Position numbers and translations under genes: made by a program. A DNA stretch of 64,000 nucleotides from Bacteroidetes bacterium GWA2_40_15 (lineage in GTDB: Bacteria > Bacteroidota > Bacteroidia > Bacteroidales > VadinHA17), in the NCBI GenBank assembly GCA_001768195.1, contig MENI01000097.1:4908-68907 (forward strand). The letters run 5' to 3'. The notes beneath the pieces are model-generated. The model was given only the letters and a program-made list of their open reading frames with translations, did not search any database and was not told the origin of the DNA. This document shows positions 1 through 64,000 of this stretch, one piece after another; position 1 is the stretch's first letter, and the number at the start of each line of letters is the position of its first letter.

Positions 1-69
1 TTGGGGGGTTTGGGGGTAGAAATAGACTTTTTCAACAGCCCCAAAATGCCAGAGAAAAACTGAATTTTC

Positions 70-1059
70 CTAGTACAGCTTATTTGCTGCCATATACTCC
101 GCGATCTGAACTGCATTTGTAGCAGCGCCTTTTCTTATATTATCTGAAACGATCCAGATATTAAGACATTTCTCTTTCGACAGGTCTCTTCTTATCCTTC
201 CCACAAAAACCTCATCCCTGTTATGTGCCATCAGGGGCATTGGGTATTCATTCATGGAAGGGTTGTCGTAAACCACTACACCGGGGAACCCGTTGATGAG
301 CTTTTTCACATCATCAATGTCAAATTCTTTTTCAAATTCAATATTTACGGCTTCAGAGTGTCCTCCTACTACCGGGATCCTTACAACAGTTGCTGTAACC
401 ATAATGGTCTGATCTTCCAGTATTTTTCGTGTTTCATCAATCAGTTTCTGCTCTTCGCTGGTGTAACCGTCAGGCTGAAACGATCCGCCATGAGGGAAAC
501 AGTTCTTGTCAATGGGATGAGCATACACCATATCTCCTTTTTTCCCGGCTCTTTCATTCTCCATCTGAGCCACAGCTTTTACTCCTGTGCCGGTAACAGA
601 CTGGTATGTAGCAACAACGAGTCTTTTTATGCGGTATTTCCTGTGAAGTGGAGCAAGAGCCATTACCATCTGAATAGTTGAACAGTTCGGATTGGCAATT
701 ATACGGTCACCTTTTTTAATAACATGACTGTTTATTTCCGGCACTATCAGAGGAACCTCTTTGTACATGCGCCAGAATGACGAATTATCGATAACAACTG
801 TCCCGTTCTTTGCAAATTCGGGAGCCCATTCCTTTGATATTGTTGCACCTGCAGAAAATATCGCAAAATCAGGTTTTGCATCAACTGCCTCCCTGACGCT
901 TACTACCTTTACAGCCTTTCCCCTGAACATGATCTCTTTACCGACCGACATTTCCGAAGCGGCTGGAATAAGTTGTGTTACAGGGAAATTTCTCTCCTCG
1001 AGTACTTTGATCATTGTCTGGCCGACCATCCCGGTGGCACCCACAACAGCTGTTTTCAT
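70..1059 (-). CDS. asd: aspartate-semialdehyde dehydrogenase
   Basis: 329-aa ORF. N-terminal Rossmann motif VVGATGMVGQ and active-site stretch IIANPNCSTIQMV. Full-length Asd-like layout. Confidence 0.9.
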   Translation of the reverse strand: MKTAVVGATGMVGQTMIKVLEERNFPVTQLIPAASEMSVGKEIMFRGKAVKVVSVREAVDAKPDFAIFSAGATISKEWAPEFAKNGTVVIDNSSFWRMYKEVPLIVPEINSHVIKKGDRIIANPNCSTIQMVMALAPLHRKYRIKRLVVATYQSVTGTGVKAVAQMENERAGKKGDMVYAHPIDKNCFPHGGSFQPDGYTSEEQKLIDETRKILEDQTIMVTATVVRIPVVGGHSEAVNIEFEKEFDIDDVKKLINGFPGVVVYDNPSMNEYPMPLMAHNRDEVFVGRIRRDLSKEKCLNIWIVSDNIRKGAATNAVQIAEYMAANKLY

Positions 1060-1120
1060 GATGGTAATTTGTTTGAAATGATTGAAATATTTATTAACTT
1101 TACTCTCTTGTTATGAGCGT

Positions 1121-1128
1121 CAAAATTA
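1121..1128 (-). promoter_or_regulatory. candidate Bacteroidota -7 box (TAATTTTG on minus strand) for asd
   Basis: Plus-strand caaaatta reads as TAnnTTTG on the minus strand, about 60 nt upstream of the asd ATG. No clear -33 TTTG seen. Confidence 0.3.
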
Positions 1129-1154
1129 GCTTTTTTTTCAATTCGTCGCGCTGC

Positions 1155-3773
1155 ATGAAAAAAGTAATTTTGTTGTTTGTGTTGTTGCCATACCTGGCAT
1201 CAGGACAGGTTTTTGACGGCTTTGAATCGGGATTCCCGGTAAACTGGGAACAGAGCAGCCCGTATCGGTGGTCGTCCGACTCGGCAGGAGCCCTGTCAGG
1301 AAAGTACTCCCTGCACCATATTTACGATAACCCCGATGCCGGAACAGACCTTATTGGAATTCCTGTTCCCAATCTTCATCCTGATGAAGGCGTTACAACC
1401 TGGTCATTTGTGCTGCGACATGGATACGATCCTTCCTCTTCAAATAACTGGTCAGTATTCCTGTTCTCAGATGCCCGGCCTTCTTCAATACCCGCTGATG
1501 GTAATACAAATGGATTCGCAGTAGGCGTTAATCTTACCGGATATGATGATACTCTCCGGCTATGGAAGGTTAAAGGAAACCTTCTGACACCTGTTGTCAA
1601 TTCAGGTGTAAACTGGCAGACAGACGTTGGAACAACAAACATAGTCAGAATAGAGGTGGAAAGATATCCTGATGGCAGATGGGTTCTTTCTCTGTACCGG
1701 AATAACGGAGACTTAATCACAACCAGCTATGGTATTGAACCTGAATTATCTGAATCAACATGGTTTGTGATATTCTACAGGTACTCATCGAGCCGCGACC
1801 GTCTTCTGTGGATTGATGATATAAGCATTGAAGGTACGTTTTATGCAGATACAACTCCTCCTGCAGTAACAAAATACAGGATCACCGGAAAACAATCGGT
1901 TGAGATAACACTAAATGAATATCCTGGTGAACAGTTCAGCAGTATTGATAACTTTTATCTTAATTCAGTTGATAATAAGCCATTTTCCGTTGTAAATAAA
2001 AATGATCAGGTATTTGTATTGAAATTCGCTGATGAATTCATTAACAAGACATTGAATAAATTGAATATCAGGCATATATGTGATGAGAACGGGAACGTGA
2101 GTCAGGATACAATGATTAGTTTTACTCCGGTTTGGGCAGAGAGAGGCGATATAATTATTTCTGAGATAATGGCCGACCCCCTTCCCTCTGTTTCACTTCC
2201 GGGAAGGGAGTACCTTGAGATAACAAACAGGACTGAATTCTCATATAATCTTGAAAACTGGAAGCTTATTTCCGGAGATCAGATTATCATTTTTCCTCCT
2301 GTAAATATAGGCCCTTCAGAGATTAAGATTATCAGTTCCTTACAGGACACTATGTTATTCAGAGAGTTTGGACAGACAATCGGGTTGAAGCAATTCCCGG
2401 CACTTACTGATGGGGGAAAACTTTTATGCCTGAGTGATACATCATCCTCTATGATTCATGGTGTTGATTACTCAGCGAATTGGTATGGCAATGATCTGAA
2501 ATCGAAGGGAGGGTGGTCGCTTGAGATGATTGACGCATCATATCCGTTTCATTACGAAGAAAACTGGACAGCTTCAGTCTCGAGGAAAGGAGGAACACCA
2601 GGCATGGTTAACTCAGTTTCGCGTGTAAACAGAGATATGCTGTTTAATGGTATTCTGAATGTTTTCCCTGCTGAAAGTACCATAATTACCTGCAGATTCT
2701 CTGAACCGGTTTCTGATTTTTACGGCAACGGGAAAAGCTTTATTCAGGAAGGTCCGGTTATCGAAAATGTTTATCCTGCTGATCTCTTATTCCGTGAATT
2801 CAGAATAAAGCTGTCAGCTCCACTGAATTTCGGGAGCAGTTATATAATTGATTTTCCGGATAATATTACAGATTTTGCAGGAAACAAAATGGAGAGATCG
2901 TCTTTTGCATTTGGATTGGCAGAATCCCCTTCGGCAGGTGAGATATTGTTTAATGAGCTGCTTTTCAATCCTGTTCCGGGTGATCCTGATTACATTGAAT
3001 TTTACAATTGTTCAGACAGGATTATTGATGCCTCAAGACTTCATCTTGTTTCAGTAAACGGTGCAATGGCTGATACCTCCGATCTGGTCCCTGTTTCGCA
3101 GGAGAAAAGATGCATCATGCCCGGAACATATTTTGCCGTAACATCCGACAGGCAGAAAATCATCGACAGATATGCATCTTCTGTTCCTGAAAGTCTGTTT
3201 GAAATATCATCTCTTCCTTCAATGTCTGATAATGAGGGATTGCTTATACTGTTCAACAGCGAGCTGGATGTTATTGATAAAGTTTCATACAGTGAAGACA
3301 TGCATAATCCCCTTCTCTCCGGTTTTGAAGGGATAGCACTTGAAAAAACAGGAAAATGCAATTTGTCGCGAGAGACTGCCAGCTGGCATTCTGCAACTGA
3401 AATTTCAGGATGGGGTACCCCGGGTGGTCCGAATTCTGTATATGCTGAACTATTAGGTCAGACAGATAAGATGAGCCTTTCATCAACTAAGATTACACCT
3501 GACAATGACGGGTATGAAGATTTTCTGTCAATAAGCATTTCACTAACTGGAAATGCTAATGCAGTGTCTGTATCGGTGTTTGATGAGGCAGGAGGTTTTG
3601 TAAAAAAGATTGCGTCGAATATGCTTACCGGAGCTGAAGCGACATTTTTATGGGATGGTACGGCTGATGACGGCTCTCCGGTTAATTCAGGGATCTATAT
3701 AATCCTTATCAATCTGTTTGATGATAAGGGAAAAACGGAAAGGTGGAAAAAAGTGTGTACAGTATTAAGGTAG
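1155..3773 (+). CDS. secreted protein with two lamin-tail-domain-like segments and an Ig-like/sorting-type C-terminal tail
   Basis: The track ORF is 1113..3773. The internal ATG at 1155 gives signal peptide MKKVILLFVLLPYLASGQ. LTD-like strings are ISEIMADPLP..REYLEITN..LENWKL (nt ~2155-2290) and ILFNELLFNPVPGDPDYIEFYN (nt ~2940-3050). C-terminal string FLWDGTADDGSPVNSGIYII. Confidence 0.6.
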   Translation: MKKVILLFVLLPYLASGQVFDGFESGFPVNWEQSSPYRWSSDSAGALSGKYSLHHIYDNPDAGTDLIGIPVPNLHPDEGVTTWSFVLRHGYDPSSSNNWSVFLFSDARPSSIPADGNTNGFAVGVNLTGYDDTLRLWKVKGNLLTPVVNSGVNWQTDVGTTNIVRIEVERYPDGRWVLSLYRNNGDLITTSYGIEPELSESTWFVIFYRYSSSRDRLLWIDDISIEGTFYADTTPPAVTKYRITGKQSVEITLNEYPGEQFSSIDNFYLNSVDNKPFSVVNKNDQVFVLKFADEFINKTLNKLNIRHICDENGNVSQDTMISFTPVWAERGDIIISEIMADPLPSVSLPGREYLEITNRTEFSYNLENWKLISGDQIIIFPPVNIGPSEIKIISSLQDTMLFREFGQTIGLKQFPALTDGGKLLCLSDTSSSMIHGVDYSANWYGNDLKSKGGWSLEMIDASYPFHYEENWTASVSRKGGTPGMVNSVSRVNRDMLFNGILNVFPAESTIITCRFSEPVSDFYGNGKSFIQEGPVIENVYPADLLFREFRIKLSAPLNFGSSYIIDFPDNITDFAGNKMERSSFAFGLAESPSAGEILFNELLFNPVPGDPDYIEFYNCSDRIIDASRLHLVSVNGAMADTSDLVPVSQEKRCIMPGTYFAVTSDRQKIIDRYASSVPESLFEISSLPSMSDNEGLLILFNSELDVIDKVSYSEDMHNPLLSGFEGIALEKTGKCNLSRETASWHSATEISGWGTPGGPNSVYAELLGQTDKMSLSSTKITPDNDGYEDFLSISISLTGNANAVSVSVFDEAGGFVKKIASNMLTGAEATFLWDGTADDGSPVNSGIYIILINLFDDKGKTERWKKVCTVLR

Positions 3774-3787
3774 TATTAAATCAATTG

Positions 3788-3807
3788 CCGTTGGCTTTAG
3801 CCAACGG
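3788..3807. terminator. GC hairpin between convergent genes (ccgttggc-ttta-gccaacgg)
   Basis: Perfect 8-bp stem with a 4-nt loop, between the stop at 3773 (+) and the stop at 3842 (-). No strong T-run, so terminator function is uncertain. Confidence 0.35.
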
Positions 3808-3841
3808 TAATGTAAAGATATTTAGTGAGTTGGCAGAGATT

Positions 3842-4651
3842 TTATAGTGATTTTATCATCTCTGTCATAATGGTTGTCATGCGTGATTCTGTTTTTTCGG
3901 CCTCAATCTGGACTGATTCGTGGGTAACATATTCTATCTTCCCTTCAATTCCCAGATCGGTAATTACACTTACTGCAAAGCATGGAAGGTTCATATGCCT
4001 GGCAACAATTACCTCAGGGGTAGTTGACATGCCAACTGCGTCTGCACCAATAATCCTGAAATATCTGTATTCGGCAGGAGTTTCAAAAGTGGGTCCGCTG
4101 GTTGCCAGATATACACCTTTATGTATCCTTATTTTATTTTCACCTGCAATAATCAGGGCTTTCTTTATAAGGTATTTGTCGTATGCCTCGCCCATATCGG
4201 GGAATCGTACGCCAATCCTGTCATCGTTCTGCCCTAGAAGCGGATTAGGAAGAAGGTTAATATGGTCGGTTATTACCATAATATCTCCTATCTGAAATTC
4301 CGGGTTAACACCGCCAGCTGCATTCGACAGAAACAGGCATTTGATTCCGAGGTACTTCAGGATTCTCACCGGGAATGAAACCTGCTCCGGGCCATAACCT
4401 TCATAATAGTGAAACCTGCCTTTCATTGCAACTATCTTTCTTCCTCCGAAATCACCATAAATAAGTTTCCCATCATGCCCTTCAACTGTAGATACCGGGA
4501 AGTTGGGAATGTTCCTGTAATCAATCTCAATACAGTTTTTCATCCTTGCTGTAAGTCCGCCAAGTCCGGTGCCCAGTATTATACCTGCATCAGGATCAAT
4601 GATCCCTTCAGATCTCAGAAACTCTGTTGTTTCGTTTATTTTTTCTAACAT
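3842..4651 (-). CDS. punA: purine nucleoside phosphorylase (trimeric PNP/inosine-guanosine type)
   Basis: 269 aa. Motifs ILGTGLGGL, GRFHYYEGY, FLSNAAGG and VGMSTTPEV are typical of the PNP-I family. Confidence 0.85.
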   Translation of the reverse strand: MLEKINETTEFLRSEGIIDPDAGIILGTGLGGLTARMKNCIEIDYRNIPNFPVSTVEGHDGKLIYGDFGGRKIVAMKGRFHYYEGYGPEQVSFPVRILKYLGIKCLFLSNAAGGVNPEFQIGDIMVITDHINLLPNPLLGQNDDRIGVRFPDMGEAYDKYLIKKALIIAGENKIRIHKGVYLATSGPTFETPAEYRYFRIIGADAVGMSTTPEVIVARHMNLPCFAVSVITDLGIEGKIEYVTHESVQIEAEKTESRMTTIMTEMIKSL

Positions 4652-5705
4652 ATTCGATTATAAGTTTATTAAATTCAGCAGTGTCGTCATTCAAAAAACA
4701 GATTCCGACAGGGATGTAATAAAATGCCGACCTTATGGGGTCAGCAATATTAGTAAATTCCTTTAGCCTCACAGAGTCTTTTTCTGTTGTTAAGACAAAT
4801 TTCAAAGCTGTTTTAAGCTGATCGAATGCATTATAAACTGCATTCAGGTCTTTTTCCCGGAATGTATAGTGATCGGGATAGCGAAGATGTATTATCTCTC
4901 CGGCAGTCTCCTGAAGATATTCCTTCAGGGGGATTGGATTTGCAATTCCTGTGATGAGGACGACACCTGTTCCGTTAAGCTTTTTGAGGTCAGGAATTGG
5001 ACCTGATGATTCTTTTCTGTCAAAAAGCGGTACCGGCGGATTATATTTTATTGATGTAAAATAGAGGTTTTGATAAGGAGCTTTGTTTATCTCCTTCACA
5101 ATAAGTCTTCTTTGTATCGGATTTATATTAACAGGAGATTTTGTGATCAGTATTATATCTGCCCTCCTCATATTTGAAATACTCTCTCTGAGATTTCCAT
5201 AAGGAAGCATGTGGTCACTGATTACCGGCCTGTTAAAATCTGACAGAAGTATCGAAAACCCCGGTGTGATCCTGCGGTGCTGAAATGCATCGTCAAGAAT
5301 TATTACTTCTGTTTCAGGATGTAATTCCATGATTCTCCTGACCCCTTTAACCCGGTTTCTGTCAACAGCCACCAGAACATCGGGGTATTTCCGCGATATC
5401 TGTAATGGTTCATCACCTGATTCAGCTACAGTTGATGATGTTGTCACCACCCTGAAACCACTGCTGGTCCTCTTATATCCCCTGCTGAGTACCGCTACTT
5501 TGAAATTCTCTCGGAGCAATCCGGCCAGGTATTCAGCATGAGGGGTTTTCCCTGTTCCTCCTACAGTAATGTTTCCTACACATATTACAGGTAAACGGAA
5601 TTCAACAGAAGGTAATATCCCGGTATTATAGAGAAAATTCCTGATGACGGTAACCAGTCCGTAGATTAACGAAAGAGGATATAGAAGTATCCTGCCGTTT
5701 CCCAT
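4608..5705 (-). CDS. lpxK: tetraacyldisaccharide 4'-kinase
   Basis: 365 aa. P-loop VGNITVGGTGKTP and an LpxK-like N-terminal membrane helix. The 3' end overlaps the PNP start by 44 nt. Confidence 0.85.
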   Translation of the reverse strand: MGNGRILLYPLSLIYGLVTVIRNFLYNTGILPSVEFRLPVICVGNITVGGTGKTPHAEYLAGLLRENFKVAVLSRGYKRTSSGFRVVTTSSTVAESGDEPLQISRKYPDVLVAVDRNRVKGVRRIMELHPETEVIILDDAFQHRRITPGFSILLSDFNRPVISDHMLPYGNLRESISNMRRADIILITKSPVNINPIQRRLIVKEINKAPYQNLYFTSIKYNPPVPLFDRKESSGPIPDLKKLNGTGVVLITGIANPIPLKEYLQETAGEIIHLRYPDHYTFREKDLNAVYNAFDQLKTALKFVLTTEKDSVRLKEFTNIADPIRSAFYYIPVGICFLNDDTAEFNKLIIEYVRKNKRNNRVSEI

Positions 5706-5708
5706 TTT

Positions 5709-7478
5709 TCAGCGGATATCAATGAAATATGGAAGCAGGGCCTGTATACCTGTGAGATCTTTCAATTCCATCAGCCTGTTGTAATATTCCACCGATTCAC
5801 CAAGCTCTTTTCTAAGCAGGCTCATGCGAACATCTTCGCTCAGCTGTGTTAACAGTCTGGTATAAGGATCCTCAAGTTGCGGAAGTTCCCTGATTTTATA
5901 TTTGTCGATACCTGCCAGCTGTGCGGCTCCGGTTATTGCATCATTCAGTCCACCCATCTCATCTACCAGTCCTATCTTCATAGCTCTGGTTCCGCTCCAT
6001 ACTCTTCCCTGTCCGATATTGTCGACAGCATCGAAAGAAATTTTCCTTCCATCAGCTACTTTACTGACGAAATCACTGTACACCTTCTCAATGCTCATCT
6101 GCATTATCTCTTTTTCATAGCTGTTCATCGGCCGGAAGATTGAGGGGAAATCGGAATTCTTATTTGTGTTTACGGTCTCAGTTGAGAGGCCCAGTTTTTT
6201 CTCGAAGAGAGTTCTTGCATTGGGAAGCAGTCCGAATACTCCAATTGAACCCGAGATCGTTGCAGGACTTGCATATATTTTTGTTGCCGGGGCTGAGATA
6301 TAATATCCACCGGATGCGGCATAATTCCCCATTGATATTACTACTGGTTTGACTTTTTCGGCTAGCATAAGTTCCCGCCAGATAATATCCGATGCAATTG
6401 CATTACCGCCGGGGGAGTTAACTCGCAGTACAATTGCCTTAACTGCAGTGTCGAGCCTTTCTTTCCTTATTACTTCGGCATAATGCCTGCCTCCGATATT
6501 TGTCTCATTTCCTTTGCCTGCAACAATATTCCCTTCGGCGTATATTACAGAGATCCTGTTTTTGGAGGTAAAGACTTTTGCGGGATCCGGTACTTTGACA
6601 TATCTGGTCATTTTTACAAGTTTCAGCTCCTTCTCTTTCTCAATGCCTGCAAGCGCTTTGAGAGTGTCAATCAGTTCATCCCTGTACATAAGTCCGTCAA
6701 CCAGATTATTTTCATAAGCGAGGGTAGCAAGATTGCCTGTCAGGTTATCGGCATCCTGGCGAAGCTTTTCTACAGGAATCTCCCTGGCTTCAGAGACAGT
6801 CTCAATTACATGTTCCCATATTGATCCTGTGTAGTCTTTTATCTGCTCCCTGTTCTCCTCGCTGAGTTTATCGAGAATGAATGGTTCAACAGCTCCCTTG
6901 AATTTGCCATGCCTGGTTACCTGGACATCAATACCCAGTTTTTCCAGTGCATTTTTGAAGAACATTACTTCGCTGCTGAGTCCTTTGAATTCAACCATTG
7001 ATCCGGGACTGACGTATATCTTATCGGCAGCTGTTGACAGATAGTAGCATTGTTGTGTGAGTATGTAATCGGCATAGGAGATGACAAATTTACCCGAATC
7101 CCTGAATTCCATCAGAGCTTTGCGTATCTCGCCTGTTGTTGCCCAGCCTGAGGGAAGAAGTCCGTTCTCAATAAGGATTCCTTTGATTTTCCTGTCTGCA
7201 GATGCTTTTTGAATATTCCGGAGTATTTCATTCAGACCTACCGACGGGGTGAATGTCATATCCATCAGATCGAGTCCCTGAAATGGATTTTTAGTTCCCC
7301 TGTCAGGTATAATGACTCCGGCATTCAGCACAAGTATGGAATTTTCGCTTACAGATACAGGTTTATCGCCTGATGCAACAAGAGCGCTCAGTGCTGCAAT
7401 CATTATAATGAAAAAAAGTATAGATGTGATTATTATCCCGGTTATAGTTGCAAATGTATATTTCAGAAAGTTTTTCAT
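5709..7478 (-). CDS. sppA: signal peptide peptidase SppA, 67K type
   Basis: The track ORF extends to 7589. The ATG at 7478 gives MKNFLKYTFATITGIIITSILFF (TM anchor) and sits 26 nt downstream of a perfect -7 box. Duplicated ClpP-like domains (GGYYIS..ATISGSIGV). Confidence 0.85.
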   Translation of the reverse strand: MKNFLKYTFATITGIIITSILFFIIMIAALSALVASGDKPVSVSENSILVLNAGVIIPDRGTKNPFQGLDLMDMTFTPSVGLNEILRNIQKASADRKIKGILIENGLLPSGWATTGEIRKALMEFRDSGKFVISYADYILTQQCYYLSTAADKIYVSPGSMVEFKGLSSEVMFFKNALEKLGIDVQVTRHGKFKGAVEPFILDKLSEENREQIKDYTGSIWEHVIETVSEAREIPVEKLRQDADNLTGNLATLAYENNLVDGLMYRDELIDTLKALAGIEKEKELKLVKMTRYVKVPDPAKVFTSKNRISVIYAEGNIVAGKGNETNIGGRHYAEVIRKERLDTAVKAIVLRVNSPGGNAIASDIIWRELMLAEKVKPVVISMGNYAASGGYYISAPATKIYASPATISGSIGVFGLLPNARTLFEKKLGLSTETVNTNKNSDFPSIFRPMNSYEKEIMQMSIEKVYSDFVSKVADGRKISFDAVDNIGQGRVWSGTRAMKIGLVDEMGGLNDAITGAAQLAGIDKYKIRELPQLEDPYTRLLTQLSEDVRMSLLRKELGESVEYYNRLMELKDLTGIQALLPYFIDIR

Positions 7479-7504
7479 GTGAAGGAGGTTTATTAATTGG
7501 GTTT

Positions 7505-7512
7505 CAAATATA
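7505..7512 (-). promoter_or_regulatory. -7 box TATATTTG (minus strand) for sppA
   Basis: Plus-strand caaatata reads as TAnnTTTG on the minus strand, 26 nt upstream of the ATG at 7478. Confidence 0.45.
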
Positions 7513-7553
7513 TAAAAAACTATATTATTCTGTAAAGGTACGCATGTATTTAA

Positions 7554-7561
7554 TACTTTTG
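7554..7561 (+). promoter_or_regulatory. -7 box TACTTTTG for folK
   Basis: Perfect TAnnTTTG immediately upstream of the folK start region. Its position argues that the true start is the 7575 or 7581 ATG, not 7566. Confidence 0.4.
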
Positions 7562-7565
7562 TATT

Positions 7566-8084
7566 ATGATTGAAATGGCAATGAGACAAGTATTTCTGGG
7601 CATTGGGTCAAATCTGGGGAACAGGGAAGAGAACCTGAAAAATGCTCTCTGCAGGATCGGGGAGGAGATTGGCAGTATTTTAATTTCATCATCAGTTTAT
7701 GAGACCGAACCATGGGGGTTCGATGCTGATAATCAGTTCCTTAATATGGTGATAAAGATTGAAACAAAGCTTATACCACCTGATCTTCTTGATGCATTGC
7801 TTGAAATCGAAAGATCAATGGGAAGAGTAAGAGATAAGAAGCAGTATTCATCACGTGTGATAGATATTGATATTCTGTTTTATGAAGATCACGTCATAGC
7901 TTACCATAAACTGAGAATACCTCATCCATATATTCCTGATCGCCGGTTTGTTCTTGTGCCTCTTATTGAAATCGCACCTGATTTTATTCATCCTGTATTT
8001 CATAAATCTGTTAAGGAACTACTCTGTTCATGCAGTGATAATTCTGCAGTCAGAATTGTAACAGATTATTCGGATGACCGTTAA
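7566..8084 (+). CDS. folK: 2-amino-4-hydroxy-6-hydroxymethyldihydropteridine diphosphokinase
   Basis: VFLGIGSNLGNREENL, YETEPWG and ID(I)DIL motifs. The start is more likely at 7581 (MRQVFLGIGSN). Confidence 0.85.
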   Translation: MIEMAMRQVFLGIGSNLGNREENLKNALCRIGEEIGSILISSSVYETEPWGFDADNQFLNMVIKIETKLIPPDLLDALLEIERSMGRVRDKKQYSSRVIDIDILFYEDHVIAYHKLRIPHPYIPDRRFVLVPLIEIAPDFIHPVFHKSVKELLCSCSDNSAVRIVTDYSDDR

Positions 8085-8100
8085 CCTCACTCCTCACTTC

Positions 8101-8135
8101 GCCTTCCGTCTTCTGTCTTCCGTCTTCCGTCTTAT
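8101..8135. repeat. tandem heptamer repeat, about 5 units (gccttcc gtcttct gtcttcc gtcttcc gtcttat)
   Basis: Read directly from the sequence, between the convergent folK and radC stops. Confidence 0.7.
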
Positions 8136-8136
8136 A

Positions 8137-8820
8137 TCATATCAACCCGTTATCCGCAAAACTGTAGTAGTCCTTATCCGAGATTATCAGGTGATCGAGA
8201 AGTTGTATATCCATAAGGTTTCCGGCATCCTTTATTTTCTGGGTGATCTTCGAATCTGACTCACTGGGATTGAGATTCCCTGAGGGATGATTATGACAGA
8301 CTATGATACCCGATGCAAGATATTCGATTGCCTTTTTCATAACAAGTCTGACATCTGTAACAGTTCCGCTTATGCCACCCTGGCTGAGTTTCATCCTGTT
8401 TATGACCCTGTTTGACCTGTTGAGGAACAGGATCCAGAACTCTTCATGTAGCAGGTCCGACAGCAGTGGTTGGAATATATCAGCAACATCCTTTGAGCAT
8501 TTTATCTGTGGTACATCAGGCACTTCAGCAAGTTTTCGCCTGCGTCCCAGTTCAAGCGCCGCAGCTATGGTCACAGCACGGGCAGTTCCTATGCCATGTA
8601 GTTTTTTCAGATCATTAATCGATAGTTTTCCAAGGCTGTTGAGATTATTGTTTACTATGCCGAGTAATTCACGGCCAAGGTCAACTGCCGATTTATGCCT
8701 TGTACCTGAACTGATAAGGATTGCAAGCAATTCAGCATCACTCAGACTGGCTGTTCCTTTCTGAATAAGCTTCTCCCTGGGCCTGTCCTCGACAGCCCAC
8801 TCTGTAATTTTGATTGACAT
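8137..8820 (-). CDS. radC: RadC-family JAB-domain protein
   Basis: 227 aa. N-terminal PREKL..LSDAELLAILI and the JAMM motif HNHPSGNLNPSESD. Confidence 0.85.
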   Translation of the reverse strand: MSIKITEWAVEDRPREKLIQKGTASLSDAELLAILISSGTRHKSAVDLGRELLGIVNNNLNSLGKLSINDLKKLHGIGTARAVTIAAALELGRRRKLAEVPDVPQIKCSKDVADIFQPLLSDLLHEEFWILFLNRSNRVINRMKLSQGGISGTVTDVRLVMKKAIEYLASGIIVCHNHPSGNLNPSESDSKITQKIKDAGNLMDIQLLDHLIISDKDYYSFADNGLI

Positions 8821-8855
8821 TTTAGCACGAGTTTGAAATGTCTGTGCAAGATAAT

Positions 8856-8889
8856 AAAAAAAGGCCGTCCACCAACCTGGGGACAGCCT
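8856..8889 (-). terminator. rho-independent terminator of rpsT
   Basis: The minus strand reads aggctgtcc-ccaggttggt-ggacggcct followed by ttttttt, 20 nt after the rpsT stop. Confidence 0.7.
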
Positions 8890-8908
8890 CTTTTAATATT
8901 ATAAATTC

Positions 8909-9160
8909 TTATAAGCTGTTAACGTGCTTTACAAGTGAAGATTTAAGGTTGGAGGCCTTTTTCTTGTGAATAATGTTCTTCTTGGCCAGCTTGTCAAGCA
9001 TTGATGTAAGCTTTGGAAGCTGGGTTGATGCCTCTTCCTTGTTGGTTGTGGCGCGAAGAGCCTTGAGAGCATTACGGGTTGTTTTTGCGTAATACTTGTT
9101 GTTCTCTTTTCTTACTTCAGTCTGCCTGATCCTTTTTACTGACGACTTGTGATTTGCCAT
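8909..9160 (-). CDS. rpsT: 30S ribosomal protein S20
   Basis: 83 aa and basic. MANHKSSVKRIRQ is typical of S20. Confidence 0.9.
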   Translation of the reverse strand: MANHKSSVKRIRQTEVRKENNKYYAKTTRNALKALRATTNKEEASTQLPKLTSMLDKLAKKNIIHKKKASNLKSSLVKHVNSL

Positions 9161-9193
9161 GCTTTTACAGTTATTGTCTTAAATTTATTTTTG

Positions 9194-9265
9194 TAGTCCA
9201 TAGGGGAATCGAACCCCTGTTACCAGGATGAAAACCTGACGTCCTAACCACTAGACGAATGGACC
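9194..9265 (-). tRNA. tRNA-Glu (anticodon TTC)
   Basis: The reverse complement GGTCCATTCGTCTAGTGGTTAGGACGTCAGGTTTTCATCCTGGTAACAGGGGTTCGATTCCCCTATGGACTA folds as a cloverleaf. The anticodon loop is TTTTCAT and the T-arm is GGTTCGATTCC. Closely parallels E. coli tRNA-Glu. Confidence 0.9.
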
Positions 9266-9432
9266 ATGCAAAGAACTTTTAAATGCGGATGCAAAGAAAC
9301 GATGTTTTTTTAAATCTGCAAAATTTTTTAACCTAAAAAACACTATTTGATTTTTTTCATTGCCCTGGCAACTTGTGCTATTGCCTGATCATATCCATGA
9401 TATTCAAGGTCGAATACAATTCTTTTCAGATT

Positions 9433-10899
9433 TTATTTACTGACTTTTCGGGAATTTTTCAGATATAGTACAGCATCTCCACTGAATCTTGCTTTAAAAG
9501 TTCTTTTACCATCGGGTACTTTAATGGTTCCTGATTCTTCCACAATACCCTTGGTTGGATTAAACCATTCGTATTTATATCTGCCTTTTACCAGGCTTGC
9601 ATCGAATGAAGAATCAGAGATCTCCTGATAAATAATATATTCCATCCCGGGATCAGCCAGACAATATGTTGTAGTTGAAAGTTCATTGTGGGGAATGGCA
9701 TTCTTCAGATTCATCCGTGCTGCATATTTGAGTGTGTACCCCATGTTTTTCCGAACAGGTTCCCAGTTTTTATCCGGTGGATCAGGAATAAAAGCGCCAT
9801 CGTATGGATCCATAAATAAGGGATTCATACCTCTTAAGAATGTTTTCCATACCCATGGCTGATTTCCCCAGATACCTCCCAGATGATCAGTGTCATATAG
9901 TATCACCTTCCTGCCGTCAGCTGCAGGGGGATCATTCCTGACATCCACATTGTTTGACCTATTATTTGGTGAGATCCATTCTGCCGGACTGGCAAAAAGA
10001 GCATCATTGCTTCCTCCTTTATACTGGAAAGTCATTCCCACCGGGTGTTGTTTTGGTTTTTGTTTTTCATAATCATGAATAAGATTTATCATATGATATT
10101 GCCATTCTGTTGAAGGGGGATGATTTTCATTGGAGATCTCAAAGAGTACATTATCAAGATGGTTCACAGCATCAATTACATGTTTCACATATTTCTCCTG
10201 CAACCCTGTTATTGTTGTATCAGCAAGGGTGTAAATCTCCAGACCACTTCCATCATTATTGATGTCGCCGTTTATTCCATTTATATTATTTTCAGGATTA
10301 AAAAAGTGGTTCTTCCAACCGTCAGTTGCAAATTGCATTGACCAGCCTTCAAAGAGCATTACAGATACATATATGTTATGTTTACCTGCATTTTCTATTC
10401 TTTCTCTGAGTCTGGTAAAATACTCCTGATTAAAACGCGTAAGGTCAAATTTCGGCCTTCCGTCTGTTGCAAAACCGGAACCGGTTCGTTCATAGGGATG
10501 AGGATAGATTTTCAATGAATTATCAGGACGATATGTCCTGGATTGCCAGGTTAACATTTCCCAGGTCCACATCCTGATGAAATTATGATTATGCTCCTTT
10601 AACCAGTTGACGTATTTGTTAAAATCGAAGGGTTCAGGAGGAAAATTTGTATCAGCATCCATAAGATTTGACCATGTATGTGCTCCTGTCAGATAGACAA
10701 TATTACCTGTACTATCAGCAAAGTACCGGGGGTTATCAGCTGATACTCTTAGTGTGCCCGTATTTTTGGAGGAAGGGAGGTCATCTGAAATGCATCCGGT
10801 AAAAGAAACTGCCATCAAGAAAGAGCTCAAAGCAACAACGCTGGTCCGGAAACAGTAGTTTCCTCTGTAGCTATTCCGCATTTCTGTTTGGGTTTTCAT
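9433..10899 (-). CDS. lipoprotein, GH5-like/DUF4038-type TIM-barrel glycoside hydrolase
   Basis: 488 aa. Lipobox SFTGC. HNFIRMWTWE and FEISNENH (an NE catalytic-acid-like motif) resemble clan GH-A enzymes. Confidence 0.55.
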   Translation of the reverse strand: MKTQTEMRNSYRGNYCFRTSVVALSSFLMAVSFTGCISDDLPSSKNTGTLRVSADNPRYFADSTGNIVYLTGAHTWSNLMDADTNFPPEPFDFNKYVNWLKEHNHNFIRMWTWEMLTWQSRTYRPDNSLKIYPHPYERTGSGFATDGRPKFDLTRFNQEYFTRLRERIENAGKHNIYVSVMLFEGWSMQFATDGWKNHFFNPENNINGINGDINNDGSGLEIYTLADTTITGLQEKYVKHVIDAVNHLDNVLFEISNENHPPSTEWQYHMINLIHDYEKQKPKQHPVGMTFQYKGGSNDALFASPAEWISPNNRSNNVDVRNDPPAADGRKVILYDTDHLGGIWGNQPWVWKTFLRGMNPLFMDPYDGAFIPDPPDKNWEPVRKNMGYTLKYAARMNLKNAIPHNELSTTTYCLADPGMEYIIYQEISDSSFDASLVKGRYKYEWFNPTKGIVEESGTIKVPDGKRTFKARFSGDAVLYLKNSRKVSK

Positions 10900-10982
10900 A
10901 TTTAAGTTTATTTAAACATATTCAATTATCATAGCTTAGTCCAATAATCCTGTAATTTCGAATCCATTAAAGTCTCCCGAAC

Positions 10983-11191
10983 TCATAAAAAGGTAAACAG
11001 GAGATGAGAGGTGCCTTCAAAGCTCATAATCGTATTGTAGAAATCATCCTCACTGATACCCGACAACATGCAGGCCTCTTTTGCTGCTGAAAGGTTTTGC
11101 ATATTATGTTCTCCGAATACTTTTACAGGAACAACCCTGTTGTGTGTTGCAGCATAAAACCCGGTTTTGTTCAGAAAATGACAATGAAATG
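10983..11191 (-). pseudogene. remnant of a Mur-ligase (Mpl/MurC-like) gene
   Basis: An open frame with no start codon encodes ..GFYAATHNRVVPVKVFGEHNMQNLSAAKEACMLSGISEDDFYNTIMSFEGTSH... This matches the G-x-HN-x-x-N..AA..F-x-G central-domain pattern of Mur ligases. It is truncated at both ends. Confidence 0.5.
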
Positions 11192-11201
11192 TATTTTCAT
11201 A

Positions 11202-12068
11202 TTATACATCACAGATAAGCACGGATCTTCTCAGCGATTCCAGTTTATCCTTCATCGTGGGGACAAACTCATGCCCTACATACCCTTTATAGCCTGTTTT
11301 AACCAGTGCATTCATTATAGCAGGATAATACAGTTCCTGAGTTTCATCAAGTTCATGCCTGCCCGGCACACCTCCTGTATGGATATGCCCTATATACTGA
11401 CTGTATTTTGTGATAGTCTCAATAATATTGCCTTCCATTATCTGCATATGGTAAATATCGTATAAGAGCTTAAATCTTTCTGATCCTACCATTTCGCAAA
11501 GGGCTGCTCCCCAGCTGGTTCTGTCGCACTGATAATCCTCATGCTGATAACTGTTCAGCAGTTCAATTACAATTGTTACTTCATATTTTTCTGCCAAAGG
11601 CATAACCTGGCGTAATCCTCTTGCGCAGTTAAGGAGCCCCTCGTTATCATCCTGCCCCTCCCTGTTGCCTGAAAAACAGATAAGTGCAGGGACTCCGGCA
11701 GCAGCAGCTTTAGGGATCATTGCATTAAAGTCTGAAATTAGTTTCTCATGATTATACAACCGGTTGAATCCTTTGGGGATTCCCCAGTCAGTTGCATAAC
11801 CGACAGCACAGTTCAATCCTGCCTTCCGAACCACAGGCCAGTCTTTTTCCCCGAGAAGTTCAATTGATTCCAGTCCCATTTCCTTGCAGGCTTTTGCAAA
11901 CTGCTCAAGGGGAATGTCGTCATAACACCACTGGCTTACCGAATGACGTATATTCCCTTTAAGGGTAATGCTTTCCTCCTCTGTTCCGGCCAGAACATGG
12001 TTCAGTGGATTTACTGCGGTGACAACAGCTGCTCCGGCCATGCTTTCAATCATCTTTCTTCTTTTCAT
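11202..12068 (-). CDS. xylose-isomerase-like TIM-barrel protein (hydroxypyruvate isomerase/sugar phosphate isomerase family) with N-terminal export signal
   Basis: 288 aa. N-terminus MKRRKMIESMAGAAVVTAV. The body has the IELLN..H and GHIHT patterns of the AP_endonuc_2 fold. Confidence 0.65.
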   Translation of the reverse strand: MKRRKMIESMAGAAVVTAVNPLNHVLAGTEEESITLKGNIRHSVSQWCYDDIPLEQFAKACKEMGLESIELLGEKDWPVVRKAGLNCAVGYATDWGIPKGFNRLYNHEKLISDFNAMIPKAAAAGVPALICFSGNREGQDDNEGLLNCARGLRQVMPLAEKYEVTIVIELLNSYQHEDYQCDRTSWGAALCEMVGSERFKLLYDIYHMQIMEGNIIETITKYSQYIGHIHTGGVPGRHELDETQELYYPAIMNALVKTGYKGYVGHEFVPTMKDKLESLRRSVLICDV

Positions 12069-12150
12069 ATTACAAATTCTGAAAATAAGGTTAAAAATAA
12101 CACTTATTATTTGTATTCTGCTGCAACCTGATTCTTCTTACTTAAAGTCA

Positions 12151-12158
12151 TATATTTG
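12151..12158 (+). promoter_or_regulatory. -7 box TATATTTG for the PLD-family gene
   Basis: Perfect TAnnTTTG 29 nt upstream of the ATG at 12187. The 15-mer tcatatatttgtaat recurs on the minus strand at 37358-37372. Confidence 0.45.
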
Positions 12159-12186
12159 TAATGAGGAAACAAATCTCATTTGACTA

Positions 12187-13368
12187 ATGAAATTACCCTC
12201 GCGTCATCAATATAAGAGTGGTCATTCTGTCAGGTTGCTCAGGAGCGGCAGCTCCTATTTTGAGGCATGTGAAGAAGCAATTGACAGTGCAAAACATTTC
12301 ATTCACTTCCAGACATATATTGTTGATAATGATGAAACCGGACAAAGAGTTGTTTCTGCACTGAAAAGGGCGTCGGAAAAGGGCATCAGAGTTTATTTCC
12401 TTCTTGATGCTTACGGAGGAAGATCATTCCCCGGGAATCTTGAGGAGGAGATTGAGAAAGCAGGAGTTTTCTTCCGCAGATTTTCTCCGGTAATGATTTC
12501 AAGGGATTTTCAGCTCAGCTTAAGGCTGCATCATAAAGTTCTGCTTGTGGACGGAGAACATGCTATAATCGGAGGAATGAATGTTGCAAACCGGTACCAT
12601 GGAAAACGAGGGATGAAAGAGTGGCTTGATTTTGCAGTTTCTGTTAAGGGACCTGAATGTGTTAATGTATTATTTATCCTTAAGAAGCTGTGGAACAAGG
12701 CGTTCCTGAAAAGAAATGAACGATCGCGTGAAATGGTCCATAATCCTGTATATTATGAGGATAATGTCAGAATTAAAGTGCTTCAGAATAACTGGTACAG
12801 GAACAAGATTGAGATACTGAAAAGCTACAGGTCGGCTCTTAAGCACTCGAGGGAGAAGATGATAATAATGGCCAGCTACTTTCTTCCCGGCAGGAATGAG
12901 CGAAAGTTACTCAGGAATGCAAGCCGTCGTGGCGTTAATATAACAATTGTCCTTTCTGCTGAATCAGATGCACCCATGTTCAAACGGGCAACCAACTTTC
13001 TGTACAGGTTTATACTCAGGAATAATATAAAGATATATGAATACCTTCCTTCGAACCTTCATGCTAAAATAGCCACGGTTGATGGTATCTGGTGTACAAT
13101 AGGCAGCTATAACCTCAATCACCTGAGTGACTATGGCAGCATTGAGATGAATGTTAATATCCTTGATGAGGATTTTACAGGAACATTTGATGAACTGCTG
13201 ACCAACCTTATCAAAAATGATTGTCGCCAGGTTACCTTCGAGAACTATATCCACAGGAAAACCTGGCCCAACAGGCTATTTGACTGGAGCTCATACCAGA
13301 CGATAAGATTCATGCTCAGGATTATGTTCCTTCTCACATCAAAAGGCCCCCAAAAGCATTCCGTTTAG
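12187..13368 (+). CDS. phospholipase D/cardiolipin synthase-like protein (two HKD motifs)
   Basis: HHKVLLVDGEHAIIGGMN and HAKIATVDGIWCTIGSYNLN. Confidence 0.8.
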   Translation: MKLPSRHQYKSGHSVRLLRSGSSYFEACEEAIDSAKHFIHFQTYIVDNDETGQRVVSALKRASEKGIRVYFLLDAYGGRSFPGNLEEEIEKAGVFFRRFSPVMISRDFQLSLRLHHKVLLVDGEHAIIGGMNVANRYHGKRGMKEWLDFAVSVKGPECVNVLFILKKLWNKAFLKRNERSREMVHNPVYYEDNVRIKVLQNNWYRNKIEILKSYRSALKHSREKMIIMASYFLPGRNERKLLRNASRRGVNITIVLSAESDAPMFKRATNFLYRFILRNNIKIYEYLPSNLHAKIATVDGIWCTIGSYNLNHLSDYGSIEMNVNILDEDFTGTFDELLTNLIKNDCRQVTFENYIHRKTWPNRLFDWSSYQTIRFMLRIMFLLTSKGPQKHSV

Positions 13369-14255
13369 AATTGATGGAAATCCATCGTTACAAATTCCAT
13401 AACCTTTGGTAGTGCAGCACGCCAGTAAACCCAGTTGTGAATACCGTCGCGCACCCTGTATTCGTGAGCAATTCCCTTTTTGCGCATTGCGATGTGGACC
13501 AGTGCATTGCCTTCATATAAAAAATCATCATCACCGCAATCAATATACCATCTGACCCTCTTTTTCTGATCCTCAGGCTTATTTGATTTTATCTGGTCAT
13601 CAGGAATATTTTCAATGATATTAAGCACACTGTAGCTTTTGAAATATGCCTCCTTTTGTGCATCAGTAACATCGTCGGTTGATTGCAGAAGCCTGTCAGT
13701 CTTAAGTTCTTCCAAAGTTTTTGGTCCCGTGGCAGCACTGAGCGGACATGCTGAGGCGAACAATTCCGGATGATGAAGTGCATATATGAATGTGCCGTAA
13801 CCTCCCATTGAGAGACCGGCAACTGCGCGATAATGCTTATCAGCTTTGATTCGATAAGTTTTTTCAATGTAGGGCATGAATTCCTGGAAAAAGAAATCCT
13901 CGTAAAGCCAGTCTCCCTTAGGACTGTTGAAATATCCTCGGCGGCCCGTATTTCCATCAGGCATCACAATGATCATAGGAGTTGCAACACCTTCATTTAT
14001 TGCTTTGTCAGCAATATACAGCACCTCTCCGAATTGTACCCAGCCGGTCTGATCATCACCGGCTCCGTGAAGGAGATAAAGTACAGGGTAACTACGGCTT
14101 GATGTCTCATAATCAGGAGGGAGATAGATTGCATATTTACGGTCCATTTTTAATATCGTACTCGGCAACGAAAGATTGTCAGAGACTTTTCCTGTTTGCG
14201 CAATCAGAACAGATGTAGTAACAAGACAAATAATTATTGTAAGAGCTTTTTTCAT
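13365..14255 (-). CDS. secreted esterase (alpha/beta hydrolase, putative-esterase/CE1-like)
   Basis: The track ORF runs to 14372 from a TTG start. The ATG at 14255 gives signal peptide MKKALTIIICLVTTSVLIAQ. Nucleophile elbow GLSMGGYG. Confidence 0.75.
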   Translation of the reverse strand: MKKALTIIICLVTTSVLIAQTGKVSDNLSLPSTILKMDRKYAIYLPPDYETSSRSYPVLYLLHGAGDDQTGWVQFGEVLYIADKAINEGVATPMIIVMPDGNTGRRGYFNSPKGDWLYEDFFFQEFMPYIEKTYRIKADKHYRAVAGLSMGGYGTFIYALHHPELFASACPLSAATGPKTLEELKTDRLLQSTDDVTDAQKEAYFKSYSVLNIIENIPDDQIKSNKPEDQKKRVRWYIDCGDDDFLYEGNALVHIAMRKKGIAHEYRVRDGIHNWVYWRAALPKVMEFVTMDFHQF

Positions 14256-14337
14256 GGGTTGAATTTTAAATATTGATTTCATATTACCGATTTTAAAGGT
14301 ATTAAAATTCTTAATATTGTATAATAAAAAAAGCCTG

Positions 14338-15180
14338 ATGAAACTCAATCTTTTCAATATATCCAACTTCAAAGTCGACGGAGGTGCAATGTTTGGTGTA
14401 ATTCCAAAAGTATTATGGTCAAGAGTTTACCCTGCTGATCAGATGAACCTTATAGTGCTTACACTAAGGTCACTGATTGTTGAAACAGCGGGCCATATAA
14501 TCCTGGTTGATACCGGCTGGGGCGATAAGCAGGATGAAAAGTTCTTCAGACATGTAAACCTGCATGGAGGAGAAGGATTGATTGAAGGGCTTGAACGCAG
14601 AGGATACACTCCTGAAGATATTACAGACGTATTCCTGACTCACCTTCATGCCGACCATTGCGGCGGAGGCATTAAGAGATCTGCAGACGGAAAGGGATAT
14701 GAGCCGGTTTTTCCCGGAGCTGCATATCATGTAAGCAGAGCTCAGTGGGGATGGGCAGTAAAGAATAATCCAAGGGAAGAAGATGCATATCCAGAGGAGA
14801 ACTTTTTACCCGTTAAAGAAAGCGGCAAGCTTAATCTTATTGAAGATGAAGGGGAATTGTTTCCGGGATTTTCTGTAAGAATATGCTACGGTCATACTCC
14901 AGGGTTAATGATACCAGTTATAAAATATAACGAAAAGACTTTTGTGTATACAGGCGACCTTATACCAACCGCTGCTCATATACCCCTCTTATGGAACATG
15001 AGTTATGATATTGAAACTCTGAAGACAATCGAAGAGAAGGAGAGGATACTTCAGGAGGCTCTGGAGAACAATTATATTCTAATTTTTCAGCATGATGAAC
15101 ATGTAGAATGCTGCACTCTTGAAATGACCGAAAAAGGAATAAGAGTTAAAGAGAATTTTGAATTTATTAATATCCTGTAA
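14338..15180 (+). CDS. MBL-fold metallo-hydrolase
   Basis: THLHADHCGG motif. The track start at 14317 is TTG and the first ATG is at 14338. Confidence 0.8.
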   Translation: MKLNLFNISNFKVDGGAMFGVIPKVLWSRVYPADQMNLIVLTLRSLIVETAGHIILVDTGWGDKQDEKFFRHVNLHGGEGLIEGLERRGYTPEDITDVFLTHLHADHCGGGIKRSADGKGYEPVFPGAAYHVSRAQWGWAVKNNPREEDAYPEENFLPVKESGKLNLIEDEGELFPGFSVRICYGHTPGLMIPVIKYNEKTFVYTGDLIPTAAHIPLLWNMSYDIETLKTIEEKERILQEALENNYILIFQHDEHVECCTLEMTEKGIRVKENFEFINIL

Positions 15181-15190
15181 AACCAGTATT

Positions 15191-15412
15191 ATGAGTAAAA
15201 GGTACCTTCTGATGTCATTTTTGTATTCAACAACATTCCTTCTTCAGGCTCAATGGGTAAGTGCAAACCAGGTGGATTTTCTTGTGGCAGACTATTCAAA
15301 CGGCGGAGCTGAGATATTTTTTGCATCACACCTTGAGCATGAACGAAAGCCTTTGATGCCCGGTGACAATTTCAAAGGCGAGGTTACATTGAAGTTAGTA
15401 AGTCAGGAATAG
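15191..15412 (+). CDS. small hypothetical secreted protein
   Basis: The ATG at 15191 gives MSKRYLLMSFLYSTTFLLQAQ (signal-like). No homology recognised. Confidence 0.3.
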   Translation: MSKRYLLMSFLYSTTFLLQAQWVSANQVDFLVADYSNGGAEIFFASHLEHERKPLMPGDNFKGEVTLKLVSQE

Positions 15413-15415
15413 TTT

Positions 15416-15516
15416 TTAACCACACAAAGAATATTGCACAGAGGGCACTAAGAAAATCTGTTTTTTTGACTATCTCTGTGTTCTTTGTGTGATTCCTTTG
15501 TGACCTTTGTGGTTAA
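15416..15516. repeat. imperfect inverted repeat of about 100 nt (cacaaag-type REP-like element)
   Basis: Left arm ttaaccacacaaagaa..cacagag pairs with right arm ctctgtgttctttgtgtg..tggttaa. The right arm carries an extra cctttgtgacctttgt. Confidence 0.6.
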
Positions 15517-15536
15517 AGGATTTTTTTGTATTTTTG
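15506..15536 (+). promoter_or_regulatory. Bacteroidota-type promoter of the fumarase gene (-33 TTTG, 19-nt spacer, -7 TATTTTTG)
   Basis: TTTG at 15506-15509 and TATTTTTG at 15529-15536, with the ATG 52 nt downstream. The -33 lies inside the right arm of the inverted repeat. Confidence 0.55.
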
Positions 15537-15587
15537 AGAAAGCATCTTTCTTGAAGATCTTTCATTACTAACGAAAAATCTTTTATC

Positions 15588-17198
15588 ATGCCGGAATTCA
15601 GATATGAAAAACCTTTTCAGATTGATAAGGATTCAACTAAGTACCGCCTTCTTACAAAAGATTATGTTAAGATAGTTGAAGCTGATGGCAGAAAAATCCT
15701 GAAGGTCGATCCTCCGGGTCTTGAACTTCTTGCCAAGGAAGCTGTTTCGGATCTTTCATTTTATCTGAGGACATCGCATCTTGAAAAGCTGGCTGTCATT
15801 CTTAAGGACCCGGAAGCGACTGACAATGACCGTTTTGTAGCTTACATGATGCTTCGGAATACAGTTATCTCTGCAAAGGGAGATCTGCCATGGTGCCAGG
15901 ATACGGGAACAGCAATTGTTATGGCAAAGAAGGGTGAACAGGTATGGACCGGTGTCAATGATGCTGAGTATCTGTCAAAGGGAATCTATGAAACATATAA
16001 AAATAAGAACCTAAGGTATTCACAGGTAGTTCCTCTTACAATGTTTGATGAAAAGAATACCGGATCGAATCTGCCTGCCCAGATAGACATCTATTCGGGA
16101 GAGGGATATATGTATGAGTTTCTTTTTATCACCAAGGGAGGAGGTTCTGCAAACAAGACATTCCTTTATCAGCAGACCAAATCACTCCTGAATGAGGAAT
16201 CCCTGGTAAAATTCGTTAAGGAAAAGATCAGGGAACTCGGAACATCAGCCTGTCCGCCATATCACCTGGCGCTTGTTATCGGAGGTACCTCTGCTGAAGC
16301 AACTTTGAAAACAGTAAAAGAGGCATCTGCAGGTTATTTCGATCATTTGCCGGTTACAGGCAATGAGGGAGGACGCGCTTTCCGGGATCTTGAGTGGGAA
16401 AAAAGAATTGAGAAGATCTGTCATGAATACGGAGTAGGAGCCCAGTTCGGTGGCAAATATTTTGTACATGATGTAAGGGTAATACGTCTTCCGAGGCATG
16501 CAGCTTCATGCCCTGTGGGGATTGGCGTAAGCTGCAGTGCCGACAGGAATATAAAAGCAAAGATCACCGGCGATGGGATATTCCTGGAAGAGCTGGAACG
16601 TAATCCTGAAAAGTTTATGCCTGCAAAGGCCCCGGAACTTGAAAAACCGGTTGAAATCAATCTCGATCGTCCTATGAAGGAGGTGCTTGCAGAGCTGACA
16701 AAATACACGGTAAAGACCAGGCTAAGTCTTACAGGTACACTTATTGTAGCAAGAGATATTGCCCATGCAAGGATCAAAAAGATGCTGGATGAAGGCAAAC
16801 CTATGCCGGAATATTTCAGGAATCACCCCGTTTATTATGCCGGACCGGCAAAGACACCTGCAGGTATGCCTTCGGGTAGTTTTGGCCCGACAACTGCAGG
16901 TCGAATGGATACATATGTTGATCTTTTCCAAAGCCTTGGGGGATCGCTGATCATGCTTGCCAAGGGCAACCGCAACCGTCAGGTTATTGATTCATGCAAG
17001 AAGTATGGAGGATTTTACCTGGGCTCTATAGGAGGTCCGGCTGCCATACTGGCTGCGGAGAACATAAAATCTGTTGAGATGGTGGATTTTGAAGATCTGG
17101 GTATGGAAGCTATACGAAAAATACGGGTTGAAAACATGCCTGCATTCATTATCACCGACGATAAGGGAAATGATTTTTTTGATAATTACAACAAATAG
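15588..17198 (+). CDS. fumA: class I (Fe-S) fumarate hydratase
   Basis: 536 aa, near-colinear with E. coli FumA. Shared strings include [44 protein letters not shown] and GPTTAGRMD. Confidence 0.95.
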
Positions 17199-17202
17199 AA
17201 GA

Positions 17203-17257
17203 CCTCACTCCAACCCCTCTCCCGGGAGCGATGAACGGGAGGGGGTGAGGTTGTTTT
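17203..17257. terminator. GC-rich hairpin plus T-run between convergent genes
   Basis: cctcac..cccctctcccg / cgggagggggtgagg followed by ttgtttt. It lies directly after the fumarase stop. Confidence 0.55.
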
Positions 17258-17594
17258 AATTCTTCCAGATCCTCTTTACAAAATCTGCTTTATCATAAAA
17301 TTTAACACCCTGTATGATAGTGTTTCCGGTAATCCCTCCGAGGAAGCCCAGAGAGTAGCAGTCTTCTGAATAGACAGCAGCTCCCAGGTCGGCGCCGCAT
17401 GAACCATCAGAAAATACATAAACATTTTTCCCGTTTAATATATAGAGTGAGACTGAAGCTCCGGAATCACAAATAACCGTTTTGGTAAATTCCCTGATCT
17501 TATCCTTAATACACCCTGGTGCATCATAGTTGTTTTTTTCACAACCTGAAAAAAGCAGGGTATAAAATATTATCAGAACAATAACCTTTTTCAT
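17256..17594 (-). CDS. small hypothetical lipoprotein
   Basis: 112 aa with lipobox LLFSGC. No family recognised. Confidence 0.5.
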   Translation of the reverse strand: MKKVIVLIIFYTLLFSGCEKNNYDAPGCIKDKIREFTKTVICDSGASVSLYILNGKNVYVFSDGSCGADLGAAVYSEDCYSLGFLGGITGNTIIQGVKFYDKADFVKRIWKN

Positions 17595-17687
17595 ATAATT
17601 AAAGGTAGTAATTTAACTAAAAAACAAAAATCATGCCCCAATTGTTTGATAATCACTCAATATTTTCTCCCCTTCACCCTCTCTCCC

Positions 17688-19115
17688 CTAAAGTCTTTCT
17701 ATTACAAAGATGTCGTGCCTGTCGAGATTCAGCCAGTATTTGATAGAGTTCTTCCTGACCAGTTCCCAGTAAATGTCACTGTCGAGGCCATAGACAAAGT
17801 TTATCTCCTTTAGTTCATTGCTTATGAGCGATGCAATTTCAGGTTTAAGGGTCAGCCTTATTTTTCGGTTCATATAAATGAATTCGGCTGAAGGTAATGC
17901 AGGCGATTCATGCTTAACAGTAAGCAGACCGTGGCCCGGTGTTGCTCCGGTACTTACCTGGAGACCATCATTCATGCAGCTCATTGGAGGTTCGGAGCCT
18001 GCTGATGAGGTGACCATAAATTCATCCACCCCTGTATTGAAATATTCTCTGGCCCTGATCCCCATTTTAACACCTATTATGGCAAAAACACCAAGATGCC
18101 TGTGTAACTCATTTGCGATCACTCCTGACACCCATTCATCCAAACCGTATTTGTTGATTATATCCGTTACAGATGGTTCAATATCTGCGAAATAGAATGA
18201 AGGAGTCAGCGGAAATTCCTTTATAACCTGATTTCTTTCAACCGTTTCCCCTTTAAGTATCCGCAGAGTCTTTTCCCTGATCAGGCCTATGTCGGCAGGC
18301 GATGCAACAATGCCTTTCGCTGTTGTTTCGGCATTGAATAATTGAGGGTAATGCATGTAAACTGGTATCGCATCATCAGTCATTCCAAATGAAAAATTGT
18401 GGTTCTTTGCCTTTTCTGATGTAAAAAATTCTGTTAATCTCTTTGCATACGCAGAATGTACAAATGAGATATTGTTGTTTAGGTCAGCGTCATATAATTT
18501 CATGTCGCCTGTTCCTTTTACTACGGTTACCTGGATGCCACTTCCGAAAATTTTACTGACAGCCTGAGCATCAATCTTATAGTTAAAGCCCTTTTTGTCA
18601 TTCAGCCCGTCAGCGCTCCATATGATCCCTTTTACCTTTTGCCTGAACTGAGGGATCTCCGCATAAGCAGAAGCTGCAGTTGAGAGGCTTCCGAGGCATA
18701 CCATACTGATTTTATTATTCTCTGTGCTCAGTATTTCGCGTATAACACCAATACATTCAGGGGCTATATCTCCTGATAATTGATTTTCCTCTCCCCATAC
18801 ATAGTTCAATGCCAATGGGAGATCAGGCGATCTGAATTTACATGAAGTGTTTATCCCTACAGGTATGCCCTCGTGGTAAAATCCATTCAGAAGGCTTTTT
18901 ACTTTTACCCAGGCGGCCTTTGCATTCAGCGCTCCGGGTGAAACGGTTATTGCAAGCACCCTGATGTCGGGCGAGGCAAGCAGCATCGAAATTGCTTTCA
19001 TGTCATCTACTCCTGCATCAGTGTCAACTATGATATAATGCCGGGGCTTCCACGGATGTGAAAAAGCAGTAACAGCAAAACCAAACGTCAGCAGCAGAAT
19101 AAATATCCTTTTCAT
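17688..19115 (-). CDS. secreted fusion protein: inosine-uridine nucleoside hydrolase-like N-domain plus FmdE-like C-domain
   Basis: The ATG at 19115 (the track TTG is at 19124) gives signal peptide MKRIFILLLTFGFAVTAFS. The IUNH signature is IIVDTDAGVDDMKAI. The C-terminal ~150 aa (HRHLGVFAIIGVKMGIRA..SCMNDGLQVSTGATPGHGLL) follow the FmdE-domain pattern. Confidence 0.6.
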   Translation of the reverse strand: MKRIFILLLTFGFAVTAFSHPWKPRHYIIVDTDAGVDDMKAISMLLASPDIRVLAITVSPGALNAKAAWVKVKSLLNGFYHEGIPVGINTSCKFRSPDLPLALNYVWGEENQLSGDIAPECIGVIREILSTENNKISMVCLGSLSTAASAYAEIPQFRQKVKGIIWSADGLNDKKGFNYKIDAQAVSKIFGSGIQVTVVKGTGDMKLYDADLNNNISFVHSAYAKRLTEFFTSEKAKNHNFSFGMTDDAIPVYMHYPQLFNAETTAKGIVASPADIGLIREKTLRILKGETVERNQVIKEFPLTPSFYFADIEPSVTDIINKYGLDEWVSGVIANELHRHLGVFAIIGVKMGIRAREYFNTGVDEFMVTSSAGSEPPMSCMNDGLQVSTGATPGHGLLTVKHESPALPSAEFIYMNRKIRLTLKPEIASLISNELKEINFVYGLDSDIYWELVRKNSIKYWLNLDRHDIFVIERL

Positions 19116-19133
19116 AAGTGACAAATTTCTTAT

Positions 19134-19829
19134 ACTTAAAAATACAAAATAAAAATTGGAAAAAGTGATGTATTTTGTTTATATTTAAGTCGTTAACGCA
19201 AAAATCACAAACAAAAAAACATCACTTTAAAGATGAAAAATATAAAAAGAAAATAAAACGACCAAACAAAAGTTGTCAAAGCTTCATTTACAGGAAGTAA
19301 CATCACTAAATACGATGGACTGAATATGGTAGCAAAATACATGAATCGCCAAAACATCATAAGATCCATTAGCTCAACTTTTCCCATTGAGTGGCACAAT
19401 GCCACAAAGTTTTGTATCAACCCTGTTAAATCTGCCTTGCAGAATAGATTATTTAGCAGGATCAACCAGGTTTTGATGGCAATCACACTGGCCTCTATAA
19501 GTGGTATAGGTCAGATTTGTAGGATTGCCGCCTTTAGTTATAAGGCAAATGGATGGGACAAACCACGGGTATTTAAGGCCATGTGGATGGTAAAGGAATA
19601 GGTACGGGTTACCTATCTTGGACAGAAACGATATTACCGGTTTCCCAGTATGTTTGTTACATCAGCAGCTTTAATATGGATGCTATTGAATTGCATGAGC
19701 TTTACAAACAACGCTCTACCAGTGAGACATGGATTGAGCAGGTAAAAGGGCATGTGATGGCAGGGGAAACATTAACCTTGGCGAATTACGTTCCTTTAGC
19801 TCAAAAAATTCAATTTGAATATTTAAGTT
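19134..19829 (+). mobile_element. internally deleted IS remnant (IS4/IS1380-like DDE transposase fragments), copy 1
   Basis: The 88-nt left end 19134-19221 matches 22242-22329, with roughly ten mismatches by eye. The right end 19789-19829 matches 22578-22617. The termini are inverted (acttaaaaat.. vs ..atatttaagt). The broken frames include IELHELYKQRSTSETWIEQVKGHVMAGETLT. Confidence 0.7.
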
Positions 19830-19851
19830 TAACTCTTTATTTATATTTTCT

Positions 19852-22122
19852 ATGGATAACACGCTGATGAAATACAATCTGATTTTTGCATTATTCTTGA
19901 TGACCCTCTTGCTCACCGCCTGTACAAAGCAACCTGCGAAGATGGACGGGCGCGGCAAACCTGGATTTCGCGTTCGTTCCGACTTTGCTGCGACGTTAAA
20001 CTCTGAAGTAGGATGGGCTGGTGCACTGAATGAGAATGTTCCCATTTACGCAGACCAACCTTTCCGCATTCGATTTGAATTGGAGCGCCCTGCAGGACCA
20101 ACTAGTGGTCGGCAATTCCGGCTTCAGTACAGACTAAATAGCGGAGTCTGGACCAATGTCGAGGCACACGACTTCCCCCACCCGGAACGCTATATTAGTA
20201 TGAATTTTAAACAACTTGAGGCCGGCACGCAACCTGAGGGATGGACTGTTGTGAAGGGCAATTCCTCAGAATTGGTCGTAGTGACCGATAACCATCAGAA
20301 CGCTCTACGAGCCAAATCGGATAAAGAGCCGCTTGTATGGCTCTTCACCCCACCTTGGGAGGCTACAGAAATTGCATCTCAATTCCGATTGGCCCCTGAA
20401 AATCACCGCGGGATCGCGTTCGTTGTGGGCTATGCCGATATCAGTAACTACTGTCTCGTACAGCTCGAGCCTACACCTGGCACGATACGTGTGAGCCATA
20501 TTATTGATGGGATAGAAAGGATTCTCGTCGAGAGAACCACCGTTATTACTACTGGCCAATGGCTCGAAATCGAAATTGAAACCGAAAACCGCAGGATTGA
20601 AATTAATTTCCAGAATGATATGCTGGAAATGGATGTCAAGCTTGATACTGATATCCCGCACTCAAAACTTGGATTTCAGGTTCCGTCGAATAGTACAATC
20701 GATTTTCGGAAATTCTCCTTCAATGGAGAAGCCAAAACCCCGCGAATCAGTATAGTTACCTGCCCAGCCTACGAGCACGGCATGTCAACCAACGATCTGT
20801 TGAAAGGTTCGGCCGCACCATTCCAGGCTGGCACTGGTATTAGTTTCGTCGAATTTACGCCTGTATGGAGCGGCGCGAATGTTCATGGCGAGTTCGAATG
20901 GCCGGTGGTCATTCGCCGGTTTGCTGATGGGGCAGTGACCAACAATGAAGGTGATACATTCGAATTTAGGATGATCGACACTGAAGGAACCGCACTGGGA
21001 AATGAACATAATCCAGCACTCCGCCTGTCCATCCCGCTCGGCCATGTTGGCGGGACATTCGTAGAAACCCCTGGCCGGATCGGCCCTTGGCAGGCCTCCA
21101 ACGGAAATCTTTACTTCATCATGGAACCGACAGAGACGGATAATATGTTCATGATGATAAAGTCCACGGACAACGGACGTACCTGGTACGAAATGGATGG
21201 AGCAAACCGCCCCAGGACAAATGACCTCGAATCGGTTGACTCGCGACTATTGGATAACACGATTCATATTATTCACCAAGTGACCCAATCTGTGCGTTAT
21301 CATACTTTCCGTACGTCTGATCATCCAACCCACCCTGATACCTGGGCTATCCGGGACGAGTTGGCTGGATCCGTGAACGCCATCGCCCAGAATGCGTCGA
21401 TGGTAGTGCGCTCAGACGGAAGCATAGTCGCGTTTTATCTTGGTACAGAAAAAATACATTACAGTATACGCTCGCCCGAAGGCACATGGAGCCAGGTAAA
21501 AACACTTGATCTCGACCTTCAACCCAACCAGGCTGGGCCACAAGCAGTGCTCGGTGCAAACGACATTATTCATCTCGCCTATTATGGAACCGATGGCACC
21601 ATCTGGTATCGACGGTTTCTTCCCGATGGTACCTTCACGTCAAGGCAACAGGTAGCGACAGGTGCCGGGACTTCAAGGGCGGAATATGGCGCAGTGCTTC
21701 CACTTCTCTTTATTCCCCACAAGAATGAGGTCGTCATTATTTATCGGCTCTTAAGCGGGAACCTTTGGGAACGACGGATTGTAAATGATGCCCCGCCTAC
21801 GGATGCAGTCATGGTAACCGATCTAAGGGTGGTCACCGACGCCGTCGACTCACATCAAGCCGGTGCCGATGCTGCCATCGACGGCGAGACAGTGTATGCG
21901 ATTTTCATTGCTGAGTCTTCCCGAAGCATCCTCAGCACGCACGACAATGGTGGATGGCAACCTCCGAAGCTCCGGGTCGACAACATACTTGGATCGTGGG
22001 TCCGTGGAAACGTATACACCCGCAAAGATGGCATGAGAGTATATGGATACATCTATGATGCGGGCTCCGATGGCGGTACAGGCATGAATCGATTCAGTGA
22101 GCTTGTATTGAACGGCAGATGA
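19852..22122 (+). CDS. lipoprotein with ConA/LamG-like (DUF1080-like) middle region and BNR/Asp-box beta-propeller-like C-terminal half
   Basis: 756 aa with lipobox LLLTAC. Canonical Asp-box STDNGRTW at nt 21163-21186. The middle string GWTVVKGN..ALRAK..GIAFVVGY is jelly-roll-like. G+C and CG-dinucleotide content are visibly higher than in the flanks. Confidence 0.55.
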   Translation: MDNTLMKYNLIFALFLMTLLLTACTKQPAKMDGRGKPGFRVRSDFAATLNSEVGWAGALNENVPIYADQPFRIRFELERPAGPTSGRQFRLQYRLNSGVWTNVEAHDFPHPERYISMNFKQLEAGTQPEGWTVVKGNSSELVVVTDNHQNALRAKSDKEPLVWLFTPPWEATEIASQFRLAPENHRGIAFVVGYADISNYCLVQLEPTPGTIRVSHIIDGIERILVERTTVITTGQWLEIEIETENRRIEINFQNDMLEMDVKLDTDIPHSKLGFQVPSNSTIDFRKFSFNGEAKTPRISIVTCPAYEHGMSTNDLLKGSAAPFQAGTGISFVEFTPVWSGANVHGEFEWPVVIRRFADGAVTNNEGDTFEFRMIDTEGTALGNEHNPALRLSIPLGHVGGTFVETPGRIGPWQASNGNLYFIMEPTETDNMFMMIKSTDNGRTWYEMDGANRPRTNDLESVDSRLLDNTIHIIHQVTQSVRYHTFRTSDHPTHPDTWAIRDELAGSVNAIAQNASMVVRSDGSIVAFYLGTEKIHYSIRSPEGTWSQVKTLDLDLQPNQAGPQAVLGANDIIHLAYYGTDGTIWYRRFLPDGTFTSRQQVATGAGTSRAEYGAVLPLLFIPHKNEVVIIYRLLSGNLWERRIVNDAPPTDAVMVTDLRVVTDAVDSHQAGADAAIDGETVYAIFIAESSRSILSTHDNGGWQPPKLRVDNILGSWVRGNVYTRKDGMRVYGYIYDAGSDGGTGMNRFSELVLNGR

Positions 22123-22241
22123 AGTAAACTCCGGTGATTAGGCCGCCGAATTCGAAAAGCCAGATATGAGCTTCAAATAGAGGCGTAAAAATGATACAAA
22201 ATCACTCTAACTATTCGTGCTGTATCGCAAATTAAGATAAC

Positions 22242-22617
22242 ACTTAAAAATGTAAAATAAAAATTAGAAAAGGTGATGTATTATGTTTATATTTAAGTTG
22301 TTAACCTATAAATCACAAACAAAAAAACAACCACCAGCCGGAGGGTGCACCAGAAGAAAAATAGATTTACAAAGCAGGAACATCGCTGTTTTATTGAGTG
22401 GTTTATTGCCGTACCTGCAAAGATAACCAGAAACGGGCATCAAACAGAACTTAAAATGAATGAATATCAATTTTATAAAGCCGAATGGGAGGAGCTTGAC
22501 AGGCTCATTTAAACGGCATAAAAAGAAAGAAAGGAGGTAAATATGAGAACCAACACGAGAGTGTATGGACGAAGTACGATCCGTTAGCTCAAAAAAATCA
22601 ATTTGGATTTTTAAGTT
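22242..22617 (+). mobile_element. internally deleted IS remnant, copy 2 (same family and orientation as copy 1)
   Basis: It shares both ends with copy 1. The internal frame FIEWFIAVPAKITRNGHQTELKMNEYQFYKAEWEELDRLI* resembles the extreme C-terminus of IS4/IS1380-type transposases. At about 376 bp it is too short to be autonomous. Confidence 0.65.
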
Positions 22618-22742
22618 ATAAAATTACTGTTTTATATTATAACAATCTGTAACTGGTTTTGTCAGTTTTTATTGTGAAAATAATCACACTATGTTTCTTG
22701 TGAGAGATATTTGCATATCTTAAGCCTCAAATTTTTTAAATT

Positions 22743-24269
22743 ATGAAGAGATTTCTCTTATGGTTTTTACCGGGACTGATTGTAGGCGTTTTGCTGATAC
22801 TTGGTGGGGGTAAGGCAATAGATACAACTTCATCAAATGACTTTTGCATGTCGTGCCATATTCACCCCCTGGCCGATGCAGCCTGGAAGAAGTCAGTTCA
22901 TTATGATACGAAGTCAGGATCGCGGATCGGATGTGTTGAGTGCCATCTTCCTCCTAAAGGCGATAATTATTTATGGGCAAAAGCTACTACAGGATTAAGG
23001 GATCTTTGGAGCTATTGGACCAAGGACTCTGCATCGTTTAACTGGGAAGAGCGCGGAAGACTTGAAATTGCCAGGGGGCATGTTTTTGAGAGCAGCTGTA
23101 CTAAATGTCATGTGAACCTTTTCCCTGCGAAGCTTACAAAGGAAGGGGAGAATGCACATCTCTATTATACCCAGACAAAAAAGACCGATGAGCTTCACTG
23201 TATAAATTGTCATCTGAATGCAGGGCATCATATTGAAGGGTATACCCATGGAAGCAATGCAACTTTCGGAGCTACTTCTGCTGCGCCAAAAGAGATCTTT
23301 ACCGTACCTGCAGAAGTATCAGAATTCATAAATTACACCGAGAAGATACCCGGCTCTTCAGTTGCTTTCAATATGGTGGCTGTTCCGGGAGGTAAATTCA
23401 GAATTGGCAGTCCTGATGATGAACCATTCAGGAAGCCTGACGAAGGACCGAAACGTGAGGTGGAGATCAGCCCTTTCTTTATGGCCGAAATTGAAGTCAC
23501 CTGGGATGAATATCTTGCATTCTATGTACAGACTGCTGCAGAAGGTCGAACGACTGATACTGAGGGAACAAGAAAAATAAAGTCTGATAAGACCGATGCA
23601 ATTTCCGGAGCAACTCCTCCCTACGGACAACCCGATCAGGGATGGGGAATGGGAAGACGCCCTGCTATATCCTTCTCTTATCATGCCGCAGAAACATATT
23701 GTAAATGGCTTAGTTCCGTTTCCGGGAAAACTTACCGTCTGCCTACTGAAGCGGAATGGGAATATGCCTGCAGGGCAGGTTCTGATGGCCCATATTTCTT
23801 CCCCGGAGATCCAAATAAATTTCAAAAGACAGGACTGAAGGCTAAGCTCTCCAAAAACGATACTGCAGTTATAAATACATACGTTGTATATAAAGCAAAC
23901 AGCTTATCCAAGACGCAACCACCCGACAGAGCAAAACCCAATCCTTTCGGCCTGAGAAACATGCCGGGAAATGTTGCCGAATTCTGCTCAGACTGGTATC
24001 AGCCCGATGCCTATTCACTATATCCTGATGGGGTTGTGAAGGATCCGAAAGGACCTGATAGCGGTGATGAACATGTTGTAAGAGGGGGTTCATTCCAGAG
24101 CACTGCAGATGTTCTGAGAAGTGCGGCCCGCGATTATACCCGTACAGAAGCATGGCTGAAAACCGACCCTCAGATGCCAAAGAGCATCTGGTGGTACTCC
24201 GACTGTTTCAATGTTGGTTTCAGGGTAGTATGCGAGTTTGATGAGAAAACAGGAAATGTTTCACCATGA
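22743..24269 (+). CDS. membrane-anchored NapC/NirT-type tetrahaem cytochrome c fused to an FGE/SUMF1 (formylglycine-generating-enzyme-like) domain
   Basis: N-terminal TM helix. Four CxxCH motifs (CMSCH, CVECH, CTKCH, CINCH) within the first ~170 aa. The C-terminal ~300 aa carry FGE-sulfatase patterns (MVAVPGGKFRIGS, YRLPTEAEWEYACRAG, GNVAEFCSDWY, RGGSF). Confidence 0.8.
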   Translation: MKRFLLWFLPGLIVGVLLILGGGKAIDTTSSNDFCMSCHIHPLADAAWKKSVHYDTKSGSRIGCVECHLPPKGDNYLWAKATTGLRDLWSYWTKDSASFNWEERGRLEIARGHVFESSCTKCHVNLFPAKLTKEGENAHLYYTQTKKTDELHCINCHLNAGHHIEGYTHGSNATFGATSAAPKEIFTVPAEVSEFINYTEKIPGSSVAFNMVAVPGGKFRIGSPDDEPFRKPDEGPKREVEISPFFMAEIEVTWDEYLAFYVQTAAEGRTTDTEGTRKIKSDKTDAISGATPPYGQPDQGWGMGRRPAISFSYHAAETYCKWLSSVSGKTYRLPTEAEWEYACRAGSDGPYFFPGDPNKFQKTGLKAKLSKNDTAVINTYVVYKANSLSKTQPPDRAKPNPFGLRNMPGNVAEFCSDWYQPDAYSLYPDGVVKDPKGPDSGDEHVVRGGSFQSTADVLRSAARDYTRTEAWLKTDPQMPKSIWWYSDCFNVGFRVVCEFDEKTGNVSP

Positions 24270-24397
24270 AACCACATCATTAAATAGTTAAAAAACCTTA
24301 ACCTTCAGTATAATATTATATTTTATTATTTATATTTACAGAGGTTCAACCAAATTGCAGACTAATAATTCTTTTCATAAAACCTAACCTTATCAGT

Positions 24398-25744
24398 ATG
24401 AAAAAATTCAGCATTTCAAGACGTAATTTTCTTGGTAAAGCAGCAACAGCAGGTGTAGCAGGTATTGTGGTTCCATCAATCATTGCAGGCTGTTCACGCG
24501 AAAGTAAAAAGGTCGTTGCTGTTCCGACAATGCTTGACCAGGCTCCTGACGGGCCGGTGTTAAAAGCAGGTGTGATAGGTTGCGGCGGACGTGGAACCGG
24601 CGCTGCTATTAACTTTCTGAGTGCCGGCCCGAGTCTGCAGGTTACTGCATTGGCCGACACATTCCAGGATCGGGTTGATTCCTGCCGGGAAGCTATAAAG
24701 AAAGAAAAGGGACAGGATGTTCCCATTGAAAATTGCTTTGTTGGTTTCGATGCTTACCAGAAAGTAATTGATTCAGGAGTTGATATTGTAATTCTTGCCA
24801 CTCCTCCATATTTTCGTCCTGAGCACCTTGCTGCCTGCGTCCAGGCCAAGAAGCATATCTTTGCTGAAAAACCTGTTTGTGTTGATCCTGTTGGCGCAAG
24901 GTCAGTCATGGCAACTGCCCAGAAAGCAAAAGGACTTGAACTGAGCATTGCAACAGGTACCCAGAGGAGGCATCAGCGCGACTATGTTGCTACTTGGCAG
25001 CAGGTTGCACAGGGACTCATCGGGGATATCGTTGGAGGAACAGTATACTGGAATGGCGGCAAGCTATGGCATCGCGATCCAAACCCGAAATGGAGCGAAA
25101 TGGAATACATGATACGTAACTGGGTGAACTGGACCTGGCTTTCCGGCGATCACATTGTGGAACAGCATGTTCATAACCTCGATGTACTGAACTGGTTTAC
25201 AGGGTCACACCCGGTTAAAGCTGTTGGTTTCGGATCAAGGCTCAGAAGGGTGACAGGTGATCAGTATGATAATTTCAGTATAGACTATACCTTTGAAAAT
25301 GGAATTCATGCTCACAGCATGTGCAGGCAGATAAACGGCTGTGTCAACAACGTATCCGAAAGATTACAGGGAGCAAAAGGCTCCACAAACTGCAGGAACG
25401 TGGTTCTCGACTTAACCGGAAATGAACTCTGGAAGTACGGGTATCCGCTTGATAAAGACAGCAAACCAACCAACAATGTAAGCGTTGATCCTTATGTTCA
25501 GGAACATATCAACCTGGTTACCGCCATTCGCAGCGGTCAGGCATTCAACGAACTGGAAAACACCGCCATCTCAACTATGGTTGGCATTATGGGACGCATA
25601 TCGGCCTATACAGGCAAGGAGACAACTTACGAAGAGATGATGAACTCCGACCTTAAGCTTGGGCCTGAAGTATTTGATTTTGGACCTGTTAACATCCCTA
25701 AGGAAGTACCGGTCGCCGGTCTTCCATACGTTCCCGGGCAGTAA
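24398..25744 (+). CDS. Tat-exported Gfo/Idh/MocA-family oxidoreductase (probable lipoprotein)
   Basis: Twin-arginine leader SRRNFLGKAATAGVAG followed by IIAGCS. Rossmann motif VIGCGGRGTG and the EKP motif (FAEKPV). Confidence 0.8.
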   Translation: MKKFSISRRNFLGKAATAGVAGIVVPSIIAGCSRESKKVVAVPTMLDQAPDGPVLKAGVIGCGGRGTGAAINFLSAGPSLQVTALADTFQDRVDSCREAIKKEKGQDVPIENCFVGFDAYQKVIDSGVDIVILATPPYFRPEHLAACVQAKKHIFAEKPVCVDPVGARSVMATAQKAKGLELSIATGTQRRHQRDYVATWQQVAQGLIGDIVGGTVYWNGGKLWHRDPNPKWSEMEYMIRNWVNWTWLSGDHIVEQHVHNLDVLNWFTGSHPVKAVGFGSRLRRVTGDQYDNFSIDYTFENGIHAHSMCRQINGCVNNVSERLQGAKGSTNCRNVVLDLTGNELWKYGYPLDKDSKPTNNVSVDPYVQEHINLVTAIRSGQAFNELENTAISTMVGIMGRISAYTGKETTYEEMMNSDLKLGPEVFDFGPVNIPKEVPVAGLPYVPGQ

Positions 25745-25786
25745 CAAACAGTCGGTTTTAGATGATATAACCAATAAGATTCTGTT

Positions 25787-26737
25787 ATGATAGATTCAAG
25801 AAGGAATTTCATAAAAAGAGCCACATTAGCAGGAGCCGCCATTTTGGCTGCTCCTGCAGTTTTTGGATCCCAGGACGGGAAGAAGAAAACCAAAGCAAAA
25901 ACCCCCGATGCGGTTACACCATTCAAACTGAAGTATGCACCTTCAGTAGGGATGTTCCGCGAACATGCAGGCAATGATATTATCGATAATATCAAATTCT
26001 GTAATGACATGGGTTTCAGAGCCATGTTCGATAACGGGCTTATGGGTCGTTCTCCTGAAGACCAGGTAAAGTATCTGAGTGAGCTGCAGCGGTTAGGGAT
26101 GGACTTTGGGCCATTCGTCCTTTACGCCGATTTTTCAGTTACCTCATTTGTACTTAACAAGCCTGAGACACGTGAAATGCTCATCAATAAGATGAAAGAG
26201 GGTGTTGAGGTTTCAAAAAGGACCGGGGCAAAGCAGGCTCTTGTTGTTCCCGGAAGATATGATGAAAAGCTTGACCGCGATTTTCAGACTGCTAACGTGA
26301 TCGATAACCTGAGGTACTGTTGTGATATCGTTGAACCGGCAGGACTGACAATTGTACTGGAACCTCTCAATACCCTGAGGGATCATCCGGGTCTGTTCCT
26401 TACAGGAGTGCCGCAGACTTATTCAATTTGCAGGGCAGTGAACCGCCCCTCATGCAAAATAAACCTGGATTTATATCATCAGCAGATAACAGAGGGAAAT
26501 CTGATTCCGAACCTGGATGCTGCATGGAGCGAGATAGGAGCATTGCATTGTGGCGATAATCCTGGCAGGATGGAGCCAACAACCGGAGAGATAAACTATA
26601 AGAATGTTTTTAAGTTTATCTATCAGAAAGGCTACCAGGGAGTTATATGTATGGAGCACGGCATGAAAAACAGGACAAAGGAGGGAGAGGCAAGAGTTAT
26701 AGAGGCTTACCGTGAATGCGATAGTTTCGAAGTGTAA
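25787..26737 (+). CDS. Tat-signal xylose-isomerase-like TIM-barrel protein (sugar phosphate isomerase/epimerase family)
   Basis: Leader SRRNFIKRATLAGAAILAAPAVFG. The body resembles the hydroxypyruvate isomerase/AP_endonuc_2 fold (VLEPLN.., DLYHQQ). Confidence 0.7.
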   Translation: MIDSRRNFIKRATLAGAAILAAPAVFGSQDGKKKTKAKTPDAVTPFKLKYAPSVGMFREHAGNDIIDNIKFCNDMGFRAMFDNGLMGRSPEDQVKYLSELQRLGMDFGPFVLYADFSVTSFVLNKPETREMLINKMKEGVEVSKRTGAKQALVVPGRYDEKLDRDFQTANVIDNLRYCCDIVEPAGLTIVLEPLNTLRDHPGLFLTGVPQTYSICRAVNRPSCKINLDLYHQQITEGNLIPNLDAAWSEIGALHCGDNPGRMEPTTGEINYKNVFKFIYQKGYQGVICMEHGMKNRTKEGEARVIEAYRECDSFEV

Positions 26738-26758
26738 CTGATAACATTAAAACTAAAA

Positions 26759-27877
26759 ATGAAAAAGATTTTATATTTCGGACTGGTGCTGTTATTAGCA
26801 GTCTTGTTTTCAGATGCTGCCAATTGCCAGCTTTCCCGGCTCTATGTCGGAAAATATGCTAAGGAAGGCGAAAAAGGGCTTCACATAATTGATGTTGATC
26901 TTTCGAAGGGGACCTTTACCACAGTTTCAGAGTCGGATGCAGGTACAAATCCATCTTACTTTTGTATCTCAAAGAAAAGAAGCCTCATTTATGCTGTAAA
27001 TGAAGTCGGCAGGATAAAAGATGTGCGGGCGGGAAGCGTTTCTACTCTCCGCTTCGATGCAAAAAACGGGAAAACTGAAAAACTGAATGAAATTTCAGTT
27101 CCTAACGGAGGACCATGCTATATCTCTTTATCTGCTGATGAAGGCTTCCTCCTGGTAGCCAATTACGGAGGTGGTTCTGTAGCAGTTGTAAGGCTTGATG
27201 CAAACGGAATCCCCTTTGAAGTGAGCGATACAATAATATATAAAGGAGAGGAGGGCACTCGCTCCCGTGGCCATATGATAGCTCCCGGTTTAGGTGGGAA
27301 GAAGATATATGTGACTGACCTCGGCCTCGACAGGGTTGCAGTATATGACCTTGATCCAGTTTCAGGAAAGCTGAAGCTTATAAATAATGGATATGCAAAG
27401 CTTGCAAAAGGAGCAGGCCCGCGTCATTTTGCTTTCGGGAAAGACGGCACCAGAATGTATGTAATTAATGAGCTTAATTCAACCATGACTGTTTTTAATG
27501 TCGGTAACTCAGGGGAACTGAATGAAATACAGACACTTTCCACTCTCCCTGAAGGCTTCTCAGGAAAGAATTTCTGTGCCGATGTCCATGTAGCCGGGAA
27601 TGGTAAATATGTTTATGGTTCAAACAGAGGTCATAACTCTATCGTGACATATAAGGTCGGACCTGAAGGGAAACTCACTCTTGTTGGTCACACTTCATGC
27701 GGAGGAGACTGGCCGCGTAATTTTGTTCTCGATCCTTCAGGAAAATACCTTATAGCCGGAAATCAAAACTCCGGAAATATTTCACTTTTCAGCCTTGATA
27801 AAAAAACAGGACTTCCTCAGCTTCCATCAAAGGATTTTAAGATAGAATCCCCTTCATGCCTGAAGTTTATTGAGTAA
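26759..27877 (+). CDS. secreted 7-bladed beta-propeller lactonase (6-phosphogluconolactonase/YbhE-like family)
   Basis: Signal peptide, then repeated motifs NPSYF.., VANYGGGSVAV, GAGPRHFAF and GSNRGHNSI typical of Pfam Lactonase. Confidence 0.75.
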   Translation: MKKILYFGLVLLLAVLFSDAANCQLSRLYVGKYAKEGEKGLHIIDVDLSKGTFTTVSESDAGTNPSYFCISKKRSLIYAVNEVGRIKDVRAGSVSTLRFDAKNGKTEKLNEISVPNGGPCYISLSADEGFLLVANYGGGSVAVVRLDANGIPFEVSDTIIYKGEEGTRSRGHMIAPGLGGKKIYVTDLGLDRVAVYDLDPVSGKLKLINNGYAKLAKGAGPRHFAFGKDGTRMYVINELNSTMTVFNVGNSGELNEIQTLSTLPEGFSGKNFCADVHVAGNGKYVYGSNRGHNSIVTYKVGPEGKLTLVGHTSCGGDWPRNFVLDPSGKYLIAGNQNSGNISLFSLDKKTGLPQLPSKDFKIESPSCLKFIE

Positions 27878-27886
27878 TTAACCTGT

Positions 27887-27906
27887 CCCCCTTCTGCAAG
27901 AGGGGG
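27887..27906 (+). terminator. intra-cluster GC hairpin (ccccct-tctgca-agaggggg)
   Basis: Read from the sequence between the lactonase stop and the next start. No T-run, so it could be an attenuator or a REP-like element. Confidence 0.25.
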
Positions 27907-27923
27907 TATGATACATATTAGAT

Positions 27924-30407
27924 ATGCAATCAAGATGCTGTATATCAGTTATATTGTTGCTTTTGATAAGTTTTTCATCTTTTGCACAGGAGATAACCCA
28001 TTCCCGTGATGAAAAGGCAGTTGTTATTGCCGACAAATCAGGTAACCTTCAGATAGAAATTGATTACAGTAAAGGCTGCAGGATCAGCAGACTGATAGTT
28101 AAAGGGAGGAATACTCTTTCTGCTTCAGGAGCCTTTACTTCGGTAAAAACAGCGGATAATTTATATACCTCGCCTGAGTCATCTGCCCGGGCAAAGGTTG
28201 TGAAACGTAAAAACGGCCTTACAATACGCAATATTATCTTCGGAGATGAAGAGATGACTGTTTCAGAGACCTGGGAATTCGCAATTGCCGGCAGCACTAT
28301 TGAATGGAAGATAAACAGGCAGTACAGAAATCGCGGGACACTCGATGATATGGCCATGCCTGCCTGGCACTTTGAAAAACTCAACACATGGAAGGCAGGT
28401 ATCCTGAACACAGGTGGCGTGGTATGGTGTAAATATTTTGAGAATCTGAATGACACATATGGAGTACATACCAACGGAGTAACATTCTGGGAAACTGAAT
28501 CAGGCAATGGATTAAGGATTGAAGCAGATTCTCAGACAGGAGGTCACATTGCCTGCTCATTCAGCCATGCTCAGGATGAAGAGTTTAAACTCACTCAGTA
28601 TCTTACAACTGATGAACTGGGGCAACGTTACAACCTGAGCAGGTTCGTAAGTAAAAAGAAGGACGTATTTGCTCCCTTCAATGTGGATATGGGTGTTGCA
28701 TCGGTTATACTTAATATCAGCTATGTAGACTATGATAAGGAGTATGACAGGGGAACTCTGCCCGGAATAGATGAAGTGGCGGTCAGGGAACTTTTAAACA
28801 CTACAGGACGATATGGCGTAGTTGACAGAAACATTACAGGAGGCAACGGATGGGTAACCAACTGGAAGTGCCTGCATGAACCATTCTTTGCACAAACAGG
28901 AATGGCAATAAATGATAAAAACTATCTTAGAAATCTCGCTTCAACACTCGATCAGGAACGGGACCAGGCAATTGAAGCCGATGGCAGGGTGCTGGCACGA
29001 TGGCACGACATTCCTGAAGCTCAGAAGAGCAATTACAATTTCAAAACAGGCTACTACGACTGCCCCTGGGGATACACTATTGATGCCCAGCCCTCGCAGG
29101 TGATAAATACAGTTGAGCTGTTTCATCAGACAGGTGACCTGAACTGGCTCAGATCACATAAGGAGAATTGTGAAAAGGTTCTGAACTGGCTTATTAAAAG
29201 AGATTCCAACAATAACGGGATCTTTGAAATGCTTAATGATAATACCGGAGAAAACAAATGCAGCGACTGGATAGATGTTGTATGGGCAAGCTTCGAGAAC
29301 GCTTTTGTTAATGCACAGATGTATGAGGCGCTGAATCTTTGGTCCGGGTGCGAATCTATCCTGGGAGATACGGGTAAAGCAGCCTACTATTCAAGGATCG
29401 CCGACAGGTTGAAAGTGGCTTTCAATAAACCTGTGCAATACGGAGGGTTCTGGTACCCTGAAAAAAGGCAATATATCTACTGGAGGGATAAGGATGGATC
29501 GCTGCATGGTGATAACCTGGTAACTCCTGTAAATTTTGCAGCCATAGCTTTTGGGCTTTGTGAAGATCCCGTACGAATAAAGGAGATACTTGACCAGATC
29601 GAGGAAAAGACTTCTGCCGAGAAGCTGTTTCACTGGCCCCTTTGCTTTGAATCATTCAGGGAAGAGGAGGTCTACAAGCCTGTAAACTGGCCGTTTCCAA
29701 ACTATGAGAATGGGGATATTTTTCCAACATGGGGTTATCTCGGTGTGCGATCGTATGTGAAATACGATAAAACTATTGCTCTAAAATATATTAAGAATCT
29801 TCTGCAACAGTATAATAAGGACGGGCTTTCCTCGCAGCGTTTCAGCAGGACTACTCAGCAAGGAAAGGGTTCTGATATTCTTGCCGGTTCAAGCACAACA
29901 ATTGCTGCTCTGTACAGGGATATTTATGGAATAAGGCCTAAATGGAACAGGTTCGGTATTGAACCCAATATGCTAAAAGAGCTTAATGGAACGGAATTCA
30001 GTTATACATTTACCGGAAAGAAATATAATGTCAGACTGAATGAGGATAAATATGAACTCTCCAATGACGATTTCACTATTACTGCCGGGCAGAGCTTTGG
30101 AGTCAGTACTGATGGAAATAACCTGCTATATTACCCGGGGAATAAAGATATTGCCCGGTTGTCAGTAACCAAAAGTATTATTGACCCGGTTAAAGTAGAT
30201 ATAGCACAGTGGGATGAAGGGATAATGGAGTGGTCGATTCTGTCGCCAGGGATCTTCAGGTTCATTGTATCGGGTCTTAAGCCAGGCAGCCAGTACAGGC
30301 TGAAGACAGGAGCTGATGAAGAGAAGCTTGTAATTTCCGGTTCAGATGGCAATCTTAATTTTGAATATACATGTCAGGATATGGTAAAATTCACTCTGAT
30401 CAGGTAG
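27924..30407 (+). CDS. secreted 827-aa protein with an (alpha/alpha)6-barrel glycoside-hydrolase-like C-terminal half
   Basis: Signal peptide. The central and C-terminal strings SDWIDVVWASFENAFVNAQMYEALNLW and TPVNFAAIAFG resemble GDE_C/GH63/GH78-type six-hairpin enzymes. The family is not resolved by eye. Confidence 0.45.
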   Translation: MQSRCCISVILLLLISFSSFAQEITHSRDEKAVVIADKSGNLQIEIDYSKGCRISRLIVKGRNTLSASGAFTSVKTADNLYTSPESSARAKVVKRKNGLTIRNIIFGDEEMTVSETWEFAIAGSTIEWKINRQYRNRGTLDDMAMPAWHFEKLNTWKAGILNTGGVVWCKYFENLNDTYGVHTNGVTFWETESGNGLRIEADSQTGGHIACSFSHAQDEEFKLTQYLTTDELGQRYNLSRFVSKKKDVFAPFNVDMGVASVILNISYVDYDKEYDRGTLPGIDEVAVRELLNTTGRYGVVDRNITGGNGWVTNWKCLHEPFFAQTGMAINDKNYLRNLASTLDQERDQAIEADGRVLARWHDIPEAQKSNYNFKTGYYDCPWGYTIDAQPSQVINTVELFHQTGDLNWLRSHKENCEKVLNWLIKRDSNNNGIFEMLNDNTGENKCSDWIDVVWASFENAFVNAQMYEALNLWSGCESILGDTGKAAYYSRIADRLKVAFNKPVQYGGFWYPEKRQYIYWRDKDGSLHGDNLVTPVNFAAIAFGLCEDPVRIKEILDQIEEKTSAEKLFHWPLCFESFREEEVYKPVNWPFPNYENGDIFPTWGYLGVRSYVKYDKTIALKYIKNLLQQYNKDGLSSQRFSRTTQQGKGSDILAGSSTTIAALYRDIYGIRPKWNRFGIEPNMLKELNGTEFSYTFTGKKYNVRLNEDKYELSNDDFTITAGQSFGVSTDGNNLLYYPGNKDIARLSVTKSIIDPVKVDIAQWDEGIMEWSILSPGIFRFIVSGLKPGSQYRLKTGADEEKLVISGSDGNLNFEYTCQDMVKFTLIR

Positions 30408-30440
30408 ATTTGTATCCAGATAATAAATACTTTAATCTGC

Positions 30441-31703
30441 ATGCAACTTATCAACATCAGTCTTTCAGGAATAGTAAGGGTAAAGAGAAAATTTGTGCTT
30501 GCTTTGTTCCTGCTTTTCATTATAGTCTTGCCTGTTATAACCGGCTTCAGCCCTGGGAAAAGGAAACCGTATAAAAACTATGTGCTTCTCGTTTCCCTTG
30601 ATGCTTTCAGGTGGGACTATCCTGATTTGTACAACACTCCCAACCTTGACATACTGGGAAACGACGGAGTCAGAGCGGAAAGGATGATCTCCTCTTTTCC
30701 CACAAATACATTTCCAAATCATTATTCCATAGCAACAGGCCTCTATCCGGACCATCACGGACTAATAAGCAACAGTTTCCCGGCTCCCGACCTTGGGCTG
30801 TTTTACCGGATAGGCGACAGGGAAGCAGTTGAGAATCCGGACTTCTACGGAGGAGAACCAATGTGGGTTACTGCTGAAAAGCAGGGCGTTAAAGCTGCTT
30901 CATTCTTCTGGGTAGGATCGGAAGCACCTGTCGGAGGAATGCATCCGACATACTGGAAGAAGTATGACGAATCAGTGGGTTATGGTGAGAGGATAGATAC
31001 TATTGTAAAATGGCTCGGTTATCCTGAGCAGAACAGGCCTGAACTTTTAACTCTCTACCTTGATGAACCTGATGCAACCAGCCATGATTTCGGTCCTGTT
31101 TCAGCGGAAACCGGGGAAGTTGTGATGAGACTTGACAGTCTGATCGGAGCGTTGCGGAACAAACTTAGTTCTCTGCCTTACGGCGACAGAATAAACCTGA
31201 TAGTGATATCTGATCATGGTATGGCTTCGGTATCGCCTGAAAAGTATATTAACCTGAAATCGCTTGTTCCCGACAGAATGATTGCATCTATATCAGGAGG
31301 TAATCCTGTATATCTGATAAATCCTGCAGAAGGGAAAGCCGACAGTTTACTTCTTCTTATAAACAGAGCATCGGGTGTAAGAGCCTGGAGGAAATCAGAA
31401 CTTCCTTCAAAATGGCACTATGGTACCCATCCAAGGATCCCTGAGATTGTTGTTGTTGCCGACAGCTCGTGGAGCATCGGAACCCGGCCTTCTGCATTCT
31501 CAAACAAAGGTGCTCATGGTTACGATAATTATAATCCCGATCTCTTTTCGATTTTTTATGCAGCAGGTCCTTCATTTAAAAAGAATTACAGTTTCAGCGA
31601 GCTTAAGAATACAGATGTTTACAACCTTGTCTGTCGTATCCTCAATATTAAGCCCGCCGCTAATGATGGCAACCGAAAAAATATCAGGAAGTTGCTCAGA
31701 TAA
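30441..31703 (+). CDS. ectonucleotide pyrophosphatase/phosphodiesterase (NPP, alkaline-phosphatase superfamily), membrane-anchored
   Basis: LVSLDAFRWDY, FPTNTFPNHYSIATGLYPDHHGL and ISDHGM motifs. Confidence 0.8.
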   Translation: MQLINISLSGIVRVKRKFVLALFLLFIIVLPVITGFSPGKRKPYKNYVLLVSLDAFRWDYPDLYNTPNLDILGNDGVRAERMISSFPTNTFPNHYSIATGLYPDHHGLISNSFPAPDLGLFYRIGDREAVENPDFYGGEPMWVTAEKQGVKAASFFWVGSEAPVGGMHPTYWKKYDESVGYGERIDTIVKWLGYPEQNRPELLTLYLDEPDATSHDFGPVSAETGEVVMRLDSLIGALRNKLSSLPYGDRINLIVISDHGMASVSPEKYINLKSLVPDRMIASISGGNPVYLINPAEGKADSLLLLINRASGVRAWRKSELPSKWHYGTHPRIPEIVVVADSSWSIGTRPSAFSNKGAHGYDNYNPDLFSIFYAAGPSFKKNYSFSELKNTDVYNLVCRILNIKPAANDGNRKNIRKLLR

Positions 31704-31732
31704 TTTAATTTTGAACCTATATATTCATATCC

Positions 31733-33229
31733 ATGAAAGAATTTATCCTGGCTCTCGACCAGGGAACAACAAGTTCAAGGGCGATTATCTTTGACAAAGA
31801 CGGTCGTCCGGTTGCAACAGCGCAAAAGGAATTCAGGCAATTTTTCCCAAAGCCGGGCTGGGTTGAACACGACCCTGATGAAATCTGGTCAACACAGGCA
31901 GGCGTTGCACTTGAGGCAATAACAAAAGCAAGGCTTTCCGGTAAAAATATTAAAGCAATAGGCATCACCAATCAGCGGGAGACAACAGTTGTCTGGAACA
32001 GAAAAACTGGCAATCCTGTTTATAAAGCCATCGTATGGCAGGACAGGCGCACTGCTGATTTCTGCGACAAGCTTAAGAAAGAGGGATATGACAAAAAGAT
32101 CCTTAAGAAGACAGGGTTGATAATTGATGCATATTTTTCTGCTACCAAAGTAAAGTGGATTCTGGATAATGTAAAGGGTGCACAAAAGCTTGCAGAAGAC
32201 GGAAAACTGGCTTTTGGGACAATCGACTCCTGGCTTGTATGGAAACTGACTGGTGGCCGACTTCATATTACAGATGTTTCCAATGCTTCAAGAACAATGC
32301 TTTACAATATTCATACACTCGAATGGGACAGTGAACTTCTGAAGATTTTCAATATTCCTTCAGCCATTCTTCCTGAAGTCAGATCATCAAGCGAGGTATA
32401 TGGAACCACCTCAGGACTATTTGAAACGGAAATTCCTGTGGCAGGCATTGCCGGCGACCAGCAGGCTGCATTGTTCGGACAGATGTGCATAGAACCGGGA
32501 ATGGTTAAGAACACCTACGGCACTGGATGCTTTATGATGATGAATACCGGTTCCAAACCTGTCGAATCAAAGAACAGGCTGCTGACAACTATTGCATGGA
32601 AAATTGACACGGAAACCATTTATGCACTCGAGGGCAGTATTTTCATTGGTGGAGCCGTTGTGCAATGGTTGAGGGATGGTCTTGGAATCATAAAAAGATC
32701 AGCCGATGTTGAGAAACTTGCAGCGAATGTGGAAGACAGCGGGGGAGTATACTTTGTACCTGCATTTGCAGGTCTTGGAGCGCCCTACTGGAACCAGCAT
32801 GCAAGGGGTACGATTGTAGGGCTTACCAGAGGAACTGCAGCAGCTCATATTGCAAGGGCAGCGCTCGACAGCATAGCCTACCAGACACTTGAAGTGCTGC
32901 TTGCAATGCAAAAGGATTCGGGTCTGAAAATACCTGAGCTAAGAGTGGATGGCGGGGCTACTGTGAATGACAGATTAATGCAGTTCCAGTCTGACATCCT
33001 CCAGGCAAAGGTTGTGCGTCCTGAAATTACTCAAACGACAGCTCTTGGCGCTGCTTATCTTGCAGGACTGGCAGTAAAATACTGGGGAAGTATTAATGAA
33101 ATAAAGAAACAGTGGGCAATAGACAAGGCCTTTACTCCCTCCGTTAAAGCGAAGGATACAAAAGTGCTTATTGACGGATGGCACAGGGCAGTTAAAGCAG
33201 CACAGGCCTGGGCGGGAGAGGGGAGATAA
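31733..33229 (+). CDS. glpK: glycerol kinase
   Basis: 498 aa. [24 protein letters not shown] and [15 protein letters not shown] are canonical GlpK strings. Confidence 0.95.
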
Positions 33230-33283
33230 GAAGAAGGGGAGAGGGGGAGAGGGGGAGAATGGGAGAATGGGAGAAAATGCAGA
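33210..33283 (+). repeat. polypurine (GGGAGA-type) tract of about 75 nt
   Basis: ggcgggagaggggagataagaagaaggggagagggggagagggggagaatgggagaatgggagaaaatg. Almost only purines on the plus strand. It spans the glpK stop. Confidence 0.7.
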
Positions 33284-33318
33284 AATACCTGAATTATTAA
33301 TGAAATAATTATAACATT

Positions 33319-34023
33319 ATGAACGCATTTTTTGCAGAATTTTTCGGAACCGCTATGATAATTGTTTTTGGAGGAGGAGTAGTGTCAAATGTTCTTCTTG
33401 CAGGGACAAAAGGAAACAACAGCGGCTGGATCGTGATAACCTTCGGATGGGCCGTCGGGGTATTTACAGGTGTGCTTATAGCAGCACCTGTAAGCGGTGC
33501 TCATCTGAATCCTGCTGTTACTCTGGCGCTTGTGCTGGCAGGTAAGTTCTCGATCTCACTTATGCCCCTTTATGTATGTGCCCAGCTGCTGGGAGCAATG
33601 TTCGGGGCATTTCTGGTCTGGGTTGCTTATAAAAAGCATTTTGATGCCACCCGGGATGGTGATCTAAAACTTGCTGTATTCTGCACTTCTCCAAATATCA
33701 GGAGTTATTGGTATAATATACTGACAGAGGTAATCGGCACATATGTACTTGCACTGGCCGTACTGTATATGGCTGAACCTGAAGTGGGACTGGGTTCGCT
33801 GAATGCCCTTCCCGTTTCTATAGTTGTCCTGGGGCTTGGCCTTTCCCTTGGCGGTCCGACAGGATATGCAATAAACCCGGCCCGTGATCTTGGCCCAAGA
33901 ATAATGCATTTTTTCCTTCCAATCCCTGATAAAAGAGACAGTGACTGGAAATATTCATGGGTACCGGTTGTCGGGCCACTCATTGGGGCATCCCTGGCTG
34001 CAATAATGTTTGATATGTTTTGA
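33319..34023 (+). CDS. glpF: glycerol uptake facilitator (MIP/aquaglyceroporin)
   Basis: Two NPA boxes (SGAHLNPAVT and YAINPARDLGPR). Confidence 0.9.
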   Translation: MNAFFAEFFGTAMIIVFGGGVVSNVLLAGTKGNNSGWIVITFGWAVGVFTGVLIAAPVSGAHLNPAVTLALVLAGKFSISLMPLYVCAQLLGAMFGAFLVWVAYKKHFDATRDGDLKLAVFCTSPNIRSYWYNILTEVIGTYVLALAVLYMAEPEVGLGSLNALPVSIVVLGLGLSLGGPTGYAINPARDLGPRIMHFFLPIPDKRDSDWKYSWVPVVGPLIGASLAAIMFDMF

Positions 34024-34145
34024 GGGCTATAAGCAGTAGTTCCCCGAGGTTGCAATACATGGGTATAATTTCCATAATTCTGATTTTAATGGAATATTCC
34101 CTATCTTCACAGTCAAAATATTATGACTCTGAAATATACAACTAA

Positions 34146-34649
34146 ATGAAGATAAGCCTGATACGTAGTGCGTTAATTCTTCTTAGCATCATTCCTTATA
34201 TTCTGAAAGGAGAGTCACCGGCTGACTCTGTCAGGGATCACTCCTACTACCATATATCAGAAGGACAATACATTGAGAATGACAGTATCACCTCCCTGGA
34301 TAACTGGGTTGACAAGGGGATGAACATCCTTTTTGTACCAGTCAGGGACAGCCTGATCATTTCAATTGACATAGGAGGGAAGGATAAAATATTCTTTATG
34401 GGAATGGCAGTCAGAATAGAAAATCCGGGATTCGACAATCAGAATAAAGATGCAGAATTCTATCACTGGATATTCACCAGCCATATTAAGGAAGGAATAA
34501 GGAATGCTTTCATTTCAAAGGAATATATCCGGGGAAGTCTTGAAAAATATGGACTGAAAGGGTACTTGATACAAATACATTTTTTCGATAAGTCGGAATT
34601 CCTCTTTTATGCATCTGAGCTGAAGCCCAATATTCAGGTTAAACAATAA
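34146..34649 (+). CDS. hypothetical secreted protein
   Basis: 167 aa with an N-terminal hydrophobic signal. No family recognised. Confidence 0.4.
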   Translation: MKISLIRSALILLSIIPYILKGESPADSVRDHSYYHISEGQYIENDSITSLDNWVDKGMNILFVPVRDSLIISIDIGGKDKIFFMGMAVRIENPGFDNQNKDAEFYHWIFTSHIKEGIRNAFISKEYIRGSLEKYGLKGYLIQIHFFDKSEFLFYASELKPNIQVKQ

Positions 34650-34653
34650 AAGA

Positions 34654-35889
34654 CTATTTCACATCAGATGTAACCGGATCAATCAGCAATGGTTCTTCCT
34701 CTTTTAAAATTGATTCTGTTTTTCTTTTTTCCGGCAGCATATTCCCGATCATCATAACGAATATCGACATAATAATTACCAGAGTTACAACCTCTTCGTT
34801 TATCAGGTCAATTCTTAATCCGTCAGGTATGCTTAAGAATAGCAATATTGTAATTAATCCTCTGGGCGCAAAATATATCAGTTTCCCGGAAACTTTTTTA
34901 AGCAGCAGTTTAAGGAAGATCCATCTGAATATAAATATTCCGGCAGTTATTCCAATGGCGATAATTAAGTTGCGCTGGTTAATGAATCCGGTCAGGCTGG
35001 TGTAAAATCCAAACATTATGAAAAAGAATGACCTTACAAGAAATGTCAGTTCGGCGAGTATTTTCTTGAATGAATTGAGATCATCCCGGAATTTATCAAA
35101 ATCAACGAAGTTGTTTGCGATTGTGTTTTCTGCGAGATGATTATTTGCCAGCGATAGACCGAATACCACAACAAGAAAAAGGCCAGGAAGATGCACCAGT
35201 TTTGCAAGTACGTAAACCAGTATAACTGATGTGAGGATAATAATATAGCTTACATGATGTTTAATCTTGTGAAGAAGAAGTGCCAGGATAGCCGTCATCA
35301 GGGCAGCGATGATAATTGTTATAAGACCGTTGAAAGCGAAAATTGTCAGTCCGTGGCCGATAGATCCCTGGTTGATCAGTATGAAATCAAAAGCAAGTAT
35401 TCCTATAATATCAGAAACAGCGCTCTCGAATGTTATGAATTCCCTCTGATCACGGTCGAGCAGGGCAGCAGATGATATTGCCACGGCACTGCTAATGATC
35501 CCCAGAGGAATGCTGTTCAGCAAAGCCTCAGTCAGAGGCTGGTCCCATATTTTTACCAGCAATATTGTCAGTATAGCCACAAAAACAGTGAAAAGAACGA
35601 ATGCCGAAAGGATCCCTCTCAACAGACCTTTTGCCTTGCTTTTTTCAAGTTTAATTTCAAGACTGGCGTCCATTACAATGAGAATCAATCCAAGTGTACC
35701 CAGAATCGGCAGAACAGATCGCATATTGGGTATTCTGATACCTGTATAATTCACAATCAGCTGAATTGCTATGCCGAGTGCAATCAGCAGTACAACGCCG
35801 GGGATCTTCGAGTATTTGAATGAAATGTCAAAAAGGTATGAAAGGATGACCAGAACACAGAGGCCTAGAATTACATAATTGGTCAGCAT
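34654..35889 (-). CDS. cation:proton antiporter (Na+/H+ exchanger family)
   Basis: 411 aa and polytopic throughout. CPA-like helices with acidic residues inside TM segments. Confidence 0.65.
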   Translation of the reverse strand: MLTNYVILGLCVLVILSYLFDISFKYSKIPGVVLLIALGIAIQLIVNYTGIRIPNMRSVLPILGTLGLILIVMDASLEIKLEKSKAKGLLRGILSAFVLFTVFVAILTILLVKIWDQPLTEALLNSIPLGIISSAVAISSAALLDRDQREFITFESAVSDIIGILAFDFILINQGSIGHGLTIFAFNGLITIIIAALMTAILALLLHKIKHHVSYIIILTSVILVYVLAKLVHLPGLFLVVVFGLSLANNHLAENTIANNFVDFDKFRDDLNSFKKILAELTFLVRSFFFIMFGFYTSLTGFINQRNLIIAIGITAGIFIFRWIFLKLLLKKVSGKLIYFAPRGLITILLFLSIPDGLRIDLINEEVVTLVIIMSIFVMMIGNMLPEKRKTESILKEEEPLLIDPVTSDVK

Positions 35890-35964
35890 GAGGTTTATTA
35901 TTACTTATATCCAAAAATACGATTTTTAAGCTGACAAATTCAGGGTCTTATGTGGGGTATAGGT

Positions 35965-37338
35965 CTATTGCGCGATATCAAGCAACTCCAGGAAGCTTTT
36001 TTCGGATATTGTATGGTCAGCAATCAGGTTTAGGTAGTTGTTGTTTGAACGGAATGCAATACCTTTTCCACTCTCCCTGATAAGACATATGTCATTTTCA
36101 CTGTCGCCTATCGAAATTATCTTCTCAAGTCCAATAGTATATTGTTCTGCAAGCTGAAGCAGAACATTTGATTTACAGAAGTCGTGGTTACATTTGCTTT
36201 TTCCGGTTCTTAAAAAGGATGACGGTACCTTTACCTCTCCTGTGGCGATGCTTCTGGAGAACTCAAGTTCATTTCCAATTGAAAAATCCATACCAAGCTT
36301 GTTCTTAATGTGATTTGTGACCACATCATAGCTGTCGCTGATTATTCCGCAAATATACCCCCTGCTTTTAAGTTCGGAAATGACAAATTCTGCATCCCTG
36401 ATTATGGGGATGCTGTCAGTTACATTAAGGATTTCATCTATTGACTTTCCCTTAAGCAGTTTAGCTATACCTTTGGTCCTCAGGTAGGCATTGTCGGTTT
36501 CAGTAACAGTTTTTATAAGATCCTTCTTGAACCCGAATGCTTCAGCAGCAGTTGTAATAAAACTATCCTCCAGAAGTGTATTATCCATGTCGAATATTAT
36601 CATTTTTTCAAGGCCCCGGAGTCCTTCCCTGATTGCATAATCCATCTGCGTACGGATAATACTCATATTCTGAAGGGTTTCAAGGTTGTATCCTTCAATG
36701 CGTTTGGCTCTTTTAATAATAGAGAGTGAGACCTCCCGCGACATTTTGGCCAGGGCCTCCCAGCTCTGCATCCTGTTTTCAATATATCCGATATTCACTT
36801 CAGTGATCCTTGCACCCAGAATATTCATATCAATAAGAAGACCGATATCAACTCCATAATCATTCTCGAATTCTACCTTTTTAAGAAGGCTTTTCCTGGC
36901 TGCTATCATCCCGCTCAGAGGTTGTGAAAACCTTGTCAGATCAGGGAACAGGATGCTTAACAGCGGCTTTGCAACAAGCTCGGTAACCCTTCCGGCCTGC
37001 CTGTCGAAAGATGATTTGACCAGATCAGCCTCATCGTTTATTATCGGCGTGGCAAGCCTTTCCACAACATCATTGGGATATGTAAGTATATCGGCATCGA
37101 GAAAGACAATAACCTCATTCTTTGCAAGCAGCATACCGTCCCTCATTGAAGCACCTTTCCCCAGCTTTGTACTGGTATAGAGTTTTACAGCCGGCAATTT
37201 TGCAACTTTTAATGTATCATCAGAAGATTTGTCATCAATGACGAGGATCTCATTAACCAGGGAAGATTTTCCGACAAGTTCAATTACTTGTTTTACGGTT
37301 TTCTCTTCATTCAGTGTTGGGATGATCAATGTTACCAT
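35965..37338 (-). CDS. fusion protein: glucosyl-3-phosphoglycerate-synthase-like GT (GT2/GT81-like) plus HAD phosphatase (SerB-like)
   Basis: N-terminal half: IIPTLNEE.., VIDDKSSDDT, FLDADI, GRVTELVAKPLL and QPLSGMIAARK (GpgS/MpgS-like). C-terminal half: HAD motif I IFDMDNTL and motif IV GDSENDI. Confidence 0.65.
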   Translation of the reverse strand: MVTLIIPTLNEEKTVKQVIELVGKSSLVNEILVIDDKSSDDTLKVAKLPAVKLYTSTKLGKGASMRDGMLLAKNEVIVFLDADILTYPNDVVERLATPIINDEADLVKSSFDRQAGRVTELVAKPLLSILFPDLTRFSQPLSGMIAARKSLLKKVEFENDYGVDIGLLIDMNILGARITEVNIGYIENRMQSWEALAKMSREVSLSIIKRAKRIEGYNLETLQNMSIIRTQMDYAIREGLRGLEKMIIFDMDNTLLEDSFITTAAEAFGFKKDLIKTVTETDNAYLRTKGIAKLLKGKSIDEILNVTDSIPIIRDAEFVISELKSRGYICGIISDSYDVVTNHIKNKLGMDFSIGNELEFSRSIATGEVKVPSSFLRTGKSKCNHDFCKSNVLLQLAEQYTIGLEKIISIGDSENDICLIRESGKGIAFRSNNNYLNLIADHTISEKSFLELLDIAQ

Positions 37339-37361
37339 GGCACAGAATTATGATTATATTA

Positions 37362-37369
37362 CAAATATA
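37362..37369 (-). promoter_or_regulatory. -7 box TATATTTG (minus strand) for the GT-HAD fusion gene
   Basis: Plus-strand caaatata, 24 nt upstream of the ATG at 37338. Confidence 0.45.
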
Positions 37370-37550
37370 TGAAATCAAAAGGAAGAGGAAGTTAAAGACT
37401 GTTAATATGGCATAACAGTTCACATCTCATATCTCAAATCTCCCCCACTCCCTCATTTGTTCTCAGCCTATAGTTTGAATAATCAATTGAATTAAATTAT
37501 ATTAGCACTTATTGGGTTATTATTTTCAATGTAACTATTTATGACTATTT

Positions 37551-39965
37551 ATGACTGCAGGGAATTATATTAAAGCAAAACTGAATAAGCATATTCCGGC
37601 TATAGGCTGGTTGCATGAGTATTCACCGGGAATCCTTGGCAAAGATGCAGTTGCAGGAGTTACTCTTGCTGCCTATGCAATACCTGTATCGCTGGCTTAT
37701 GCAACTCTGGCAGGATTGCCTCCGCAGTACGGGGTGTATGGTTATCTTATCGGAGGCTTGTTTTATGCAATGCTCGGCACCGGAAAACAGCTTGCTGTCG
37801 GACCCACATCTGCAATATCAATGCTTATCGGAGTAACGCTAGCCGGATTTGCTGAAGGTGATGTTCAGCGATGGATTGATCTGGCATCATTGTCAGCACT
37901 GTTGTTAGCGGTAATGAGCGTTATGGCATACTTCCTCCGGTTAAGCAGTATAATTAATTTTATAAGCGAAACTGTTCTGGTAGGATTTAAAGCCGGTGCA
38001 GCAATATTGATCGGACTTACACAGTTACCCAAACTTTTTGGTGTGGCAGGTGGCGGTGAATCATTTTTTGGCCGTCTGGCAGCCCTGATAACTCAATTGC
38101 CTGATACCAACCTGGTTGTTCTGATATTTGGCATTGCGGCAATTATTTTTATGATCGCCGGCAATAAGCTTCTGCCTGGCAAACCGGTAGCAATAATTGT
38201 GGTTGTGATATCTATTCTTATTATTTCATTTTCCCCGCTTGGTTCCATGGGTTTCAAAACTGTTGGGATAATTCCTGCAGGATTGCCTGATTTCCGTCTC
38301 CCTGATCTGAATTCAGATCATATCCTGGATGATATTATGAATATTCTTCCTCTGGCATTTGCATCTTTCCTGCTTGCCTACATCGAAAGTGTATCCGCAG
38401 CAAAAACACTGGCTCAGAAAAACGGGTATGAAATCGATCCGGGACAGGAGCTTCTATCCCTTGGTGTGGCAAACCTTGCAACATCACTGGGTCAGGGTTA
38501 TCCGGTAAGCGGAGGTTTATCGCAATCTGCTGTCAATGAAAAAGCTGGTGCCAAAACACCAATTTCACTTGTCATTGCATCTGTTACAATAGGAATTTGT
38601 CTTTTATTTCTGACCGGCTTACTGAAAAACCTCCCATCTGTTGTACTGGCTGCAATTGTTATTGTTGCTATTAAGGGACTGGTGGACATCAAAGAGATGA
38701 AGCGGATGTACAGGGTCAACCGGTTTGATTTTATTATTGCAATGATAGCGCTTGTGGCTGTAATTGTATTTGGTATTCTTAAGGGAGTACTCATTGCTGC
38801 CTTGTTTTCTCTGATTCTTATAATCAGGGCTGTATCGGGCCCTCATATTGCTTTTCTTGGAAGGATACCAGGTACTAACAGGTACACCGATATAAAGAGG
38901 CATCCTGATAATGAACTGATACCCGGAATCCTTTTATTCAGGGTAGAAGCCAGTTTGTTTTATTTCAATACGGCATTTATTTACAGGACAGTCTGGGCAA
39001 AAATAAAGGAATCAAATGACTCGCTTAAGACTGTTATTTTCGATTTAAGCACTTCAGCGTATATTGATTCCAGCGGTGCCAGGCTTATAAAAAGGTTACA
39101 TGAAAATCTGTCGGCCCGTGGAATTGACTTAAAGGTATCAGAGGCTCATTCAGGAGTACGTGACCGGCTGAGACTTGAAGAGATTGAGCACCTGCTGGGG
39201 CATGTCAGCCGACGTGATACATTACACGACATGATTGTTACTGCAATCGGAGAGGTTGAGCCCGATATCAAAAAAGCCCCGGTCAAGCCTGCCAAGCTGC
39301 TTCCTCCGGAGATAATTACACAAATTATACTGGGGAATAATTATTTCACACAGACACATCCAAAGGAGTATTTCGAGAGCTTTAGCTATGAGCAGAAACC
39401 CTATATAACCCTGGTAACATGTTGTGATTCCAGAGTCCCTCTAAATTCCCTGCTGCCCGATACATCGAACAGGGTATTCGCGATAAAGAATATCGGTAAC
39501 CAGATACTTTCAACAGAAGGATCTGTTGACTACGGAATATATCATCTGAAAACACCAATTTTATTTTTCCTGGGGCATTCCGATTGCGGGGCAATAAGGG
39601 CATTCCTGAAAGGGTTTGAAGATGAGTCATATAATATAAAACATGAACTTGATTTTCTTAAGCCTTCCATAATAGAACAGGATATACAGGATTTTGAAAA
39701 GCTCCAGTCAATTATTATTGAGAAGAACCTCGATTACCAGGTGAATATTGCCTGCAAAAAGTACAGGGAGCAGATTCAGTCGGGCGATCTTATTGTAATG
39801 GCAGGGACCTACGATTTCAAAGGAGAATATGGAAAGGGAATGGGTGATATAGTAATAGTGAATGTCAATAAGATCAAAGATGTTGAGCAGCTTCACAACA
39901 TGTCATTATTCGAGTATCTTTCGAAAGCCCAGAAAGAGTTGCACATCGGCAGGCTGCCGGTATAA
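37551..39965 (+). CDS. SulP-family anion transporter with STAS domain fused to a beta-carbonic anhydrase domain
   Basis: 804 aa. SulP N-terminus (AGVTLAAYAIPVSLAYATLAGLPPQYG), a STAS region (~aa 460-560) and C-terminal beta-CA motifs CCDSRVP and GHSDCGA. Confidence 0.8.
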   Translation: MTAGNYIKAKLNKHIPAIGWLHEYSPGILGKDAVAGVTLAAYAIPVSLAYATLAGLPPQYGVYGYLIGGLFYAMLGTGKQLAVGPTSAISMLIGVTLAGFAEGDVQRWIDLASLSALLLAVMSVMAYFLRLSSIINFISETVLVGFKAGAAILIGLTQLPKLFGVAGGGESFFGRLAALITQLPDTNLVVLIFGIAAIIFMIAGNKLLPGKPVAIIVVVISILIISFSPLGSMGFKTVGIIPAGLPDFRLPDLNSDHILDDIMNILPLAFASFLLAYIESVSAAKTLAQKNGYEIDPGQELLSLGVANLATSLGQGYPVSGGLSQSAVNEKAGAKTPISLVIASVTIGICLLFLTGLLKNLPSVVLAAIVIVAIKGLVDIKEMKRMYRVNRFDFIIAMIALVAVIVFGILKGVLIAALFSLILIIRAVSGPHIAFLGRIPGTNRYTDIKRHPDNELIPGILLFRVEASLFYFNTAFIYRTVWAKIKESNDSLKTVIFDLSTSAYIDSSGARLIKRLHENLSARGIDLKVSEAHSGVRDRLRLEEIEHLLGHVSRRDTLHDMIVTAIGEVEPDIKKAPVKPAKLLPPEIITQIILGNNYFTQTHPKEYFESFSYEQKPYITLVTCCDSRVPLNSLLPDTSNRVFAIKNIGNQILSTEGSVDYGIYHLKTPILFFLGHSDCGAIRAFLKGFEDESYNIKHELDFLKPSIIEQDIQDFEKLQSIIIEKNLDYQVNIACKKYREQIQSGDLIVMAGTYDFKGEYGKGMGDIVIVNVNKIKDVEQLHNMSLFEYLSKAQKELHIGRLPV

Positions 39966-39981
39966 AAACAACCGGGTTTCT

Positions 39982-40281
39982 TTAGAATTCCGTTTCATAG
40001 AAACTGAGCCTGTTTTTAAGCAGTCTGATCTCATCCTGCATCAGGTCAATACGCTTTAACAGATGGATTATTGTTTCAATACCTTCCAGGTTAATATCCA
40101 ACTCGTAATAAAAACTAATGCACTTTTCTAATTTCTGAAGCTGCAGGGCATCAATAAACCCTTTTTCTTCGATGGTTTTAATTTCTATTACACCGTTTTG
40201 TTCCAATGAACTGATAAATGAAACTTCAATGTTGTTATTGGTACAATACTCATCTACTTCTATTAAATAATCTGTTTGCAT
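39982..40281 (-). CDS. cbpM: chaperone modulatory protein CbpM-like
   Basis: 99 aa, immediately downstream of the DnaJ-like cbpA. The MerR-like fold pattern and C-terminal coiled coil are typical of CbpM. Confidence 0.65.
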   Translation of the reverse strand: MQTDYLIEVDEYCTNNNIEVSFISSLEQNGVIEIKTIEEKGFIDALQLQKLEKCISFYYELDINLEGIETIIHLLKRIDLMQDEIRLLKNRLSFYETEF

Positions 40282-40298
40282 TATTTCTGTACACTAAA

Positions 40299-41186
40299 TT
40301 ACAATCCTGACAATTCTGTAAATAATTCTTTTTGCTTATCCGTTAGATTCGTTGGGATTTTAATTGTATAGGTTACAATTAAATCTCCAAAATGCCCTTC
40401 ATTTTTATAAACAGGAAATCCCATTCCCTTTAATTTAATCATGCATCCATTTTGTGTTTCTGGCTTTACTTTCAGTTTTACCTTTCCTTTTAATGTATCA
40501 ATTGTAATTTCACCTCCCAATATGGCTTTGAATAAATCCAAATCAACTTTTATATATAAATCACTTCCCAAACGTTTAATATCTGATTGATTTGTTATTG
40601 AAAATGTAATATATAAATCACCATTTGGTCCGCCATTTACTCCAGGCCCCCCATGTGCGGAAATTTTAATTGTCTGACCATTTTCAATTCCTGCAGGAAT
40701 AGTTATCCGTATGGTTTTCCCGTTTACTGTTAAGGTTTGTTTATGGGTTTTATAGGCCTGCCTGAGATCGAGCTTTAATCCAGCATTAAAGTCTTTGCCT
40801 CTGTATTTAACGTGGCTGCTCCTTCCGGCACCTGCTGATCCACCAAACAAGGATTCAAAAAAATCGGAAAAATCCCCTTCCATCTGAGTACCGGAGTAAT
40901 CTGGGTGCTGATAATCTGATGTTTGTTCCTGATATTGTTTCGCTTTTTCAAATTCTTCAGCATGCTTCCAGTCCTTGCCGTACTGGTCGTATTTCTTGCG
41001 TTTCACGGGGTCACTCAATACTTCATTCGCCTCATTGATCTGCTGAAAATTCTTTTTTGCCTCCTTATCATTAGGATTTAAATCGGGATGATACTTTCTG
41101 GCTAATTTCCTATAGGCACTTTTAACGTCCTTTGCTGTGGCCGTTTTATTTAAACCTAAAATTTTGTAATAGTCTAAGAAAATCAT
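40299..41186 (-). CDS. cbpA: DnaJ-class curved-DNA-binding co-chaperone CbpA
   Basis: J domain YYKILGL..AYRKLARKYHPDLNP. No zinc-finger region. DnaJ C-terminal domains present. Confidence 0.85.
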   Translation of the reverse strand: MIFLDYYKILGLNKTATAKDVKSAYRKLARKYHPDLNPNDKEAKKNFQQINEANEVLSDPVKRKKYDQYGKDWKHAEEFEKAKQYQEQTSDYQHPDYSGTQMEGDFSDFFESLFGGSAGAGRSSHVKYRGKDFNAGLKLDLRQAYKTHKQTLTVNGKTIRITIPAGIENGQTIKISAHGGPGVNGGPNGDLYITFSITNQSDIKRLGSDLYIKVDLDLFKAILGGEITIDTLKGKVKLKVKPETQNGCMIKLKGMGFPVYKNEGHFGDLIVTYTIKIPTNLTDKQKELFTELSGL

Positions 41187-41691
41187 GTTTCTATTTCATA
41201 AACTGAAAAGGCTTTCCAGGGTTTTCGTTCACAGGTAATGGGGACTTACCCCAGGTCTCCCGCTTTGCGGGATCGGGGGCAATGCATAACAGATAGTTTT
41301 TATCTCTTAATTTTTATTATTAACCGTTAAGTTCCTAAATGCTTCTCCAAGTGCATCCATGTCGTTATTAAATTCACGCTTAAATGATTCCCAATTACTT
41401 TGACTCTTTTCATATGCATACAACTTTACTCTCAAATCCTTGTTTTGTTGTTCAAGAGTTGTAATGTTTTTAATGTTTAGAAATATTTGTTTTGATTTAC
41501 CTTGCTATTTTAAAGTATTAAGGCAGCAAAGGTCGTCTCAAATGTCTCAATAACCATTACAAAACCTTTAAGAAGAATTACCTAATTCACACAGTTTGTA
41601 TTGTGTAAATAAGAATCAGGAGAAATTGATTTAACACTAAACCTGATATCAGGTTAGGATTTTGAAATTCCTGGTTGTCCGGTAATGATAG

Positions 41692-42027
41692 TTATACGAT
41701 TATTACCGAATTTTCAGTTTGAAATTCGTTTGGAACAAGCTTATCCGCTTCTTTCTCATTCAGCCAGGAGTTTCCGTCTATGAGATACTTAAACTGGTAT
41801 TCCTTGCCTTTTTGCAGGGCAACAGTGACAGTATACTCACCGCCCTTGAGTTTTTTCATCGGAATACTATCTGTGTTCCAGTGATTAAAATCTCCTGCCA
41901 GGTTAACTTTTCTGGCAGAATTGACAATGTCTTTTGTCAGTTTGAATGTTACTTTACAAACCGGCTTTGTCTCGAAGAATTGTTTTTTCAGGCTCATAAT
42001 AATCTCTTTTAGTTTATACTGTTTCAC
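41692..42027 (-). CDS. stand-alone CBM48/AMPK-beta-type glycogen-binding domain protein
   Basis: VNLAGDFNHWN..YQFKYLIDGNSW pattern. The track start at 42027 is a GTG overlapping the upstream stop. An alternative ATG is at 41997. Confidence 0.65.
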   Translation of the reverse strand: MKQYKLKEIIMSLKKQFFETKPVCKVTFKLTKDIVNSARKVNLAGDFNHWNTDSIPMKKLKGGEYTVTVALQKGKEYQFKYLIDGNSWLNEKEADKLVPNEFQTENSVIIV

Positions 42028-43331
42028 TAACCTGCCTTACGGCCGGCTACATGATAATAAATCTCTTTCACTTTTTCGGCAGCTCTTATCCATCTTAAAT
42101 CGTTTACTTCCTTATTACCGTTCTTTACCATGTATTTTCCAAGTGAAGGATAATTCAGTATTCCATAAATAGCATCCGACATGGCATCAATATCCCAGAA
42201 ATCGACTTTTATGGCATGAGTAATTACCTCTGATACACCTGATTGCTTCGATATGATTACCGGGACATTATTCTGTATTGCTTCTAATGTTGAAATTCCA
42301 AATGGTTCGGAAACTGATGGCATAACATATAAATCACTCATTGCGTACATCCTTGTGACATCATCGCCTTTCAGGAATCCGGTAAAGTGAAACCTGTCTG
42401 CAATTTTTAACCTGGCCGCACATTTGATCATATCTTCCATCATTTCTCCGCTGCCGGCCATCACAAACCTGACATTATCCATCTTCTGCAGAACTTTATA
42501 AGCAGACTTTACAAAAAATTCGGGGCCTTTCTGTTTTGTGATCCTTCCCAGGAATGTGACTATTTTATCATTTGTTCCCTTCTCCTGTGATTTTCTGAGA
42601 GGATTATTGATGGCTGAATCCACGGCATTATGTACAGTTATGATTTTTGATGGGTTTATGTTATAATTCCTGATTACTATATTGCGTGTAAAATCGCTCA
42701 CTGTTATTATCTTATCAGCTATCTCCATACCTTTTTGTTCAATTTCATATACATTTCTATTAGGATTTTCACCGCTTCGGTCAAATTCTGTAGAATGTAC
42801 ATGAACAATAAGAGAATTCCCCGACGCTTTTTTTGCTGCAATACCTGCCGGGTATGTCAGCCAGTCATGGGCATGGACTACATCATGCGGTTCACGTCTT
42901 GCAATTTCAGAAGCTACAACTGCATACCGGGATATTTCATTGAACAGGCTTGATCCGTATTTCCCTGCAAATTCCAGTTTGCCGGAAGAGATGGTTTTTT
43001 CCCCTTTACCAATAACCAGTCTCGTTTTTTTTTCTAAAAGCTTTTTATATTGTTTTGGAGTTATGTAAGCAGAAATCTGTTCTTCAGAATAATGAGGTTT
43101 TCTCATTTCCAGTAGCCTCTGTTTTAACAATGTTTTTCCTGAAAGTTCAACATCTCCTGCGCCGATAAGTTTAATACCATTTTTGTCTTCATTACCGTAA
43201 ACTTTAGGAACGACAAAAGTCATATCAACACCACCTAATGAGGCTAATCCTTTCGATAGGCCGTAACAGGCTGTACCCAAACCACCTGATATATTAGGAG
43301 GAAACTCCCATCCAAACATGAGTACTTTCAT
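42027..43331 (-). CDS. glycogen-synthase-like GT-B glycosyltransferase (archaeal-type GT5/GT4)
   Basis: 434 aa. N-terminal MKVLMFGWEFPPNISGGLG and C-terminal E-x7-E-like SEPFGISTLEA. Confidence 0.7.
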   Translation of the reverse strand: MKVLMFGWEFPPNISGGLGTACYGLSKGLASLGGVDMTFVVPKVYGNEDKNGIKLIGAGDVELSGKTLLKQRLLEMRKPHYSEEQISAYITPKQYKKLLEKKTRLVIGKGEKTISSGKLEFAGKYGSSLFNEISRYAVVASEIARREPHDVVHAHDWLTYPAGIAAKKASGNSLIVHVHSTEFDRSGENPNRNVYEIEQKGMEIADKIITVSDFTRNIVIRNYNINPSKIITVHNAVDSAINNPLRKSQEKGTNDKIVTFLGRITKQKGPEFFVKSAYKVLQKMDNVRFVMAGSGEMMEDMIKCAARLKIADRFHFTGFLKGDDVTRMYAMSDLYVMPSVSEPFGISTLEAIQNNVPVIISKQSGVSEVITHAIKVDFWDIDAMSDAIYGILNYPSLGKYMVKNGNKEVNDLRWIRAAEKVKEIYYHVAGRKAG

Positions 43332-43515
43332 GAGGCAAGAATTGGACTAAGAATTTTGATGAAAAGGTAGAATTTATAACCAGGAAATGCGTTACACAAT
43401 TCTGCGGAAAATTTACATAATTCACATATTTCCGGAAATAGCGGATGTGAACAGATAGGATTACCTGATTATATAACTCAGCATTATGCTTAACCAATTA
43501 TCAATATATCTTGCC

Positions 43516-43725
43516 CTATAGTTTTGCTTCCCTCATGATGCTGCCTGAACTTTTAAACCATAATGAGTGAAGTTTTGTCAGCTCTCGTAATATTTTATCC
43601 TGAATCAGATGACTTCCCTCGAAATTGCGGAGTATTCGGATCTCATCAATGACAATCTTGCGTCGGCACTGATGAGCTTTTGATTTTAAAAGGTTAGGTG
43701 TTCTCATATTGCAAAGATAGGTCAC
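43516..43725 (-). CDS. hypothetical small protein (doubtful)
   Basis: The only ORF in a 570-nt gap. No family recognised. Confidence 0.2.
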   Translation of the reverse strand: MTYLCNMRTPNLLKSKAHQCRRKIVIDEIRILRNFEGSHLIQDKILRELTKLHSLWFKSSGSIMREAKL

Positions 43726-43921
43726 CTCATCAGGGGAACTCTTACAAAATTCTGATTATAAGTTACATCATTCATACAATTACAAAGTGAAAAAATACCA
43801 AATCCCCCCCTTAATAATCCTGCAGGGAGTGTCATCAGAAAAAAATTAGTTATTATGACTCAGTCAGGTTCCGGATTTTCATATTTTAATTTGGTATCTT
43901 TTGAGGATCAATTCTTTTATT

Positions 43922-46081
43922 ATGGACAGAAGAGATTTTATAAGAACAACAGCATTTACGGGGGCTTATGCAATCAGCACACCTTCATTATTTGAGAGAA
44001 TGATAATACTTCCGGATGAAACCTGGTTCAACCGGCCGATGCGGTGGGCGCAACTGACACTGGTGGAAAATGATCCCGGTCAGTTTGATCCTGATTTCTG
44101 GCTCAGCTATTTCAAACGTGTTCATGCAGACGGAGCCACATTGAGCGCAGGAGGTATTGTTGCGTATTATCCCACTGAAATTAAATTCCATCATCGAAGC
44201 ACCTTTCTTGGCAGCATGGATCCATTTGGCTATCTTTTAAAGGGATGCCGCGATATGAATATGTCGGTGATTGCCCGTAGCGATCCGCATGCAACATGGC
44301 AAAATGTATATGAGGCCCATCCTGACTGGATTGCAGTTAACAATAAAGGTGAGAAACGGCGTCACTGGGCGAACCCGGAGCTGTGGGTGACATGCGCCCT
44401 TGGGCCTTATAACTTCGAGTTCATGACCATGGTACATAAGGAGATAATGGAGATGTACCAGCCAGATGGCATATTTTCAAATCGCTGGGCCGGACATGGT
44501 ATTTGCTACTGCGAACACTGCATTAATAACTTCAGAGAGTATTCAGGCAGTGATCTGCCGGTGAGTGCTGACAGCTTTGATCCTGTTTATCAGAAATACA
44601 TGGAATGGAGCACAGGCAGGCTCAAGGAGCTTTGGCTGCTGTGGGATGATATCATCCGCAAACAGAAACCAACTTCACGATTTATCCCGAACGGTTTTCC
44701 TGACAAGGTTATAACCGGGCAGCTTTCAGATATAGTATTCACCGACCATCAGGCAAGGAGCGGGTATGAATTGCCATGGTCGAATGGAAGAGTTGCCAAA
44801 GAGCTGCGCGCATCAATAGGAATGAAACCCCTCGGAGGCATATTCAGCGTTGGGCTCGAGGAGCAATACAGGTGGAAAGACTCTGTGCAGACTGAAGCAG
44901 AAATAAGAACCTGGGTTGCAGAAGGTGTCGCCAATGGGATGCGTCCATGGTTTACAAAATTTTCCGGTGTGCTCTATGACAAAAGATGGCTCGATCCGGT
45001 TGAAAAAATCTATGAAGTTCTTTACAGGAATGAAAAATACCTGAGAAATATTAAGCCACTTGCACGTGTCGGCCTTGTTTTCCAGGAACAGAAAAAAAAC
45101 TATGGCAATGAGAAATGGCAACAAAGAAGCGGTGATCATTCCTCAGGCATGTACCATGCTCTGATTGAGGCACGAATACCATTTGAAATGGTTAATGACA
45201 GGCTGCTGGGTCAGGAATATCTTCAGCCGTACCGGTTACTTATTCTGCCCAACATAGCCCAACTGTCTGAAGAACAGTGCGGACACCTGCGTGAATTCGT
45301 CGGAAAGGGTGGTAGTCTTATGGCTACTTTTGAGACATCACTTTATGATAAAGAAGGTAAAAGAAGATCAGATTTTGGTCTTTCTGATCTGTTTGGCGCT
45401 TCCTTTGACAATGGAACTGAGGGTCCGATGCAGAACAGTTATCTGCGGCTTAAAAAGGATCCTGCATCGGAGAAGTTCCACCCTGTGCTGGCCGGACTGG
45501 AAGATGCCTACAGGATAATAAATACCATTTACAGAGTGAAGGTTAAACCGCTGGCTTCTCTTCCTTCTCCCATAACTCTGATACCAACATATCCGGATCT
45601 GCCTATGGAACACGTATTTCCTCTGATAACCGGTACTGATATCCGTGAATTGTATCTTAATGACACAGGGAAAGGAAGAGTAGCCTATTTTCCGGGAGAT
45701 ATTGACAGAACATTCTGGCAGGTCATGTGTGCTGACCATGGAAGATTATTAGGTAATACAATTAGATGGGCTTTGAATGAAGAGCCTGTTGTTGAGGTAA
45801 AGGGTTCCGGAGTTATAGATGTCACAGCCTGGCAACAAAAAGATTCGATGACTATACATCTCGTTAATCTCACCAATCCGATGATGATGAAAGGCCCCTT
45901 CCGTGAACTGTTACCCATATCAGCCGAGGCAATAGTTAAGATTCCGGATAAAATAAAAGTGTATGGAGTACACTTATTAGTAAGGGGGCAAAAAATCCCG
46001 TTTAAGATCGAAGATAATAAGATCAGCCTTTCTATTCCCTCGATTCCGGATCATGAGATCATCGGCATAGATTTCAAATAA
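43922..46081 (+). CDS. Tat-signal GH42-like beta-galactosidase-family protein (TIM barrel plus trimerisation-like domain)
   Basis: The ATG at 43922 gives MDRRDFIRTTAFTGAYAIS (twin-arginine). The layout resembles beta-galactosidase trimerisation-domain proteins. The family call is tentative. Confidence 0.5.
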   Translation: MDRRDFIRTTAFTGAYAISTPSLFERMIILPDETWFNRPMRWAQLTLVENDPGQFDPDFWLSYFKRVHADGATLSAGGIVAYYPTEIKFHHRSTFLGSMDPFGYLLKGCRDMNMSVIARSDPHATWQNVYEAHPDWIAVNNKGEKRRHWANPELWVTCALGPYNFEFMTMVHKEIMEMYQPDGIFSNRWAGHGICYCEHCINNFREYSGSDLPVSADSFDPVYQKYMEWSTGRLKELWLLWDDIIRKQKPTSRFIPNGFPDKVITGQLSDIVFTDHQARSGYELPWSNGRVAKELRASIGMKPLGGIFSVGLEEQYRWKDSVQTEAEIRTWVAEGVANGMRPWFTKFSGVLYDKRWLDPVEKIYEVLYRNEKYLRNIKPLARVGLVFQEQKKNYGNEKWQQRSGDHSSGMYHALIEARIPFEMVNDRLLGQEYLQPYRLLILPNIAQLSEEQCGHLREFVGKGGSLMATFETSLYDKEGKRRSDFGLSDLFGASFDNGTEGPMQNSYLRLKKDPASEKFHPVLAGLEDAYRIINTIYRVKVKPLASLPSPITLIPTYPDLPMEHVFPLITGTDIRELYLNDTGKGRVAYFPGDIDRTFWQVMCADHGRLLGNTIRWALNEEPVVEVKGSGVIDVTAWQQKDSMTIHLVNLTNPMMMKGPFRELLPISAEAIVKIPDKIKVYGVHLLVRGQKIPFKIEDNKISLSIPSIPDHEIIGIDFK

Positions 46082-46283
46082 TGTTGCTCCACTCCACTCA
46101 ACAACAGGTAAGCCTGTCGTGAAATCTACAGGGTTCCAGCGATCTGGTTGTTGATGTGGGAATTATGCAATAGAAACTTAAAATTTTGTAACATTCTATC
46201 AGGAGATAAACTGAATCTTTACTTTTAAGTATAATCTGACTGACCATATGTGGCCATCATCCCCGGCTTTTGCAAACAGTATT

Positions 46284-46765
46284 ATGAAAAGACTACTCTT
46301 ATTAGTTACATACATTTTGGCATATGATGCAAATGCCCAAAATTACCTGATACCGGAAATTTATGCCCGGCAGGATGGCATGTGCCCACCGATGCAGAGT
46401 GGACAACGCTTGAAAACTACCTGATTGCCAGCGGGTATAATTATGATGGAACAACTTCCGGCAATAAATTAGCAAAGTCATCGGCATCAGTTGCCGGATG
46501 GGATTCTTCATCAAATACCGGAGCCGTTGGTAATACCGATTATAATGAAAAACGAAATGCGACTGGCTTTACAACTCTTCCCGGGGGCTACCGTGACGAA
46601 GATGGGACGTTCAATGATATTGGAAAAGACGGAGGCTGGTGGTCGGCTACAGCGACCGGAACTGAGTCAGCACGGGACCGTTGGTTGTACTACAGTGGCA
46701 GCAATGTAAACCGTGGCGTTTACAGTAAGAAAAATGGGTTTTCTGTTCGCTGTCTCAAGGACTGA
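46284..46765 (+). pseudogene. truncated and frameshifted FISUMP-domain (Fibrobacter succinogenes major paralogous domain) gene
   Basis: The signal peptide frame (ATG 46284, MKRLLLLVTYILAYDANAQ) stops at 46424. The FISUMP C-half (..CPAGWHVPTDAEW...GFSVRCLKD) is in another frame that opens at 46328, with only a GTG at 46382. About 100 aa of the N-half are missing relative to the intact paralogue at 62037-62768. Confidence 0.6.
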
Positions 46766-46868
46766 AAGGGTCAAAAGTCAATAAAGCTATTCCTTCAAAA
46801 TATATCTGTAGTTGTAAGAATAAGAGATATATTTTGATATATTTAAGGGTTTATAAAAAACCTCCGGA

Positions 46869-48698
46869 ATGAGACTTTTTGGAATGAATTTCAGGAACAA
46901 GCTTTCAAGAAGAAATTTCATCTCTTTGTCATCTCTTGGAATGGCTTTTGGAATTACCGGAGTTGCATTTAATAACAAGGGAAAACATATCCGGTCTGCT
47001 GATAATCTTGTCGAAGATCCTCTTAGAAGAGATCCGGAATCTGTTAAGAACCGGATAATTCATCTGCACCCTCAGGATAATGTGGCAGTAGCTCTTGAAG
47101 ATTTAGATGAAGGCACAAAGGTCTCAATAGATAATCTGCCATTAGTTCTGGATGATTTTATTGCTGCAAAACATAAATTCACTCTGTCCGATATTCCCGT
47201 TGGCGAAACAATCTATCTGTACGGAATTAAGGTGGGGATAGCTGTTAAAGCTATTAAGAAAGGGACAGCCATTACAACAGAAAATACTGTTAATGCAATC
47301 AGTGAGGTACAAAGAAACACTACCGGGAATTTCAAGTGGACACCCCCGGGGACCGACGCATTTAAGAACAGGAGTTTCATGGGATATCACAGGCCTGACG
47401 GACAGGTCGGTACTGCAAATTACTGGCTTGTAATTCCCATGGTCTTTTGTGAAAACAGGAACATTGAAATTATTAAGGAAGCAGTACTTTCTGAGCTTGG
47501 ATACCAACAGAGTTCTCCTTATATACAGTTCACCCGGGAACTGATTTCACAACACCAGGAAGGAGGTTCCCCGAAAGAGACTTCAAAGATTGCTCAAACA
47601 AAAATTCATGCCAACAATTACAAAACAAACCTTTTTAAGAATGTAACCGGGATAAAGTTTCTCACACATAGCGGAGGATGCGGGGAGACCAGACAGGATT
47701 CGGAAGAACTGTGCGGACTCCTTGCAGGATATATTACTCATCCCAATGTAGCCGGAGCAACAATTCTTAGTCTGGGTTGCCAGAATGCTCAGCTTTCCAT
47801 CTTACAAAAAGAGATAAAAAAACGTGATGCAAATTTCTCAAAGCCATATTTTGAGTTTGAGCAACAGGAAATCGGGACTGAGGATGAGATGATCAGACAG
47901 GCGATCCGGTCAATTGTTAACGGGCTTATTATGGCTGATCAGATTGAAAGAAAACCTGCACCACTTTCAAAACTTACAATAGGAGTGGAATGTGGCGGGT
48001 CAGATGGATTCTCCGGAATTTCAGCCAATCCTGCTGTCGGGCATGTTTCTGATCTGATTGTTGCTCTTGGAGGGTCAGTAATTTTATCGGAGTTTCCTGA
48101 ACTAAGCGGCGTAGAACAAAATATTTATGACCGCTGCACAAAACAGGTCCATGCTGATAAATTCCTGGATCTTATGCAGATGTATAATGCAAGAGCAGTA
48201 TCTGTTGGTTCTGGTTTCGATATGAATCCCTCTCCCGGGAATATTAAGGACGGATTGATTACAGATGCAATGAAGTCTGCAGGAGCTGCAAAAAAAGGCG
48301 GTACTTCTCCTGTTACCGGAGTATTTGATTATCCTGAGAAAGCTGATGGACCCGGACTTCATCTGCTTTGTACTCCGGGAAATGATGTTGAGTCGGTAAC
48401 AGCTGAAGTGGCTTCCGGGGCAAATCTGGTTTTATTCACAACAGGACTTGGAACTCCAACAGGAAATCCTGTTGTACCCGTAATAAAAATATCTACTAAT
48501 ACCTCTCTCTCTGAAAAAATGTCCGATATCATTGATATTAATGCAGGTACTATAATTGATGGAGAGGAGAGCATCGGACAAACTGCTGAACGGATTCTGA
48601 ATTATGCTATTGAAGTAGCCAGCGGGATAAAAGAACCTGCTGGTATCAGGAATGAGCAGGTTGATTTTATTCCCTGGAGGCGTGGAGTTTCCTTGTGA
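46869..48698 (+). CDS. UxaA-family sugar-acid dehydratase (altronate/galactarate dehydratase-like) with an N-terminal Tat-like extension
   Basis: SAF-like N-domain (HPQDNVAVALEDLDEG) plus the UxaA C-domain. It is preceded by about 60 extra residues including SRRNFISLSSLGMAFGITGVAF. Confidence 0.75.
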   Translation: MRLFGMNFRNKLSRRNFISLSSLGMAFGITGVAFNNKGKHIRSADNLVEDPLRRDPESVKNRIIHLHPQDNVAVALEDLDEGTKVSIDNLPLVLDDFIAAKHKFTLSDIPVGETIYLYGIKVGIAVKAIKKGTAITTENTVNAISEVQRNTTGNFKWTPPGTDAFKNRSFMGYHRPDGQVGTANYWLVIPMVFCENRNIEIIKEAVLSELGYQQSSPYIQFTRELISQHQEGGSPKETSKIAQTKIHANNYKTNLFKNVTGIKFLTHSGGCGETRQDSEELCGLLAGYITHPNVAGATILSLGCQNAQLSILQKEIKKRDANFSKPYFEFEQQEIGTEDEMIRQAIRSIVNGLIMADQIERKPAPLSKLTIGVECGGSDGFSGISANPAVGHVSDLIVALGGSVILSEFPELSGVEQNIYDRCTKQVHADKFLDLMQMYNARAVSVGSGFDMNPSPGNIKDGLITDAMKSAGAAKKGGTSPVTGVFDYPEKADGPGLHLLCTPGNDVESVTAEVASGANLVLFTTGLGTPTGNPVVPVIKISTNTSLSEKMSDIIDINAGTIIDGEESIGQTAERILNYAIEVASGIKEPAGIRNEQVDFIPWRRGVSL

Positions 48699-48782
48699 AA
48701 CCGGACCGGTTTTAAAACCTGTCAGGCAGACCAATATACACTTTAAATCATTGAGATTCTTTTTAATTATATAACACATAGT

Positions 48783-50504
48783 ATGGGAAAAAAATCTTAC
48801 TTAAGGAGCGTTGAATGGTTCGGGAAAAATGATAAAATGGGTTTCGTTCATCGCAGCTGGCTCAGAAACCAGGGTCACCCTGACCACATGTTCAGGGGAA
48901 AACCGGTAATTGGCATTTGCAATACATGGTCAGATCTGACTCCATGTAACGGTCATTTAAGAGAGTTTGCTGAAATTGTAAAACGGGGCGTTTACGAGGC
49001 CGGAGGTTTTCCGCTGGAGTTCCCTGTAATGTCTCTTGGTGAAACAATTATGAAACCCACAACAATGCTTTTCCGGAATCTTGCAAGCATGGATGTGGAA
49101 GAGACGATCCGGGCTAATCCTCTGGACGGTATTGTTCTTCTGACGGGTTGTGACAAAACCACCCCCTCAACACTTATGGGTGCCGCAAGTGTGAACCTTC
49201 CAACTATTGTAGTTCCCGGGGGTCCGATGCTAAATGGAAAGTTCAGGGGTAAAGAAATCGGATCGGGAACATCGACCTGGCAGATCTCTGAAGGATTAAA
49301 AGCCGGGACTTTTACAGTAGCCGATTTGACAGAGGCAGAAAGTTGCGTATCGCGGAGTGCAGGTCATTGCATGACAATGGGAACAGCATCGACAATGGCA
49401 GCCATGGTGGAAGCTCTTGGCCTTACTTTGCCGGGCGCTGCTGCAATACCTGCGGTAGACTCAAGAAAAAAAGTCATGGCACACCTGTCAGGCAACCGTA
49501 TTGTGGAGATGGTCAACGAAAACATGAAAATGTCGGATATACTGACAAGAGAGGCATTTGAGAACTCAATTATGATAAACTCAGCAGTCGGGGGTTCGAC
49601 TAACCTGATAATTCACCTGCTTGCACTGGCCGGCAGGATTGGTGTTGATCTGAATCTGGATGATTTTGACCGGTTGGGAAGTGATATGCCTCTGTTGCTG
49701 AATCTTATGCCTTCAGGAAAATACCTGATGGAGGATTTTTATTACGCCGGAGGATTACCAGTGATCATAGATCAGCTCAAAGATATCATTCATTCTGGTG
49801 CCATGACCATTAACGGGAAATCAATTGGTGAAAATTGTGCCGGTGCTCCCTGTTATAATTATGATGTAATAGCAACTCTGGAAAAACCACTGAAGGAGAA
49901 AGCCGGAATTGCTGTATTAAAGGGGAACCTGTGTGAGAATGGAGCTGTAATTAAGCCTTCGGCAACTTCAGGCGAATTGTTACAGCACAGGGGCAGGGCA
50001 GTTGTCTTTGAGAACATGGAAGATTACCATGCCAGGATTGATGATCCTGACCTCAATATTGACGAAAACTGCATAATGGTATTGAAAGGGGTAGGACCGG
50101 TTGGATACCCCGGAATGCCGGAAGTTGGAAACATGGAACTTCCTCAGAAACTTATCAAAAAGGGGATCACCGATATGGTCCGTATTTCTGATGGCCGCAT
50201 GAGCGGCACTGCATACGGAACTGTTGTTTTACATGTTTCTCCCGAATCTACTGTTGGCGGGACTCTGGCATTGGTGGAAAACGGAGACATGATTGACCTT
50301 GATGTAAAAAATCGGTCTCTGAAACTGGATGTTGCTGAAGATATTCTGAAAAAAAGGAGAGATTCCTGGATCCGCACGGTACCCGATGCCGATAGGGGTT
50401 ATGTACGTATGTTCATGCAGCATGTTGAACAGGCTGACCGGGGATGTGACTTTGATTTCCTTAAAGGGGGATCCGGTTCAGTAGTCCTCAGGGATTCGCA
50501 TTAG
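48783..50504 (+). CDS. IlvD/Edd-family pentonate (L-arabinonate/D-xylonate-type) dehydratase
   Basis: The N-terminus LRSVEWFGKNDKMGFVHRSWLRNQG..GKPVIGICNTWSDLTPCNGH and LLTGCDKTTP closely track the characterised arabinonate/xylonate dehydratase branch. Confidence 0.8.
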   Translation: MGKKSYLRSVEWFGKNDKMGFVHRSWLRNQGHPDHMFRGKPVIGICNTWSDLTPCNGHLREFAEIVKRGVYEAGGFPLEFPVMSLGETIMKPTTMLFRNLASMDVEETIRANPLDGIVLLTGCDKTTPSTLMGAASVNLPTIVVPGGPMLNGKFRGKEIGSGTSTWQISEGLKAGTFTVADLTEAESCVSRSAGHCMTMGTASTMAAMVEALGLTLPGAAAIPAVDSRKKVMAHLSGNRIVEMVNENMKMSDILTREAFENSIMINSAVGGSTNLIIHLLALAGRIGVDLNLDDFDRLGSDMPLLLNLMPSGKYLMEDFYYAGGLPVIIDQLKDIIHSGAMTINGKSIGENCAGAPCYNYDVIATLEKPLKEKAGIAVLKGNLCENGAVIKPSATSGELLQHRGRAVVFENMEDYHARIDDPDLNIDENCIMVLKGVGPVGYPGMPEVGNMELPQKLIKKGITDMVRISDGRMSGTAYGTVVLHVSPESTVGGTLALVENGDMIDLDVKNRSLKLDVAEDILKKRRDSWIRTVPDADRGYVRMFMQHVEQADRGCDFDFLKGGSGSVVLRDSH

Positions 50505-50535
50505 AACTTTATTGAACAGAATAAATCCTGGAAAT

Positions 50536-51363
50536 ATGAGATTATTCAAAACTAAAACAGGGATCGCAATTGAAAGGGATAATAATTATTACCTGATACT
50601 GGATAATTGGGATAGCTTTATTAATGATGATAATCTTTTTGCCAAAACCACAAACCTCTTATCCTCAGTGACCCCAAAAGATTCATCAGTTATTGACGAA
50701 TTACTTCCTCCGATTGGCAGTCAGCAGGAATTATGGGCTTGCGGTGTTACATATCTGAGAAGCAAAATTGGCAGGCAGGAAGAGAGCAAAGTTGCAGGAG
50801 GAGCAGATTTCTATGGAAAAGTATATGAAGCTGTAAGACCTGAGTGTTTCTTTAAAAGTAATCCGTCCCGTGTTGTGGGACATAACAACTTTGTTCGTAT
50901 AAGGAAGGACAGTACATGGGATGTACCGGAACCCGAGCTCACCCTTGTGGTTTCAGCATCTGGCAAAATTACAGGTTATACAATCGGGAATGATATGAGC
51001 AGCCGTAGCATTGAAGGAGAGAACCCTTTGTATCTTCCACAGGCCAAAACATATGATGGTTGTGCTGCATTGGGACCATGTATTTATATTTCGGAAACGC
51101 CATTTGACAGGAACAATAAAATTTATTTACAGATTATAAGGAATAAGCAGATTGTATTTGAGGACAGTATATCTGTCAGCCAGATGAAACGAAGCTTTGA
51201 AGAACTGGTAAAATATGTTTTCTTTGAGTGTAGTTTCCCTCATGGTTGTTTAATTATGACAGGTACCGGAATAGTACCCCCGGGCAGTTTTACATTACAG
51301 AGCGGCGATGTGATAAATATAACAATTGATTCAATAGGAAAATTGACTAATACCGTCAGTTAG
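50536..51363 (+). CDS. fumarylacetoacetate hydrolase-family protein (2-keto-3-deoxy-pentonate dehydratase-like, XylX/KdaD type)
   Basis: The track start at 50512 is TTG and the first ATG is at 50536. FAH C-terminal fold strings (ELTLVV.., GNDMSSRSIEGENPLYLPQAK) plus the gene context. Confidence 0.6.
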   Translation: MRLFKTKTGIAIERDNNYYLILDNWDSFINDDNLFAKTTNLLSSVTPKDSSVIDELLPPIGSQQELWACGVTYLRSKIGRQEESKVAGGADFYGKVYEAVRPECFFKSNPSRVVGHNNFVRIRKDSTWDVPEPELTLVVSASGKITGYTIGNDMSSRSIEGENPLYLPQAKTYDGCAALGPCIYISETPFDRNNKIYLQIIRNKQIVFEDSISVSQMKRSFEELVKYVFFECSFPHGCLIMTGTGIVPPGSFTLQSGDVINITIDSIGKLTNTVS

Positions 51364-51364
51364 A

Positions 51365-52678
51365 ATGACTTTTATTATTATTATCCTGGCTATTGCATTA
51401 CAGGTTTTTTTGTCAGTTAAAAAGGTAAATGCCTTTCTTTCGCTTTTAATCGTTTCTATTCTTTCAGGATTATTTCTTGGAATGCAGCCCGCTGCGATCA
51501 TCAAATCTGTTGAAACCGGAGTAGGAAGTACATTGGCAGGTCTGGCGCTTATTATCTGCCTGGGAGCAGTTCTTGGAAAAATACTGGAATCAAGCGGTGC
51601 CGCAAAGAAAATCTCTCTGACACTTATAAAAGCTTTTGGTATTAAAAATATCCAGTGGTCTTTGCTTCTTACAGGTTTTCTGGTTGGGATCCCGCTTTTT
51701 TACAATGCCGGATTTGTGATCCTGGTCCCACTGGTATTTTCAATTGCAAAGGAGACCCGTCTACCGCTCTTATATCTGGCGATTCCTATGGCTGCTTCAT
51801 TGTCAACTGCACATTGTTTTTTACCACCCCATCCGGGCCCGGTTATACTGGTAAATGCTTTTAAGGCAGATATGGGTAAGACCCTGATCTATGGTTTTGT
51901 TCTTGCGATTCCGGCCATAGTTCTAGCAGGTCCTTATTTCGGCAGATTACTTAAAAATGTAAAGATAAACCTTGTCGGCTTATTTGGTGAAAAGGAAGAT
52001 TTTACACCTGAAGAATTGCCTGCAGCATTCCCATCTTTCTTAATTGCCATGTTGCCGGTTTTGCTTATCACACTTTCAGTAATAGCCAACAGAGCTCTTA
52101 CTGATGGTTCTCTTCTGAAAAATATCTTAGTTTTTGCCGGAGATGCAAACGTAGCCTTACTGATAACCGTAATAATTGCATCATGGTTTTTTGGCTTACG
52201 TGCCGGTCATAAAATGGAAAATGTAATGAAATGGTTAAGTGATGGTATTTCGGGGATTGCCATTATTTTATTGATCATTACTGCCGGGGGTGTTTTCAAG
52301 CAGGTATTGAGCGACAGTGGTGCAGCTGACTATATTTTATCATTCAGCAAAGACTGGCAGATGCAACCATTTCTGTTTGCATGGCTGGTTACTGCCTGTT
52401 TAAGGGTTACAATTGGATCGGCAACGGTGGCTGCAATAACAGCTTCAGGGATAGTGGCTCCTCTGGTTGCAACGACTAATGTATCGCCTGAGCTAATGGT
52501 ACTTGCTGTAGGTTCCGGAAGTGTTTTTATGTCGCATGTAAATGATACAGCATTCTGGATGTTTAAAGAATTCTTCAACCTTTCTTTAAAACAAACTTTT
52601 TTTTCATGGACATTAATGGAAACTTCTATTTCATTTATCGGACTCATTGGAGTGTTTATTCTAAATTCTATAATCTGA
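51365..52678 (+). CDS. GntP-family gluconate/sugar-acid:H+ symporter
   Basis: 437 aa and polytopic. GntP-like N-terminus and a conserved central segment. Confidence 0.75.
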   Translation: MTFIIIILAIALQVFLSVKKVNAFLSLLIVSILSGLFLGMQPAAIIKSVETGVGSTLAGLALIICLGAVLGKILESSGAAKKISLTLIKAFGIKNIQWSLLLTGFLVGIPLFYNAGFVILVPLVFSIAKETRLPLLYLAIPMAASLSTAHCFLPPHPGPVILVNAFKADMGKTLIYGFVLAIPAIVLAGPYFGRLLKNVKINLVGLFGEKEDFTPEELPAAFPSFLIAMLPVLLITLSVIANRALTDGSLLKNILVFAGDANVALLITVIIASWFFGLRAGHKMENVMKWLSDGISGIAIILLIITAGGVFKQVLSDSGAADYILSFSKDWQMQPFLFAWLVTACLRVTIGSATVAAITASGIVAPLVATTNVSPELMVLAVGSGSVFMSHVNDTAFWMFKEFFNLSLKQTFFSWTLMETSISFIGLIGVFILNSII

Positions 52679-52692
52679 TTAAAAAATAAATT

Positions 52693-54174
52693 ATGAAGAC
52701 ATCTGAAATGATTAACCGGAAGGTTGATGCTGTCATGCAAAAGGCATGGAGCGCATTCAGGATTTACAGCAAATTTTCATTAAAAAGGAGAAAGTCCTTC
52801 TTGTATGCTATTGCAGATGAATTGGAAAAAGCGGGAGATGATCTGATAAAAACCTGCATGGAGGAAACCAACCTTACTGAAGCCAGATTAAAAAATGAGA
52901 AAGTAAGAACTGTTTTTCAGCTTCGGAGCTATGCTGACCATTGTGAAAGCGGTGACTGGCTTGATGCCAGGATTGATACCGCAATTCCGGACCGCACTCC
53001 ACCCAGACCGGATATCAGGAAGATGAATGTCCCGCTGGGCCCTGTAGTTGTATTTGGTCCCAGTAATTTCCCGTTTGCATACTCCACTGCAGGCGGAGAC
53101 ACGGCAAGCGCGCTGGCAGCAGGCTGTCCGGTAATTGTGAAAGCCCACTCCGGACATCTTAAAACATCAGAAATGGTAGCAGAACTTATTAAAATTGCTA
53201 CAGAAAAAATGAAAATGCCTGAAGGTCTGTTTTCCCATATATATTCTCCTTCACATTATATTGGAGAGGCACTGGTGAAGCATCCGTATACGAAAGCTGT
53301 CGGCTTTACCGGATCAGTTTCTGTGGGAACACAGCTTTTCAGATGGGGAAATGAACGTAAGGTCCCCATTCCGGTTTTCTCTGAGATGGGAAGTGTGAAT
53401 CCTGTATTCCTGATGCCCGGCAAAATAAAAGAATCATCTCAGGAAATAGCCCGAATGTATGCGGCATCAGTAACCCTGGGAGTCGGTCAGTTCTGTACAA
53501 ATCCTGGAATAATTATCGGCCTTGAAAGCAAGGATATGAACGATTTTCTTGCGACACTTAGTGAAGAAATCAGGAAGATCGCACCTGCAAAAATGCTTCA
53601 TAAAAAAATTGCAGATTCTTTTATGACCTTACGCGACAGCATCCTGATGGAAAATGGTGTTTCTGTGGTAGCAGTATCGGATTTGGAAAAGAGTGATTAT
53701 TGCGGTATTCCTACAATAGCAACAGTGTCTTCAGAAGAGTTTCTGAGGAACCCAAAATTGCAGGAAGAAATATTTGGTCCTTATTCACTTGTTGTGCGTT
53801 GTAAATCATTGGATGAGTATAGCCTTATTGCCAGGTCAATGGAAGGTCAGCTGACTTGTACAATGATGGCCACCGCCGATGATATGAAGAACAATGATGA
53901 TTTAATTGACGATATAAAAATACTTTGTGGAAGATTCATAATAAATGGTGTACCAACAGGTGTTGAGGTTTGTTTGAGTATGCAGCATGGAGGGCCGTTT
54001 CCTGCTACAACAGACGGTCGTTTTACATCTGTTGGAGGAGATGCATTGAGACGCTTTGCAAGACCTGTGGCATTTCAAAACTGGCCTGATGAATTATTGC
54101 CCGATGAGCTCAAAAATGAAAACCTGCTGAATATTTACCGCACGGTAAATAACCGGTTGACAAAAGATAGGTAG
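52693..54174 (+). CDS. aldehyde dehydrogenase, alpha-ketoglutaric-semialdehyde (2,5-dioxovalerate) dehydrogenase type
   Basis: RIDTAIPDRTPPRPDIRKMNVPLGPVVVFGPSNFPFAYSTAGGDTASALAAGCPVIVKAH is the hallmark stretch of the KGSADH subfamily. Confidence 0.75.
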   Translation: MKTSEMINRKVDAVMQKAWSAFRIYSKFSLKRRKSFLYAIADELEKAGDDLIKTCMEETNLTEARLKNEKVRTVFQLRSYADHCESGDWLDARIDTAIPDRTPPRPDIRKMNVPLGPVVVFGPSNFPFAYSTAGGDTASALAAGCPVIVKAHSGHLKTSEMVAELIKIATEKMKMPEGLFSHIYSPSHYIGEALVKHPYTKAVGFTGSVSVGTQLFRWGNERKVPIPVFSEMGSVNPVFLMPGKIKESSQEIARMYAASVTLGVGQFCTNPGIIIGLESKDMNDFLATLSEEIRKIAPAKMLHKKIADSFMTLRDSILMENGVSVVAVSDLEKSDYCGIPTIATVSSEEFLRNPKLQEEIFGPYSLVVRCKSLDEYSLIARSMEGQLTCTMMATADDMKNNDDLIDDIKILCGRFIINGVPTGVEVCLSMQHGGPFPATTDGRFTSVGGDALRRFARPVAFQNWPDELLPDELKNENLLNIYRTVNNRLTKDR

Positions 54175-54202
54175 GTACATGCCATGGCATGTACCTACCT
54201 AT
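54167..54202. repeat. perfect 36-nt palindrome (ataggtaggtacatgcca|tggcatgtacctacctat) that supplies both convergent stop codons
   Basis: Base-by-base pairing checked around the centre at 54184/54185. The TAG at 54172-54174 (+ gene) and the TAG at 54195-54197 (- gene) are mirror positions. Confidence 0.8.
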
Positions 54203-55478
54203 TTAGATATGGTATTGTCTGTGGCCCTTCAGGTAAAATGCAGATTGAAATATTTTTGCCTAGCCTGTTCCTGAAGTTTTCAATCAGGTCATAAATATCA
54301 TGACACCTCTTAATCCTGGAGATCTCCAGTTGTTCGTCGCTCAGGTTATCAGTATAGAGATATGTATCGGCCTTAAGCTGGATCAGGGCAAGAATCTGAG
54401 CTTCCCACTGGTCCTGCTTGGAAAAGCCAGGGGAACAGATCGTTTCAAGAAGCCGGACCGGACTTTCAGATTCACGTAACAGTTGACTGAATAATCCATG
54501 ATCGGGGAATCCATCACTGCATTCAGCTGCGGTGATTATAACTCCGCCTGGTTTAACTATCCTTGCCGCAGCGCTCATTCCCTTTACTGTCTGGTAAAGG
54601 TTCAGATCGAGTGGGTAACCCGAGTTTGTTGTTACTACAATATCAAATTCTGACGACACAGCTGCCATCGAGGTCTTTCTTACAGATTCTATCCCTTCAA
54701 GGTGCGATTTGATTATGTCGCCTGCGAATACCCCGGTTACCTCTTTTTCACTGTTCAGGGTAACGTTTACCAGGAAAGTGGCTCCGGCCATGATTGCTGC
54801 CTCCCTGACCTCTTCCCATATCGGATTTTTCTGAGTTACGCCCCATGATGCATTACTGTTGCCAATGTTTTTTGCACTGTGGTTGCCAAGAATGGTCTTA
54901 ATCCCTGCCATCCCGGGCATTACTGCCTTACCTCCCCCCGAGAAGCCGGCGAAAAAGTGCGGTTCAATGAATCCGGTAAGTATTTTAATGTTGCACGATA
55001 TCAGTTCTTTATTGACCTGGATTACATTTCCAAACGATGAAGTGCCAATTTCCTCCAGCTGACTTTCTTCAAAGGCATTATTCTGAACAATCCTGAAATT
55101 ATCATACAGATAACTGCCCAGCATGCTGCGTAACTCACTTTCGGTGTTTGGCCGGTGTGTTCCGGTTGCATTAAAAAGCAGAACAGATGTATAGGGTATA
55201 TGCTTTATCTCCCGGAGGATAGTCTCAATTATAAGTTTATTTGGAGTAGGTCGTGTGATATCATTGAAAATAATCGCTACCTTATCCTCTGATTTCACAA
55301 GTTGTTTAAGAGGAAGGGAACCTGAAGGTTTGCGTAAGGCTTTGGTAATTGCATCAGAAGCATCAGCTAAACCACTTAAATGCTGTGGTTCAATCACTGT
55401 GACATTCCAGTTGTCCCCAATTTTCATTTCAATGCCATGCTTCCCGTAAGCAAGTCTGACTGAATGATTATTCTCCAT
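54195..55478 (-). CDS. larA: LarA-family nickel-pincer-dependent 2-hydroxyacid racemase/epimerase homologue
   Basis: 427 aa. NDITRPTP, ATGTHRPN, GFIEPHFFAGFSGGGKA (cofactor-binding Lys) and GNHS strings match the LarA active-site pattern. Confidence 0.75.
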   Translation of the reverse strand: MENNHSVRLAYGKHGIEMKIGDNWNVTVIEPQHLSGLADASDAITKALRKPSGSLPLKQLVKSEDKVAIIFNDITRPTPNKLIIETILREIKHIPYTSVLLFNATGTHRPNTESELRSMLGSYLYDNFRIVQNNAFEESQLEEIGTSSFGNVIQVNKELISCNIKILTGFIEPHFFAGFSGGGKAVMPGMAGIKTILGNHSAKNIGNSNASWGVTQKNPIWEEVREAAIMAGATFLVNVTLNSEKEVTGVFAGDIIKSHLEGIESVRKTSMAAVSSEFDIVVTTNSGYPLDLNLYQTVKGMSAAARIVKPGGVIITAAECSDGFPDHGLFSQLLRESESPVRLLETICSPGFSKQDQWEAQILALIQLKADTYLYTDNLSDEQLEISRIKRCHDIYDLIENFRNRLGKNISICILPEGPQTIPYLNR

Positions 55479-55487
55479 TTGCGAAGA

Positions 55488-56462
55488 TTATTTTATTACA
55501 AATTTAGCGGTCTCTGGCCCGTCAGCTTCCTTTTTCTTTAAATAATTATTCATAATAACCACAATAGCGGGACATAAGATAGCAGTTACGATACACGATG
55601 CTGCTATCTGAGCCGTAGCAGTTGCTGCAAAGGGTAAATATGTGATATCTGCTGCTGCAAGGGCAGCAGGAGTTCCAATGGCATTACCTGCAGTGGAGCC
55701 TTCAGCAAAACCGGCAATTGTTCTTTTTTCGCCGAATGCCTTCAGCGAGTAATAACCCCCGAAGCCGGTAAGGAATGCTGTCATTACTCCAAGCAGGATC
55801 CCTGACAAACCTGCCCCGAATACATCTGATAAATTCATTGCTGCACCAAGTGGAAAAGCAAAGAAAGGGATAAGGAGTTTCTGGCCACCGGAAAGGAATG
55901 ATTTCATTTTGGGGTCCAGGTTTCCAAGGATCATTCCAAGGCTTATAGGTACTACTACTGCTATAAAGGCCAGAAAAGGGATTGATGCCTGGCCTGCTAT
56001 GCCAAGGGCCAGCATTGTAAGGAACGGACCATCATTTAATGAAAGAACTGAAACTGCGCCAACATCTGTTTCGTCGCCATATTCGCCAGTCAATGCAACA
56101 TAAAGCCCCCCGTTGGAGTTTGTCATAGCTGCAATAATTGCCAGTGGTGTTAAGCCGATCAATCCTGCAGGGCCGAAGATTTTTCCAACAACAAGTCCGA
56201 TAGCAACACCAATAGCATATTTTGAAACTGTAAGGATAAGCCCTTTTTTAAGAGCTTTAGGAGCCACTTTGAAGCTGATCTGGGAACCCATACAAAATAA
56301 AAAGACACCTAAAATAGCCAAAGCGCCATGTTTGAACATTGCTGTGGTAAATCCGCCTATCATTAATGCCTGAGGGAAAAGTGTATTAATGATTGCACCC
56401 AGTAACAATGGGATGATCATTAATCCTCCCGGTATTTTATCAATGGTATCTTTAATTCTCAT
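55488..56462 (-). CDS. kdgT: 2-keto-3-deoxygluconate permease family transporter
   Basis: 324 aa. MRIKDTIDKIPGGLMIIPLLLGAIINTLFP is a typical KdgT N-terminus. Confidence 0.75.
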   Translation of the reverse strand: MRIKDTIDKIPGGLMIIPLLLGAIINTLFPQALMIGGFTTAMFKHGALAILGVFLFCMGSQISFKVAPKALKKGLILTVSKYAIGVAIGLVVGKIFGPAGLIGLTPLAIIAAMTNSNGGLYVALTGEYGDETDVGAVSVLSLNDGPFLTMLALGIAGQASIPFLAFIAVVVPISLGMILGNLDPKMKSFLSGGQKLLIPFFAFPLGAAMNLSDVFGAGLSGILLGVMTAFLTGFGGYYSLKAFGEKRTIAGFAEGSTAGNAIGTPAALAAADITYLPFAATATAQIAASCIVTAILCPAIVVIMNNYLKKKEADGPETAKFVIK

Positions 56463-56525
56463 CTGTCAGTTGTTCAGAGATCTTGGAAGAATTATAAATA
56501 TAGAATAAGGTTTTAAATAATTGGT

Positions 56526-57326
56526 CTATTCAATCAACCTTAAAATGTCAGTCGGGATATTACGGTTCAGAATTGATATTTGCTGATGAGGATTCAGGAT
56601 AATCCCCTTTTCGGAGAATATCTGTTGCAGGGCCTGAAGAGCTTTTTCGGGAGTGTTGTTGTTCTTGCTCAGATGAGCAAGACAGATATGGCTGATATTG
56701 TCATTGATAATATCTGCCAGGAAAGCCGATGTCTGACGGTTTCCTAAATGACCATTGTCTGATTGTATTCTTGCCTTTAAAAATGGAGGGTATCTGCCAT
56801 TAATCAACATCTCTTCATCGTAATTCGACTCAATAACAAGCATATTGGCTGCTTTAATATATGGAGCAACTGTCTGGCAGATGTGTCCAAGGTCGGTGGC
56901 AATGGTTATTTTTTTCTCACCGGCACAAATGTGGAATCCTATGGTTTCAGGAGCATCATGACAAACCGGGAATGCTTCGATATCAAAACCAGCTATTTTG
57001 AATTTTTGCTGTACCGGTATTTCGCGGATACAGTCTCTGGATATTTTGTTTTTTGGAGAGAGAATACTCTTCCAGATTTTATCAGTGGTGAATGCAGGAA
57101 GACTCTCTTTCCTGGTAAGCACTTCCAGTCCTCTGATATGATCTATATGATTGTGTGTTATCAGAACACCCATAATAGTCCGCATGGAAACGTCAATATT
57201 CTTTAGAAATTTTCGTATAGATGTTGCTGAAATTCCGGCATCTATGAGTATTCCATGGAACTCGTTACCCAGGTAATAACAATTTCCGCTGCTTCCGCTG
57301 CTAAGACTGTAAAAATTCAATCTCAT
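56526..57326 (-). CDS. MBL-fold metallo-hydrolase (YycJ-like)
   Basis: SSGSSGNCYY and ITHNHIDHIRG motifs. Confidence 0.75.
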   Translation of the reverse strand: MRLNFYSLSSGSSGNCYYLGNEFHGILIDAGISATSIRKFLKNIDVSMRTIMGVLITHNHIDHIRGLEVLTRKESLPAFTTDKIWKSILSPKNKISRDCIREIPVQQKFKIAGFDIEAFPVCHDAPETIGFHICAGEKKITIATDLGHICQTVAPYIKAANMLVIESNYDEEMLINGRYPPFLKARIQSDNGHLGNRQTSAFLADIINDNISHICLAHLSKNNNTPEKALQALQQIFSEKGIILNPHQQISILNRNIPTDILRLIE

Positions 57327-57363
57327 TAATGCTTTTTTCTTTGGGTTTAAAGGTATAGATTAT

Positions 57364-57460
57364 TTCATGATCCTTATATGGTTGCAACCTAAGGAAAAAG
57401 CCCCGGTACTTTCGCACCAGGGCTTTTCTTCGTTGACAAGAGGTCTGAAAAATCTAACCT
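57364..57460. repeat. structured intergenic element of about 97 nt, copy A
   Basis: Contains ttcatgatcct..tgc..ctaaggaaaaagcccc-[hairpin]-agggcttttcttcgttgacaagaggtctgaaaaatctaacc. Its modules recur at 61936-61968 and 63010-63359. Confidence 0.6.
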
Positions 57461-57579
57461 TTATCTGATGATACAATGTTAGTCTACTTAAGCTGAAGGA
57501 GCTTATATCATCATCAAAGGAATTATCATTTTGTACCTGTAATAAGTAGCTTTGTGGTATATCTGGAAGTAAATCCCTT

Positions 57580-59385
57580 TCACTTAGACATGGTTACCCT
57601 TGAGTTGATCTGTCTTGAAGCCGTAATAACCTCATTACCACTTTCAAAACTTATTCTTTTGGCAGGTTTGTCATATTTAACATGGAAATCTTTAAATCCC
57701 CCATAGCTGTATCCATTAACAAAATACTCGTTTTTACCAGTTGGTATTAGTTTAACGGTATGAATATCACACTTTGGGAATACCTTTAGAATATAAAACC
57801 CGTTTATTTGTGAATTGTCATTAAATGAGAGTTGCATCAGGACTTCAGCTTTATCAAGGTGGAATGCCAATGAATAATTCTTACTACCGTTTTGTTCATC
57901 TTTGTTATATATGCTTACTGAGGAACATTTACCAGCCTTTGATACGATATAATTCCAGAAATCAATAGTAGCGACGTTCCCCTTTTCATCAAATGCTGCC
58001 TTCTTCATTTTATCATCTGCATATTTTCCGAAATCCTTAAGATCTCCACTTGTAATATACGATACAAATATTTTACAGACCTCATATTCTGACGATAAGT
58101 CAGTTATTTCCTTGTAAAGATTGTAATTAAAAAGGGTAATATTGCCTTGGTTGTCTGTTTCCAGGAACAATGAATCTTTGCGGGATGTAATATTTATAAA
58201 ATTGACATCATCCAATAAGTAGCTGCCAGTTTTTAGATTACCATGTTTTTTTGCAGGCATTGGCAAATATGCGACGTTTTTGCCTTTCATGATCCTTACG
58301 ATATCCTCGGTAATTTCATCAACCCAGGAATAGTTGACTGAAGAGGGACCATCCTGTGACTTATCCTTCACCAGGTTAGATAGAATTACTATTGAAATGT
58401 TCTCTTCAGGTACAAATCCGATTCTTGTAGAGAAACCTTTAATGCTGCCTCCGTGTGAGTATAGATTCACACCATCCAAAACATTCTTTTCCCACCCTGC
58501 AGTCCATAACTTGTTTCCCTTGTTGATAACAAAACACGTATCAAGCATTAGATTCAAAGTTTCTTCATTAAGCAGACGTTGTGATAAGATAGCTTCAAGA
58601 AACTTATGAAGATCAGAAACTGAAGAATACAAGCCTGCTGCACCTATGAGCCACCCTGGAAACATATCCTCCTTTACTGGCATTATATTGGTGGTCCCTA
58701 TTCCGATATAACCATTTACCGGTTGTTCCGGAAGAAATCGCTGACCAAAGGTGTTAGTCATTCCTGCCACAGAAAATATATCTTTATTCAGATAATCCAA
58801 ATAATCCATACCGGTTACCTTTTCTATAATATAACCCAGAAGGAGATACCCATAGTTATTATAATTAAATTTTTCCCCTGGTCTGCTATTCAAATTGGTA
58901 TCTCTGAATCTTGATATCAGCTGGTCTGTCGTAACGATTTCACTGTCAGACACGACTATTTTTCCGTGATTACTGGAATTATCCGTCTGGGCAAGATTCG
59001 CACTCATCCCGGATGTATGGTTGAGAAGATTGATAAGTGTTAAGCTGTCAGTATTGTCATTGATAAATCCCGGGATGTACTTGTCAACCTTATCATATAT
59101 ACTAAGTTTTCCATCCTCATGAAGCTTAAGAATTGCCGTTGCTGTAAAGACCTTTGTAACTGAAGCAAGGTTAAATAAACTTGATTCTTTGACAGGGTAT
59201 TTATTCTCCCTGTCGGCAAAACCATAATTCTGCTGAAAAACTATTTCGCCATTACGGGCTACAAGGACACTTCCGTTGAATCTGTTATATGCATAGTATC
59301 CATCGAGAAGGTCGGAAATACTCTGAGAACTGACTGAATTGACAATCGTTTCAAGTATTATTAAAAACAAAAATGCTTTTTTCAT
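57580..59385 (-). CDS. secreted serine hydrolase (class C beta-lactamase/PBP4-like family) with an extra C-terminal domain
   Basis: The ATG at 59385 gives signal peptide MKKAFLFLIILETIVNSVSSQ. S-x-x-K motif SVTKVF. Confidence 0.75.
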   Translation of the reverse strand: MKKAFLFLIILETIVNSVSSQSISDLLDGYYAYNRFNGSVLVARNGEIVFQQNYGFADRENKYPVKESSLFNLASVTKVFTATAILKLHEDGKLSIYDKVDKYIPGFINDNTDSLTLINLLNHTSGMSANLAQTDNSSNHGKIVVSDSEIVTTDQLISRFRDTNLNSRPGEKFNYNNYGYLLLGYIIEKVTGMDYLDYLNKDIFSVAGMTNTFGQRFLPEQPVNGYIGIGTTNIMPVKEDMFPGWLIGAAGLYSSVSDLHKFLEAILSQRLLNEETLNLMLDTCFVINKGNKLWTAGWEKNVLDGVNLYSHGGSIKGFSTRIGFVPEENISIVILSNLVKDKSQDGPSSVNYSWVDEITEDIVRIMKGKNVAYLPMPAKKHGNLKTGSYLLDDVNFINITSRKDSLFLETDNQGNITLFNYNLYKEITDLSSEYEVCKIFVSYITSGDLKDFGKYADDKMKKAAFDEKGNVATIDFWNYIVSKAGKCSSVSIYNKDEQNGSKNYSLAFHLDKAEVLMQLSFNDNSQINGFYILKVFPKCDIHTVKLIPTGKNEYFVNGYSYGGFKDFHVKYDKPAKRISFESGNEVITASRQINSRVTMSK

Positions 59386-59621
59386 GATATAAAAATTTAT
59401 TAAATTAATACTTATCGACAAAATAATGTAAAGCACTAATAGAGAACAAAATACTTATACGAGCATTGTGAAAAATTATCTAAATGTTGAGATTTATTAC
59501 CAAATATGACTTCAGATAGAAAATCAATAAGTTTGAATCGTAAAAATGATCATTGGAATAATTTATATGTAGAATTGATACTTATTCGATAATATTATAT
59601 CTTTTCAGAGAATAAAAGGGA

Positions 59622-60653
59622 ATGAGTAAACTCACCAGAACATATATTGAGGTAATATCACATATCTTATTGTGGACCTTACCAACTTACCTGATAATCC
59701 GGTATGATCTCATGAGTTTTGAGTATCTGCATGGCAGGTATTTCACTTTTCCGCTTATAATCAGTGTCATTTTAAACATGTTGATTGTTTATTTCAACAT
59801 ATTTGTCCTCTTCCCTGCTCTGAATAAGAAAAAACTAACACCTGTACTTTATTCGCTTGTACTCATCTTTATTATCATCCTGATAGCTTTCCTGAAAGTA
59901 CAGATAGACAATCAGTTTGTATGGCACTATTTCTCAAGAAGAACTTCAGATCATGGGAGATACGTGATGGAATTAATTGTCAATTTCTTTTTTGCAGGTC
60001 AGTCTGTTTTATATTGCATTGTTAAAGAATGGATCAGGAATAAGATTAATGAACAGAAACTTGTTGAAGAAAAGCTCTCCCTGGAATTAAAGTATTTGAA
60101 ATCCCAGATAAATCCACATTTCTTATATAACACTCTCAATAATCTTTATTCCCTCGCCCTGAAGAATAATGATAACGAAACTGCAGTTGGAATAGCAAAA
60201 CTCTCTAATATTATGAGATTTATGCTCAGCGAAGTGGATGAGAAAATGATATTGCTGGAAAGAGAGGTTGGATATCTTGGAAGTTATATTGAGCTTCAGA
60301 AATTGAGATTTTCTGAAAAAGACGATGTAGAGATCAATTTCAGGATTGAAGGAGACATTTCAGATATAAGAATACATCCTTTTATGTTTATTGTTTTCAT
60401 TGAAAATGCTTTTAAATATGGGATCAATATCAGGAAACATTCTTTTATAGATATTAAATTTGTGGTACTAAATAGTGAACTTAAATTCAGTATCAGTAAT
60501 TCGATACATTATAAAAATGATTTGCCTGATCCCGGGATTGGTCTGAGTAATATCAGGGACCGCCTTAAACTTATTTATCAGGATAAATTTAACCTGGAAA
60601 TAAATTCAGGGGATGATATCTTTAATGTAGATTTGGTAATCAGATTAACTTAA
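59622..60653 (+). CDS. LytS/YehU-type sensor histidine kinase
   Basis: N-terminal TM helices, then the His_kinase motif QINPHFLYNTLNNLYSLA and a GHKL-like C-terminus. Confidence 0.8.
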   Translation: MSKLTRTYIEVISHILLWTLPTYLIIRYDLMSFEYLHGRYFTFPLIISVILNMLIVYFNIFVLFPALNKKKLTPVLYSLVLIFIIILIAFLKVQIDNQFVWHYFSRRTSDHGRYVMELIVNFFFAGQSVLYCIVKEWIRNKINEQKLVEEKLSLELKYLKSQINPHFLYNTLNNLYSLALKNNDNETAVGIAKLSNIMRFMLSEVDEKMILLEREVGYLGSYIELQKLRFSEKDDVEINFRIEGDISDIRIHPFMFIVFIENAFKYGINIRKHSFIDIKFVVLNSELKFSISNSIHYKNDLPDPGIGLSNIRDRLKLIYQDKFNLEINSGDDIFNVDLVIRLT

Positions 60654-60658
60654 AGGAT

Positions 60659-61369
60659 ATGACATGCATAGCAGTTGATGATGAGCCTAAAGCGCTGGAC
60701 ATACTGACTTTATTCATCGCCAGAGTTTCTTTTCTTGAATTGCTTGGAACTTTCAGGGATCCTTTTGAGGCATTGAATTATACGGCAGAGAACAAACCTG
60801 ATCTGATTTTCCTCGATATCAGCATGCCTGAAATGACAGGCTTGCAGCTACTCAGATCCTTATCAAACCCTCCTATGGTAATACTTACTACAGCGTATTC
60901 CGAGCATGCTTTGGATGGTTATGAGCTCAATGTAATTGATTATCTGTTAAAACCATTTGAGTTTGAAAGGTTTCTTAAAGCTGTAATGAAAGCAAAAGAA
61001 TTATCAGCTTTAAAAGCAGGGTCTGTCAGGGAGGAAAAGAAATCCAGGGGCAAAGAAGACAAGGTGGTCTTTATTAAAGAAGGTACAAAAATATACAGGA
61101 TAAAGATTGATGCAATCCAGTACGTTGAAGGTCTTGGTAACTATGTAATATTTTTCCTTCCTGATAAAAAAATAGTCTCCTATCTGAGCATTCACGATGT
61201 TCTTAATATGCTGCCTCCGGATCAGTTTTGCAGGATCCATAAATCATACGTGGTTTCATTAGAACATATTGATATTATTGAGAAGCATCAGGTAATAATT
61301 GACAATAAACCTATACCGATAGGTCTTACTTACCGTGAAAAATTTGTCCGGATAACAGGTAAGAAATAA
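60659..61369 (+). CDS. LytTR-family response regulator
   Basis: Receiver domain (AVDDEP..DLIFLDISMP) plus a LytTR DNA-binding domain (IQYVEGLGNYV..FCRIHKSYVV). Confidence 0.85.
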   Translation: MTCIAVDDEPKALDILTLFIARVSFLELLGTFRDPFEALNYTAENKPDLIFLDISMPEMTGLQLLRSLSNPPMVILTTAYSEHALDGYELNVIDYLLKPFEFERFLKAVMKAKELSALKAGSVREEKKSRGKEDKVVFIKEGTKIYRIKIDAIQYVEGLGNYVIFFLPDKKIVSYLSIHDVLNMLPPDQFCRIHKSYVVSLEHIDIIEKHQVIIDNKPIPIGLTYREKFVRITGKK

Positions 61370-61550
61370 TCTTTAAGCCAATAGTAGAAATTGGAAGAAA
61401 TACACCATAATTTTTAGGATATAAATCCGACGGGACCTTCGATTTCAATTTGGTATCTTCTGAAGGATCTGCTTTGTATTGTGCCAGGATCGAAGTTAAT
61501 TGAGTTGATAGGAGGGCTAATGAAATCCTGTAAAAACACGAGTATACTCT

Positions 61551-61880
61551 TATAAAAATCAATATTTATACACACCTCGGTCCGATGCTGAAAGTGGATA
61601 GATTTTGCCTGTCCTGCTTCAATTTATGTTTGACAATGGATTCAGATTACAGGCAGGCCCGCAAGTGGGTTTTCTGGTAAGCGCAGACAATAAGGATAAT
61701 CTGAATCCTGTTGACTTTGGTGTGAGTATTGGTGCAAGCTATGTAGTTCCATCAACAGGCTTTGGCATTGATACAAGATATAATCTTGGACTAAGCAACA
61801 TAAATAAAGACGATGCTGTAAAATCGACCAACAGGGGACTTCAATTGGGTCTCTTTTATATTTTTGGTCATACAAAATAG
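61551..61880 (+). pseudogene. C-terminal remnant of an outer-membrane beta-barrel (porin-family, OMP_b-brl_2-like) gene
   Basis: ILPVLLQFMFDNGFRLQAGPQVGFLVSA..RYNLGLSNI..LQLGLFYIFG matches the last strands of this family. The in-frame upstream sequence is interrupted by TAG at ~61596 and by TAA/TGA further up. No signal peptide. Confidence 0.5.
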
Positions 61881-61935
61881 TAGTTCCTTAATAATCAGGT
61901 TTATAAAGGATTACTTTGTGAACCTGTAAGAAGAG

Positions 61936-61968
61936 TCTTTGTAGACAAGAGGTTTGAAATATCTAACC
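61936..61968. repeat. copy D of the 3' module (tctttgtagacaagaggtttgaaatatctaacc)
   Basis: Near-identical to 63328-63359 and similar to 57428-57459. Confidence 0.6.
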
Positions 61969-62036
61969 TTGAGTTGATAAATGATATGGATAAAGTTTTA
62001 GGACTTGATGAGGTTTTATCTATTATTAAGTAATAA

Positions 62037-62768
62037 TCAATCTTTGATACAGCGGATACTTGCACCTACTACCTTTCCATTAATTGATGGTTTTACTGAA
62101 GGATAAACTAATTTTTGAATACTATCTGACCATGTACTTAGTCCATAGAAAAGTGGTCTTCTTTCATATTGTGTCCCCATATAAAATTGCCCTTCAACTA
62201 AACTACTCGACCACCAGAGACCTTGCATGTTTATTCCAGTATATGTTCCATTCCAAGGTGCACGATAACCTCCGGGCAGTGCGGTAAAACCACTTGAATT
62301 ATCTGAATTATTGGGAGTTGGCCAATGGGCAGTACCTTCTTCTTTTAGTTTTATGCCTGCACTGTCTGTGCCGCCTAAATTGTAAATAAGCTGGGACCAG
62401 TCTTCTATTGAAGGTATATGCCATCCTGAAGGACATAACTTACCAGTTGCAACAGCAAAATAATTATATAAGGCACCATAAATATCTCTGTAATTTTTTT
62501 CATTGTTATTATAGAAACACACTCCTGGTGAATTTAAAGAGATCCAAACTGAATTATCGTTAACTTTTGGTATATCTGTACCGTTATTAAAATGAGTTGT
62601 CTTAAGATTTTCAGCCATCCATACCTGTTCACCTATCTTGATGGTTTTGTAATAAATACTGTCATTATAGGTAACATCCTCAATGTTTTCATCTTTACAA
62701 CAAGATTTGATCACTATGATAAGTAGAAATAATGCTGAGGCTATAAAAATATTTTTTAATGACAACAT
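62037..62768 (-). CDS. FISUMP-domain (Fibrobacter succinogenes major paralogous domain) secreted protein
   Basis: YKTIKIGEQVWMAENLK, YGALYNY, CPSGWHIPSIEDW and GASIRCIKD motifs. Confidence 0.8.
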   Translation of the reverse strand: MLSLKNIFIASALFLLIIVIKSCCKDENIEDVTYNDSIYYKTIKIGEQVWMAENLKTTHFNNGTDIPKVNDNSVWISLNSPGVCFYNNNEKNYRDIYGALYNYFAVATGKLCPSGWHIPSIEDWSQLIYNLGGTDSAGIKLKEEGTAHWPTPNNSDNSSGFTALPGGYRAPWNGTYTGINMQGLWWSSSLVEGQFYMGTQYERRPLFYGLSTWSDSIQKLVYPSVKPSINGKVVGASIRCIKD

Positions 62769-63009
62769 GTTTATTAACTTAAATAGAACCCAGTTTAATA
62801 TAAGGTTAAAACTAGCAAAAGCAAAATCTAATTTACATGAGTAAAATATAGCAATTTTTTAAATCATTTTCACAAATTGCAGATATGATGATTATAGCTT
62901 AAGTACTAAAAATACAATACAAAGGATTAAAATGTTTCTTATTTCAAAATAAAAGCCTGTAAGTTATTAATATACACACTTATCTGTTTTTGCTATTTAG
63001 CGAATGGAG

Positions 63010-63359
63010 GATTGTTTCATGATCCTCTTTTGAGTGCCTAACAAAGGAAAATTTCTGCATCCGCCTGTTACAGAAGATTATAAAATAGTCACCGCTCTTT
63101 GCGAAGCAGAGAGGGGATGGGGGTGAGTACATGAAGGAAACATGAAAGATTAATTCATGATCCTCAAAGGGAGTGCTTAACAAGGAAAAAGCCCTGCATC
63201 CGCCTGGGAGGGACATGCCATGGCATGTCCCTCCATCATATTTTGATATTATCTGTAGGGTCACGCCATGGCGTGACCTAAACCATGATAATCAATAATC
63301 CCCGGCGCTTTAGCGCCAGGGGTTTTTCTTTGTAGACAAGAGGTTAGAAATATCTAACC
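63010..63359. repeat. composite repeat region: partial copy B plus copy C of the structured element, with two nested catggc-core palindromes
   Basis: The 5' modules at 63010-63067 and 63148-63206 are direct repeats. The palindromes are at 63207-63234 and 63259-63278. The terminal hairpin plus 3' module is at 63296-63359. Confidence 0.6.
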
Positions 63360-63495
63360 AAGCTCTAATCAGAGACATGGCTGGAATTGTTATGCTGGGG
63401 GTTTTGCTTTAAAATAAATTTGCCATTGGCTTTCTTCTGGCGTAGCTTTGATAGATCATTAACTTACTATTATTTAATAACTAAAGCCTGTAACT

Positions 63496-63927
63496 ATGAA
63501 AAAAATTATCTTTTTAAGCCTAATTATTTCGTTATTCGGGAGCTGTACTCAGCAGCAACAAGTCGTTAAGTCCCCACTAGATGGTGCTTGGGACCTGATT
63601 AGTTATGAGCAGCGGCATGGTGATACAATAATTTTGCAACTTGGCAAGGATTTTACCGGGTCAGAGATGAAAATTTGGTCGGGGAAATATTTCAATTACG
63701 TAGGTCAATATAAAATGGCTGATAGCACCATGAATAACTATGGAGGAGGGACATTTACTCTTGTTGGAAACCGCTGTGATGAGATTAAAACGTTTCCTAC
63801 CCCTACCACTGTTAAATTGTTGCTAGAAATAAAGAACGATACTATTACACAAACATGGCCTGTGGATGACAATGGACAAGTCAACAATAACGATTATTAC
63901 ATTCAAAAGCTTATAAGAAAACAATAA
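63496..63927 (+). CDS. small lipoprotein (lipocalin-like/DUF-type)
   Basis: Lipobox SLFGSC. 143 aa. No catalytic motif recognised. Confidence 0.55.
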   Translation: MKKIIFLSLIISLFGSCTQQQQVVKSPLDGAWDLISYEQRHGDTIILQLGKDFTGSEMKIWSGKYFNYVGQYKMADSTMNNYGGGTFTLVGNRCDEIKTFPTPTTVKLLLEIKNDTITQTWPVDDNGQVNNNDYYIQKLIRKQ

Positions 63928-63969
63928 CATAGCTGTTTGACCCTACTTCCTATACTTTGCTTTGGAATC

Positions 63970-64000
63970 AGCCCTCTGGAATCTGTTCGGGGGGCTTTTT
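63970..64000 (+). terminator. rho-independent terminator (agccctc..ggggggct + ttttt)
   Basis: Hairpin followed by a T-run about 40 nt after the stop at 63927. Truncated by the window edge. Confidence 0.5.

Follow-up and report, generated by a model that had tools for sequence, protein, structure and literature searches.

Background

ISEcp1 and ISPme1, two elements of the IS1380 family, mobilise DNA that adjoins them on the 3' side and have promoters directed outward (PMC9330008). The units that they form also offer earlier examples of a strong outward promoter and of 'promoter fixation' once most of the IS has been deleted (PMC9330008). In Bacteroides xylanisolvens, an IS1380-like element activates crxA (PMC9472255). 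The module described here shares with the composite transposons Tn10, Tn5 and Tn9 the presence of two direct copies of one IS around a cargo. It lies in a 64-kb stretch of DNA that was analysed as a whole (the window) and is best explained as a fossil composite (compound) transposon, in which two directly oriented IS1380-family copies surround one lipoprotein gene. We put the probability that the whole module was inserted as a unit by IS-mediated insertion at about 85%, a figure that covers one-step, two-step and one-ended routes alike.

A preliminary description of this DNA had proposed a horizontally acquired cargo gene carried or captured by an IS pair. That proposal is supported by composition, IS homology and an empty site, to which a TTATA duplication can now be added. 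Three observations named beforehand as contrary to it, namely ordinary GC content of the cargo, generic repeats and the same gene order conserved without repeats, were not encountered.

Results

Genomic setting and empty site

The order of parts in the window is nucleoside-hydrolase/FmdE gene (minus strand), copy 1 of the IS, lipoprotein gene (plus), copy 2 and NapC/FGE gene (plus). The main features are as follows.

17688..19115, minus strand: host gene, a nucleoside hydrolase and FmdE fusion of 475 aa from the ATG at 19115 (Pfam IU_nuc_hydro, FmdE)
19134-22616: IS-cargo-IS module of 3.48 kb (~3.5 kb), interpreted as a fossil composite (compound) transposon
22621..22742, plus strand: native upstream region of the NapC/FGE gene, with a conserved palindrome, TGTGAAAATAATCACA (22673-22688), from alignment with relatives
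22743..24269, plus strand: host gene, a fusion of NapC/NirT cytochrome c and an FGE-sulfatase domain (profile matches)

The NapC/FGE gene heads a co-oriented run that includes GFO_IDH_MocA, AP_endonuc_2, lactonase and other genes. Orthologues of the nucleoside-hydrolase gene adjoin the FGE gene in relatives, and the rate of the window's copy is not accelerated compared with theirs. For the empty-site comparison proposed in the preliminary description, the FGE protein served to retrieve 80 related Bacteroidales loci. The two host genes stand back to back, divergently adjacent and mostly 110-160 bp apart, in about 50 of the 80 loci, these 50 spanning 75-87% FGE identity, while the cargo and the transposase are absent from all 80. 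Between the nucleoside-hydrolase ATG at 19115 and the left end of the IS there are 18 nt (19116-19133), the distance first estimated; together with 22618-22742 they are colinear with the 141-143-bp spacers of loci L027, L030 and L031. Set against these relatives, the module is an insertion into an otherwise intact site.

Module identity is 99.7-100% across 11 population contigs from several samples, and on this basis the cargo gene is fixed in the population. The IS-cargo-IS arrangement was not found at a second genomic location in a small sample of 45 IS-bearing metagenome loci, seven other cargo-bearing contigs, plasmids and viral contigs; the only other match, L114, is the same locus. No intact copy of the IS1380-family element is shown in this genome.

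Two decayed IS1380-family elements

The following features belong to the two IS relics.

19134..19828, plus strand: IS1380-family relic copy 1, 695 bp (blastn and tblastn against intact L126, L138 and L119; weak NCBIfam IS1380 match)
19134..19148, plus strand: IRL of copy 1 (inverted-repeat pair)
19625..19777, plus strand: transposase remnant, aa 308-358, with a Y-2-R-3-E-6-K motif (YKQRSTSETWIEQVK), 84% identical to the intact protein
19814..19828, plus strand: IRR of copy 1, with a subterminal TCAATTTG (19810-19817) facing the cargo
22242..22616, plus strand: IS1380-family relic copy 2, 375 bp (blastn and tblastn against intact elements)
22345..22512, plus strand: transposase C-terminal remnant, aa 381-435 and stop codon, 75% identical to the intact protein

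The left direct repeat (19134-19221 and 22242-22329) matches at 90% over 88 nt, in agreement with the roughly ten mismatches reported initially, and the right direct repeat (19782-19829 and 22570-22617) matches at 88% over 48 nt, slightly longer than the blocks at 19789-19829 and 22578-22617 that had been pointed out. Both repeat motifs are present exactly twice in the window, with 0 expected from shuffles. The inverted termini noticed earlier on each copy are 15-nt arms, ACTTAAAAATACAAA and TTTGGATTTTTAAGT, which are 87-93% complementary and occur on both relics as well as on intact copies. IS limits were set by alignment to intact elements, which placed the right ends 1 nt short of their first coordinates.

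The relic frames match IS1380 transposases of ~400 aa (E = 5e-77, 55-68% identity), and at the DNA level the relic pieces are 75-100% identical to intact elements. The intact relatives measure 1639-1640 bp and have a single 438-aa transposase ORF. The transposase of intact L126 scores 226 bits against NCBIfam NF033539 (IS1380; cut-off 180) over model positions 1-419; the relic frames are colinear with the same model at 43 bits, below the 180 cut-off as expected for fragments. Transposase homologues carry PF13701 and PF01609 and are named IS1380 family transposase. By homology, then, both relics are IS1380-family elements, and the repeats, for which a check of transposase homology had been suggested, are ends of such an element rather than generic intergenic repeats.

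Copy 1 keeps nt 1-289, 286-360, 928-1173, 1464-1491 and 1611-1640 of the 1640-bp intact element, with ~40 nt of unmatched sequence between the first two pieces, and lacks nt 361-927, 1174-1463 and 1492-1610. Copy 2 keeps nt 1-88, 1241-1491 and 1611-1640 and lacks nt 89-1240 and 1492-1610. The copies had been said to retain different pieces of the transposase, and they do: of the 438 aa of the IS1380 protein, copy 1 has aa 1-87, ~277-309 and 308-358 (including YKQRSTSETWIEQVK) and copy 2 has aa 381-435. Both relics are non-coding. In copy 1 the transposase frame is broken by a stop at codon 8 and by frame shifts, and the two catalytic-D regions are missing from both copies, nt 361-927 of the element being deleted in each. 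Because of these losses in the catalytic-D regions and the stop at codon 8, we regard the module as currently immobile and lacking a functional transposase, a fossil and not an active transposon.

Since the two copies carry different deletions, they descend from two originally full-length elements, and a ~119-bp deletion near the right end that is common to both suggests a common parent variant. The common ends of the copies differ by 10-12%. At the left end copy 1 is the more diverged from active elements (85-87% identity, against 92-94% for copy 2), and the copies may not be identical twins or may be of different age.

A foreign lipoprotein gene

The cargo occupies the interval between the two relics.

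19829..19851, plus strand: AT-rich cargo leader of 23 nt, TTAACTCTTTATTTATATTTTCT, kept upstream of cargo homologues
19852..22122, plus strand: cargo, an intact lipoprotein gene of 756 aa with lipobox LLTAC (composition, homologues, fold prediction)
22123..22241, plus strand: 3' flank of 119 nt that came with the cargo; its homology to other contexts stops ~15 nt past the stop codon

With the IS end at 19828, the ATG at 19852 follows after 23 nt, one more than the 22 nt first given, and the start chosen by gene callers (ATG 19867) after 38 nt. No terminator-like site was found in the 3' flank at 22123..22241.

The gene had been described as conspicuously rich in G+C and CG, and a composition check places it above every other ORF of the window. 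Its GC content is 50.4%, against a mean of 41.8% for the 40 other ORFs (maximum 47.8%; z = 2.5); GC3 is 51.7% against 39.3% (maximum 45.7%; z = 2.65), and CpG o/e is 1.10 against 0.67 (maximum 0.87; z = 3.9). As the composition outlier of the window, the cargo is a foreign gene. One could instead see the flanking blocks as ordinary intergenic repeats (REP- or MITE-like) unrelated to any transposase and the high GC as expression-linked codon bias. Short derivatives with both ends do exist elsewhere (L131, 349 bp; L115, 1257 bp), from which it follows that non-autonomous copies of the IS1380-type element occur. However, the blocks are colinear with both the ends and the coding sequence of intact 1640-bp elements, the cargo shows an increase in GC1, GC2 and CpG as well as in GC3, and the gene is missing at this locus from every relative sampled. 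We consider this explanation refuted.

A dN/dS of 0.19-0.28 indicates that the intact cargo is under purifying selection. Its 821 homologues are all named hypothetical, and no Pfam or NCBIfam family matches it above threshold. PDB profile matches, an AlphaFold2 model (pLDDT 80.5) and Foldseek were used to predict its architecture, which comprises a small N-terminal beta domain, a beta-sandwich resembling CBM66 and 3-keto-disaccharide hydrolase, and a BNR/sialidase- or lectin-like beta-propeller. The middle domain has a CBM66-like fold and scores 20.9 bits against PF06439 (3-keto-disaccharide hydrolase/DUF1080), under the cut-off of 26.8. The C-terminal domain combines the predicted propeller fold with one canonical Asp-box (STDNGRTW). 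NanB-type sialidases are the best full-length fold matches (TM 0.27-0.31), and the propeller alone is matched better by lectins (target-normalised TM 0.67-0.74). The product is accordingly modelled as a glycan-binding or sialidase-like beta-propeller lipoprotein.

Target-site duplication and route of insertion

19130..19134, no strand: left target-site duplication, TTATA, whose final base may just as well be assigned to the IS as its first
22616..22620, no strand: right target-site duplication, TTATA (flanks of the module)

Target-site duplications in the IS1380 family are short, 4-5 bp (ISfinder value). The present element targets a 5-bp TNNNA: 35 of 37 independent insertions have T at position -4. 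Among the duplications, that of intact copy L153 is perfect (TTGTA / TTGTA), those at L126 and L138 match at 4/5 positions, and L119 is irregular. The outer flanks of the module match (TTATA / TTATA) and the inner flanks, TTTAA and TAACA, differ, so neither IS copy has a duplication of its own. A 5-bp duplication around the whole module, and around neither copy, therefore points to arrival as one IS-cargo-IS unit that was later immobilised. TTATA is a favoured target (4/36 sites) and the chance of a shared 5-mer at two random sites is P ~0.04; taken alone, the match is modest evidence for unit insertion.

Exactly matching outer and non-matching inner flanks are also what a two-step history predicts. 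A single IS1380 copy would have entered at TTATA first, and a circular or linear molecule with IS and cargo (a translocatable unit or cointegrate) would have joined it, through either replicative transposition or homologous recombination inside the IS, leaving IS-cargo-IS inside the original duplication. ISPme1 of the same family is reported to move replicatively (PMC9330008), and the fact that copy 1 has diverged further than copy 2 from active elements fits different histories. Such a history needs two events where one suffices, however, and its intermediate, a solo IS at the site, is absent from the relatives (80 loci) and from population variants (11 contigs); the right-end deletion common to both relics again suggests a common parent variant. 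We judge the two-step history to be fairly unlikely, and retain single-step entry of the unit as the working reading.

Cargo homologues in other contexts

Cargo homologues at 82-87% nt identity occur in six distinct unrelated contexts (seven contigs) in low-GC Bacteroidota, and in all six they are GC-richer than their flanks. Synonymous divergence (dS) between the cargo and these homologues is 0.34-0.58, whereas the host genes are saturated against their nearest relatives (dS > 2). This disparity weighs heavily against a native lipoprotein gene that acquired two independent IS insertions beside it and was lost in relatives. A TNNNA-type 5-mer does lie beside each IS end, but only the outer pair matches, and no matching duplication surrounds either copy singly; the gene is also a compositional outlier, and the ~50 relatives with adjacent host genes have a spacer colinear with the window's flanks. 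A native origin is effectively refuted and can be given only a very small probability.

The cargo leader (23 to roughly 30 nt) is conserved in five of the six other contexts, the exception being L158. No IS adjoining the cargo gene was detectable by BLAST in these contexts (seven contigs). Upstream of the homologues at L108 (AATCAATTTGG, p = 0.0015), L109 (p = 0.01) and L159 (p = 0.06) there are possible right-end vestiges of the IS. These matches are short and AT-rich and may alternatively represent a shared promoter motif.

The vestiges bear on a further route, an ISEcp1/ISPme1-style one-ended mobilisation in which copy 1 alone captured the gene and its transposase used the downstream IRR of a second IS. 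An IRR ~23 nt upstream of a co-oriented cargo, with a 5-bp duplication, is the classic ISEcp1 layout (PMC9330008), and an intact copy at L020 lies 21 nt upstream of a co-oriented Ni_insertion gene. Yet the distal boundary of the module is a genuine second IS with both ends and not a degenerate IRR-like sequence, and a promoter motif could account for the vestiges as well. We judge one-ended capture to be distinctly unlikely and return to a unit bounded by two complete elements.

Somewhat speculatively, this IS1380 lineage may carry the lipoprotein gene habitually, and the capture may not be a one-off, to judge from the GC-rich islands in six contexts, the leader in five of them and the possible right-end vestiges in three lineages. 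The same proposal would make the module an ISEcp1-style unit that spreads a non-resistance, glycan-acting surface protein in environmental Bacteroidota, with a promoter that is an IS fossil and with IS termini co-opted to re-promote the nucleoside-hydrolase gene. The two parts are offered jointly, as an idea with perhaps a minor chance of being correct.

Putative promoters at the IS ends

22619..22626, minus strand: displaced putative -7 box of the nucleoside-hydrolase gene, TAATTTTA (motif match only)

L030 and L031 have a perfect -7 box, TAATTTTG (TAnnTTTG), 18 nt from the ATG in each. The insertion occurred exactly at this putative box, which is now 3.5 kb from the nucleoside-hydrolase gene. 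Neither IS end has a perfect outward match to the Bacteroidetes-type TAnnTTTG; the matches found there carry one mismatch (TCAATTTG at 19810-19817). Matches of sigma-70 type are at chance level (11 found, 8.2 expected). Copy 1 alone has a substitution that gives rise to TTATTTTG, 29 nt from the nucleoside-hydrolase ATG. IS-borne outward promoters for the nucleoside-hydrolase gene and the cargo are plausible. The NapC/FGE gene has kept 125 nt of native conserved upstream region and thus need not depend on the IS.

Discussion

We propose that, in a donor genome, two direct copies of a ~1.64-kb IS1380-family IS came to flank the lipoprotein gene, with the right end of the upstream copy ~23 nt from the cargo start. 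A transposase working at the two outer termini (IRL of copy 1, IRR of copy 2) would then have moved the 3.48-kb unit, probably in one step, into a TNNNA target (TTATA) with duplication of 5 bp. The site was the ~140-bp divergent promoter region between the nucleoside-hydrolase/FmdE and NapC/FGE genes. Most of the transposase gene was lost from each copy afterwards by independent internal deletions, point mutations and stop codons, and this loss in both copies froze the module in place. Insertion would have cut the nucleoside-hydrolase gene off from all sequence upstream of -18, including its probable -7 box; since the gene is still conserved, its transcripts most likely start in the left end of copy 1 or pass through it. 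For the cargo, the most likely promoter lies in the right end of copy 1 or in the gene's own short leader.

With both IS copies since decayed, the module illustrates gene capture by an IS clearly but in an ordinary way, as one more case of a kind already known, and it leaves the understanding of transposons unchanged. Away from the clinical resistance literature, it offers a clean natural case in which an IS1380-family element brought one foreign gene into the chromosome of an environmental Bacteroidales, and almost the whole course of events can be retraced, from the empty site and the 5-bp duplication to the separate decay of each IS copy and the retention of the cargo under purifying selection. 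What is gained is a TNNNA target-site rule for an uncharacterised IS lineage, and a widespread unannotated lipoprotein family (821 homologues) flagged as horizontally mobile and probably glycan-related. The nucleoside-hydrolase gene adds a candidate case of promoter replacement, because the insertion hit the probable -7 box of a gene still under normal constraint.

Among characterised proteins, the cargo resembles GH33 sialidases with an N-terminal lectin domain (NanB) and PLL/PHL-type lectins in its predicted lectin-like beta-sandwich and beta-propeller (Foldseek E ~1e-10 to 1e-12), with one canonical Asp-box and a CBM66-like middle domain. It differs from them in sequence (8-14% identity) and in overall superposition (global TM 0.26-0.36), and the likeness is one of predicted fold.

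As in Tn10, Tn5 and Tn9, the duplication surrounds the whole unit and not the single IS copies, and the empty site is kept in relatives. Unlike those transposons, the module has an IS of the IS1380 family, better known for one-ended capture, a cargo that is an uncharacterised surface lipoprotein and not a resistance gene, and a host among uncultured groundwater Bacteroidales in which both IS copies are dead.

With the ISEcp1-blaCTX-M and ISPme1 units (TMos), the module has in common the IS1380 family, an IRR tens of nt upstream of a co-oriented gene and a 5-bp duplication. The distal boundary of those units is a surrogate IRR; that of the module is copy 2, with true IRL and IRR and a transposase C-terminus. 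The module-type transposase is also distant from ISEcp1, for none of its tblastn matches to the numerous enterobacterial plasmids (presumably ISEcp1) reaches 60% identity. A strong outward promoter has precedent in ISEcp1 and ISPme1; that of the module is putative.

The closest parallels by host are the crxA (PMC9472255) and cfiA cases in Bacteroides, likewise Bacteroidota with an IS immediately upstream of a gene that would be expressed from a promoter within the IS, the element being IS1380-like in the case of crxA. In those cases a single intact IS stands before resident or island genes, with 5'-RACE evidence, and the module is known from sequence alone. In the module, unlike in those cases, the IS pair appears to have delivered the gene, and the left IS end also abuts a divergent host gene.

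Two decayed IS1380 copies flank the lipoprotein gene

The preliminary description had read this region as a composite-transposon-like module, in which a GC-richer foreign lipoprotein gene (the cargo gene) lies between two directly repeated insertion sequence (IS) relics. The features concerned are as follows.

Features of the module and its host neighbours
17688-19115 (-), hydrolase gene, a nucleoside-hydrolase/FmdE fusion
19134-19828, copy 1, 695 bp; keeps intact-element nt 1-289, 286-360, 928-1173, 1464-1491 and 1611-1640, lacks nt 361-927, 1174-1463 and 1492-1610; transposase aa 1-87, ~277-309 and 308-358 kept
Junction upstream of the cargo gene: IS right end followed by TTAACTCTTTATTTATATT
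19852-22122 (+), cargo gene, 756-aa lipoprotein with lipobox LLTAC
Junction downstream of the cargo gene: cargo 3' flank followed by ACTTAAAAATG
22242-22616, copy 2, 375 bp; keeps intact-element nt 1-88, 1241-1491 and 1611-1640, lacks nt 89-1240 and 1492-1610; transposase aa 381-435 kept
22743-24269 (+), NapC/FGE gene

A repeat finder recovered both block pairs that had been aligned by eye, as direct repeats of 88 nt (19134-19221 and 22242-22329, 90%) and 48 nt (19782-19829 and 22570-22617, 88%), together with the inverted termini of 15 nt (ACTTAAAAATACAAA / TTTGGATTTTTAAGT). Searched as a degenerate pattern, each block occurs exactly twice in the 64-kb window, and shuffles expect none. Pfam gave no match on the relic open reading frames (ORFs) at 19326-19601, 19583-19867 and 22345-22512; NCBIfam gave weak, colinear IS1380 matches, at positions 306-345 (copy 1) and 382-417 (copy 2) of a 419-position model. 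Identification of the transposase required a pseudo-protein joined from the open relic frames, which matched proteins of ~400 aa with 55-68% identity (E = 5e-77). These proteins carry PF13701 and PF01609, are named 'IS1380 family transposase' and come from Bacteroidales, Prolixibacteraceae and Mariniphaga. The repeats are thus IS relics with transposase homology, and the two copies hold different pieces of the transposase, as had been proposed.

The best intact references, four loci (L126, L138, L145 and L112), are 1639-1640 bp long and encode a 438-aa transposase at nt 100-1416 that scores 226 bits against NF033539 (cut-off 180) with the whole model covered. Three other intact elements (L024, L025 and L026) were rejected as references for the IS ends, their left ends being unrelated or nested. 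Downstream of the transposase stop, intact elements also have a conserved non-coding stretch of ~225-245 nt (L020:4213-4453; L126:8508-8731), including GGAGGTAAATATGAGAACC... and GGAGTTAAACCAAATTGGCC.... Short derivatives that keep both IS ends occur in other metagenomes (L131:5051-5406 (-), 349 bp; L115:15-1271, 1257 bp), so internally deleted, possibly non-autonomous copies seem common in this IS lineage.

Copy 1 has a stop at codon 8, and its kept transposase pieces lie in two different reading frames. The region for both catalytic aspartates is gone from copies 1 and 2, so neither can make transposase. Because their deletions differ, the relics descend from two full-length copies. Both lack a ~119-bp segment between two GCTCAAAAAA repeats that is present in 6/6 intact elements examined, a loss that reflects either shared ancestry or recurrent repeat-mediated deletion. 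The segment belongs to the conserved stretch after the transposase stop and might hold a small ORF, an RNA or a transposase-binding site. Within copy 1, ~40 nt at 19423-19463 are unmatched in intact elements. The segments on either side both align to reference nt 284-289, and the stretch may be a small duplication or insertion.

The module occupies a site that is empty in relatives

Look-up of the exact neighbour proteins returned contigs of one groundwater population only, with identical structure in all and no empty site; in the 11 population contigs compared, identity over the module is 99.7-100%. The exact cargo protein was found on only one 3-kb contig, broken within the IS relics. A scan with the NapC/FGE protein, taking one genome per species, retrieved 80 related Bacteroidales loci at 75-87% amino acid identity, and tblastn of the window proteins detected neither cargo nor transposase in any of them. 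Conservation of the gene order without repeats but with the cargo gene kept, which would have spoken against acquisition, was therefore not seen. In about 50 of the 80 loci the hydrolase gene divergently adjoins the FGE gene across a spacer of mostly 110-160 bp, which supplies the empty site that had been suggested as a check. When 19116-19133 is joined to 22618-22742, the product can be aligned over its full length with the spacers (141-143 bp) of the closest relatives (L027, L030 and L031); the reconstructed site ...TTTCTTATAAAATTAC... corresponds to ...GGACCATAAAATTAC... in L027. Since the relatives' spacer is colinear with the rejoined flanks, all of 19134-22616 is an insertion in a short divergent promoter region.

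A duplication surrounds the pair and follows the target rule of the IS

On the outside, TTATA flanks the module at both ends (19130-19134 and 22616-22620); on the inside, the IS ends adjoin TTTAA and TAACA, so that the individual copies are without duplications of their own. A duplication that brackets the pair but neither single copy is what a composite transposon leaves when it is moved by its outermost ends.

The target rule was derived from a metagenome scan with the IS left-end core, which gave 45 loci (L111-L155) with 37 distinct insertion sites. The base at -4 from the first IS base is T at 35 of the 37 sites, with adjacent positions mixed, and the mirror A is present in 9/10 right flanks, counted by eye rather than by tool. 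Together these imply a strict rule for this IS1380 lineage, a TNNNA target with a 5-bp duplication (equivalently 3 bp, with the terminal A and T assigned to the IS). The commonest targets are TAATA and TTATA. Among intact copies, L153 is flanked by TTGTA on both sides, L126 and L138 agree at 4/5 positions, and L119 is irregular. A 4-bp model (IS = ACTT...AAGT) was discarded because it does not fit; the 5-bp TNNNA model does. Left-end insertion sites adjoin gene starts (e.g. at 3, 11 and 43 nt) as well as gene ends, and the survey showed no systematic preference for gene starts.

The chance that two random sites share a 5-mer is P = 0.04, and TTATA accounts for 4/36 sites, so the TTATA match by itself is modest evidence, to which the colinear empty site adds weight. 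Two other routes could reach the same end state. A solo IS could have inserted first, followed by a cointegrate or translocatable-unit step, but no solo-IS intermediate was found at this site among the 80 related loci or the population contigs. An ISEcp1-style event employing the right terminal inverted repeat of the downstream copy could also have produced it. As for the composite transposon itself, no second location of the module was found in the metagenome and population contigs or in the other cargo contexts compared.

The cargo gene is compositionally foreign and recurrently transferred

As had been noted by eye, the cargo gene is richer in G+C and in CG dinucleotides than its surroundings. 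Its GC (50.4%), GC3 (51.7%) and CpG observed/expected ratio (1.10) are the highest of the 41 ORFs in the window, the others averaging 41.8% (maximum 47.8%), 39.3% (45.7%) and 0.67 (0.87), respectively. High-expression codon bias was rejected as the source, because GC1, GC2 and CpG are also raised and the locus is without the gene in relatives. Elsewhere in the window, several ORFs in 57580-62768 and 40299-43331 have markedly low GC (32-39%, window mean 41.4%) and low CpG, with a ratio of 0.36-0.53 for those in 59622-62768; these may be other acquired or fast-evolving regions.

Homologues of the cargo protein number 821, all unannotated; among them are proteins with 60-78% identity that bear the labels candidate division KSB1, Verrucomicrobia, Desulfuromonas and Vicinamibacteria. 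At 82-87% nucleotide identity, homologues lie on seven other contigs, representing six distinct contexts (L109 and L156 overlap); the cargo-bearing loci listed at this identity are L107, L108, L109, L110, L156, L157, L158 and L159. In every other context recovered, the homologue has ~49-50.5% GC and the flanks 31-45%, the exception being L159, where the adjacent BNR_4 gene also has a high GC (52.6%). Conservation around the homologues is limited to ~15-35 nt upstream and ~15 nt downstream, and no IS was detectable beside the gene on these seven contigs. This is the behaviour of a single gene transferred repeatedly as a very tight unit, and no vehicle is visible in the other contexts; the cargo gene was not found in viral contigs or in plasmids.

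Synonymous divergence of the cargo gene from its 82-87% homologues is low (dS 0.34-0.58), and host genes compared with their nearest relatives are saturated (pS 0.70-0.73, dS > 2). Transfer of the cargo gene between genomes is therefore much more recent than the divergence of the hosts. With a dN/dS of 0.19-0.28, the gene is under purifying selection here.

In three independent homologues, the cargo leader is immediately preceded by a short string resembling the IS right end: AATCAATTTGG (L108:5961-5979, p = 0.0015), TCAAATATATCAATTT (L109:53-69, p = 0.01) and TGGATATTTAA (L159:2363-2374, p = 0.06). The strings may be what is left of an ancestral IS1380 next to the gene, or equally a shared promoter motif. 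They hint that the lipoprotein family habitually travels with this IS lineage, carrying a fixed IS-derived promoter, a reading that we consider unlikely.

The AlphaFold2 model of the cargo protein (pLDDT 80.5, pTM 0.65) has a small beta domain at the N terminus, followed by a beta-sandwich and, at the C terminus, a beta-propeller. The protein also has invariant Arg, Asp, Glu and His residues. Foldseek placed NanB-type sialidases first for the full-length model (E = 6e-12, with a TM of only ~0.3), matched the propeller alone to PLL/PHL lectins (target-normalised TM 0.67-0.74) and found the sandwich to resemble CBM66. A PDB-sequence profile search agreed weakly (levanase CBM66 and a BNR/Asp-box protein), and a PF06439 match fell under the Pfam threshold. 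Our best guess from the predicted fold is a surface glycan-binding or glycan-cleaving lipoprotein.

The insertion separated a shared promoter region

As described, 18 nt separate copy 1, at its left end, from the hydrolase ATG (19115). The cargo gene was likewise correctly placed close to copy 1, its ATG being 23 nt from the IS right end (19828) rather than 22 nt. Two other intact elements show IS-gene geometry matching that of copy 1 and the cargo gene: L020:2795-4453 ends 21 nt before a co-oriented Ni_insertion (LarC-like) gene (4475-5647), and a copy in L025 (1686-3876) has its right end ~240 nt before a co-oriented 3keto-disac_hyd and GFO_IDH_MocA pair.

On the hydrolase strand, L030 and L031 carry a -7 box that matches the Bacteroidetes motif perfectly (TAATTTTG, read from the sequence). 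It is 18 nt away from their hydrolase ATG, precisely where the insertion occurred in the window. Its window counterpart, TAATTTTA (22619-22626), is now beyond the far side of the module, which agrees with the earlier suggestion that a putative native hydrolase promoter was displaced. The hydrolase gene is nevertheless intact. Relaxed selection after promoter loss was rejected, since its outgroup distances (62-63% identity) equal those of its relatives and constraint is thus not relaxed. Judged by this conservation, the gene must still be expressed, and the simplest source would be transcription that starts in, or passes through, the left end of copy 1. Outward promoters are documented in the IS1380-family elements ISEcp1 and ISPme1 (PMC9330008) and in an IS1380-like element upstream of crxA in Bacteroides xylanisolvens (PMC9472255).

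At IS positions 11-12 (window 19144-19145), copy 1 has AC, unique among the 37 distinct-site left ends; GT stands there in copy 2 and in all other left ends examined but one, which has TT. On the minus strand, the change creates TTTG within TTATTTTG (19152-19145), at a distance of 29 nt from the hydrolase ATG. This string is suggestive as a promoter without matching the consensus, and the change may be a post-insertion, promoter-improving one. On the IS right end, TCAATTTG lies 34 nt from the cargo ATG. A Bacteroidetes-motif scan found no perfect outward TAnnTTTG from the IS ends, and scans for sigma-70 promoters (11 found against 8.2 expected) and terminators (5 against 4.3) were at chance level. 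Rfam matched nothing in 18900-22900 and only one tRNA in the whole window.

Of the native sequence upstream of the NapC/FGE gene, 125 nt remain. They hold a perfect palindrome of the CRP/FNR type at 22673-22688, TGTGAAAATAATCACA (TGTGA-N6-TCACA), ~55 nt before the gene. It is conserved in L028, L030 and L031 as TGTGAAAATTTTCACA, and L027 has the slight variant TGTGAAATATTTCACA. The palindrome was probably a regulator site common to both divergent genes before the insertion split them.

No terminator-like site was found after the cargo gene, so read-through into the FGE operon is possible. The products of this operon (22743-27877) are a NapC/NirT cytochrome c-FGE fusion, an oxidoreductase (GFO_IDH_MocA) that probably has a Tat-type leader, a xylose-isomerase-like protein (AP_endonuc_2) and a lactonase. 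The middle domain of the cargo protein is of the DUF1080/3-keto-disaccharide-hydrolase-like type, and such domains are often found with GFO_IDH_MocA-type oxidoreductases; a functional link between cargo and operon is conceivable.

Comparison with known systems

Like a composite transposon, the module has two copies of one IS flanking a cargo gene and a duplication around the unit only, with the empty site kept in relatives. With no functional transposase of its own, it is a fossil rather than a currently mobile element. ISEcp1-type transposition units resemble it in family, orientation, spacing and duplication length, but the module has no surrogate right end, the defining feature of such units, because a true second IS is present. 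The module is a well-documented case of a known kind, slightly unusual in that an IS1380 element is in a two-copy configuration and in that an environmental member of the Bacteroidales carries a cargo gene unrelated to resistance.

What the first reader, a model, noticed from the sequence alone, without database searches (positions are those of the whole stretch)
19852..22122. Cargo protein: lipoprotein combining a ConA/LamG (DUF1080-like) module with a BNR/Asp-box propeller-like half, function unknown
The protein has lipobox LLLTAC and a ~180-aa jelly-roll-like region (GWTVVKGN..ALRAK..GIAFVVGYADISNY..). Its C-terminal ~330 aa have one canonical Asp-box (STDNGRTW) and repeated beta-strand-like segments (IHLAYYGTDGTIWYRRF, VVIIYRLLSGNLWERR). 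I could not see sialidase catalytic motifs such as FRIP.

DUF1080-type domains are annotated as 3-keto-disaccharide hydrolases. This gene sits immediately upstream of a periplasmic Gfo/Idh/MocA plus TIM-barrel cluster. A functional link is conceivable but unproven.
Basis: partly seen in the sequence, partly recalled or inferred. Interest (0 to 1): 0.55.

Follow-up and report, generated by a model that had tools for sequence, protein, structure and literature searches.

The report
IS-flanked exported propeller protein, phosphorus-scavenging family
This gene encodes a real, intact lipoprotein from a large, unnamed protein family that in other bacteria sits beside outer-membrane importers and secreted phosphatases, which suggests a role in harvesting organic phosphorus; here it is a horizontally acquired orphan between two decayed insertion sequences and is not tied to the sugar-oxidation genes downstream.

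Summary
It has a lipobox (LTAC, Cys24), a CBM66/DUF1080-like jelly roll (aa 114-292), one canonical Asp-box (STDNGRTW, aa 438-445), a C-terminal beta-propeller and no FRIP motif.

A confident AlphaFold model (pLDDT 93.4, pTM 0.88) adds three points:
- The propeller has seven blades.
- A conserved split beta-sandwich (aa 36-113 plus 293-396) was missed.
- The jelly roll is an optional insertion in that sandwich.

The sandwich-plus-propeller core defines a large family: 1556 clusters at 50% identity. It has no Pfam, NCBIfam or PDB sequence match.

Full-length orthologues are 57-83% identical across phyla. In 22 of 71 genome loci they lie within 6 kb of purple acid phosphatase, alkaline phosphatase or beta-propeller phytase genes. 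In 30 of 71 they lie near TonB-dependent receptors, often in tight operons. Distant relatives are phage virion proteins.

In this Bacteroidota genome the gene has 50% GC against 41% and lies between two decayed IS1380-type copies.

No other locus supports the proposed Gfo/Idh/MocA link.

Most likely role: an exported, carbohydrate-type enzyme or binder that feeds TonB-dependent organic-phosphorus scavenging. The biochemistry is unproven.

The parts
19852..22122 (+). Complete gene: 756-aa exported lipoprotein of an unannotated family
   Evidence: ORF list and translation. 821 homologues; the best 120 are mostly full length and 56-83% identical. AlphaFold model mf54a3c7bc8a6 has pLDDT 93.4 and pTM 0.88.
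19852..19923 (+). Signal peptide with lipobox L-T-A-C (Cys24)
   Evidence: Read directly from the translation. Helix at aa 5-21 in the model. A lipobox Cys is seen in Bacteroidota, Acidobacteriota, Desulfuromonas and some Opitutales orthologues; several Alphaproteobacteria have AxA-type signal peptides instead.
19957..20190 (+). Beta-sandwich, first half (aa 36-113); family-wide conserved R40, R42, N50, W55, R72, R74
   Evidence: Strands in the model. Conservation across 75 sequences. In the 570-600-aa relatives this segment runs straight into aa ~293.
20191..20727 (+). Inserted jelly roll (aa 114-292), CBM66/DUF1080(LamG)-like
   Evidence: PF06439 at E 4e-4, below the cut-off. CBM66 levanase by profile at E 6.6e-4. 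Foldseek TM 0.72-0.77. Absent from many family members.
20728..21039 (+). Beta-sandwich, second half (aa 293-396); conserved E347, E349, R373
   Evidence: Model strands 299-301, 344-354, 369-376 and 389-393 at pLDDT above 90 with the deep alignment. Conservation.
21040..22119 (+). Seven-bladed beta-propeller (aa 397-756); family-wide invariant G400, E405, E425, S438, G442, E460, Q513, Y577, G744
   Evidence: Seven groups of strands in the DSSP output. Best PDB matches are the 7-bladed PLL/PHL lectins (TM 0.64-0.73) and GH145 (TM 0.60-0.62). Invariant columns. Blades are mostly not alike in sequence; only blades IV/V reach z 4.7.
21163..21186 (+). Single canonical Asp-box, STDNGRTW (aa 438-445), in blade I
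   Evidence: Motif scan and translation. S438 and G442 are invariant, and K437, D440 and W445 nearly invariant, across the family.
19134..19830 (+). Decayed IS copy A (IS1380-type), ending 22 bp before the start codon
   Evidence: Shares an 88-nt left end and a 48-nt right end with copy B. Imperfect terminal inverted repeats. Frameshifted transposase fragments. Its segments align at 75-87% to intact or near-intact ~1.65-kb copies in L097, L101 and L103. The 438-aa transposase of the L097 copy matches PF13701 at E 1.3e-38.
22242..22618 (+). Decayed IS copy B of the same element, in direct orientation, 120 bp after the stop codon
   Evidence: It keeps the left end, the 3' end of the transposase gene and the right end.

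Best explanation
**What it is.** The gene encodes an outer-membrane-anchored or periplasmic lipoprotein. It belongs to a large, so far unnamed family built from a split beta-sandwich and a seven-bladed Asp-box beta-propeller. In this subfamily a CBM66-like sugar-binding-type jelly roll is inserted into the sandwich.

**Native setting.** In Alpha- and Gammaproteobacteria, Acidobacteriota and Verrucomicrobiota the gene sits with a TonB-dependent outer-membrane importer and secreted phosphatases (purple acid phosphatase, alkaline phosphatase, beta-propeller phytase).

**Most likely mechanism (inferred).** The protein recognises, and probably cleaves, an anionic phosphorylated carbohydrate or polyol substrate outside the cytoplasm. 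Candidates are phosphodiester-linked glycopolymers or inositol-phosphate-type compounds. It would use a single pocket at the propeller centre lined by the invariant Glu405, Glu425, Glu460, Gln513 and Tyr577. The products would then be imported and dephosphorylated by the neighbouring enzymes.

**This copy.** In this groundwater Bacteroidota genome the gene was acquired horizontally as a stand-alone unit. It is now bracketed by two decayed IS1380-type insertion sequences, the upstream one probably supplying the promoter.

**What is shown:** the architecture, the family size, the neighbourhood pattern, and the IS flanks and GC anomaly.

**What is inferred:** catalysis, the nature of the substrate, the position of the pocket, the promoter, and regulation by phosphate.
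For: **Architecture**
- AlphaFold model with pLDDT 93.4 and pTM 0.88.
- The jelly roll matches CBM66, and the propeller matches carbohydrate-binding or carbohydrate-active 7-bladed propellers: PLL lectins at TM ~0.7 and GH145 at TM ~0.6.

**Family**
- 1556 representative clusters at E<=1e-3.
- The core has no Pfam hit in the window protein or in 48 distant members, and no NCBIfam hit.

**Genomic context**
- Of 71 comparable loci, 22 carry a PAP, alkaline phosphatase or phytase within 6 kb, 30 carry a TonB-dependent receptor, and 19 carry both.
- The order PAP-TBDR-target, with overlapping or abutting genes, occurs in five alphaproteobacterial loci (L056, L057, L058, L072, L075).
- TBDR-AlkPhos-target occurs in L029, L037 and L107. 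TBDR-target-TBDR occurs in L105.
- Forms lacking the jelly roll occur in the same context: L049, L066, L074.
- Pho-box-like 11-bp-spaced sites lie 51-101 bp upstream of those five operons, with per-locus p of 0.003-0.17.

**Enzyme-like rather than lectin-like**
- The blades are mostly not sequence repeats.
- The conserved polar residues are single, unrepeated positions rather than a motif repeated in each blade.

**Horizontal transfer**
- 78% identity to a KSB1 protein and 57-64% to Verrucomicrobia, Acidobacteriota and Desulfuromonas.
- The gene's GC is 7-8 points above its flanks in most of the low-GC hosts (five of six Bacteroidales-type loci and KSB1), but within about 6 points, mostly under 4, in the high-GC hosts.
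- The IS copies are documented.
Against: - No biochemical evidence exists for any member.
- Only about a third of loci show the phosphatase context. In Bacteroidota, KSB1 and Desulfuromonas the gene is an orphan with unrelated neighbours.
- TonB-dependent receptors are abundant in the genomes concerned, so part of that association could be chance.
- The Pho-box signal is weak outside one clade.
- The adjacent two-component systems are not PhoBR equivalogs.
- Phage virion relatives show the module is not intrinsically tied to phosphorus.
Confidence: 0.45

Rival explanations
1. Non-catalytic binding protein (lectin-like). The propeller and the CBM66-like module only capture a substrate at the cell surface or in the periplasm and hand it to the TonB-dependent receptor, as surface glycan-binding lipoproteins do.
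For: - The best structural matches are lectin propellers (PLL/PHL, AAL/FleA) and a carbohydrate-binding module.
- The gene is often adjacent to TonB-dependent receptors.
- Relatives sit in phage tail modules, where receptor binding is the usual role.
Against: - Lectin propellers have blade-repeated binding motifs, but here the blades are mostly dissimilar. The family-wide invariants are unique acidic, Tyr and Gln positions.
- Lipid anchoring is not conserved; several Alphaproteobacteria have cleavable signal peptides.
- The protein spreads and persists as a stand-alone gene without a receptor.
Confidence: 0.2
2. A new metal-dependent phosphoesterase. The propeller itself would hydrolyse phosphomono- or phosphodiesters, functionally like PhoX or beta-propeller phytase, and complement the neighbouring phosphatases.
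For: - The phosphatase/phytase neighbourhood.
- Several invariant Glu/Asp residues, plus many His and Arg invariant within the orthologue group, are compatible with a Ca/Fe site and phosphate binding.
- A self-sufficient enzyme would explain successful transfer as a single gene.
Against: - At E<=1, Pfam returned only the weak PF06439 match, so neither PhoX (PF05787) nor Phytase (PF02333) was hit.
- No phosphatase or phytase propeller appears among the top 50 structural matches.
- Phage virion relatives keep the same invariant residues, which fits glycan chemistry better.
- The signal peptides seen in the sampled N-termini show no obvious twin-arginine (Tat) motif of the kind typical of PhoX (Tat export of PhoX is from general knowledge).
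Confidence: 0.15
3. A glycan-degrading enzyme (hydrolase or lyase) with no specific link to phosphorus. The phosphatase neighbours would reflect the general clustering of TonB-dependent nutrient-scavenging genes.
For: - GH145-like and BNR_2-like fold signals (three of 60 distant members carry PF13088).
- The neighbouring receptor belongs to the TonB-Xanth-Caul subfamily (TIGR01782), known from general knowledge for carbohydrate uptake.
- Some loci hold GH2, GH5, BNR_2 or sulfatase genes.
Against: - Purple acid phosphatase, alkaline phosphatase and phytase are rare genes, yet 27 of 693 flanking ORFs encode them, often in direct translational contact with the target.
- No glycoside hydrolase family recurs among the neighbours.
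Confidence: 0.15
4. One reading: a DUF1080-type 3-keto-disaccharide hydrolase module working with the downstream periplasmic Gfo/Idh/MocA oxidoreductase and TIM-barrel genes. A variant of this is a GH33-type sialidase.
For: - A weak PF06439 match.
- Gfo/Idh/MocA and xylose-isomerase-like TIM-barrel genes lie 2.3-4 kb downstream.
- One Asp-box, and weak whole-chain Foldseek matches to NanB/NanC sialidases.
Against: - The PF06439 score is below the curated cut-off, and the module is an optional insertion.
- No Gfo/Idh/MocA or TIM-barrel neighbour recurred in any of the 71 other loci.
- An IS remnant and a NapC/NirT-FGE gene separate the two here.
- The gene is foreign by GC content.
- It has seven blades rather than six, no FRIP motif, and no Sialidase or BNR Pfam hit. 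TM to sialidases is only 0.25-0.37 with rmsd of 18-19 A.
Confidence: 0.04

Closest known systems
CBM66 (B. subtilis levanase SacC module) / Pfam PF06439 DUF1080, '3-keto-disaccharide hydrolase'
   Same: The same LamG-like jelly-roll fold for aa 114-292. Foldseek TM is 0.72-0.77 at 18-20% identity, and the family profile gives E 6.6e-4.
   Different: The score is below Pfam's gathering cut-off. Here the module is inserted inside another domain and is dispensable in the family. Ligand-binding and catalytic residues were not compared.
Seven-bladed PLL/PHL lectins of Photorhabdus, and GH145 (BT3686) / PL25-type seven-bladed propellers
   Same: The same seven-bladed propeller geometry: TM 0.64-0.73 for PLL/PHL and 0.60-0.62 for GH145. 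All are carbohydrate-recognising proteins.
   Different: Sequence identity is only 10-14%. The PLL lectins have repeated blade motifs and several binding sites, whereas this protein has mostly non-repetitive blades and one Asp-box. The GH145 catalytic residues could not be checked.
GH33 bacterial sialidases with an N-terminal lectin domain (NanB, NanC, BDI_2946, PG_0352)
   Same: The overall arrangement of a lectin-like jelly roll plus an Asp-box propeller in an exported protein. Foldseek E values are around 1e-8 to 1e-11.
   Different: Sialidases have six blades, 3-5 Asp-boxes and a FRIP motif with an arginine triad. Here there are seven blades, one Asp-box, no FRIP and no Pfam sialidase hit, and the global TM is only 0.25-0.37.
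Pho-regulated organic-phosphorus scavenging loci: TonB-dependent receptor next to beta-propeller phytase, PhoX/PhoA/PhoD, or purple acid phosphatase
   Same: The same genomic setting in about a third of the loci, with export to the periplasm or outer membrane.
   Different: The protein is not homologous to any of those enzymes: Pfam returned only the weak PF06439 match, so none of their families was hit. Its step in the pathway is unknown.
ISEcp1-type (IS1380 family) mobilisation and activation of an adjacent gene
   Same: An IS1380-type element (PF13701 transposase) ends 22 bp upstream of a foreign gene. This layout is the one known, from general knowledge, for ISEcp1-blaCTX-M.
   Different: Both copies here are decayed and non-autonomous. 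A second copy lies downstream in direct orientation, and no clear target-site duplications were found. The IS is absent from all other loci carrying the gene.

Membership tests
Pfam PF06439 (DUF1080 / 3-keto-disaccharide hydrolase) | HMM score at or above the curated gathering cut-off (26.8 bits) | tested here: not met
   20.9 bits, E 4e-4, aa 120-289. Only 4 of the 120 listed close homologues carry a precomputed PF06439 hit.
CBM66 / LamG-like jelly-roll fold | Structural superposition on a solved CBM66 module | tested here: met
   Foldseek TM 0.72-0.77, rmsd 3.1-3.6 A over ~160 residues for most chains. Family profile E 6.6e-4 to 4b1l/4azz.
CBM66 / LamG-like jelly-roll fold | Conservation of the fructan-binding residues of SacC CBM66 | not tested
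   No residue-level structural alignment or model coordinates were available.
GH33 sialidase | FRIP ([FY]RIP) motif carrying the first arginine of the triad | tested here: not met
   No [FY]R[IV]P anywhere in the protein.
GH33 sialidase | Six-bladed propeller with several Asp-boxes, and a Pfam BNR_2/Sialidase match | tested here: not met
   Seven blades, one canonical Asp-box and no such Pfam hit at E<=1. TM to sialidases is 0.25-0.37.
BNR/Asp-box repeat proteins (PF02012) | S-x-D-x-G-x-T-W motif in a strand 3-4 hairpin of a propeller blade | tested here: met
   STDNGRTW at aa 438-445, between strands 434-438 and 446-448. There is only one copy, and the Pfam repeat model itself gave no hit.
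Beta-propeller phytase (PF02333) / PhoX (PF05787) | Sequence match to the family model | tested here: not met
   Not among the Pfam results at E<=1. No phytase or PhoX structure appears in the top 50 Foldseek matches.
GH145 / PL25 seven-bladed propeller enzymes | Seven-bladed fold | tested here: met
   TM 0.60-0.62, rmsd 5.7-5.9 A to 5mum, 5muk and 5mvh.
GH145 / PL25 seven-bladed propeller enzymes | Family catalytic residues in place | not testable with these tools
   No model coordinates or residue-level alignment were returned.
Bacterial lipoprotein (signal peptidase II substrate) | Hydrophobic N-terminal region followed by a lipobox [LVI][ASTVI][GAS]C | tested here: met
   LLLTAC with Cys24. 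A Cys at the same place occurs in many orthologues. No dedicated predictor was available.
Pho regulon member | Pho box upstream and induction by phosphate limitation | tested here: inconclusive
   Pho-box-like sites lie upstream of five alphaproteobacterial operons, with p of 0.003-0.17 each. Nothing was tested for the window copy, and there are no expression data.
Composite or IS-mobilised cargo (IS1380 family) | Flanking copies of one IS with terminal inverted repeats and a family transposase | tested here: met
   Two copies share 88-nt and 48-nt ends. The terminal repeats are imperfect. The intact relative encodes a PF13701 transposase at E 1.3e-38. Both copies are decayed, and target-site duplications were not found.

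The most novel reading that the evidence does not exclude
The sandwich-plus-seven-bladed-propeller core is a new enzyme family. It would depolymerise phosphodiester-linked or otherwise phosphorylated glycopolymers, such as teichoic-acid-like polymers or phosphoglycans. Phage virions would use it to get through cell-surface polymers. Diverse bacteria would have recruited it, under phosphate control, as the first extracellular step of a TonB-dependent pathway that mines such polymers for phosphorus.
Probability: 0.12. Interest if true: 0.8.

Novelty: new variant of a known kind. Interest (0 to 1): 0.58.

Why it matters
Organic phosphorus turnover in soils, sediments and the ocean is attributed to a short list of enzyme families (PhoA, PhoD, PhoX, PafA, phytases, purple acid phosphatases).

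Here a widespread, strongly conserved exported family with no annotation at all is repeatedly found in operons with those enzymes and with TonB-dependent importers. This points to a missing step in phosphorus scavenging, either substrate capture or depolymerisation.

The family now has a confident structural model and a short list of invariant residues to mutate.

It is also shared with phage virion proteins and moves between phyla as a single gene. Both would be of interest for how nutrient-acquisition modules evolve.

For this window specifically, the result removes a misleading link to the neighbouring sugar-oxidation genes.

Tried and rejected
- **Sequence-level identification failed.** Pfam gave only the sub-threshold PF06439 hit, NCBIfam gave nothing, and PDB phmmer gave nothing.
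- **Rfam** found nothing in 18900-23000.
- **Conserved neighbourhood with the window's own neighbours** (NapC/NirT-FGE, Gfo/Idh/MocA, TIM barrel, lactonase, phosphodiesterase) was rejected. Only one unrelated locus shares an FGE-domain protein.
- **PhoBR next to the gene** was rejected. The adjacent two-component systems score far below the PhoB/PhoR equivalog cut-offs.
- **A strict Pho-box scan of all loci** was noisy. The position-restricted test is only suggestive.
- **The IS travelling with the gene** was rejected. The IS ends are absent from the 93 other loci held at that point.
- **A larger mobile element around the gene** was not seen. The flanking ORFs scanned encode ordinary metabolic proteins, with no integrase or conjugation genes.
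- **Cultured phages and plasmids** gave no tblastn match in INPHARED or PLSDB.
- **Source names for distant members** were none beyond 'hypothetical protein'.
- **Literature searches** for a described family in phosphate-starvation contexts found nothing relevant.
Full report

The window has a 756-codon ORF at 19852..22122 on the + strand. Its translation begins MDNTLMKYNLIFALFLMTLLLTAC and carries a lipobox with Cys24.

- GWTVVKGN, ALRAK and GIAFVVGYADISNY lie in aa 130-200.
- One canonical Asp-box, STDNGRTW, lies at aa 438-445.
- There is no FRIP-type motif.

The gene is conspicuous by composition. Its GC is 0.50 (GC3 0.52), against 0.41 for the rest of the window, 0.37-0.45 GC3 in neighbouring genes and 0.27-0.41 in the adjacent spacers.

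It is not a chance ORF. A search of 5.8 billion proteins found 821 relatives; the best 120 are mostly full length and 56-83% identical, and every one that carries a name is called 'hypothetical protein'.

**2. What do domain libraries say?**

- Pfam gives a single, sub-threshold match: PF06439 (3keto-disac_hyd/DUF1080) on aa 120-289, E 4e-4, 20.9 bits against a cut-off of 26.8.
- NCBIfam gives nothing.
- PDB sequences give nothing for the single protein.
- A profile of 30 orthologues gives one meaningful PDB hit: the CBM66 module of Bacillus subtilis levanase, E 6.6e-4, aa 171-281.
- The core of the protein, everything except the jelly roll, has no Pfam match in the window protein or in 48 distant relatives scanned individually.
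- Only three of 60 distant members carry a precomputed BNR_2 hit.

**3. Structure**

A first AlphaFold run used 30 close orthologues. It gave pLDDT 78.7, with a poorly defined region at aa 295-395.

After adding distant relatives (75 sequences, alignment A4) the model reached pLDDT 93.4 and pTM 0.88. It shows:
- a signal peptide helix;
- a beta-sandwich made of two separated segments (aa 36-113 and 293-396);
- a jelly roll (aa 114-292) inserted between them;
- a propeller of seven four-stranded blades (aa 397-756), with the Asp-box in the strand 3-4 hairpin of blade I.

Foldseek against the PDB gave these matches:

| Part | Match | Score |
|---|---|---|
| Jelly roll | CBM66 | TM 0.72-0.77 |
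| Propeller | Seven-bladed PLL/PHL lectins | TM 0.64-0.73 |
| Propeller | Six-bladed fucose lectins | weaker than the above |
| Propeller | GH145 enzymes BT3686 / BACINT_00347 | TM 0.60-0.62 |
| Whole chain | GH33 sialidases with a lectin domain (NanB, NanC, PG_0352) | significant E values, but TM 0.25-0.37 and rmsd 18-19 A |

However, the protein is not a sialidase: it has seven blades rather than six, one Asp-box and no FRIP motif.

**4. The family**

A profile search of 1.84 billion cluster representatives found 1556 clusters at E<=1e-3 and 317 at E<=1e-30.

The conserved unit is the split sandwich plus the propeller. Many members are 570-600 aa and simply lack the jelly roll (alignment A2). 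Others are 1000-2300-aa multidomain proteins with PKD, cadherin-like, RTX or repetitive C-terminal regions.

Across 75 diverse sequences:
- The invariant residues are G400, E405, E425, S438, G442, E460, Q513, Y577 and G744.
- The nearly invariant residues include R40, R42, N50, W55, R72, R74, E347, E349, R373, D449, D458, D496, R520, D553 and D736.

The blades are mostly not sequence repeats of each other. From the strand topology, most of the conserved polar residues sit at the start of the inner strands or at the end of the second strands. That places them on one face around the propeller axis. The pattern resembles a single active site more than a multivalent lectin.

**5. Relatives in phages**

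Thirteen IMG/VR viral contigs encode distant members, at 32-44% identity to P0240.

- In L088 the 979-aa member lies directly after the tape-measure protein and a minor tail protein, and before another minor tail protein and a tail-fibre-like protein.
- In L104 a 586-aa member lies between the capsid and tail modules.
- The best match in the viral structure library is an uncharacterised Caudovirales protein, with rmsd 3.4 A over 386 columns.
- No cultured phage or plasmid record contains a relative.

The module is therefore also used on virions, where the usual job is to bind or cut cell-surface polymers.

**6. Genomic context of the orthologues**

I fetched 75 distinct loci from named genomes. 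I called ORFs and clustered all flanking proteins.

The only recurrent neighbours, identified by Pfam or NCBIfam, are listed below. Counts are over all fetched loci.

| Neighbour | Loci | Identification |
|---|---|---|
| TonB-dependent receptor | 30 | TIGR01782 TonB-Xanth-Caul, above cut-off |
| Purple-acid-phosphatase-like metallophosphoesterase | 16 | Pur_ac_phosph_N + Metallophos |
| Sulfatase-family protein | 8 | Pfam Sulfatase |
| OMP_b-brl_4 receptor-like barrel | 7 | Pfam OMP_b-brl_4 |
| Beta-propeller phytase | 5 | Pfam Phytase |
| Alkaline phosphatase | 4 | Pfam Alk_phosphatase |

Counting distinct loci:
- 22 of 71 have a phosphatase within 6 kb.
- 30 of 71 have a TonB-dependent barrel.
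- 19 have both.
- 27 of 693 flanking ORFs are phosphatases.

The arrangements are operon-like:
- PAP-TBDR-target, with abutting or overlapping genes, in five alphaproteobacterial loci.
- TBDR-AlkPhos-target in L029, L037 and L107.
- AlkPhos-target in L046 and L068.
- Target next to phytase and a receptor in Acidobacteriota and Woeseiaceae.
- TBDR-target-TBDR in Wenzhouxiangella.

Forms lacking the jelly roll occur in the same context (L049, L066, L074). The association therefore belongs to the core, not to the DUF1080-like module.

Upstream of the five PAP-TBDR-target operons there are 11-bp-spaced (T/G)TCA(C/T) half-sites, 51-101 bp before the start codon. The per-locus probability is 0.003-0.17 against random windows of the same locus. 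This suggests PhoB control in that clade, but it is not proof.

Elsewhere (Bacteroidota, KSB1, Desulfuromonas, some Opitutales) the gene stands alone among unrelated genes, in one case behind a transposase.

N-termini vary between lipoboxes and AxA signal peptides. Export is therefore conserved, but lipid anchoring is not.

**7. The situation in this window**

The genome is a groundwater Bacteroidota. Its fumarase is 100% identical to that of 'Bacteroidetes bacterium GWE2_41_25' and GWF2_41_9.

The gene is bracketed by two direct repeats:
- 88 nt at 90% identity: 19134-19221 and 22242-22329.
- 48 nt at 88% identity: 19782-19829 and 22570-22617.

These are the two ends of one insertion sequence:
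- The ends form imperfect terminal inverted repeats.
- The upstream copy contains frameshifted transposase fragments.
- Metagenome contigs hold intact or near-intact ~1.65-kb copies, to which the two remnants align piecewise.
- The intact element encodes a 438-aa transposase of the IS1380 type: PF13701 at E 1.3e-38.

Copy A ends 22 bp before the start codon, and copy B begins 120 bp after the stop codon. The 2.4-kb segment between them is the high-GC stretch.

The same GC excess (+7 to +8 points) is seen for most orthologues in other low-GC hosts (Bacteroidales, Rikenellaceae, KSB1). In Acidobacteriota, Opitutales and Proteobacteria the gene's GC stays within about 6 points of the flanks, mostly within 4. 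Identity to a KSB1 protein (78%) is as high as to other Bacteroidota.

Together this argues for acquisition from a higher-GC lineage, in which the gene belongs to phosphorus-scavenging clusters.

The IS is not found next to the gene in any other locus. No integrase or conjugation genes were found among the flanking ORFs scanned. 'Cargo' therefore means only this small IS-bounded unit.

**8. The proposed link to Gfo/Idh/MocA**

Downstream of the gene lie, in order:
- IS remnant B;
- a NapC/NirT cytochrome fused to an FGE-sulfatase domain;
- Gfo/Idh/MocA;
- a xylose-isomerase-like TIM barrel;
- a lactonase;
- a six-hairpin glycosidase-like protein;
- a type I phosphodiesterase;
- a glycerol kinase-type (FGGY) sugar kinase;
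- a MIP channel.

None of these recurs next to orthologues. Given the IS boundary and the foreign composition, adjacency here is best read as an accident of insertion.

**9. How it most likely works**

Shown:
- It is an exported three-domain protein.
- It has a carbohydrate-type jelly roll and a seven-bladed propeller.
- Its core is conserved from phage virions to bacteria.
- In many bacteria it sits in tight operons with TonB-dependent importers and secreted phosphatases.

Inferred:
- It recognises, and probably cleaves, an anionic phosphorylated carbohydrate or polyol substrate outside the cytoplasm.
- The products pass through the receptor and are dephosphorylated by PAP, alkaline phosphatase or phytase.
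- In this genome it acts alone and is transcribed from the IS remnant.

My estimates are:
- about 0.65 that the family is functionally tied to phosphorus scavenging;
- about 0.45 for the whole statement, including a processing or recognition role for such substrates.

**10. Novelty and verdict**

The folds are known, and the genomic theme (receptor plus phosphatases) is known. The family itself is unannotated, large and strongly conserved, and it has no characterised member, no Pfam model and no solved relative.

I rate it a new variant of a known kind of system: an additional component of TonB-dependent organic-phosphorus scavenging. Interest is moderate to high (0.58).

Its interpretation is partly supported: the domains and the 'cargo' status hold, but the functional link does not.

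Noticed in passing
window 19134-19830 and 22242-22618; intact copy at L097:7091-8737: Two decayed copies of a ~1.65-kb IS1380-type insertion sequence, whose 438-aa transposase matches PF13701. Related copies occur in ten metagenome contigs. In copy A the transposase reading frame is broken and internally deleted.
   Followed up: yes
window 22743-24269 (+): An unusual fusion protein: an N-terminal NapC/NirT-type multihaem cytochrome (aa 6-164) joined to an FGE-sulfatase (SUMF1-like) domain (aa 210-465). The best NCBIfam similarities are to PvdO, GldK and EgtB-type domains, all far below their cut-offs. A similar FGE-domain protein lies about 4 kb from the orthologue in the Acidobacteriota locus L043.
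   Followed up: partly
window 17688-19124 (-): A 478-aa protein combining an inosine-uridine nucleoside hydrolase domain with an FmdE domain, transcribed divergently from the IS remnant.
   Followed up: no
window 24398-34023 (+): A same-strand run of genes: Gfo/Idh/MocA oxidoreductase, xylose-isomerase-like TIM barrel, 7-bladed lactonase, six-hairpin (rhamnosidase-like) protein, type I phosphodiesterase/nucleotide pyrophosphatase, FGGY sugar kinase and MIP channel. It looks like a catabolic locus of its own and is unrelated to the finding.
   Followed up: partly
L067:4641-6443, L027 and L077 (minus strand, between the TBDR and the target): A 444-601-aa protein with no Pfam or NCBIfam match recurs between the TonB-dependent receptor and the target gene in three alphaproteobacterial loci. 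It may be another unannotated member of the same loci.
   Followed up: partly
L018:6001-8269 (Bacteroidales MAG); also L068, L030, L035, L051: In several loci the orthologue is split into two or three ORFs, or a second partial copy lies nearby. These may be frameshifts, pseudogenes or assembly errors, or local duplications.
   Followed up: no
P0196 (6179 aa) and P0161 (3465 aa): The small N-terminal sandwich segment (aa 30-100) and the jelly roll (aa 163-285) occur as 21 and 13 tandem copies respectively in giant proteins. Both are therefore mobile modules in their own right.
   Followed up: no
window 57427-57480, 61936-61989, 63327-63380: Three copies of a 54-nt direct repeat (70-80% identity) in the low-GC right end of the window.
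   Followed up: no

Follow-up and report, generated by a model that had tools for sequence, protein, structure and literature searches.

Introduction

What does a protein do when it joins a membrane-bound tetrahaem cytochrome to a domain with the fold of formylglycine-generating enzyme (FGE)? The question is raised by a gene at positions 22743–24269 (+ strand) of the window, by which we mean the whole 64-kb stretch of DNA analysed here. A full-text literature search found neither a published description of a NapC/NirT–FGE fusion nor a characterised function for this architecture. That agrees with the preliminary description of this DNA, which knew of no function and proposed, from the gene's position, either an electron conduit for the downstream oxidoreductase or a redox-dependent maturation factor.

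TAT-exported Gfo/Idh/MocA enzymes, to which the downstream oxidoreductase belongs, are very numerous in Bacteroidota, Planctomycetota and Verrucomicrobia. Their nicotinamide cofactor is tightly bound and their compartment contains no free NAD(P); how the cofactor is then recycled has been stated as an open question, and the oxidant of the TAT-exported Gfo-type glycoside 3-dehydrogenases of Bacteroidetes was left unidentified (PMC8121099).

Gene architecture

The gene is a single ATG-initiated open reading frame that encodes a membrane-anchored protein of 508 aa. Two Pfam domains cover most of it: Cytochrom_NNT (PF03264, the NapC/NirT family) at aa 6–164 (88.3 bits vs a cut-off of 24.1, E 6e-25) and FGE-sulfatase (PF03781) at aa 210–465 (153 bits vs a cut-off of 23.3, E 1e-44). 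The sole strongly hydrophobic stretch, aa ~4–22 (22752–22808, + strand), is an N-terminal transmembrane anchor: it is the hydropathy maximum, it falls within an AF2 helix (aa 2–28) and it aligns with the anchor of NrfH. K2 and R3 stand before this helix, so the N-terminus should be inside and the remainder of the protein periplasmic. The AF2 model as a whole is of moderate quality (pLDDT 68, pTM 0.62), and its confidence is low exactly at two of the sub-type motifs discussed below (aa 288–309 and 472–491).

A fusion seen in one assembly can be a sequencing artefact, and the preliminary description had allowed that the two halves might be separate genes joined by a frameshift. Both Pfam domains occur in one ~505-aa protein in all 120 of the best matches listed, in each of two homologue searches, and the fusion is encoded as one frame in 80 genome loci and 12 metagenome loci. 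Because the single frame is conserved across hundreds of independent assemblies, an artefact is ruled out. The architecture occurs in thousands of proteins from Bacteroidota, Ignavibacteriota, KSB1 and Verrucomicrobia; cultured carriers are Puteibacter caeruleilacunae, where the gene is EYV94_21980, and Prolixibacteraceae bacterium JC049. An Rfam scan of the 620-bp spacer upstream of the gene gave no match.

The haem domain

Motif scanning and alignment place four CxxCH haem-c sites in the N-terminal domain (22845–23213, + strand; aa 35–39, 64–68, 119–123 and 153–157), and four further histidines (His41, His53, His139 and His162) are invariant in the family alignment. One N-terminal anchor, four CxxCH motifs in the family spacing and a PF03264 score above the cut-off make the domain resemble NrfH, NapC, CymA and TorC, quinol dehydrogenases of the membrane with four or five haems. 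The anchor and the NapC/NirT/NrfH-type motif spacing had been read from the sequence at the outset. Membership of NrfH, NapC or TorC was rejected, since all scores are far under the curated cut-offs of the NCBIfam equivalogs (NrfH 64.7 bits vs 134, napC_nirT 51.1 vs 311, TorC 66.7 vs 478).

Among solved structures, the domain is closest to the menaquinol dehydrogenase NrfH. After haem 2 it has an NrfH-like Lys/Asp pair: K80 (invariant) and D87 (conserved in at least 90% of the family) align with the FKAIAGARD segment of NrfH and are putative quinol-site residues. The two differ at haem 1, where the fusion protein has CMSCHIH, i.e., CxxCHxH with an invariant His41, in place of the CxxCHxM of NrfH. 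Like TorC, the fusion protein bears an additional C-terminal domain, which would face the redox partner. However, this extra domain has the FGE fold and is not a haem domain, which sets the protein apart from NrfH, NapC, CymA and TorC alike.

An FGE fold without FGE catalysis

The FGE-fold domain (23328–24242, + strand; aa ~196–500) begins with a conserved YTEKIPG. The three strings by which it had been recognised, GGKFRIGS, RLPTEAEWEYACRAG and RGGSF, are all present in the protein, and it shares the core motifs RLPTEAEWEYA and GNVxE(F/W) with FGE/SUMF1 and PvdO. Foldseek matches it to PvdO and to human and bacterial FGE (E 1e-16), with TM-scores of 0.66–0.73 when normalised to the target. The full FGE-sulfatase-type domain of the preliminary description is therefore real as a fold, but not as a functional FGE. 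Checking the copper-binding cysteines, as that description had advised, shows that the catalytic pair of FGE (RGGSxxCxxxxC) is replaced, the window protein reading RGGSFQSTADVLRSAARD at that position. Alignments to FGE stop at RGGSF, and there is no Cys between aa 415 and 488. Nor was a sulfatase found as a conserved neighbour across 87 genome loci and 35 sub-type metagenome loci. With the Cys pair missing and no sulfatase partner, we rejected a true FGE or sulfatase maturation factor, and the suggestion of a redox-dependent maturation factor loses its support for the same two reasons.

PvdO, named dihydropyoverdine dehydrogenase in NCBIfam, is the closest relative both among solved structures and in NCBIfam, with a score of 114 bits vs an equivalog cut-off of 500. 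Membership of PvdO, GldK and EgtB was likewise rejected on scores far under the curated cut-offs, and the genes of this group differ from those of FGE and PvdO in having no conserved sulfatase or pyoverdine context.

The domain is a distinct FGE-fold sub-type with invariant motifs of its own, YTExIPG, DAxSGATPP and DPQxPKSxWW, which neither FGE nor PvdO has. In the window protein, the sub-type-specific invariant C-terminal motif reads DPQMPKSIWWYSD (24165–24203, + strand; aa 475–487) and is likewise missing in FGE and PvdO. Since the sub-type has lost the catalytic residues, the public database labels “formylglycine-generating enzyme” and “SUMF1/EgtB/PvdO family nonheme iron enzyme” are both almost certainly wrong for the sub-type.

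The sub-type has been fused independently to the NapC/NirT tetrahaem domain and, in other phyla, to different c-type cytochrome modules. For example, one metagenome locus (L124) encodes a fusion with two PSCyt1 haem domains (E 5e-26), and upstream of it a monohaem cytochrome and a distinct multihaem membrane cytochrome of the NapC/NirT type. A second locus (L110) encodes a fusion with a single monohaem domain, and two more (L107 and L109) have a haem-c ORF immediately upstream of the sub-type gene.

A conserved Gfo/Idh/MocA partner

The next gene (24398–25744, + strand) encodes a Gfo/Idh/MocA dehydrogenase of 448 aa with a TAT signal (SRRNFL), a lipobox-like Cys and the motifs GCGGRG, AEKP and DHIVEQHVHN. 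It matches PF01408 (54.7 bits, the Rossmann domain) and PF22725 (34.7 bits, the C-terminal domain), and its Gfo-family PDB matches include a sugar 3-ketoreductase. The same orthologue lies directly downstream of the fusion in seven lineages (from Ignavibacteriota, KSB1, Verrucomicrobia and Prolixibacteraceae), where it is 50–63% identical over its full length, vs ~25% for neighbouring paralogues. Beside free-standing planctomycete genes of the FGE sub-type it is 40–45% identical, and the TAT motif is present in 29 of 32 orthologues.

Our metagenome scan used generic FGE patterns and so also returned unrelated FGE proteins, which served as a negative control. The Gfo orthologue adjoins 32 of the 35 sub-type loci, fused or free-standing, and the remaining three contigs end too early. 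It adjoins none of the 45 other FGE loci (40 generic and 5 DPN-variant; Fisher p = 3e-19). The FGE sub-type is genetically locked to one TAT-exported Gfo orthologue, in fused and unfused form, across at least five phyla.

The rest of the cluster is less stable. SusC/SusD, not Gfo, follows the fusion gene in 24 of 62 informative close-relative genomes (~39%), with at least 11 switches on a tree, so the operon linkage between fusion and Gfo is not obligatory. Upstream, a fumarase, a nucleoside hydrolase-FmdE protein, an MBL protein, an esterase and a PLD protein are syntenic in close relatives only, among which this side (fumarase, nucleoside hydrolase) is better kept than the downstream side. 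This order is missing from distant lineages and can therefore be put down to phylogenetic inertia.

Downstream of the Gfo gene, a TAT-exported xylose-isomerase-like TIM barrel (AP_endonuc_2; 25787–26737, + strand) is a frequent third member of the module. The genes after it are accessory: a secreted 7-bladed beta-propeller lactonase (26759–27877, + strand), conserved in close relatives only, and a secreted 827-aa protein (27924–30407, + strand) with a weak match to six-hairpin (rhamnosidase-like) glycosidases, present in only 4 related loci. The cluster also holds a gene of the phosphodiesterase/sulfatase superfamily (NPP-type; 30441–31703), which just 13 of 80 loci contain and the distant loci lack. 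In distant loci, TIM barrels and DUF1080 3-keto-glycoside hydrolases occur near the fusion, and no neighbour other than the Gfo orthologue is universally conserved.

What is conserved as a unit is thus the FGE sub-type with Gfo, not the whole cluster. The earlier placing of the gene at the head of an oxidoreductase cluster is borne out for the Gfo pairing but not for the cluster as a whole, given the SusC/SusD replacements. The proposal of an electron conduit for the downstream oxidoreductase is strengthened: the architecture and neighbour survey advised there shows both Pfam domains together in all listed best matches and the same Gfo orthologue directly downstream across phyla and beside the planctomycete free-standing forms.

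The window partner resembles two periplasmic nicotinoprotein dehydrogenases, Zymomonas GFOR and the glycoside 3-dehydrogenase BT2158 of Bacteroides thetaiotaomicron, in being a TAT-exported member of the Gfo/Idh/MocA family, and, as with BT2158, enzymes of its type have DUF1080 3-keto-glycoside hydrolases and TIM barrels as neighbours (PMC8121099). However, it lies outside the BT2158 family (23.6 bits vs an NCBIfam equivalog cut-off of 750) and shares only TAT export and the superfamily with it. It also differs from GFOR, which is recycled by a second sugar, whereas the window partner has a dedicated cytochrome encoded alongside.

A candidate flavinylation site

The FGE-like domain contains the heptapeptide DAISGAT (23595–23615, + strand; aa 285–291), which agrees at every position with D-x-x-[S/T]-G-A-[S/T], the motif for flavinylation by ApbE (PMC12052999); Thr291 is the predicted FMN site. 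In the window protein, DAISGATPPYGQPDQGWGMGR is a stretch in the peptide that bears this predicted attachment site. Composition predicts 0.002 occurrences of the motif per protein, and it was seen in 3 of 694 other ORF products. All 118 proteins of the window's clade have DAI[ST]GAT, and all inspected members of the sub-type keep Thr or Ser at the terminal motif position. In all planctomycete forms and about half of the divergent fusions, Pro (often with Arg) replaces Gly-Ala, i.e., G-P-T or R-P-T. Like the c-type haem sites, the motif lies past the single N-in transmembrane helix, a topology that predicts an extracytoplasmic location.

Linkage to the gene of ApbE, the FMN transferase, differs between unfused and fused forms. 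In the metagenome scan, apbE adjoins 11 of 23 unfused sub-type genes, in at least four gene orders, vs none of 40 generic FGE loci (p = 2e-6), and at the apbE-linked loci even a loose motif is confined, within ±6 kb, to the FGE-subtype protein. No apbE adjoins the cytochrome-fused genes at the 12 metagenome loci or the 87 genome loci, and none was found within the 64-kb window. Two planctomycete proteins beside apbE (393 aa and 86 aa) match no Pfam family and lack both a signal peptide and a flavinylation motif, so neither is an obvious component of the module. Taken together, the motif and the apbE linkage make it probable that the FGE-like domain itself takes part in redox chemistry, which the preliminary description had not foreseen.

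To our knowledge, no flavin site in an FGE fold has been described. Our full-text literature search found nothing that connects ApbE with the FGE fold, its nine co-mentions of ApbE and FGE being unrelated. PF03781 is not among the entries listed in the available part of the supplement to the 2021 flavinylation survey, and the sub-type family is not mentioned in the flavinylation surveys PMC8238504, PMC11334425 and PMC12052999. The resemblance to ApbE-flavinylated proteins such as NqrC, RnfG, NosR, PplA, DUF2271 and DUF3570 includes the seven-residue motif ending in Thr, the predicted periplasmic location, the association with membrane cytochromes or quinone-linked modules and, in unfused homologues, the co-localisation with apbE. 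The carrier fold differs, being FGE-like and not FMN-bind, DUF2271 or DUF3570, as does the motif in the many sub-type members that have Pro for its Ala.

Proposed role and alternatives

From the architecture and the gene linkage we infer, with slightly more confidence than doubt, that the fusion protein belongs to a periplasmic glycoside or cyclitol dehydrogenase of two proteins, in which it would be the membrane-anchored subunit that accepts the electrons and, via FMN and haems, reduces quinone. The Gfo enzyme would be exported folded with NAD(P) tightly bound, as in Zymomonas GFOR, and would oxidise a sugar substrate; C3-type oxidation seems most likely because of the TIM-barrel and DUF1080 neighbours. 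The enzyme-bound NAD(P)H would be re-oxidised by FMN, attached covalently by ApbE to a flexible-loop residue of the FGE-like domain, Thr291. The FMN would split the two-electron step into one-electron steps, passing single electrons to the four haems and on to menaquinone at the NrfH-like K80/D87 site. Periplasmic sugar oxidation would thus be coupled to the respiratory chain, with no second sugar needed as oxidant. Related Gfo pathways can reportedly be internally redox-neutral (work from 2024), so an external acceptor is not logically required.

In a bolder form of this proposal, to which we give somewhat under an even chance, evolution has turned the FGE fold into a redox domain flavinylated by ApbE, a new class, whose Thr291-FMN would enter the Gfo active site as a second substrate, take the hydride from the permanently bound NAD(P)H and pass single electrons to the c-type haems. 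Known parallels are the cytochrome-c-dependent periplasmic glycoside 3-dehydrogenases LacABC and ThuAB and other membrane-bound complexes that oxidise sugars, in which a periplasmic sugar dehydrogenase and a cytochrome subunit likewise feed the respiratory chain (PMC8121099). However, the catalytic subunit here is a Gfo-family enzyme (NAD(P)) and not an FAD/GMC enzyme, and the cytochrome is a NapC/NirT-type quinone-reactive membrane protein with an FGE-fold domain in between. The proposed direction would also distinguish the protein from NrfH, NapC, CymA and TorC, as it would reduce quinone and not oxidise quinol.

The conduit role could be the same if the FGE-like domain carried no cofactor and were a docking module or adaptor holding the Gfo lipoprotein to the haem domain, with DAISGAT a structural loop. 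We consider this possible but doubtful. The domain has lost the FGE catalytic residues, FGE folds of the GldK/PorK type serve as structural modules (PorK is among the PDB matches), the motif is non-canonical (G-P-T or R-P-T) in many of the family's proteins, and no fused gene has an adjoining apbE. Yet docking gives no account of how bound NAD(P)H, a two-electron hydride donor, would reduce one-electron haems, and it leaves unexplained both the recurrence of apbE in at least four gene orders (p = 2e-6) and the conserved Thr/Ser. It is also improbable that electrons run the other way, i.e., that the protein is a classical NapC/NirT quinol dehydrogenase that delivers them from menaquinol through the FGE-like domain for a Gfo-catalysed periplasmic reduction, e.g., of a keto-sugar. 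NrfH is indeed the best solved relative, with K80/D87 aligned, and the Gfo family includes ketoreductases (the PDB matches to sugar 3-ketoreductase). But midpoint potentials are about -75 mV for menaquinol and -320 mV for NAD(P)+, so menaquinol cannot drive NAD(P)+ reduction, and it reduces keto-sugars poorly. The TIM-barrel and DUF1080 neighbours, moreover, fit an oxidative 3-keto pathway (PMC8121099).

Two further readings take the Gfo enzyme out of the reaction. The FGE-like domain might itself be the enzyme, whether it matures a neighbouring enzyme in a redox-dependent way or, as an oxidase like PvdO, dehydrogenates a small molecule; the haems would then bring or take away its electrons, and Gfo would be a mere pathway neighbour. 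That PvdO is the closest solved and NCBIfam relative would suit this, as would the NPP-type gene within the window cluster, but the Cu-binding Cys pair of FGE is absent, PvdO scores less than its cut-off (114 bits vs 500) and the NPP-type gene is rare and confined to nearer loci, while the Gfo orthologue is the sole universal neighbour; we rate this very unlikely. We give least credence of all to the idea that the Gfo adjacency is inherited synteny without functional coupling and that the protein has an unrelated periplasmic redox or sensing task. Close relatives do keep the upstream order better than the downstream, and SusC/SusD replaces Gfo in 24 loci. However, the pairing spans at least five phyla, fused and unfused forms and rearranged gene orders, and it is absent from the 45 control FGE loci.

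Implications

The family offers a testable answer to the recycling question for one Gfo sub-family, namely a dedicated partner that would drain electrons into the quinone pool, and because cultured carriers exist, the electron-acceptor idea can be tested directly. It would also provide the first clue to function for the many proteins now labelled “formylglycine-generating enzyme” or “SUMF1/EgtB/PvdO family nonheme iron enzyme”. If the proposal is true, periplasmic glycoside oxidation could conserve energy, and the FGE fold would be an additional carrier fold among ApbE substrates. Bacteroidota, Ignavibacteriota, Planctomycetota and other phyla would then share a widespread and unrecognised three-cofactor wire, running from NAD(P)H through FMN and haem c to quinone.

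Architecture of the fusion protein

The gene at 22743-24269 (+) is a single ORF in the translated window, starting with ATG and encoding 508 aa. Its product has one strongly hydrophobic stretch by hydropathy (aa ~4-22, with K2 and R3 just N-terminal), four CxxCH motifs (aa 35, 64, 119 and 153) and two Pfam domains: Cytochrom_NNT (aa 6-164, 88 bits against a cut-off of 24) and FGE-sulfatase (aa 210-465, 153 bits against a cut-off of 23). Among solved structures, the menaquinol dehydrogenase NrfH (2j7a) is the best match to the N-terminal part, aligning over the anchor, haems 1-2 and the K/D pair (K80, D87). An AF2 model, built from an input alignment of 39 sequences, is of moderate quality (pLDDT 68, pTM 0.62), being weak at the motif loops of the FGE sub-type defined below and leaving the loop at aa 288-309 unstructured; Foldseek pairs its C-terminal half with structures of PvdO and FGE (E ~1e-16). 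The preliminary description of an N-terminal transmembrane helix, four CxxCH motifs and an FGE-type domain is therefore accurate.

The worry that a frameshift had joined two separate genes is answered by homologues. Both domains lie in one ~505-aa chain in all 120 best matches to the window protein (77-90% identity) and all 120 best matches to a distant member (45-55% identity), and the fusion gene is in a single frame in 80 species-level genomes, which rules out an assembly artefact.

The protein passes the family-level profile test for NapC/NirT, has a CxxCHxH haem-1 motif, and scores far under the cut-offs of the NCBIfam equivalogs PvdO, GldK, EgtB, SenA, NrfH, NapC and TorC. It would work like a quinone-reactive membrane cytochrome of the NapC/NirT kind with an added domain facing its partner, as in TorC. 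The haem-1 motif itself (22845-22865, aa 35-41) reads CMSCHIH, with an invariant His41 where NrfH has Met (FCTSCHIM), which suggests that the quinone-proximal haem has a different axial ligation than in NrfH.

A distinct FGE sub-type

Alignment also settles whether the copper/cysteine residues of FGE are kept: they are not. The catalytic Cu-binding Cys pair (RGGSxxCxxxxC) is replaced in the window protein (RGGSFQSTADVLRSAARD), whose alignments to FGE and PvdO end at RGGSF. The C-terminal domain shares its fold with FGE and PvdO but lacks the catalytic feature that defines FGE.

An exhaustive search of 1.8 billion representatives, with inspection of the matches, defines a sub-type with three motifs found in neither FGE nor PvdO: YTE(T/K)IPG ahead of the FGE-like domain, D-A-x-[S/T]-[G/R]-[A/P]-[T/S]-x-P in a loop, and DPQxP[K/Q]SxW[W/Y] near the C-terminus. 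Across 39 aligned sequences, with identity down to 45%, these motifs vary little or not at all, and the same holds for the eight haem Cys, His 41, 53, 139 and 162, and K80. By these motifs, the FGE-like domain of the window protein is a member of this sub-type, which occurs as the NapC/NirT fusion, as a free-standing protein carrying a signal peptide (Planctomycetes and others), behind an N-terminal region of ~420 aa, or fused to other cytochrome modules. The names that databases give the family ("formylglycine-generating enzyme", "SUMF1/EgtB/PvdO family nonheme iron enzyme" and "cytochrome c nitrite reductase small subunit") are best treated as misleading.

Four metagenome loci (L117, L125, L130 and L136) encode FGE proteins with a C-terminal variant, DPN(L/R)P(K/R)SxWW, some within very large proteins. 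Because neither an orthologue of the window's Gfo gene nor apbE (the gene for the FMN transferase ApbE) is near them, they would seem to form a related branch with a separate function.

Gene neighbourhoods

In the window, 128 bp separate the fusion gene from the next gene downstream (24398-25744 (+)), which encodes a Gfo/Idh/MocA oxidoreductase with a twin-arginine (TAT) signal and a lipobox-like Cys. Next come a xylose-isomerase-like TIM barrel with a TAT signal, a secreted 7-bladed lactonase, a large six-hairpin glycosidase (a weak match) and an NPP-type phosphodiesterase.

Our close-relative sample comprises 80 genomes, all uncultured Bacteroidales (75-87% identity). Upstream synteny is well kept (PLD, esterase, MBL, class-I fumarase, nucleoside hydrolase-FmdE). 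Downstream, 38 have Gfo-TIM-lactonase, 24 have a SusC/SusD pair and 18 are uninformative, i.e., SusC/SusD replaces Gfo directly after the fusion gene in ~39% of informative relatives. The two states are interspersed on the tree, with at least 11 switches, and judged from close relatives alone the link to the oxidoreductase cluster is only suggestive.

In these loci recombination is concentrated 3' of the fusion gene, where genes of the MFS transporter, sialidase-like or isochorismatase-family type are occasionally inserted. The conserved divergent upstream neighbour, present in 49 related loci, is an inosine-uridine nucleoside hydrolase domain fused to an FmdE domain (window 17688-19124 (-)). 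Directly upstream of the fusion gene, a secreted-looking 756-aa ORF (19852-22122 (+); GC 0.507 versus ~0.42 around it) has one match, a weak DUF1080/3-keto-disaccharide-hydrolase hit, and no NCBIfam or PDB relative; it is missing from all 80 related loci and is therefore a lineage-specific insertion. Elsewhere, the window encodes a SulP transporter-STAS-beta-carbonic anhydrase fusion (37551-39965 (+)), a GT2 glycosyltransferase-HAD phosphatase fusion (35965-37338 (-)) and a sugar-acid catabolic cluster (46869-55478) of altronate/galactarate dehydratase-like, IlvD/Edd dehydratase, FAA-hydrolase family, GntP permease and aldehyde dehydrogenase genes, and, on the opposite strand, genes for a LarA-like protein (lactate racemase family) and a KdgT permease.

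Distant relatives are decisive for the link between the fusion gene and Gfo. We examined six carriers: Melioribacteraceae, Ignavibacteriales, KSB1, Puteibacter caeruleilacunae, a contig carrying the protein P0285 (65 kb covered; P0285 is also on record from a 5.2-Mb contig) and a Verrucomicrobia MAG. All six have a Gfo/Idh/MocA gene (438-450 aa) 13-69 bp after the fusion gene, and five have AP_endonuc_2 TIM barrels and/or DUF1080 (3-keto-disaccharide hydrolase) genes close by; at locus L086 the pair stands alone amid unrelated genes. The adjoining Gfo proteins are 50-63% identical to the window's over their full length, versus ~25% for other Gfo paralogues in the same loci, and all have an RRxF twin-arginine motif; by this measure they are orthologues. 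A Gfo orthologue (40-45% identity) also follows the free-standing planctomycete sub-type in 3/3 long contigs.

Generic FGE motifs were also used to seed a metagenome scan, whose non-sub-type loci provide a natural control. A Gfo orthologue is adjacent to 11/12 cytochrome-fused and 21/23 unfused sub-type genes, versus 0/45 other FGE genes (40 generic, 5 DPN-variant; Fisher p = 3e-19), and the three sub-type loci without one are contig ends. A third member is often present, the orthologue of the window's TIM barrel. From the distant-relative pairing and this control, we therefore conclude that the FGE sub-type and one specific TAT-exported Gfo dehydrogenase are a conserved functional unit. The proposed tie to the downstream oxidoreductase cluster narrows to this pair, and in 24 close relatives Gfo too gives way to SusC/SusD. 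The closest solved relatives of this Gfo are the C-glycoside 3-oxidase DgpA, inositol dehydrogenases, sugar 3-ketoreductase and glucuronide 3-dehydrogenase.

Links to redox carriers

Several independent fusions link the sub-type to c-type cytochromes: its partner is a NapC/NirT tetrahaem domain in proteins like the window's, a pair of PSCyt1 "planctomycete cytochrome c" domains in metagenome locus L124 (E 5e-26) and a single monohaem domain in L110. Two further loci (L107 and L109) have a haem-c (Tll0287-like) ORF immediately upstream of the sub-type gene. L124 (1658-9130) encodes a monohaem cytochrome, a 525-aa NapC/NirT-type multihaem membrane cytochrome, the 2xPSCyt1-FGE-subtype protein and a Gfo orthologue; because the two cytochromes lie just upstream, it presents the system's parts as separate genes (an "unfused" version).

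ApbE attaches FMN to the last residue of a minimal motif, D-x-x-[S/T]-G-A-[S/T] (PMC12052999; PMC8238504). DAISGAT at aa 285-291 of the window protein matches it exactly, making Thr291 the predicted FMN site. Composition predicts 0.002 strict motifs per protein; the motif is seen in 118/118 proteins of the window's clade and in 3/694 other ORF products of related loci. The Thr/Ser is kept in every sub-type member inspected, preceded by Ala or Pro, and the Gly is often Arg in planctomycete forms. apbE is adjacent to unfused sub-type genes in 11/23 loci, plus three truncated contigs, in at least four gene orders, versus 0/40 generic FGE loci (p = 2e-6). In loci with apbE, no product within ±6 kb other than the FGE-subtype protein has even a relaxed motif. 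Flavinylation surveys and a 2025 review make no mention of FGE, sulfatase, Gfo or NapC-type proteins, and literature combining ApbE and FGE yields unrelated papers only.

Three Gemmataceae-like loci (L088:3752-6931, L089:4288-6900 and L090:4408-6904 (-)) have an apbE unit divergent from the FGE-subtype/Gfo pair. There, apbE precedes a same-strand gene for a conserved protein of 393-397 aa that lacks both a Pfam family and a signal peptide, followed by a conserved 86-aa protein in L089 and L090 and by a generic 285-aa FGE-family gene in L088. In the 80 genome loci, the sole other family with the strict motif is a ~629-aa ORF family (L009:4149-6044 (-) and its cluster of five loci; D..[ST]GA[ST] in 3/5 members), which could represent a true ApbE substrate, encoded close to the fusion gene in some genomes.

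A possible electron path

Architecture, topology logic, gene linkage and motif conservation are seen directly; the electron path is inferred. TAT would export the Gfo enzyme in its folded state, with NAD(P) bound non-exchangeably, as has precedent in Zymomonas GFOR and was discussed for BT2158 (PMC8121099). The enzyme would oxidise a glycoside or cyclitol in the periplasm, the keto-product then being handled by the TIM-barrel and DUF1080 neighbours. Haems are single-electron acceptors, so re-oxidising NAD(P)H calls for a two- to one-electron converter. A flavin tethered to Thr291 on its loop could fill this role as the "second substrate" of a ping-pong Gfo enzyme, passing electrons through the four haems (probably bis-His ligated) to menaquinone at an NrfH-like site. 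Standard midpoint potentials make the quinone-to-sugar direction strongly uphill, so electrons would run from sugar to quinone.

A serious rival is that the FGE-like domain acts in docking only. On this side, we know of no precedent for the FGE fold as a flavin carrier. apbE is beside 0/12 cytochrome-fused sub-type genes in the metagenome loci, is never beside any fused gene examined, and is missing from the 64-kb window. On the other side are the motif's conservation and the apbE linkage of unfused forms. In Bacteroidota, a housekeeping ApbE serves NQR/RNF, and fused forms with the canonical G-A-T may rely on it; where the motif deviates to R-P-T, the locus tends to include its own apbE, a post-hoc correlation confounded by phylogeny.

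The overall logic resembles that of LacABC and ThuAB, cytochrome-dependent periplasmic glycoside 3-dehydrogenases. However, their catalytic subunit is a flavoprotein, whereas the window system has a Gfo-family NAD(P) enzyme and an added FGE-fold intermediary. If flavinylation of Thr291 and the hydride relay are true, both an FGE-fold flavin carrier and this route by which periplasmic nicotinoproteins are recycled would be of a new kind.
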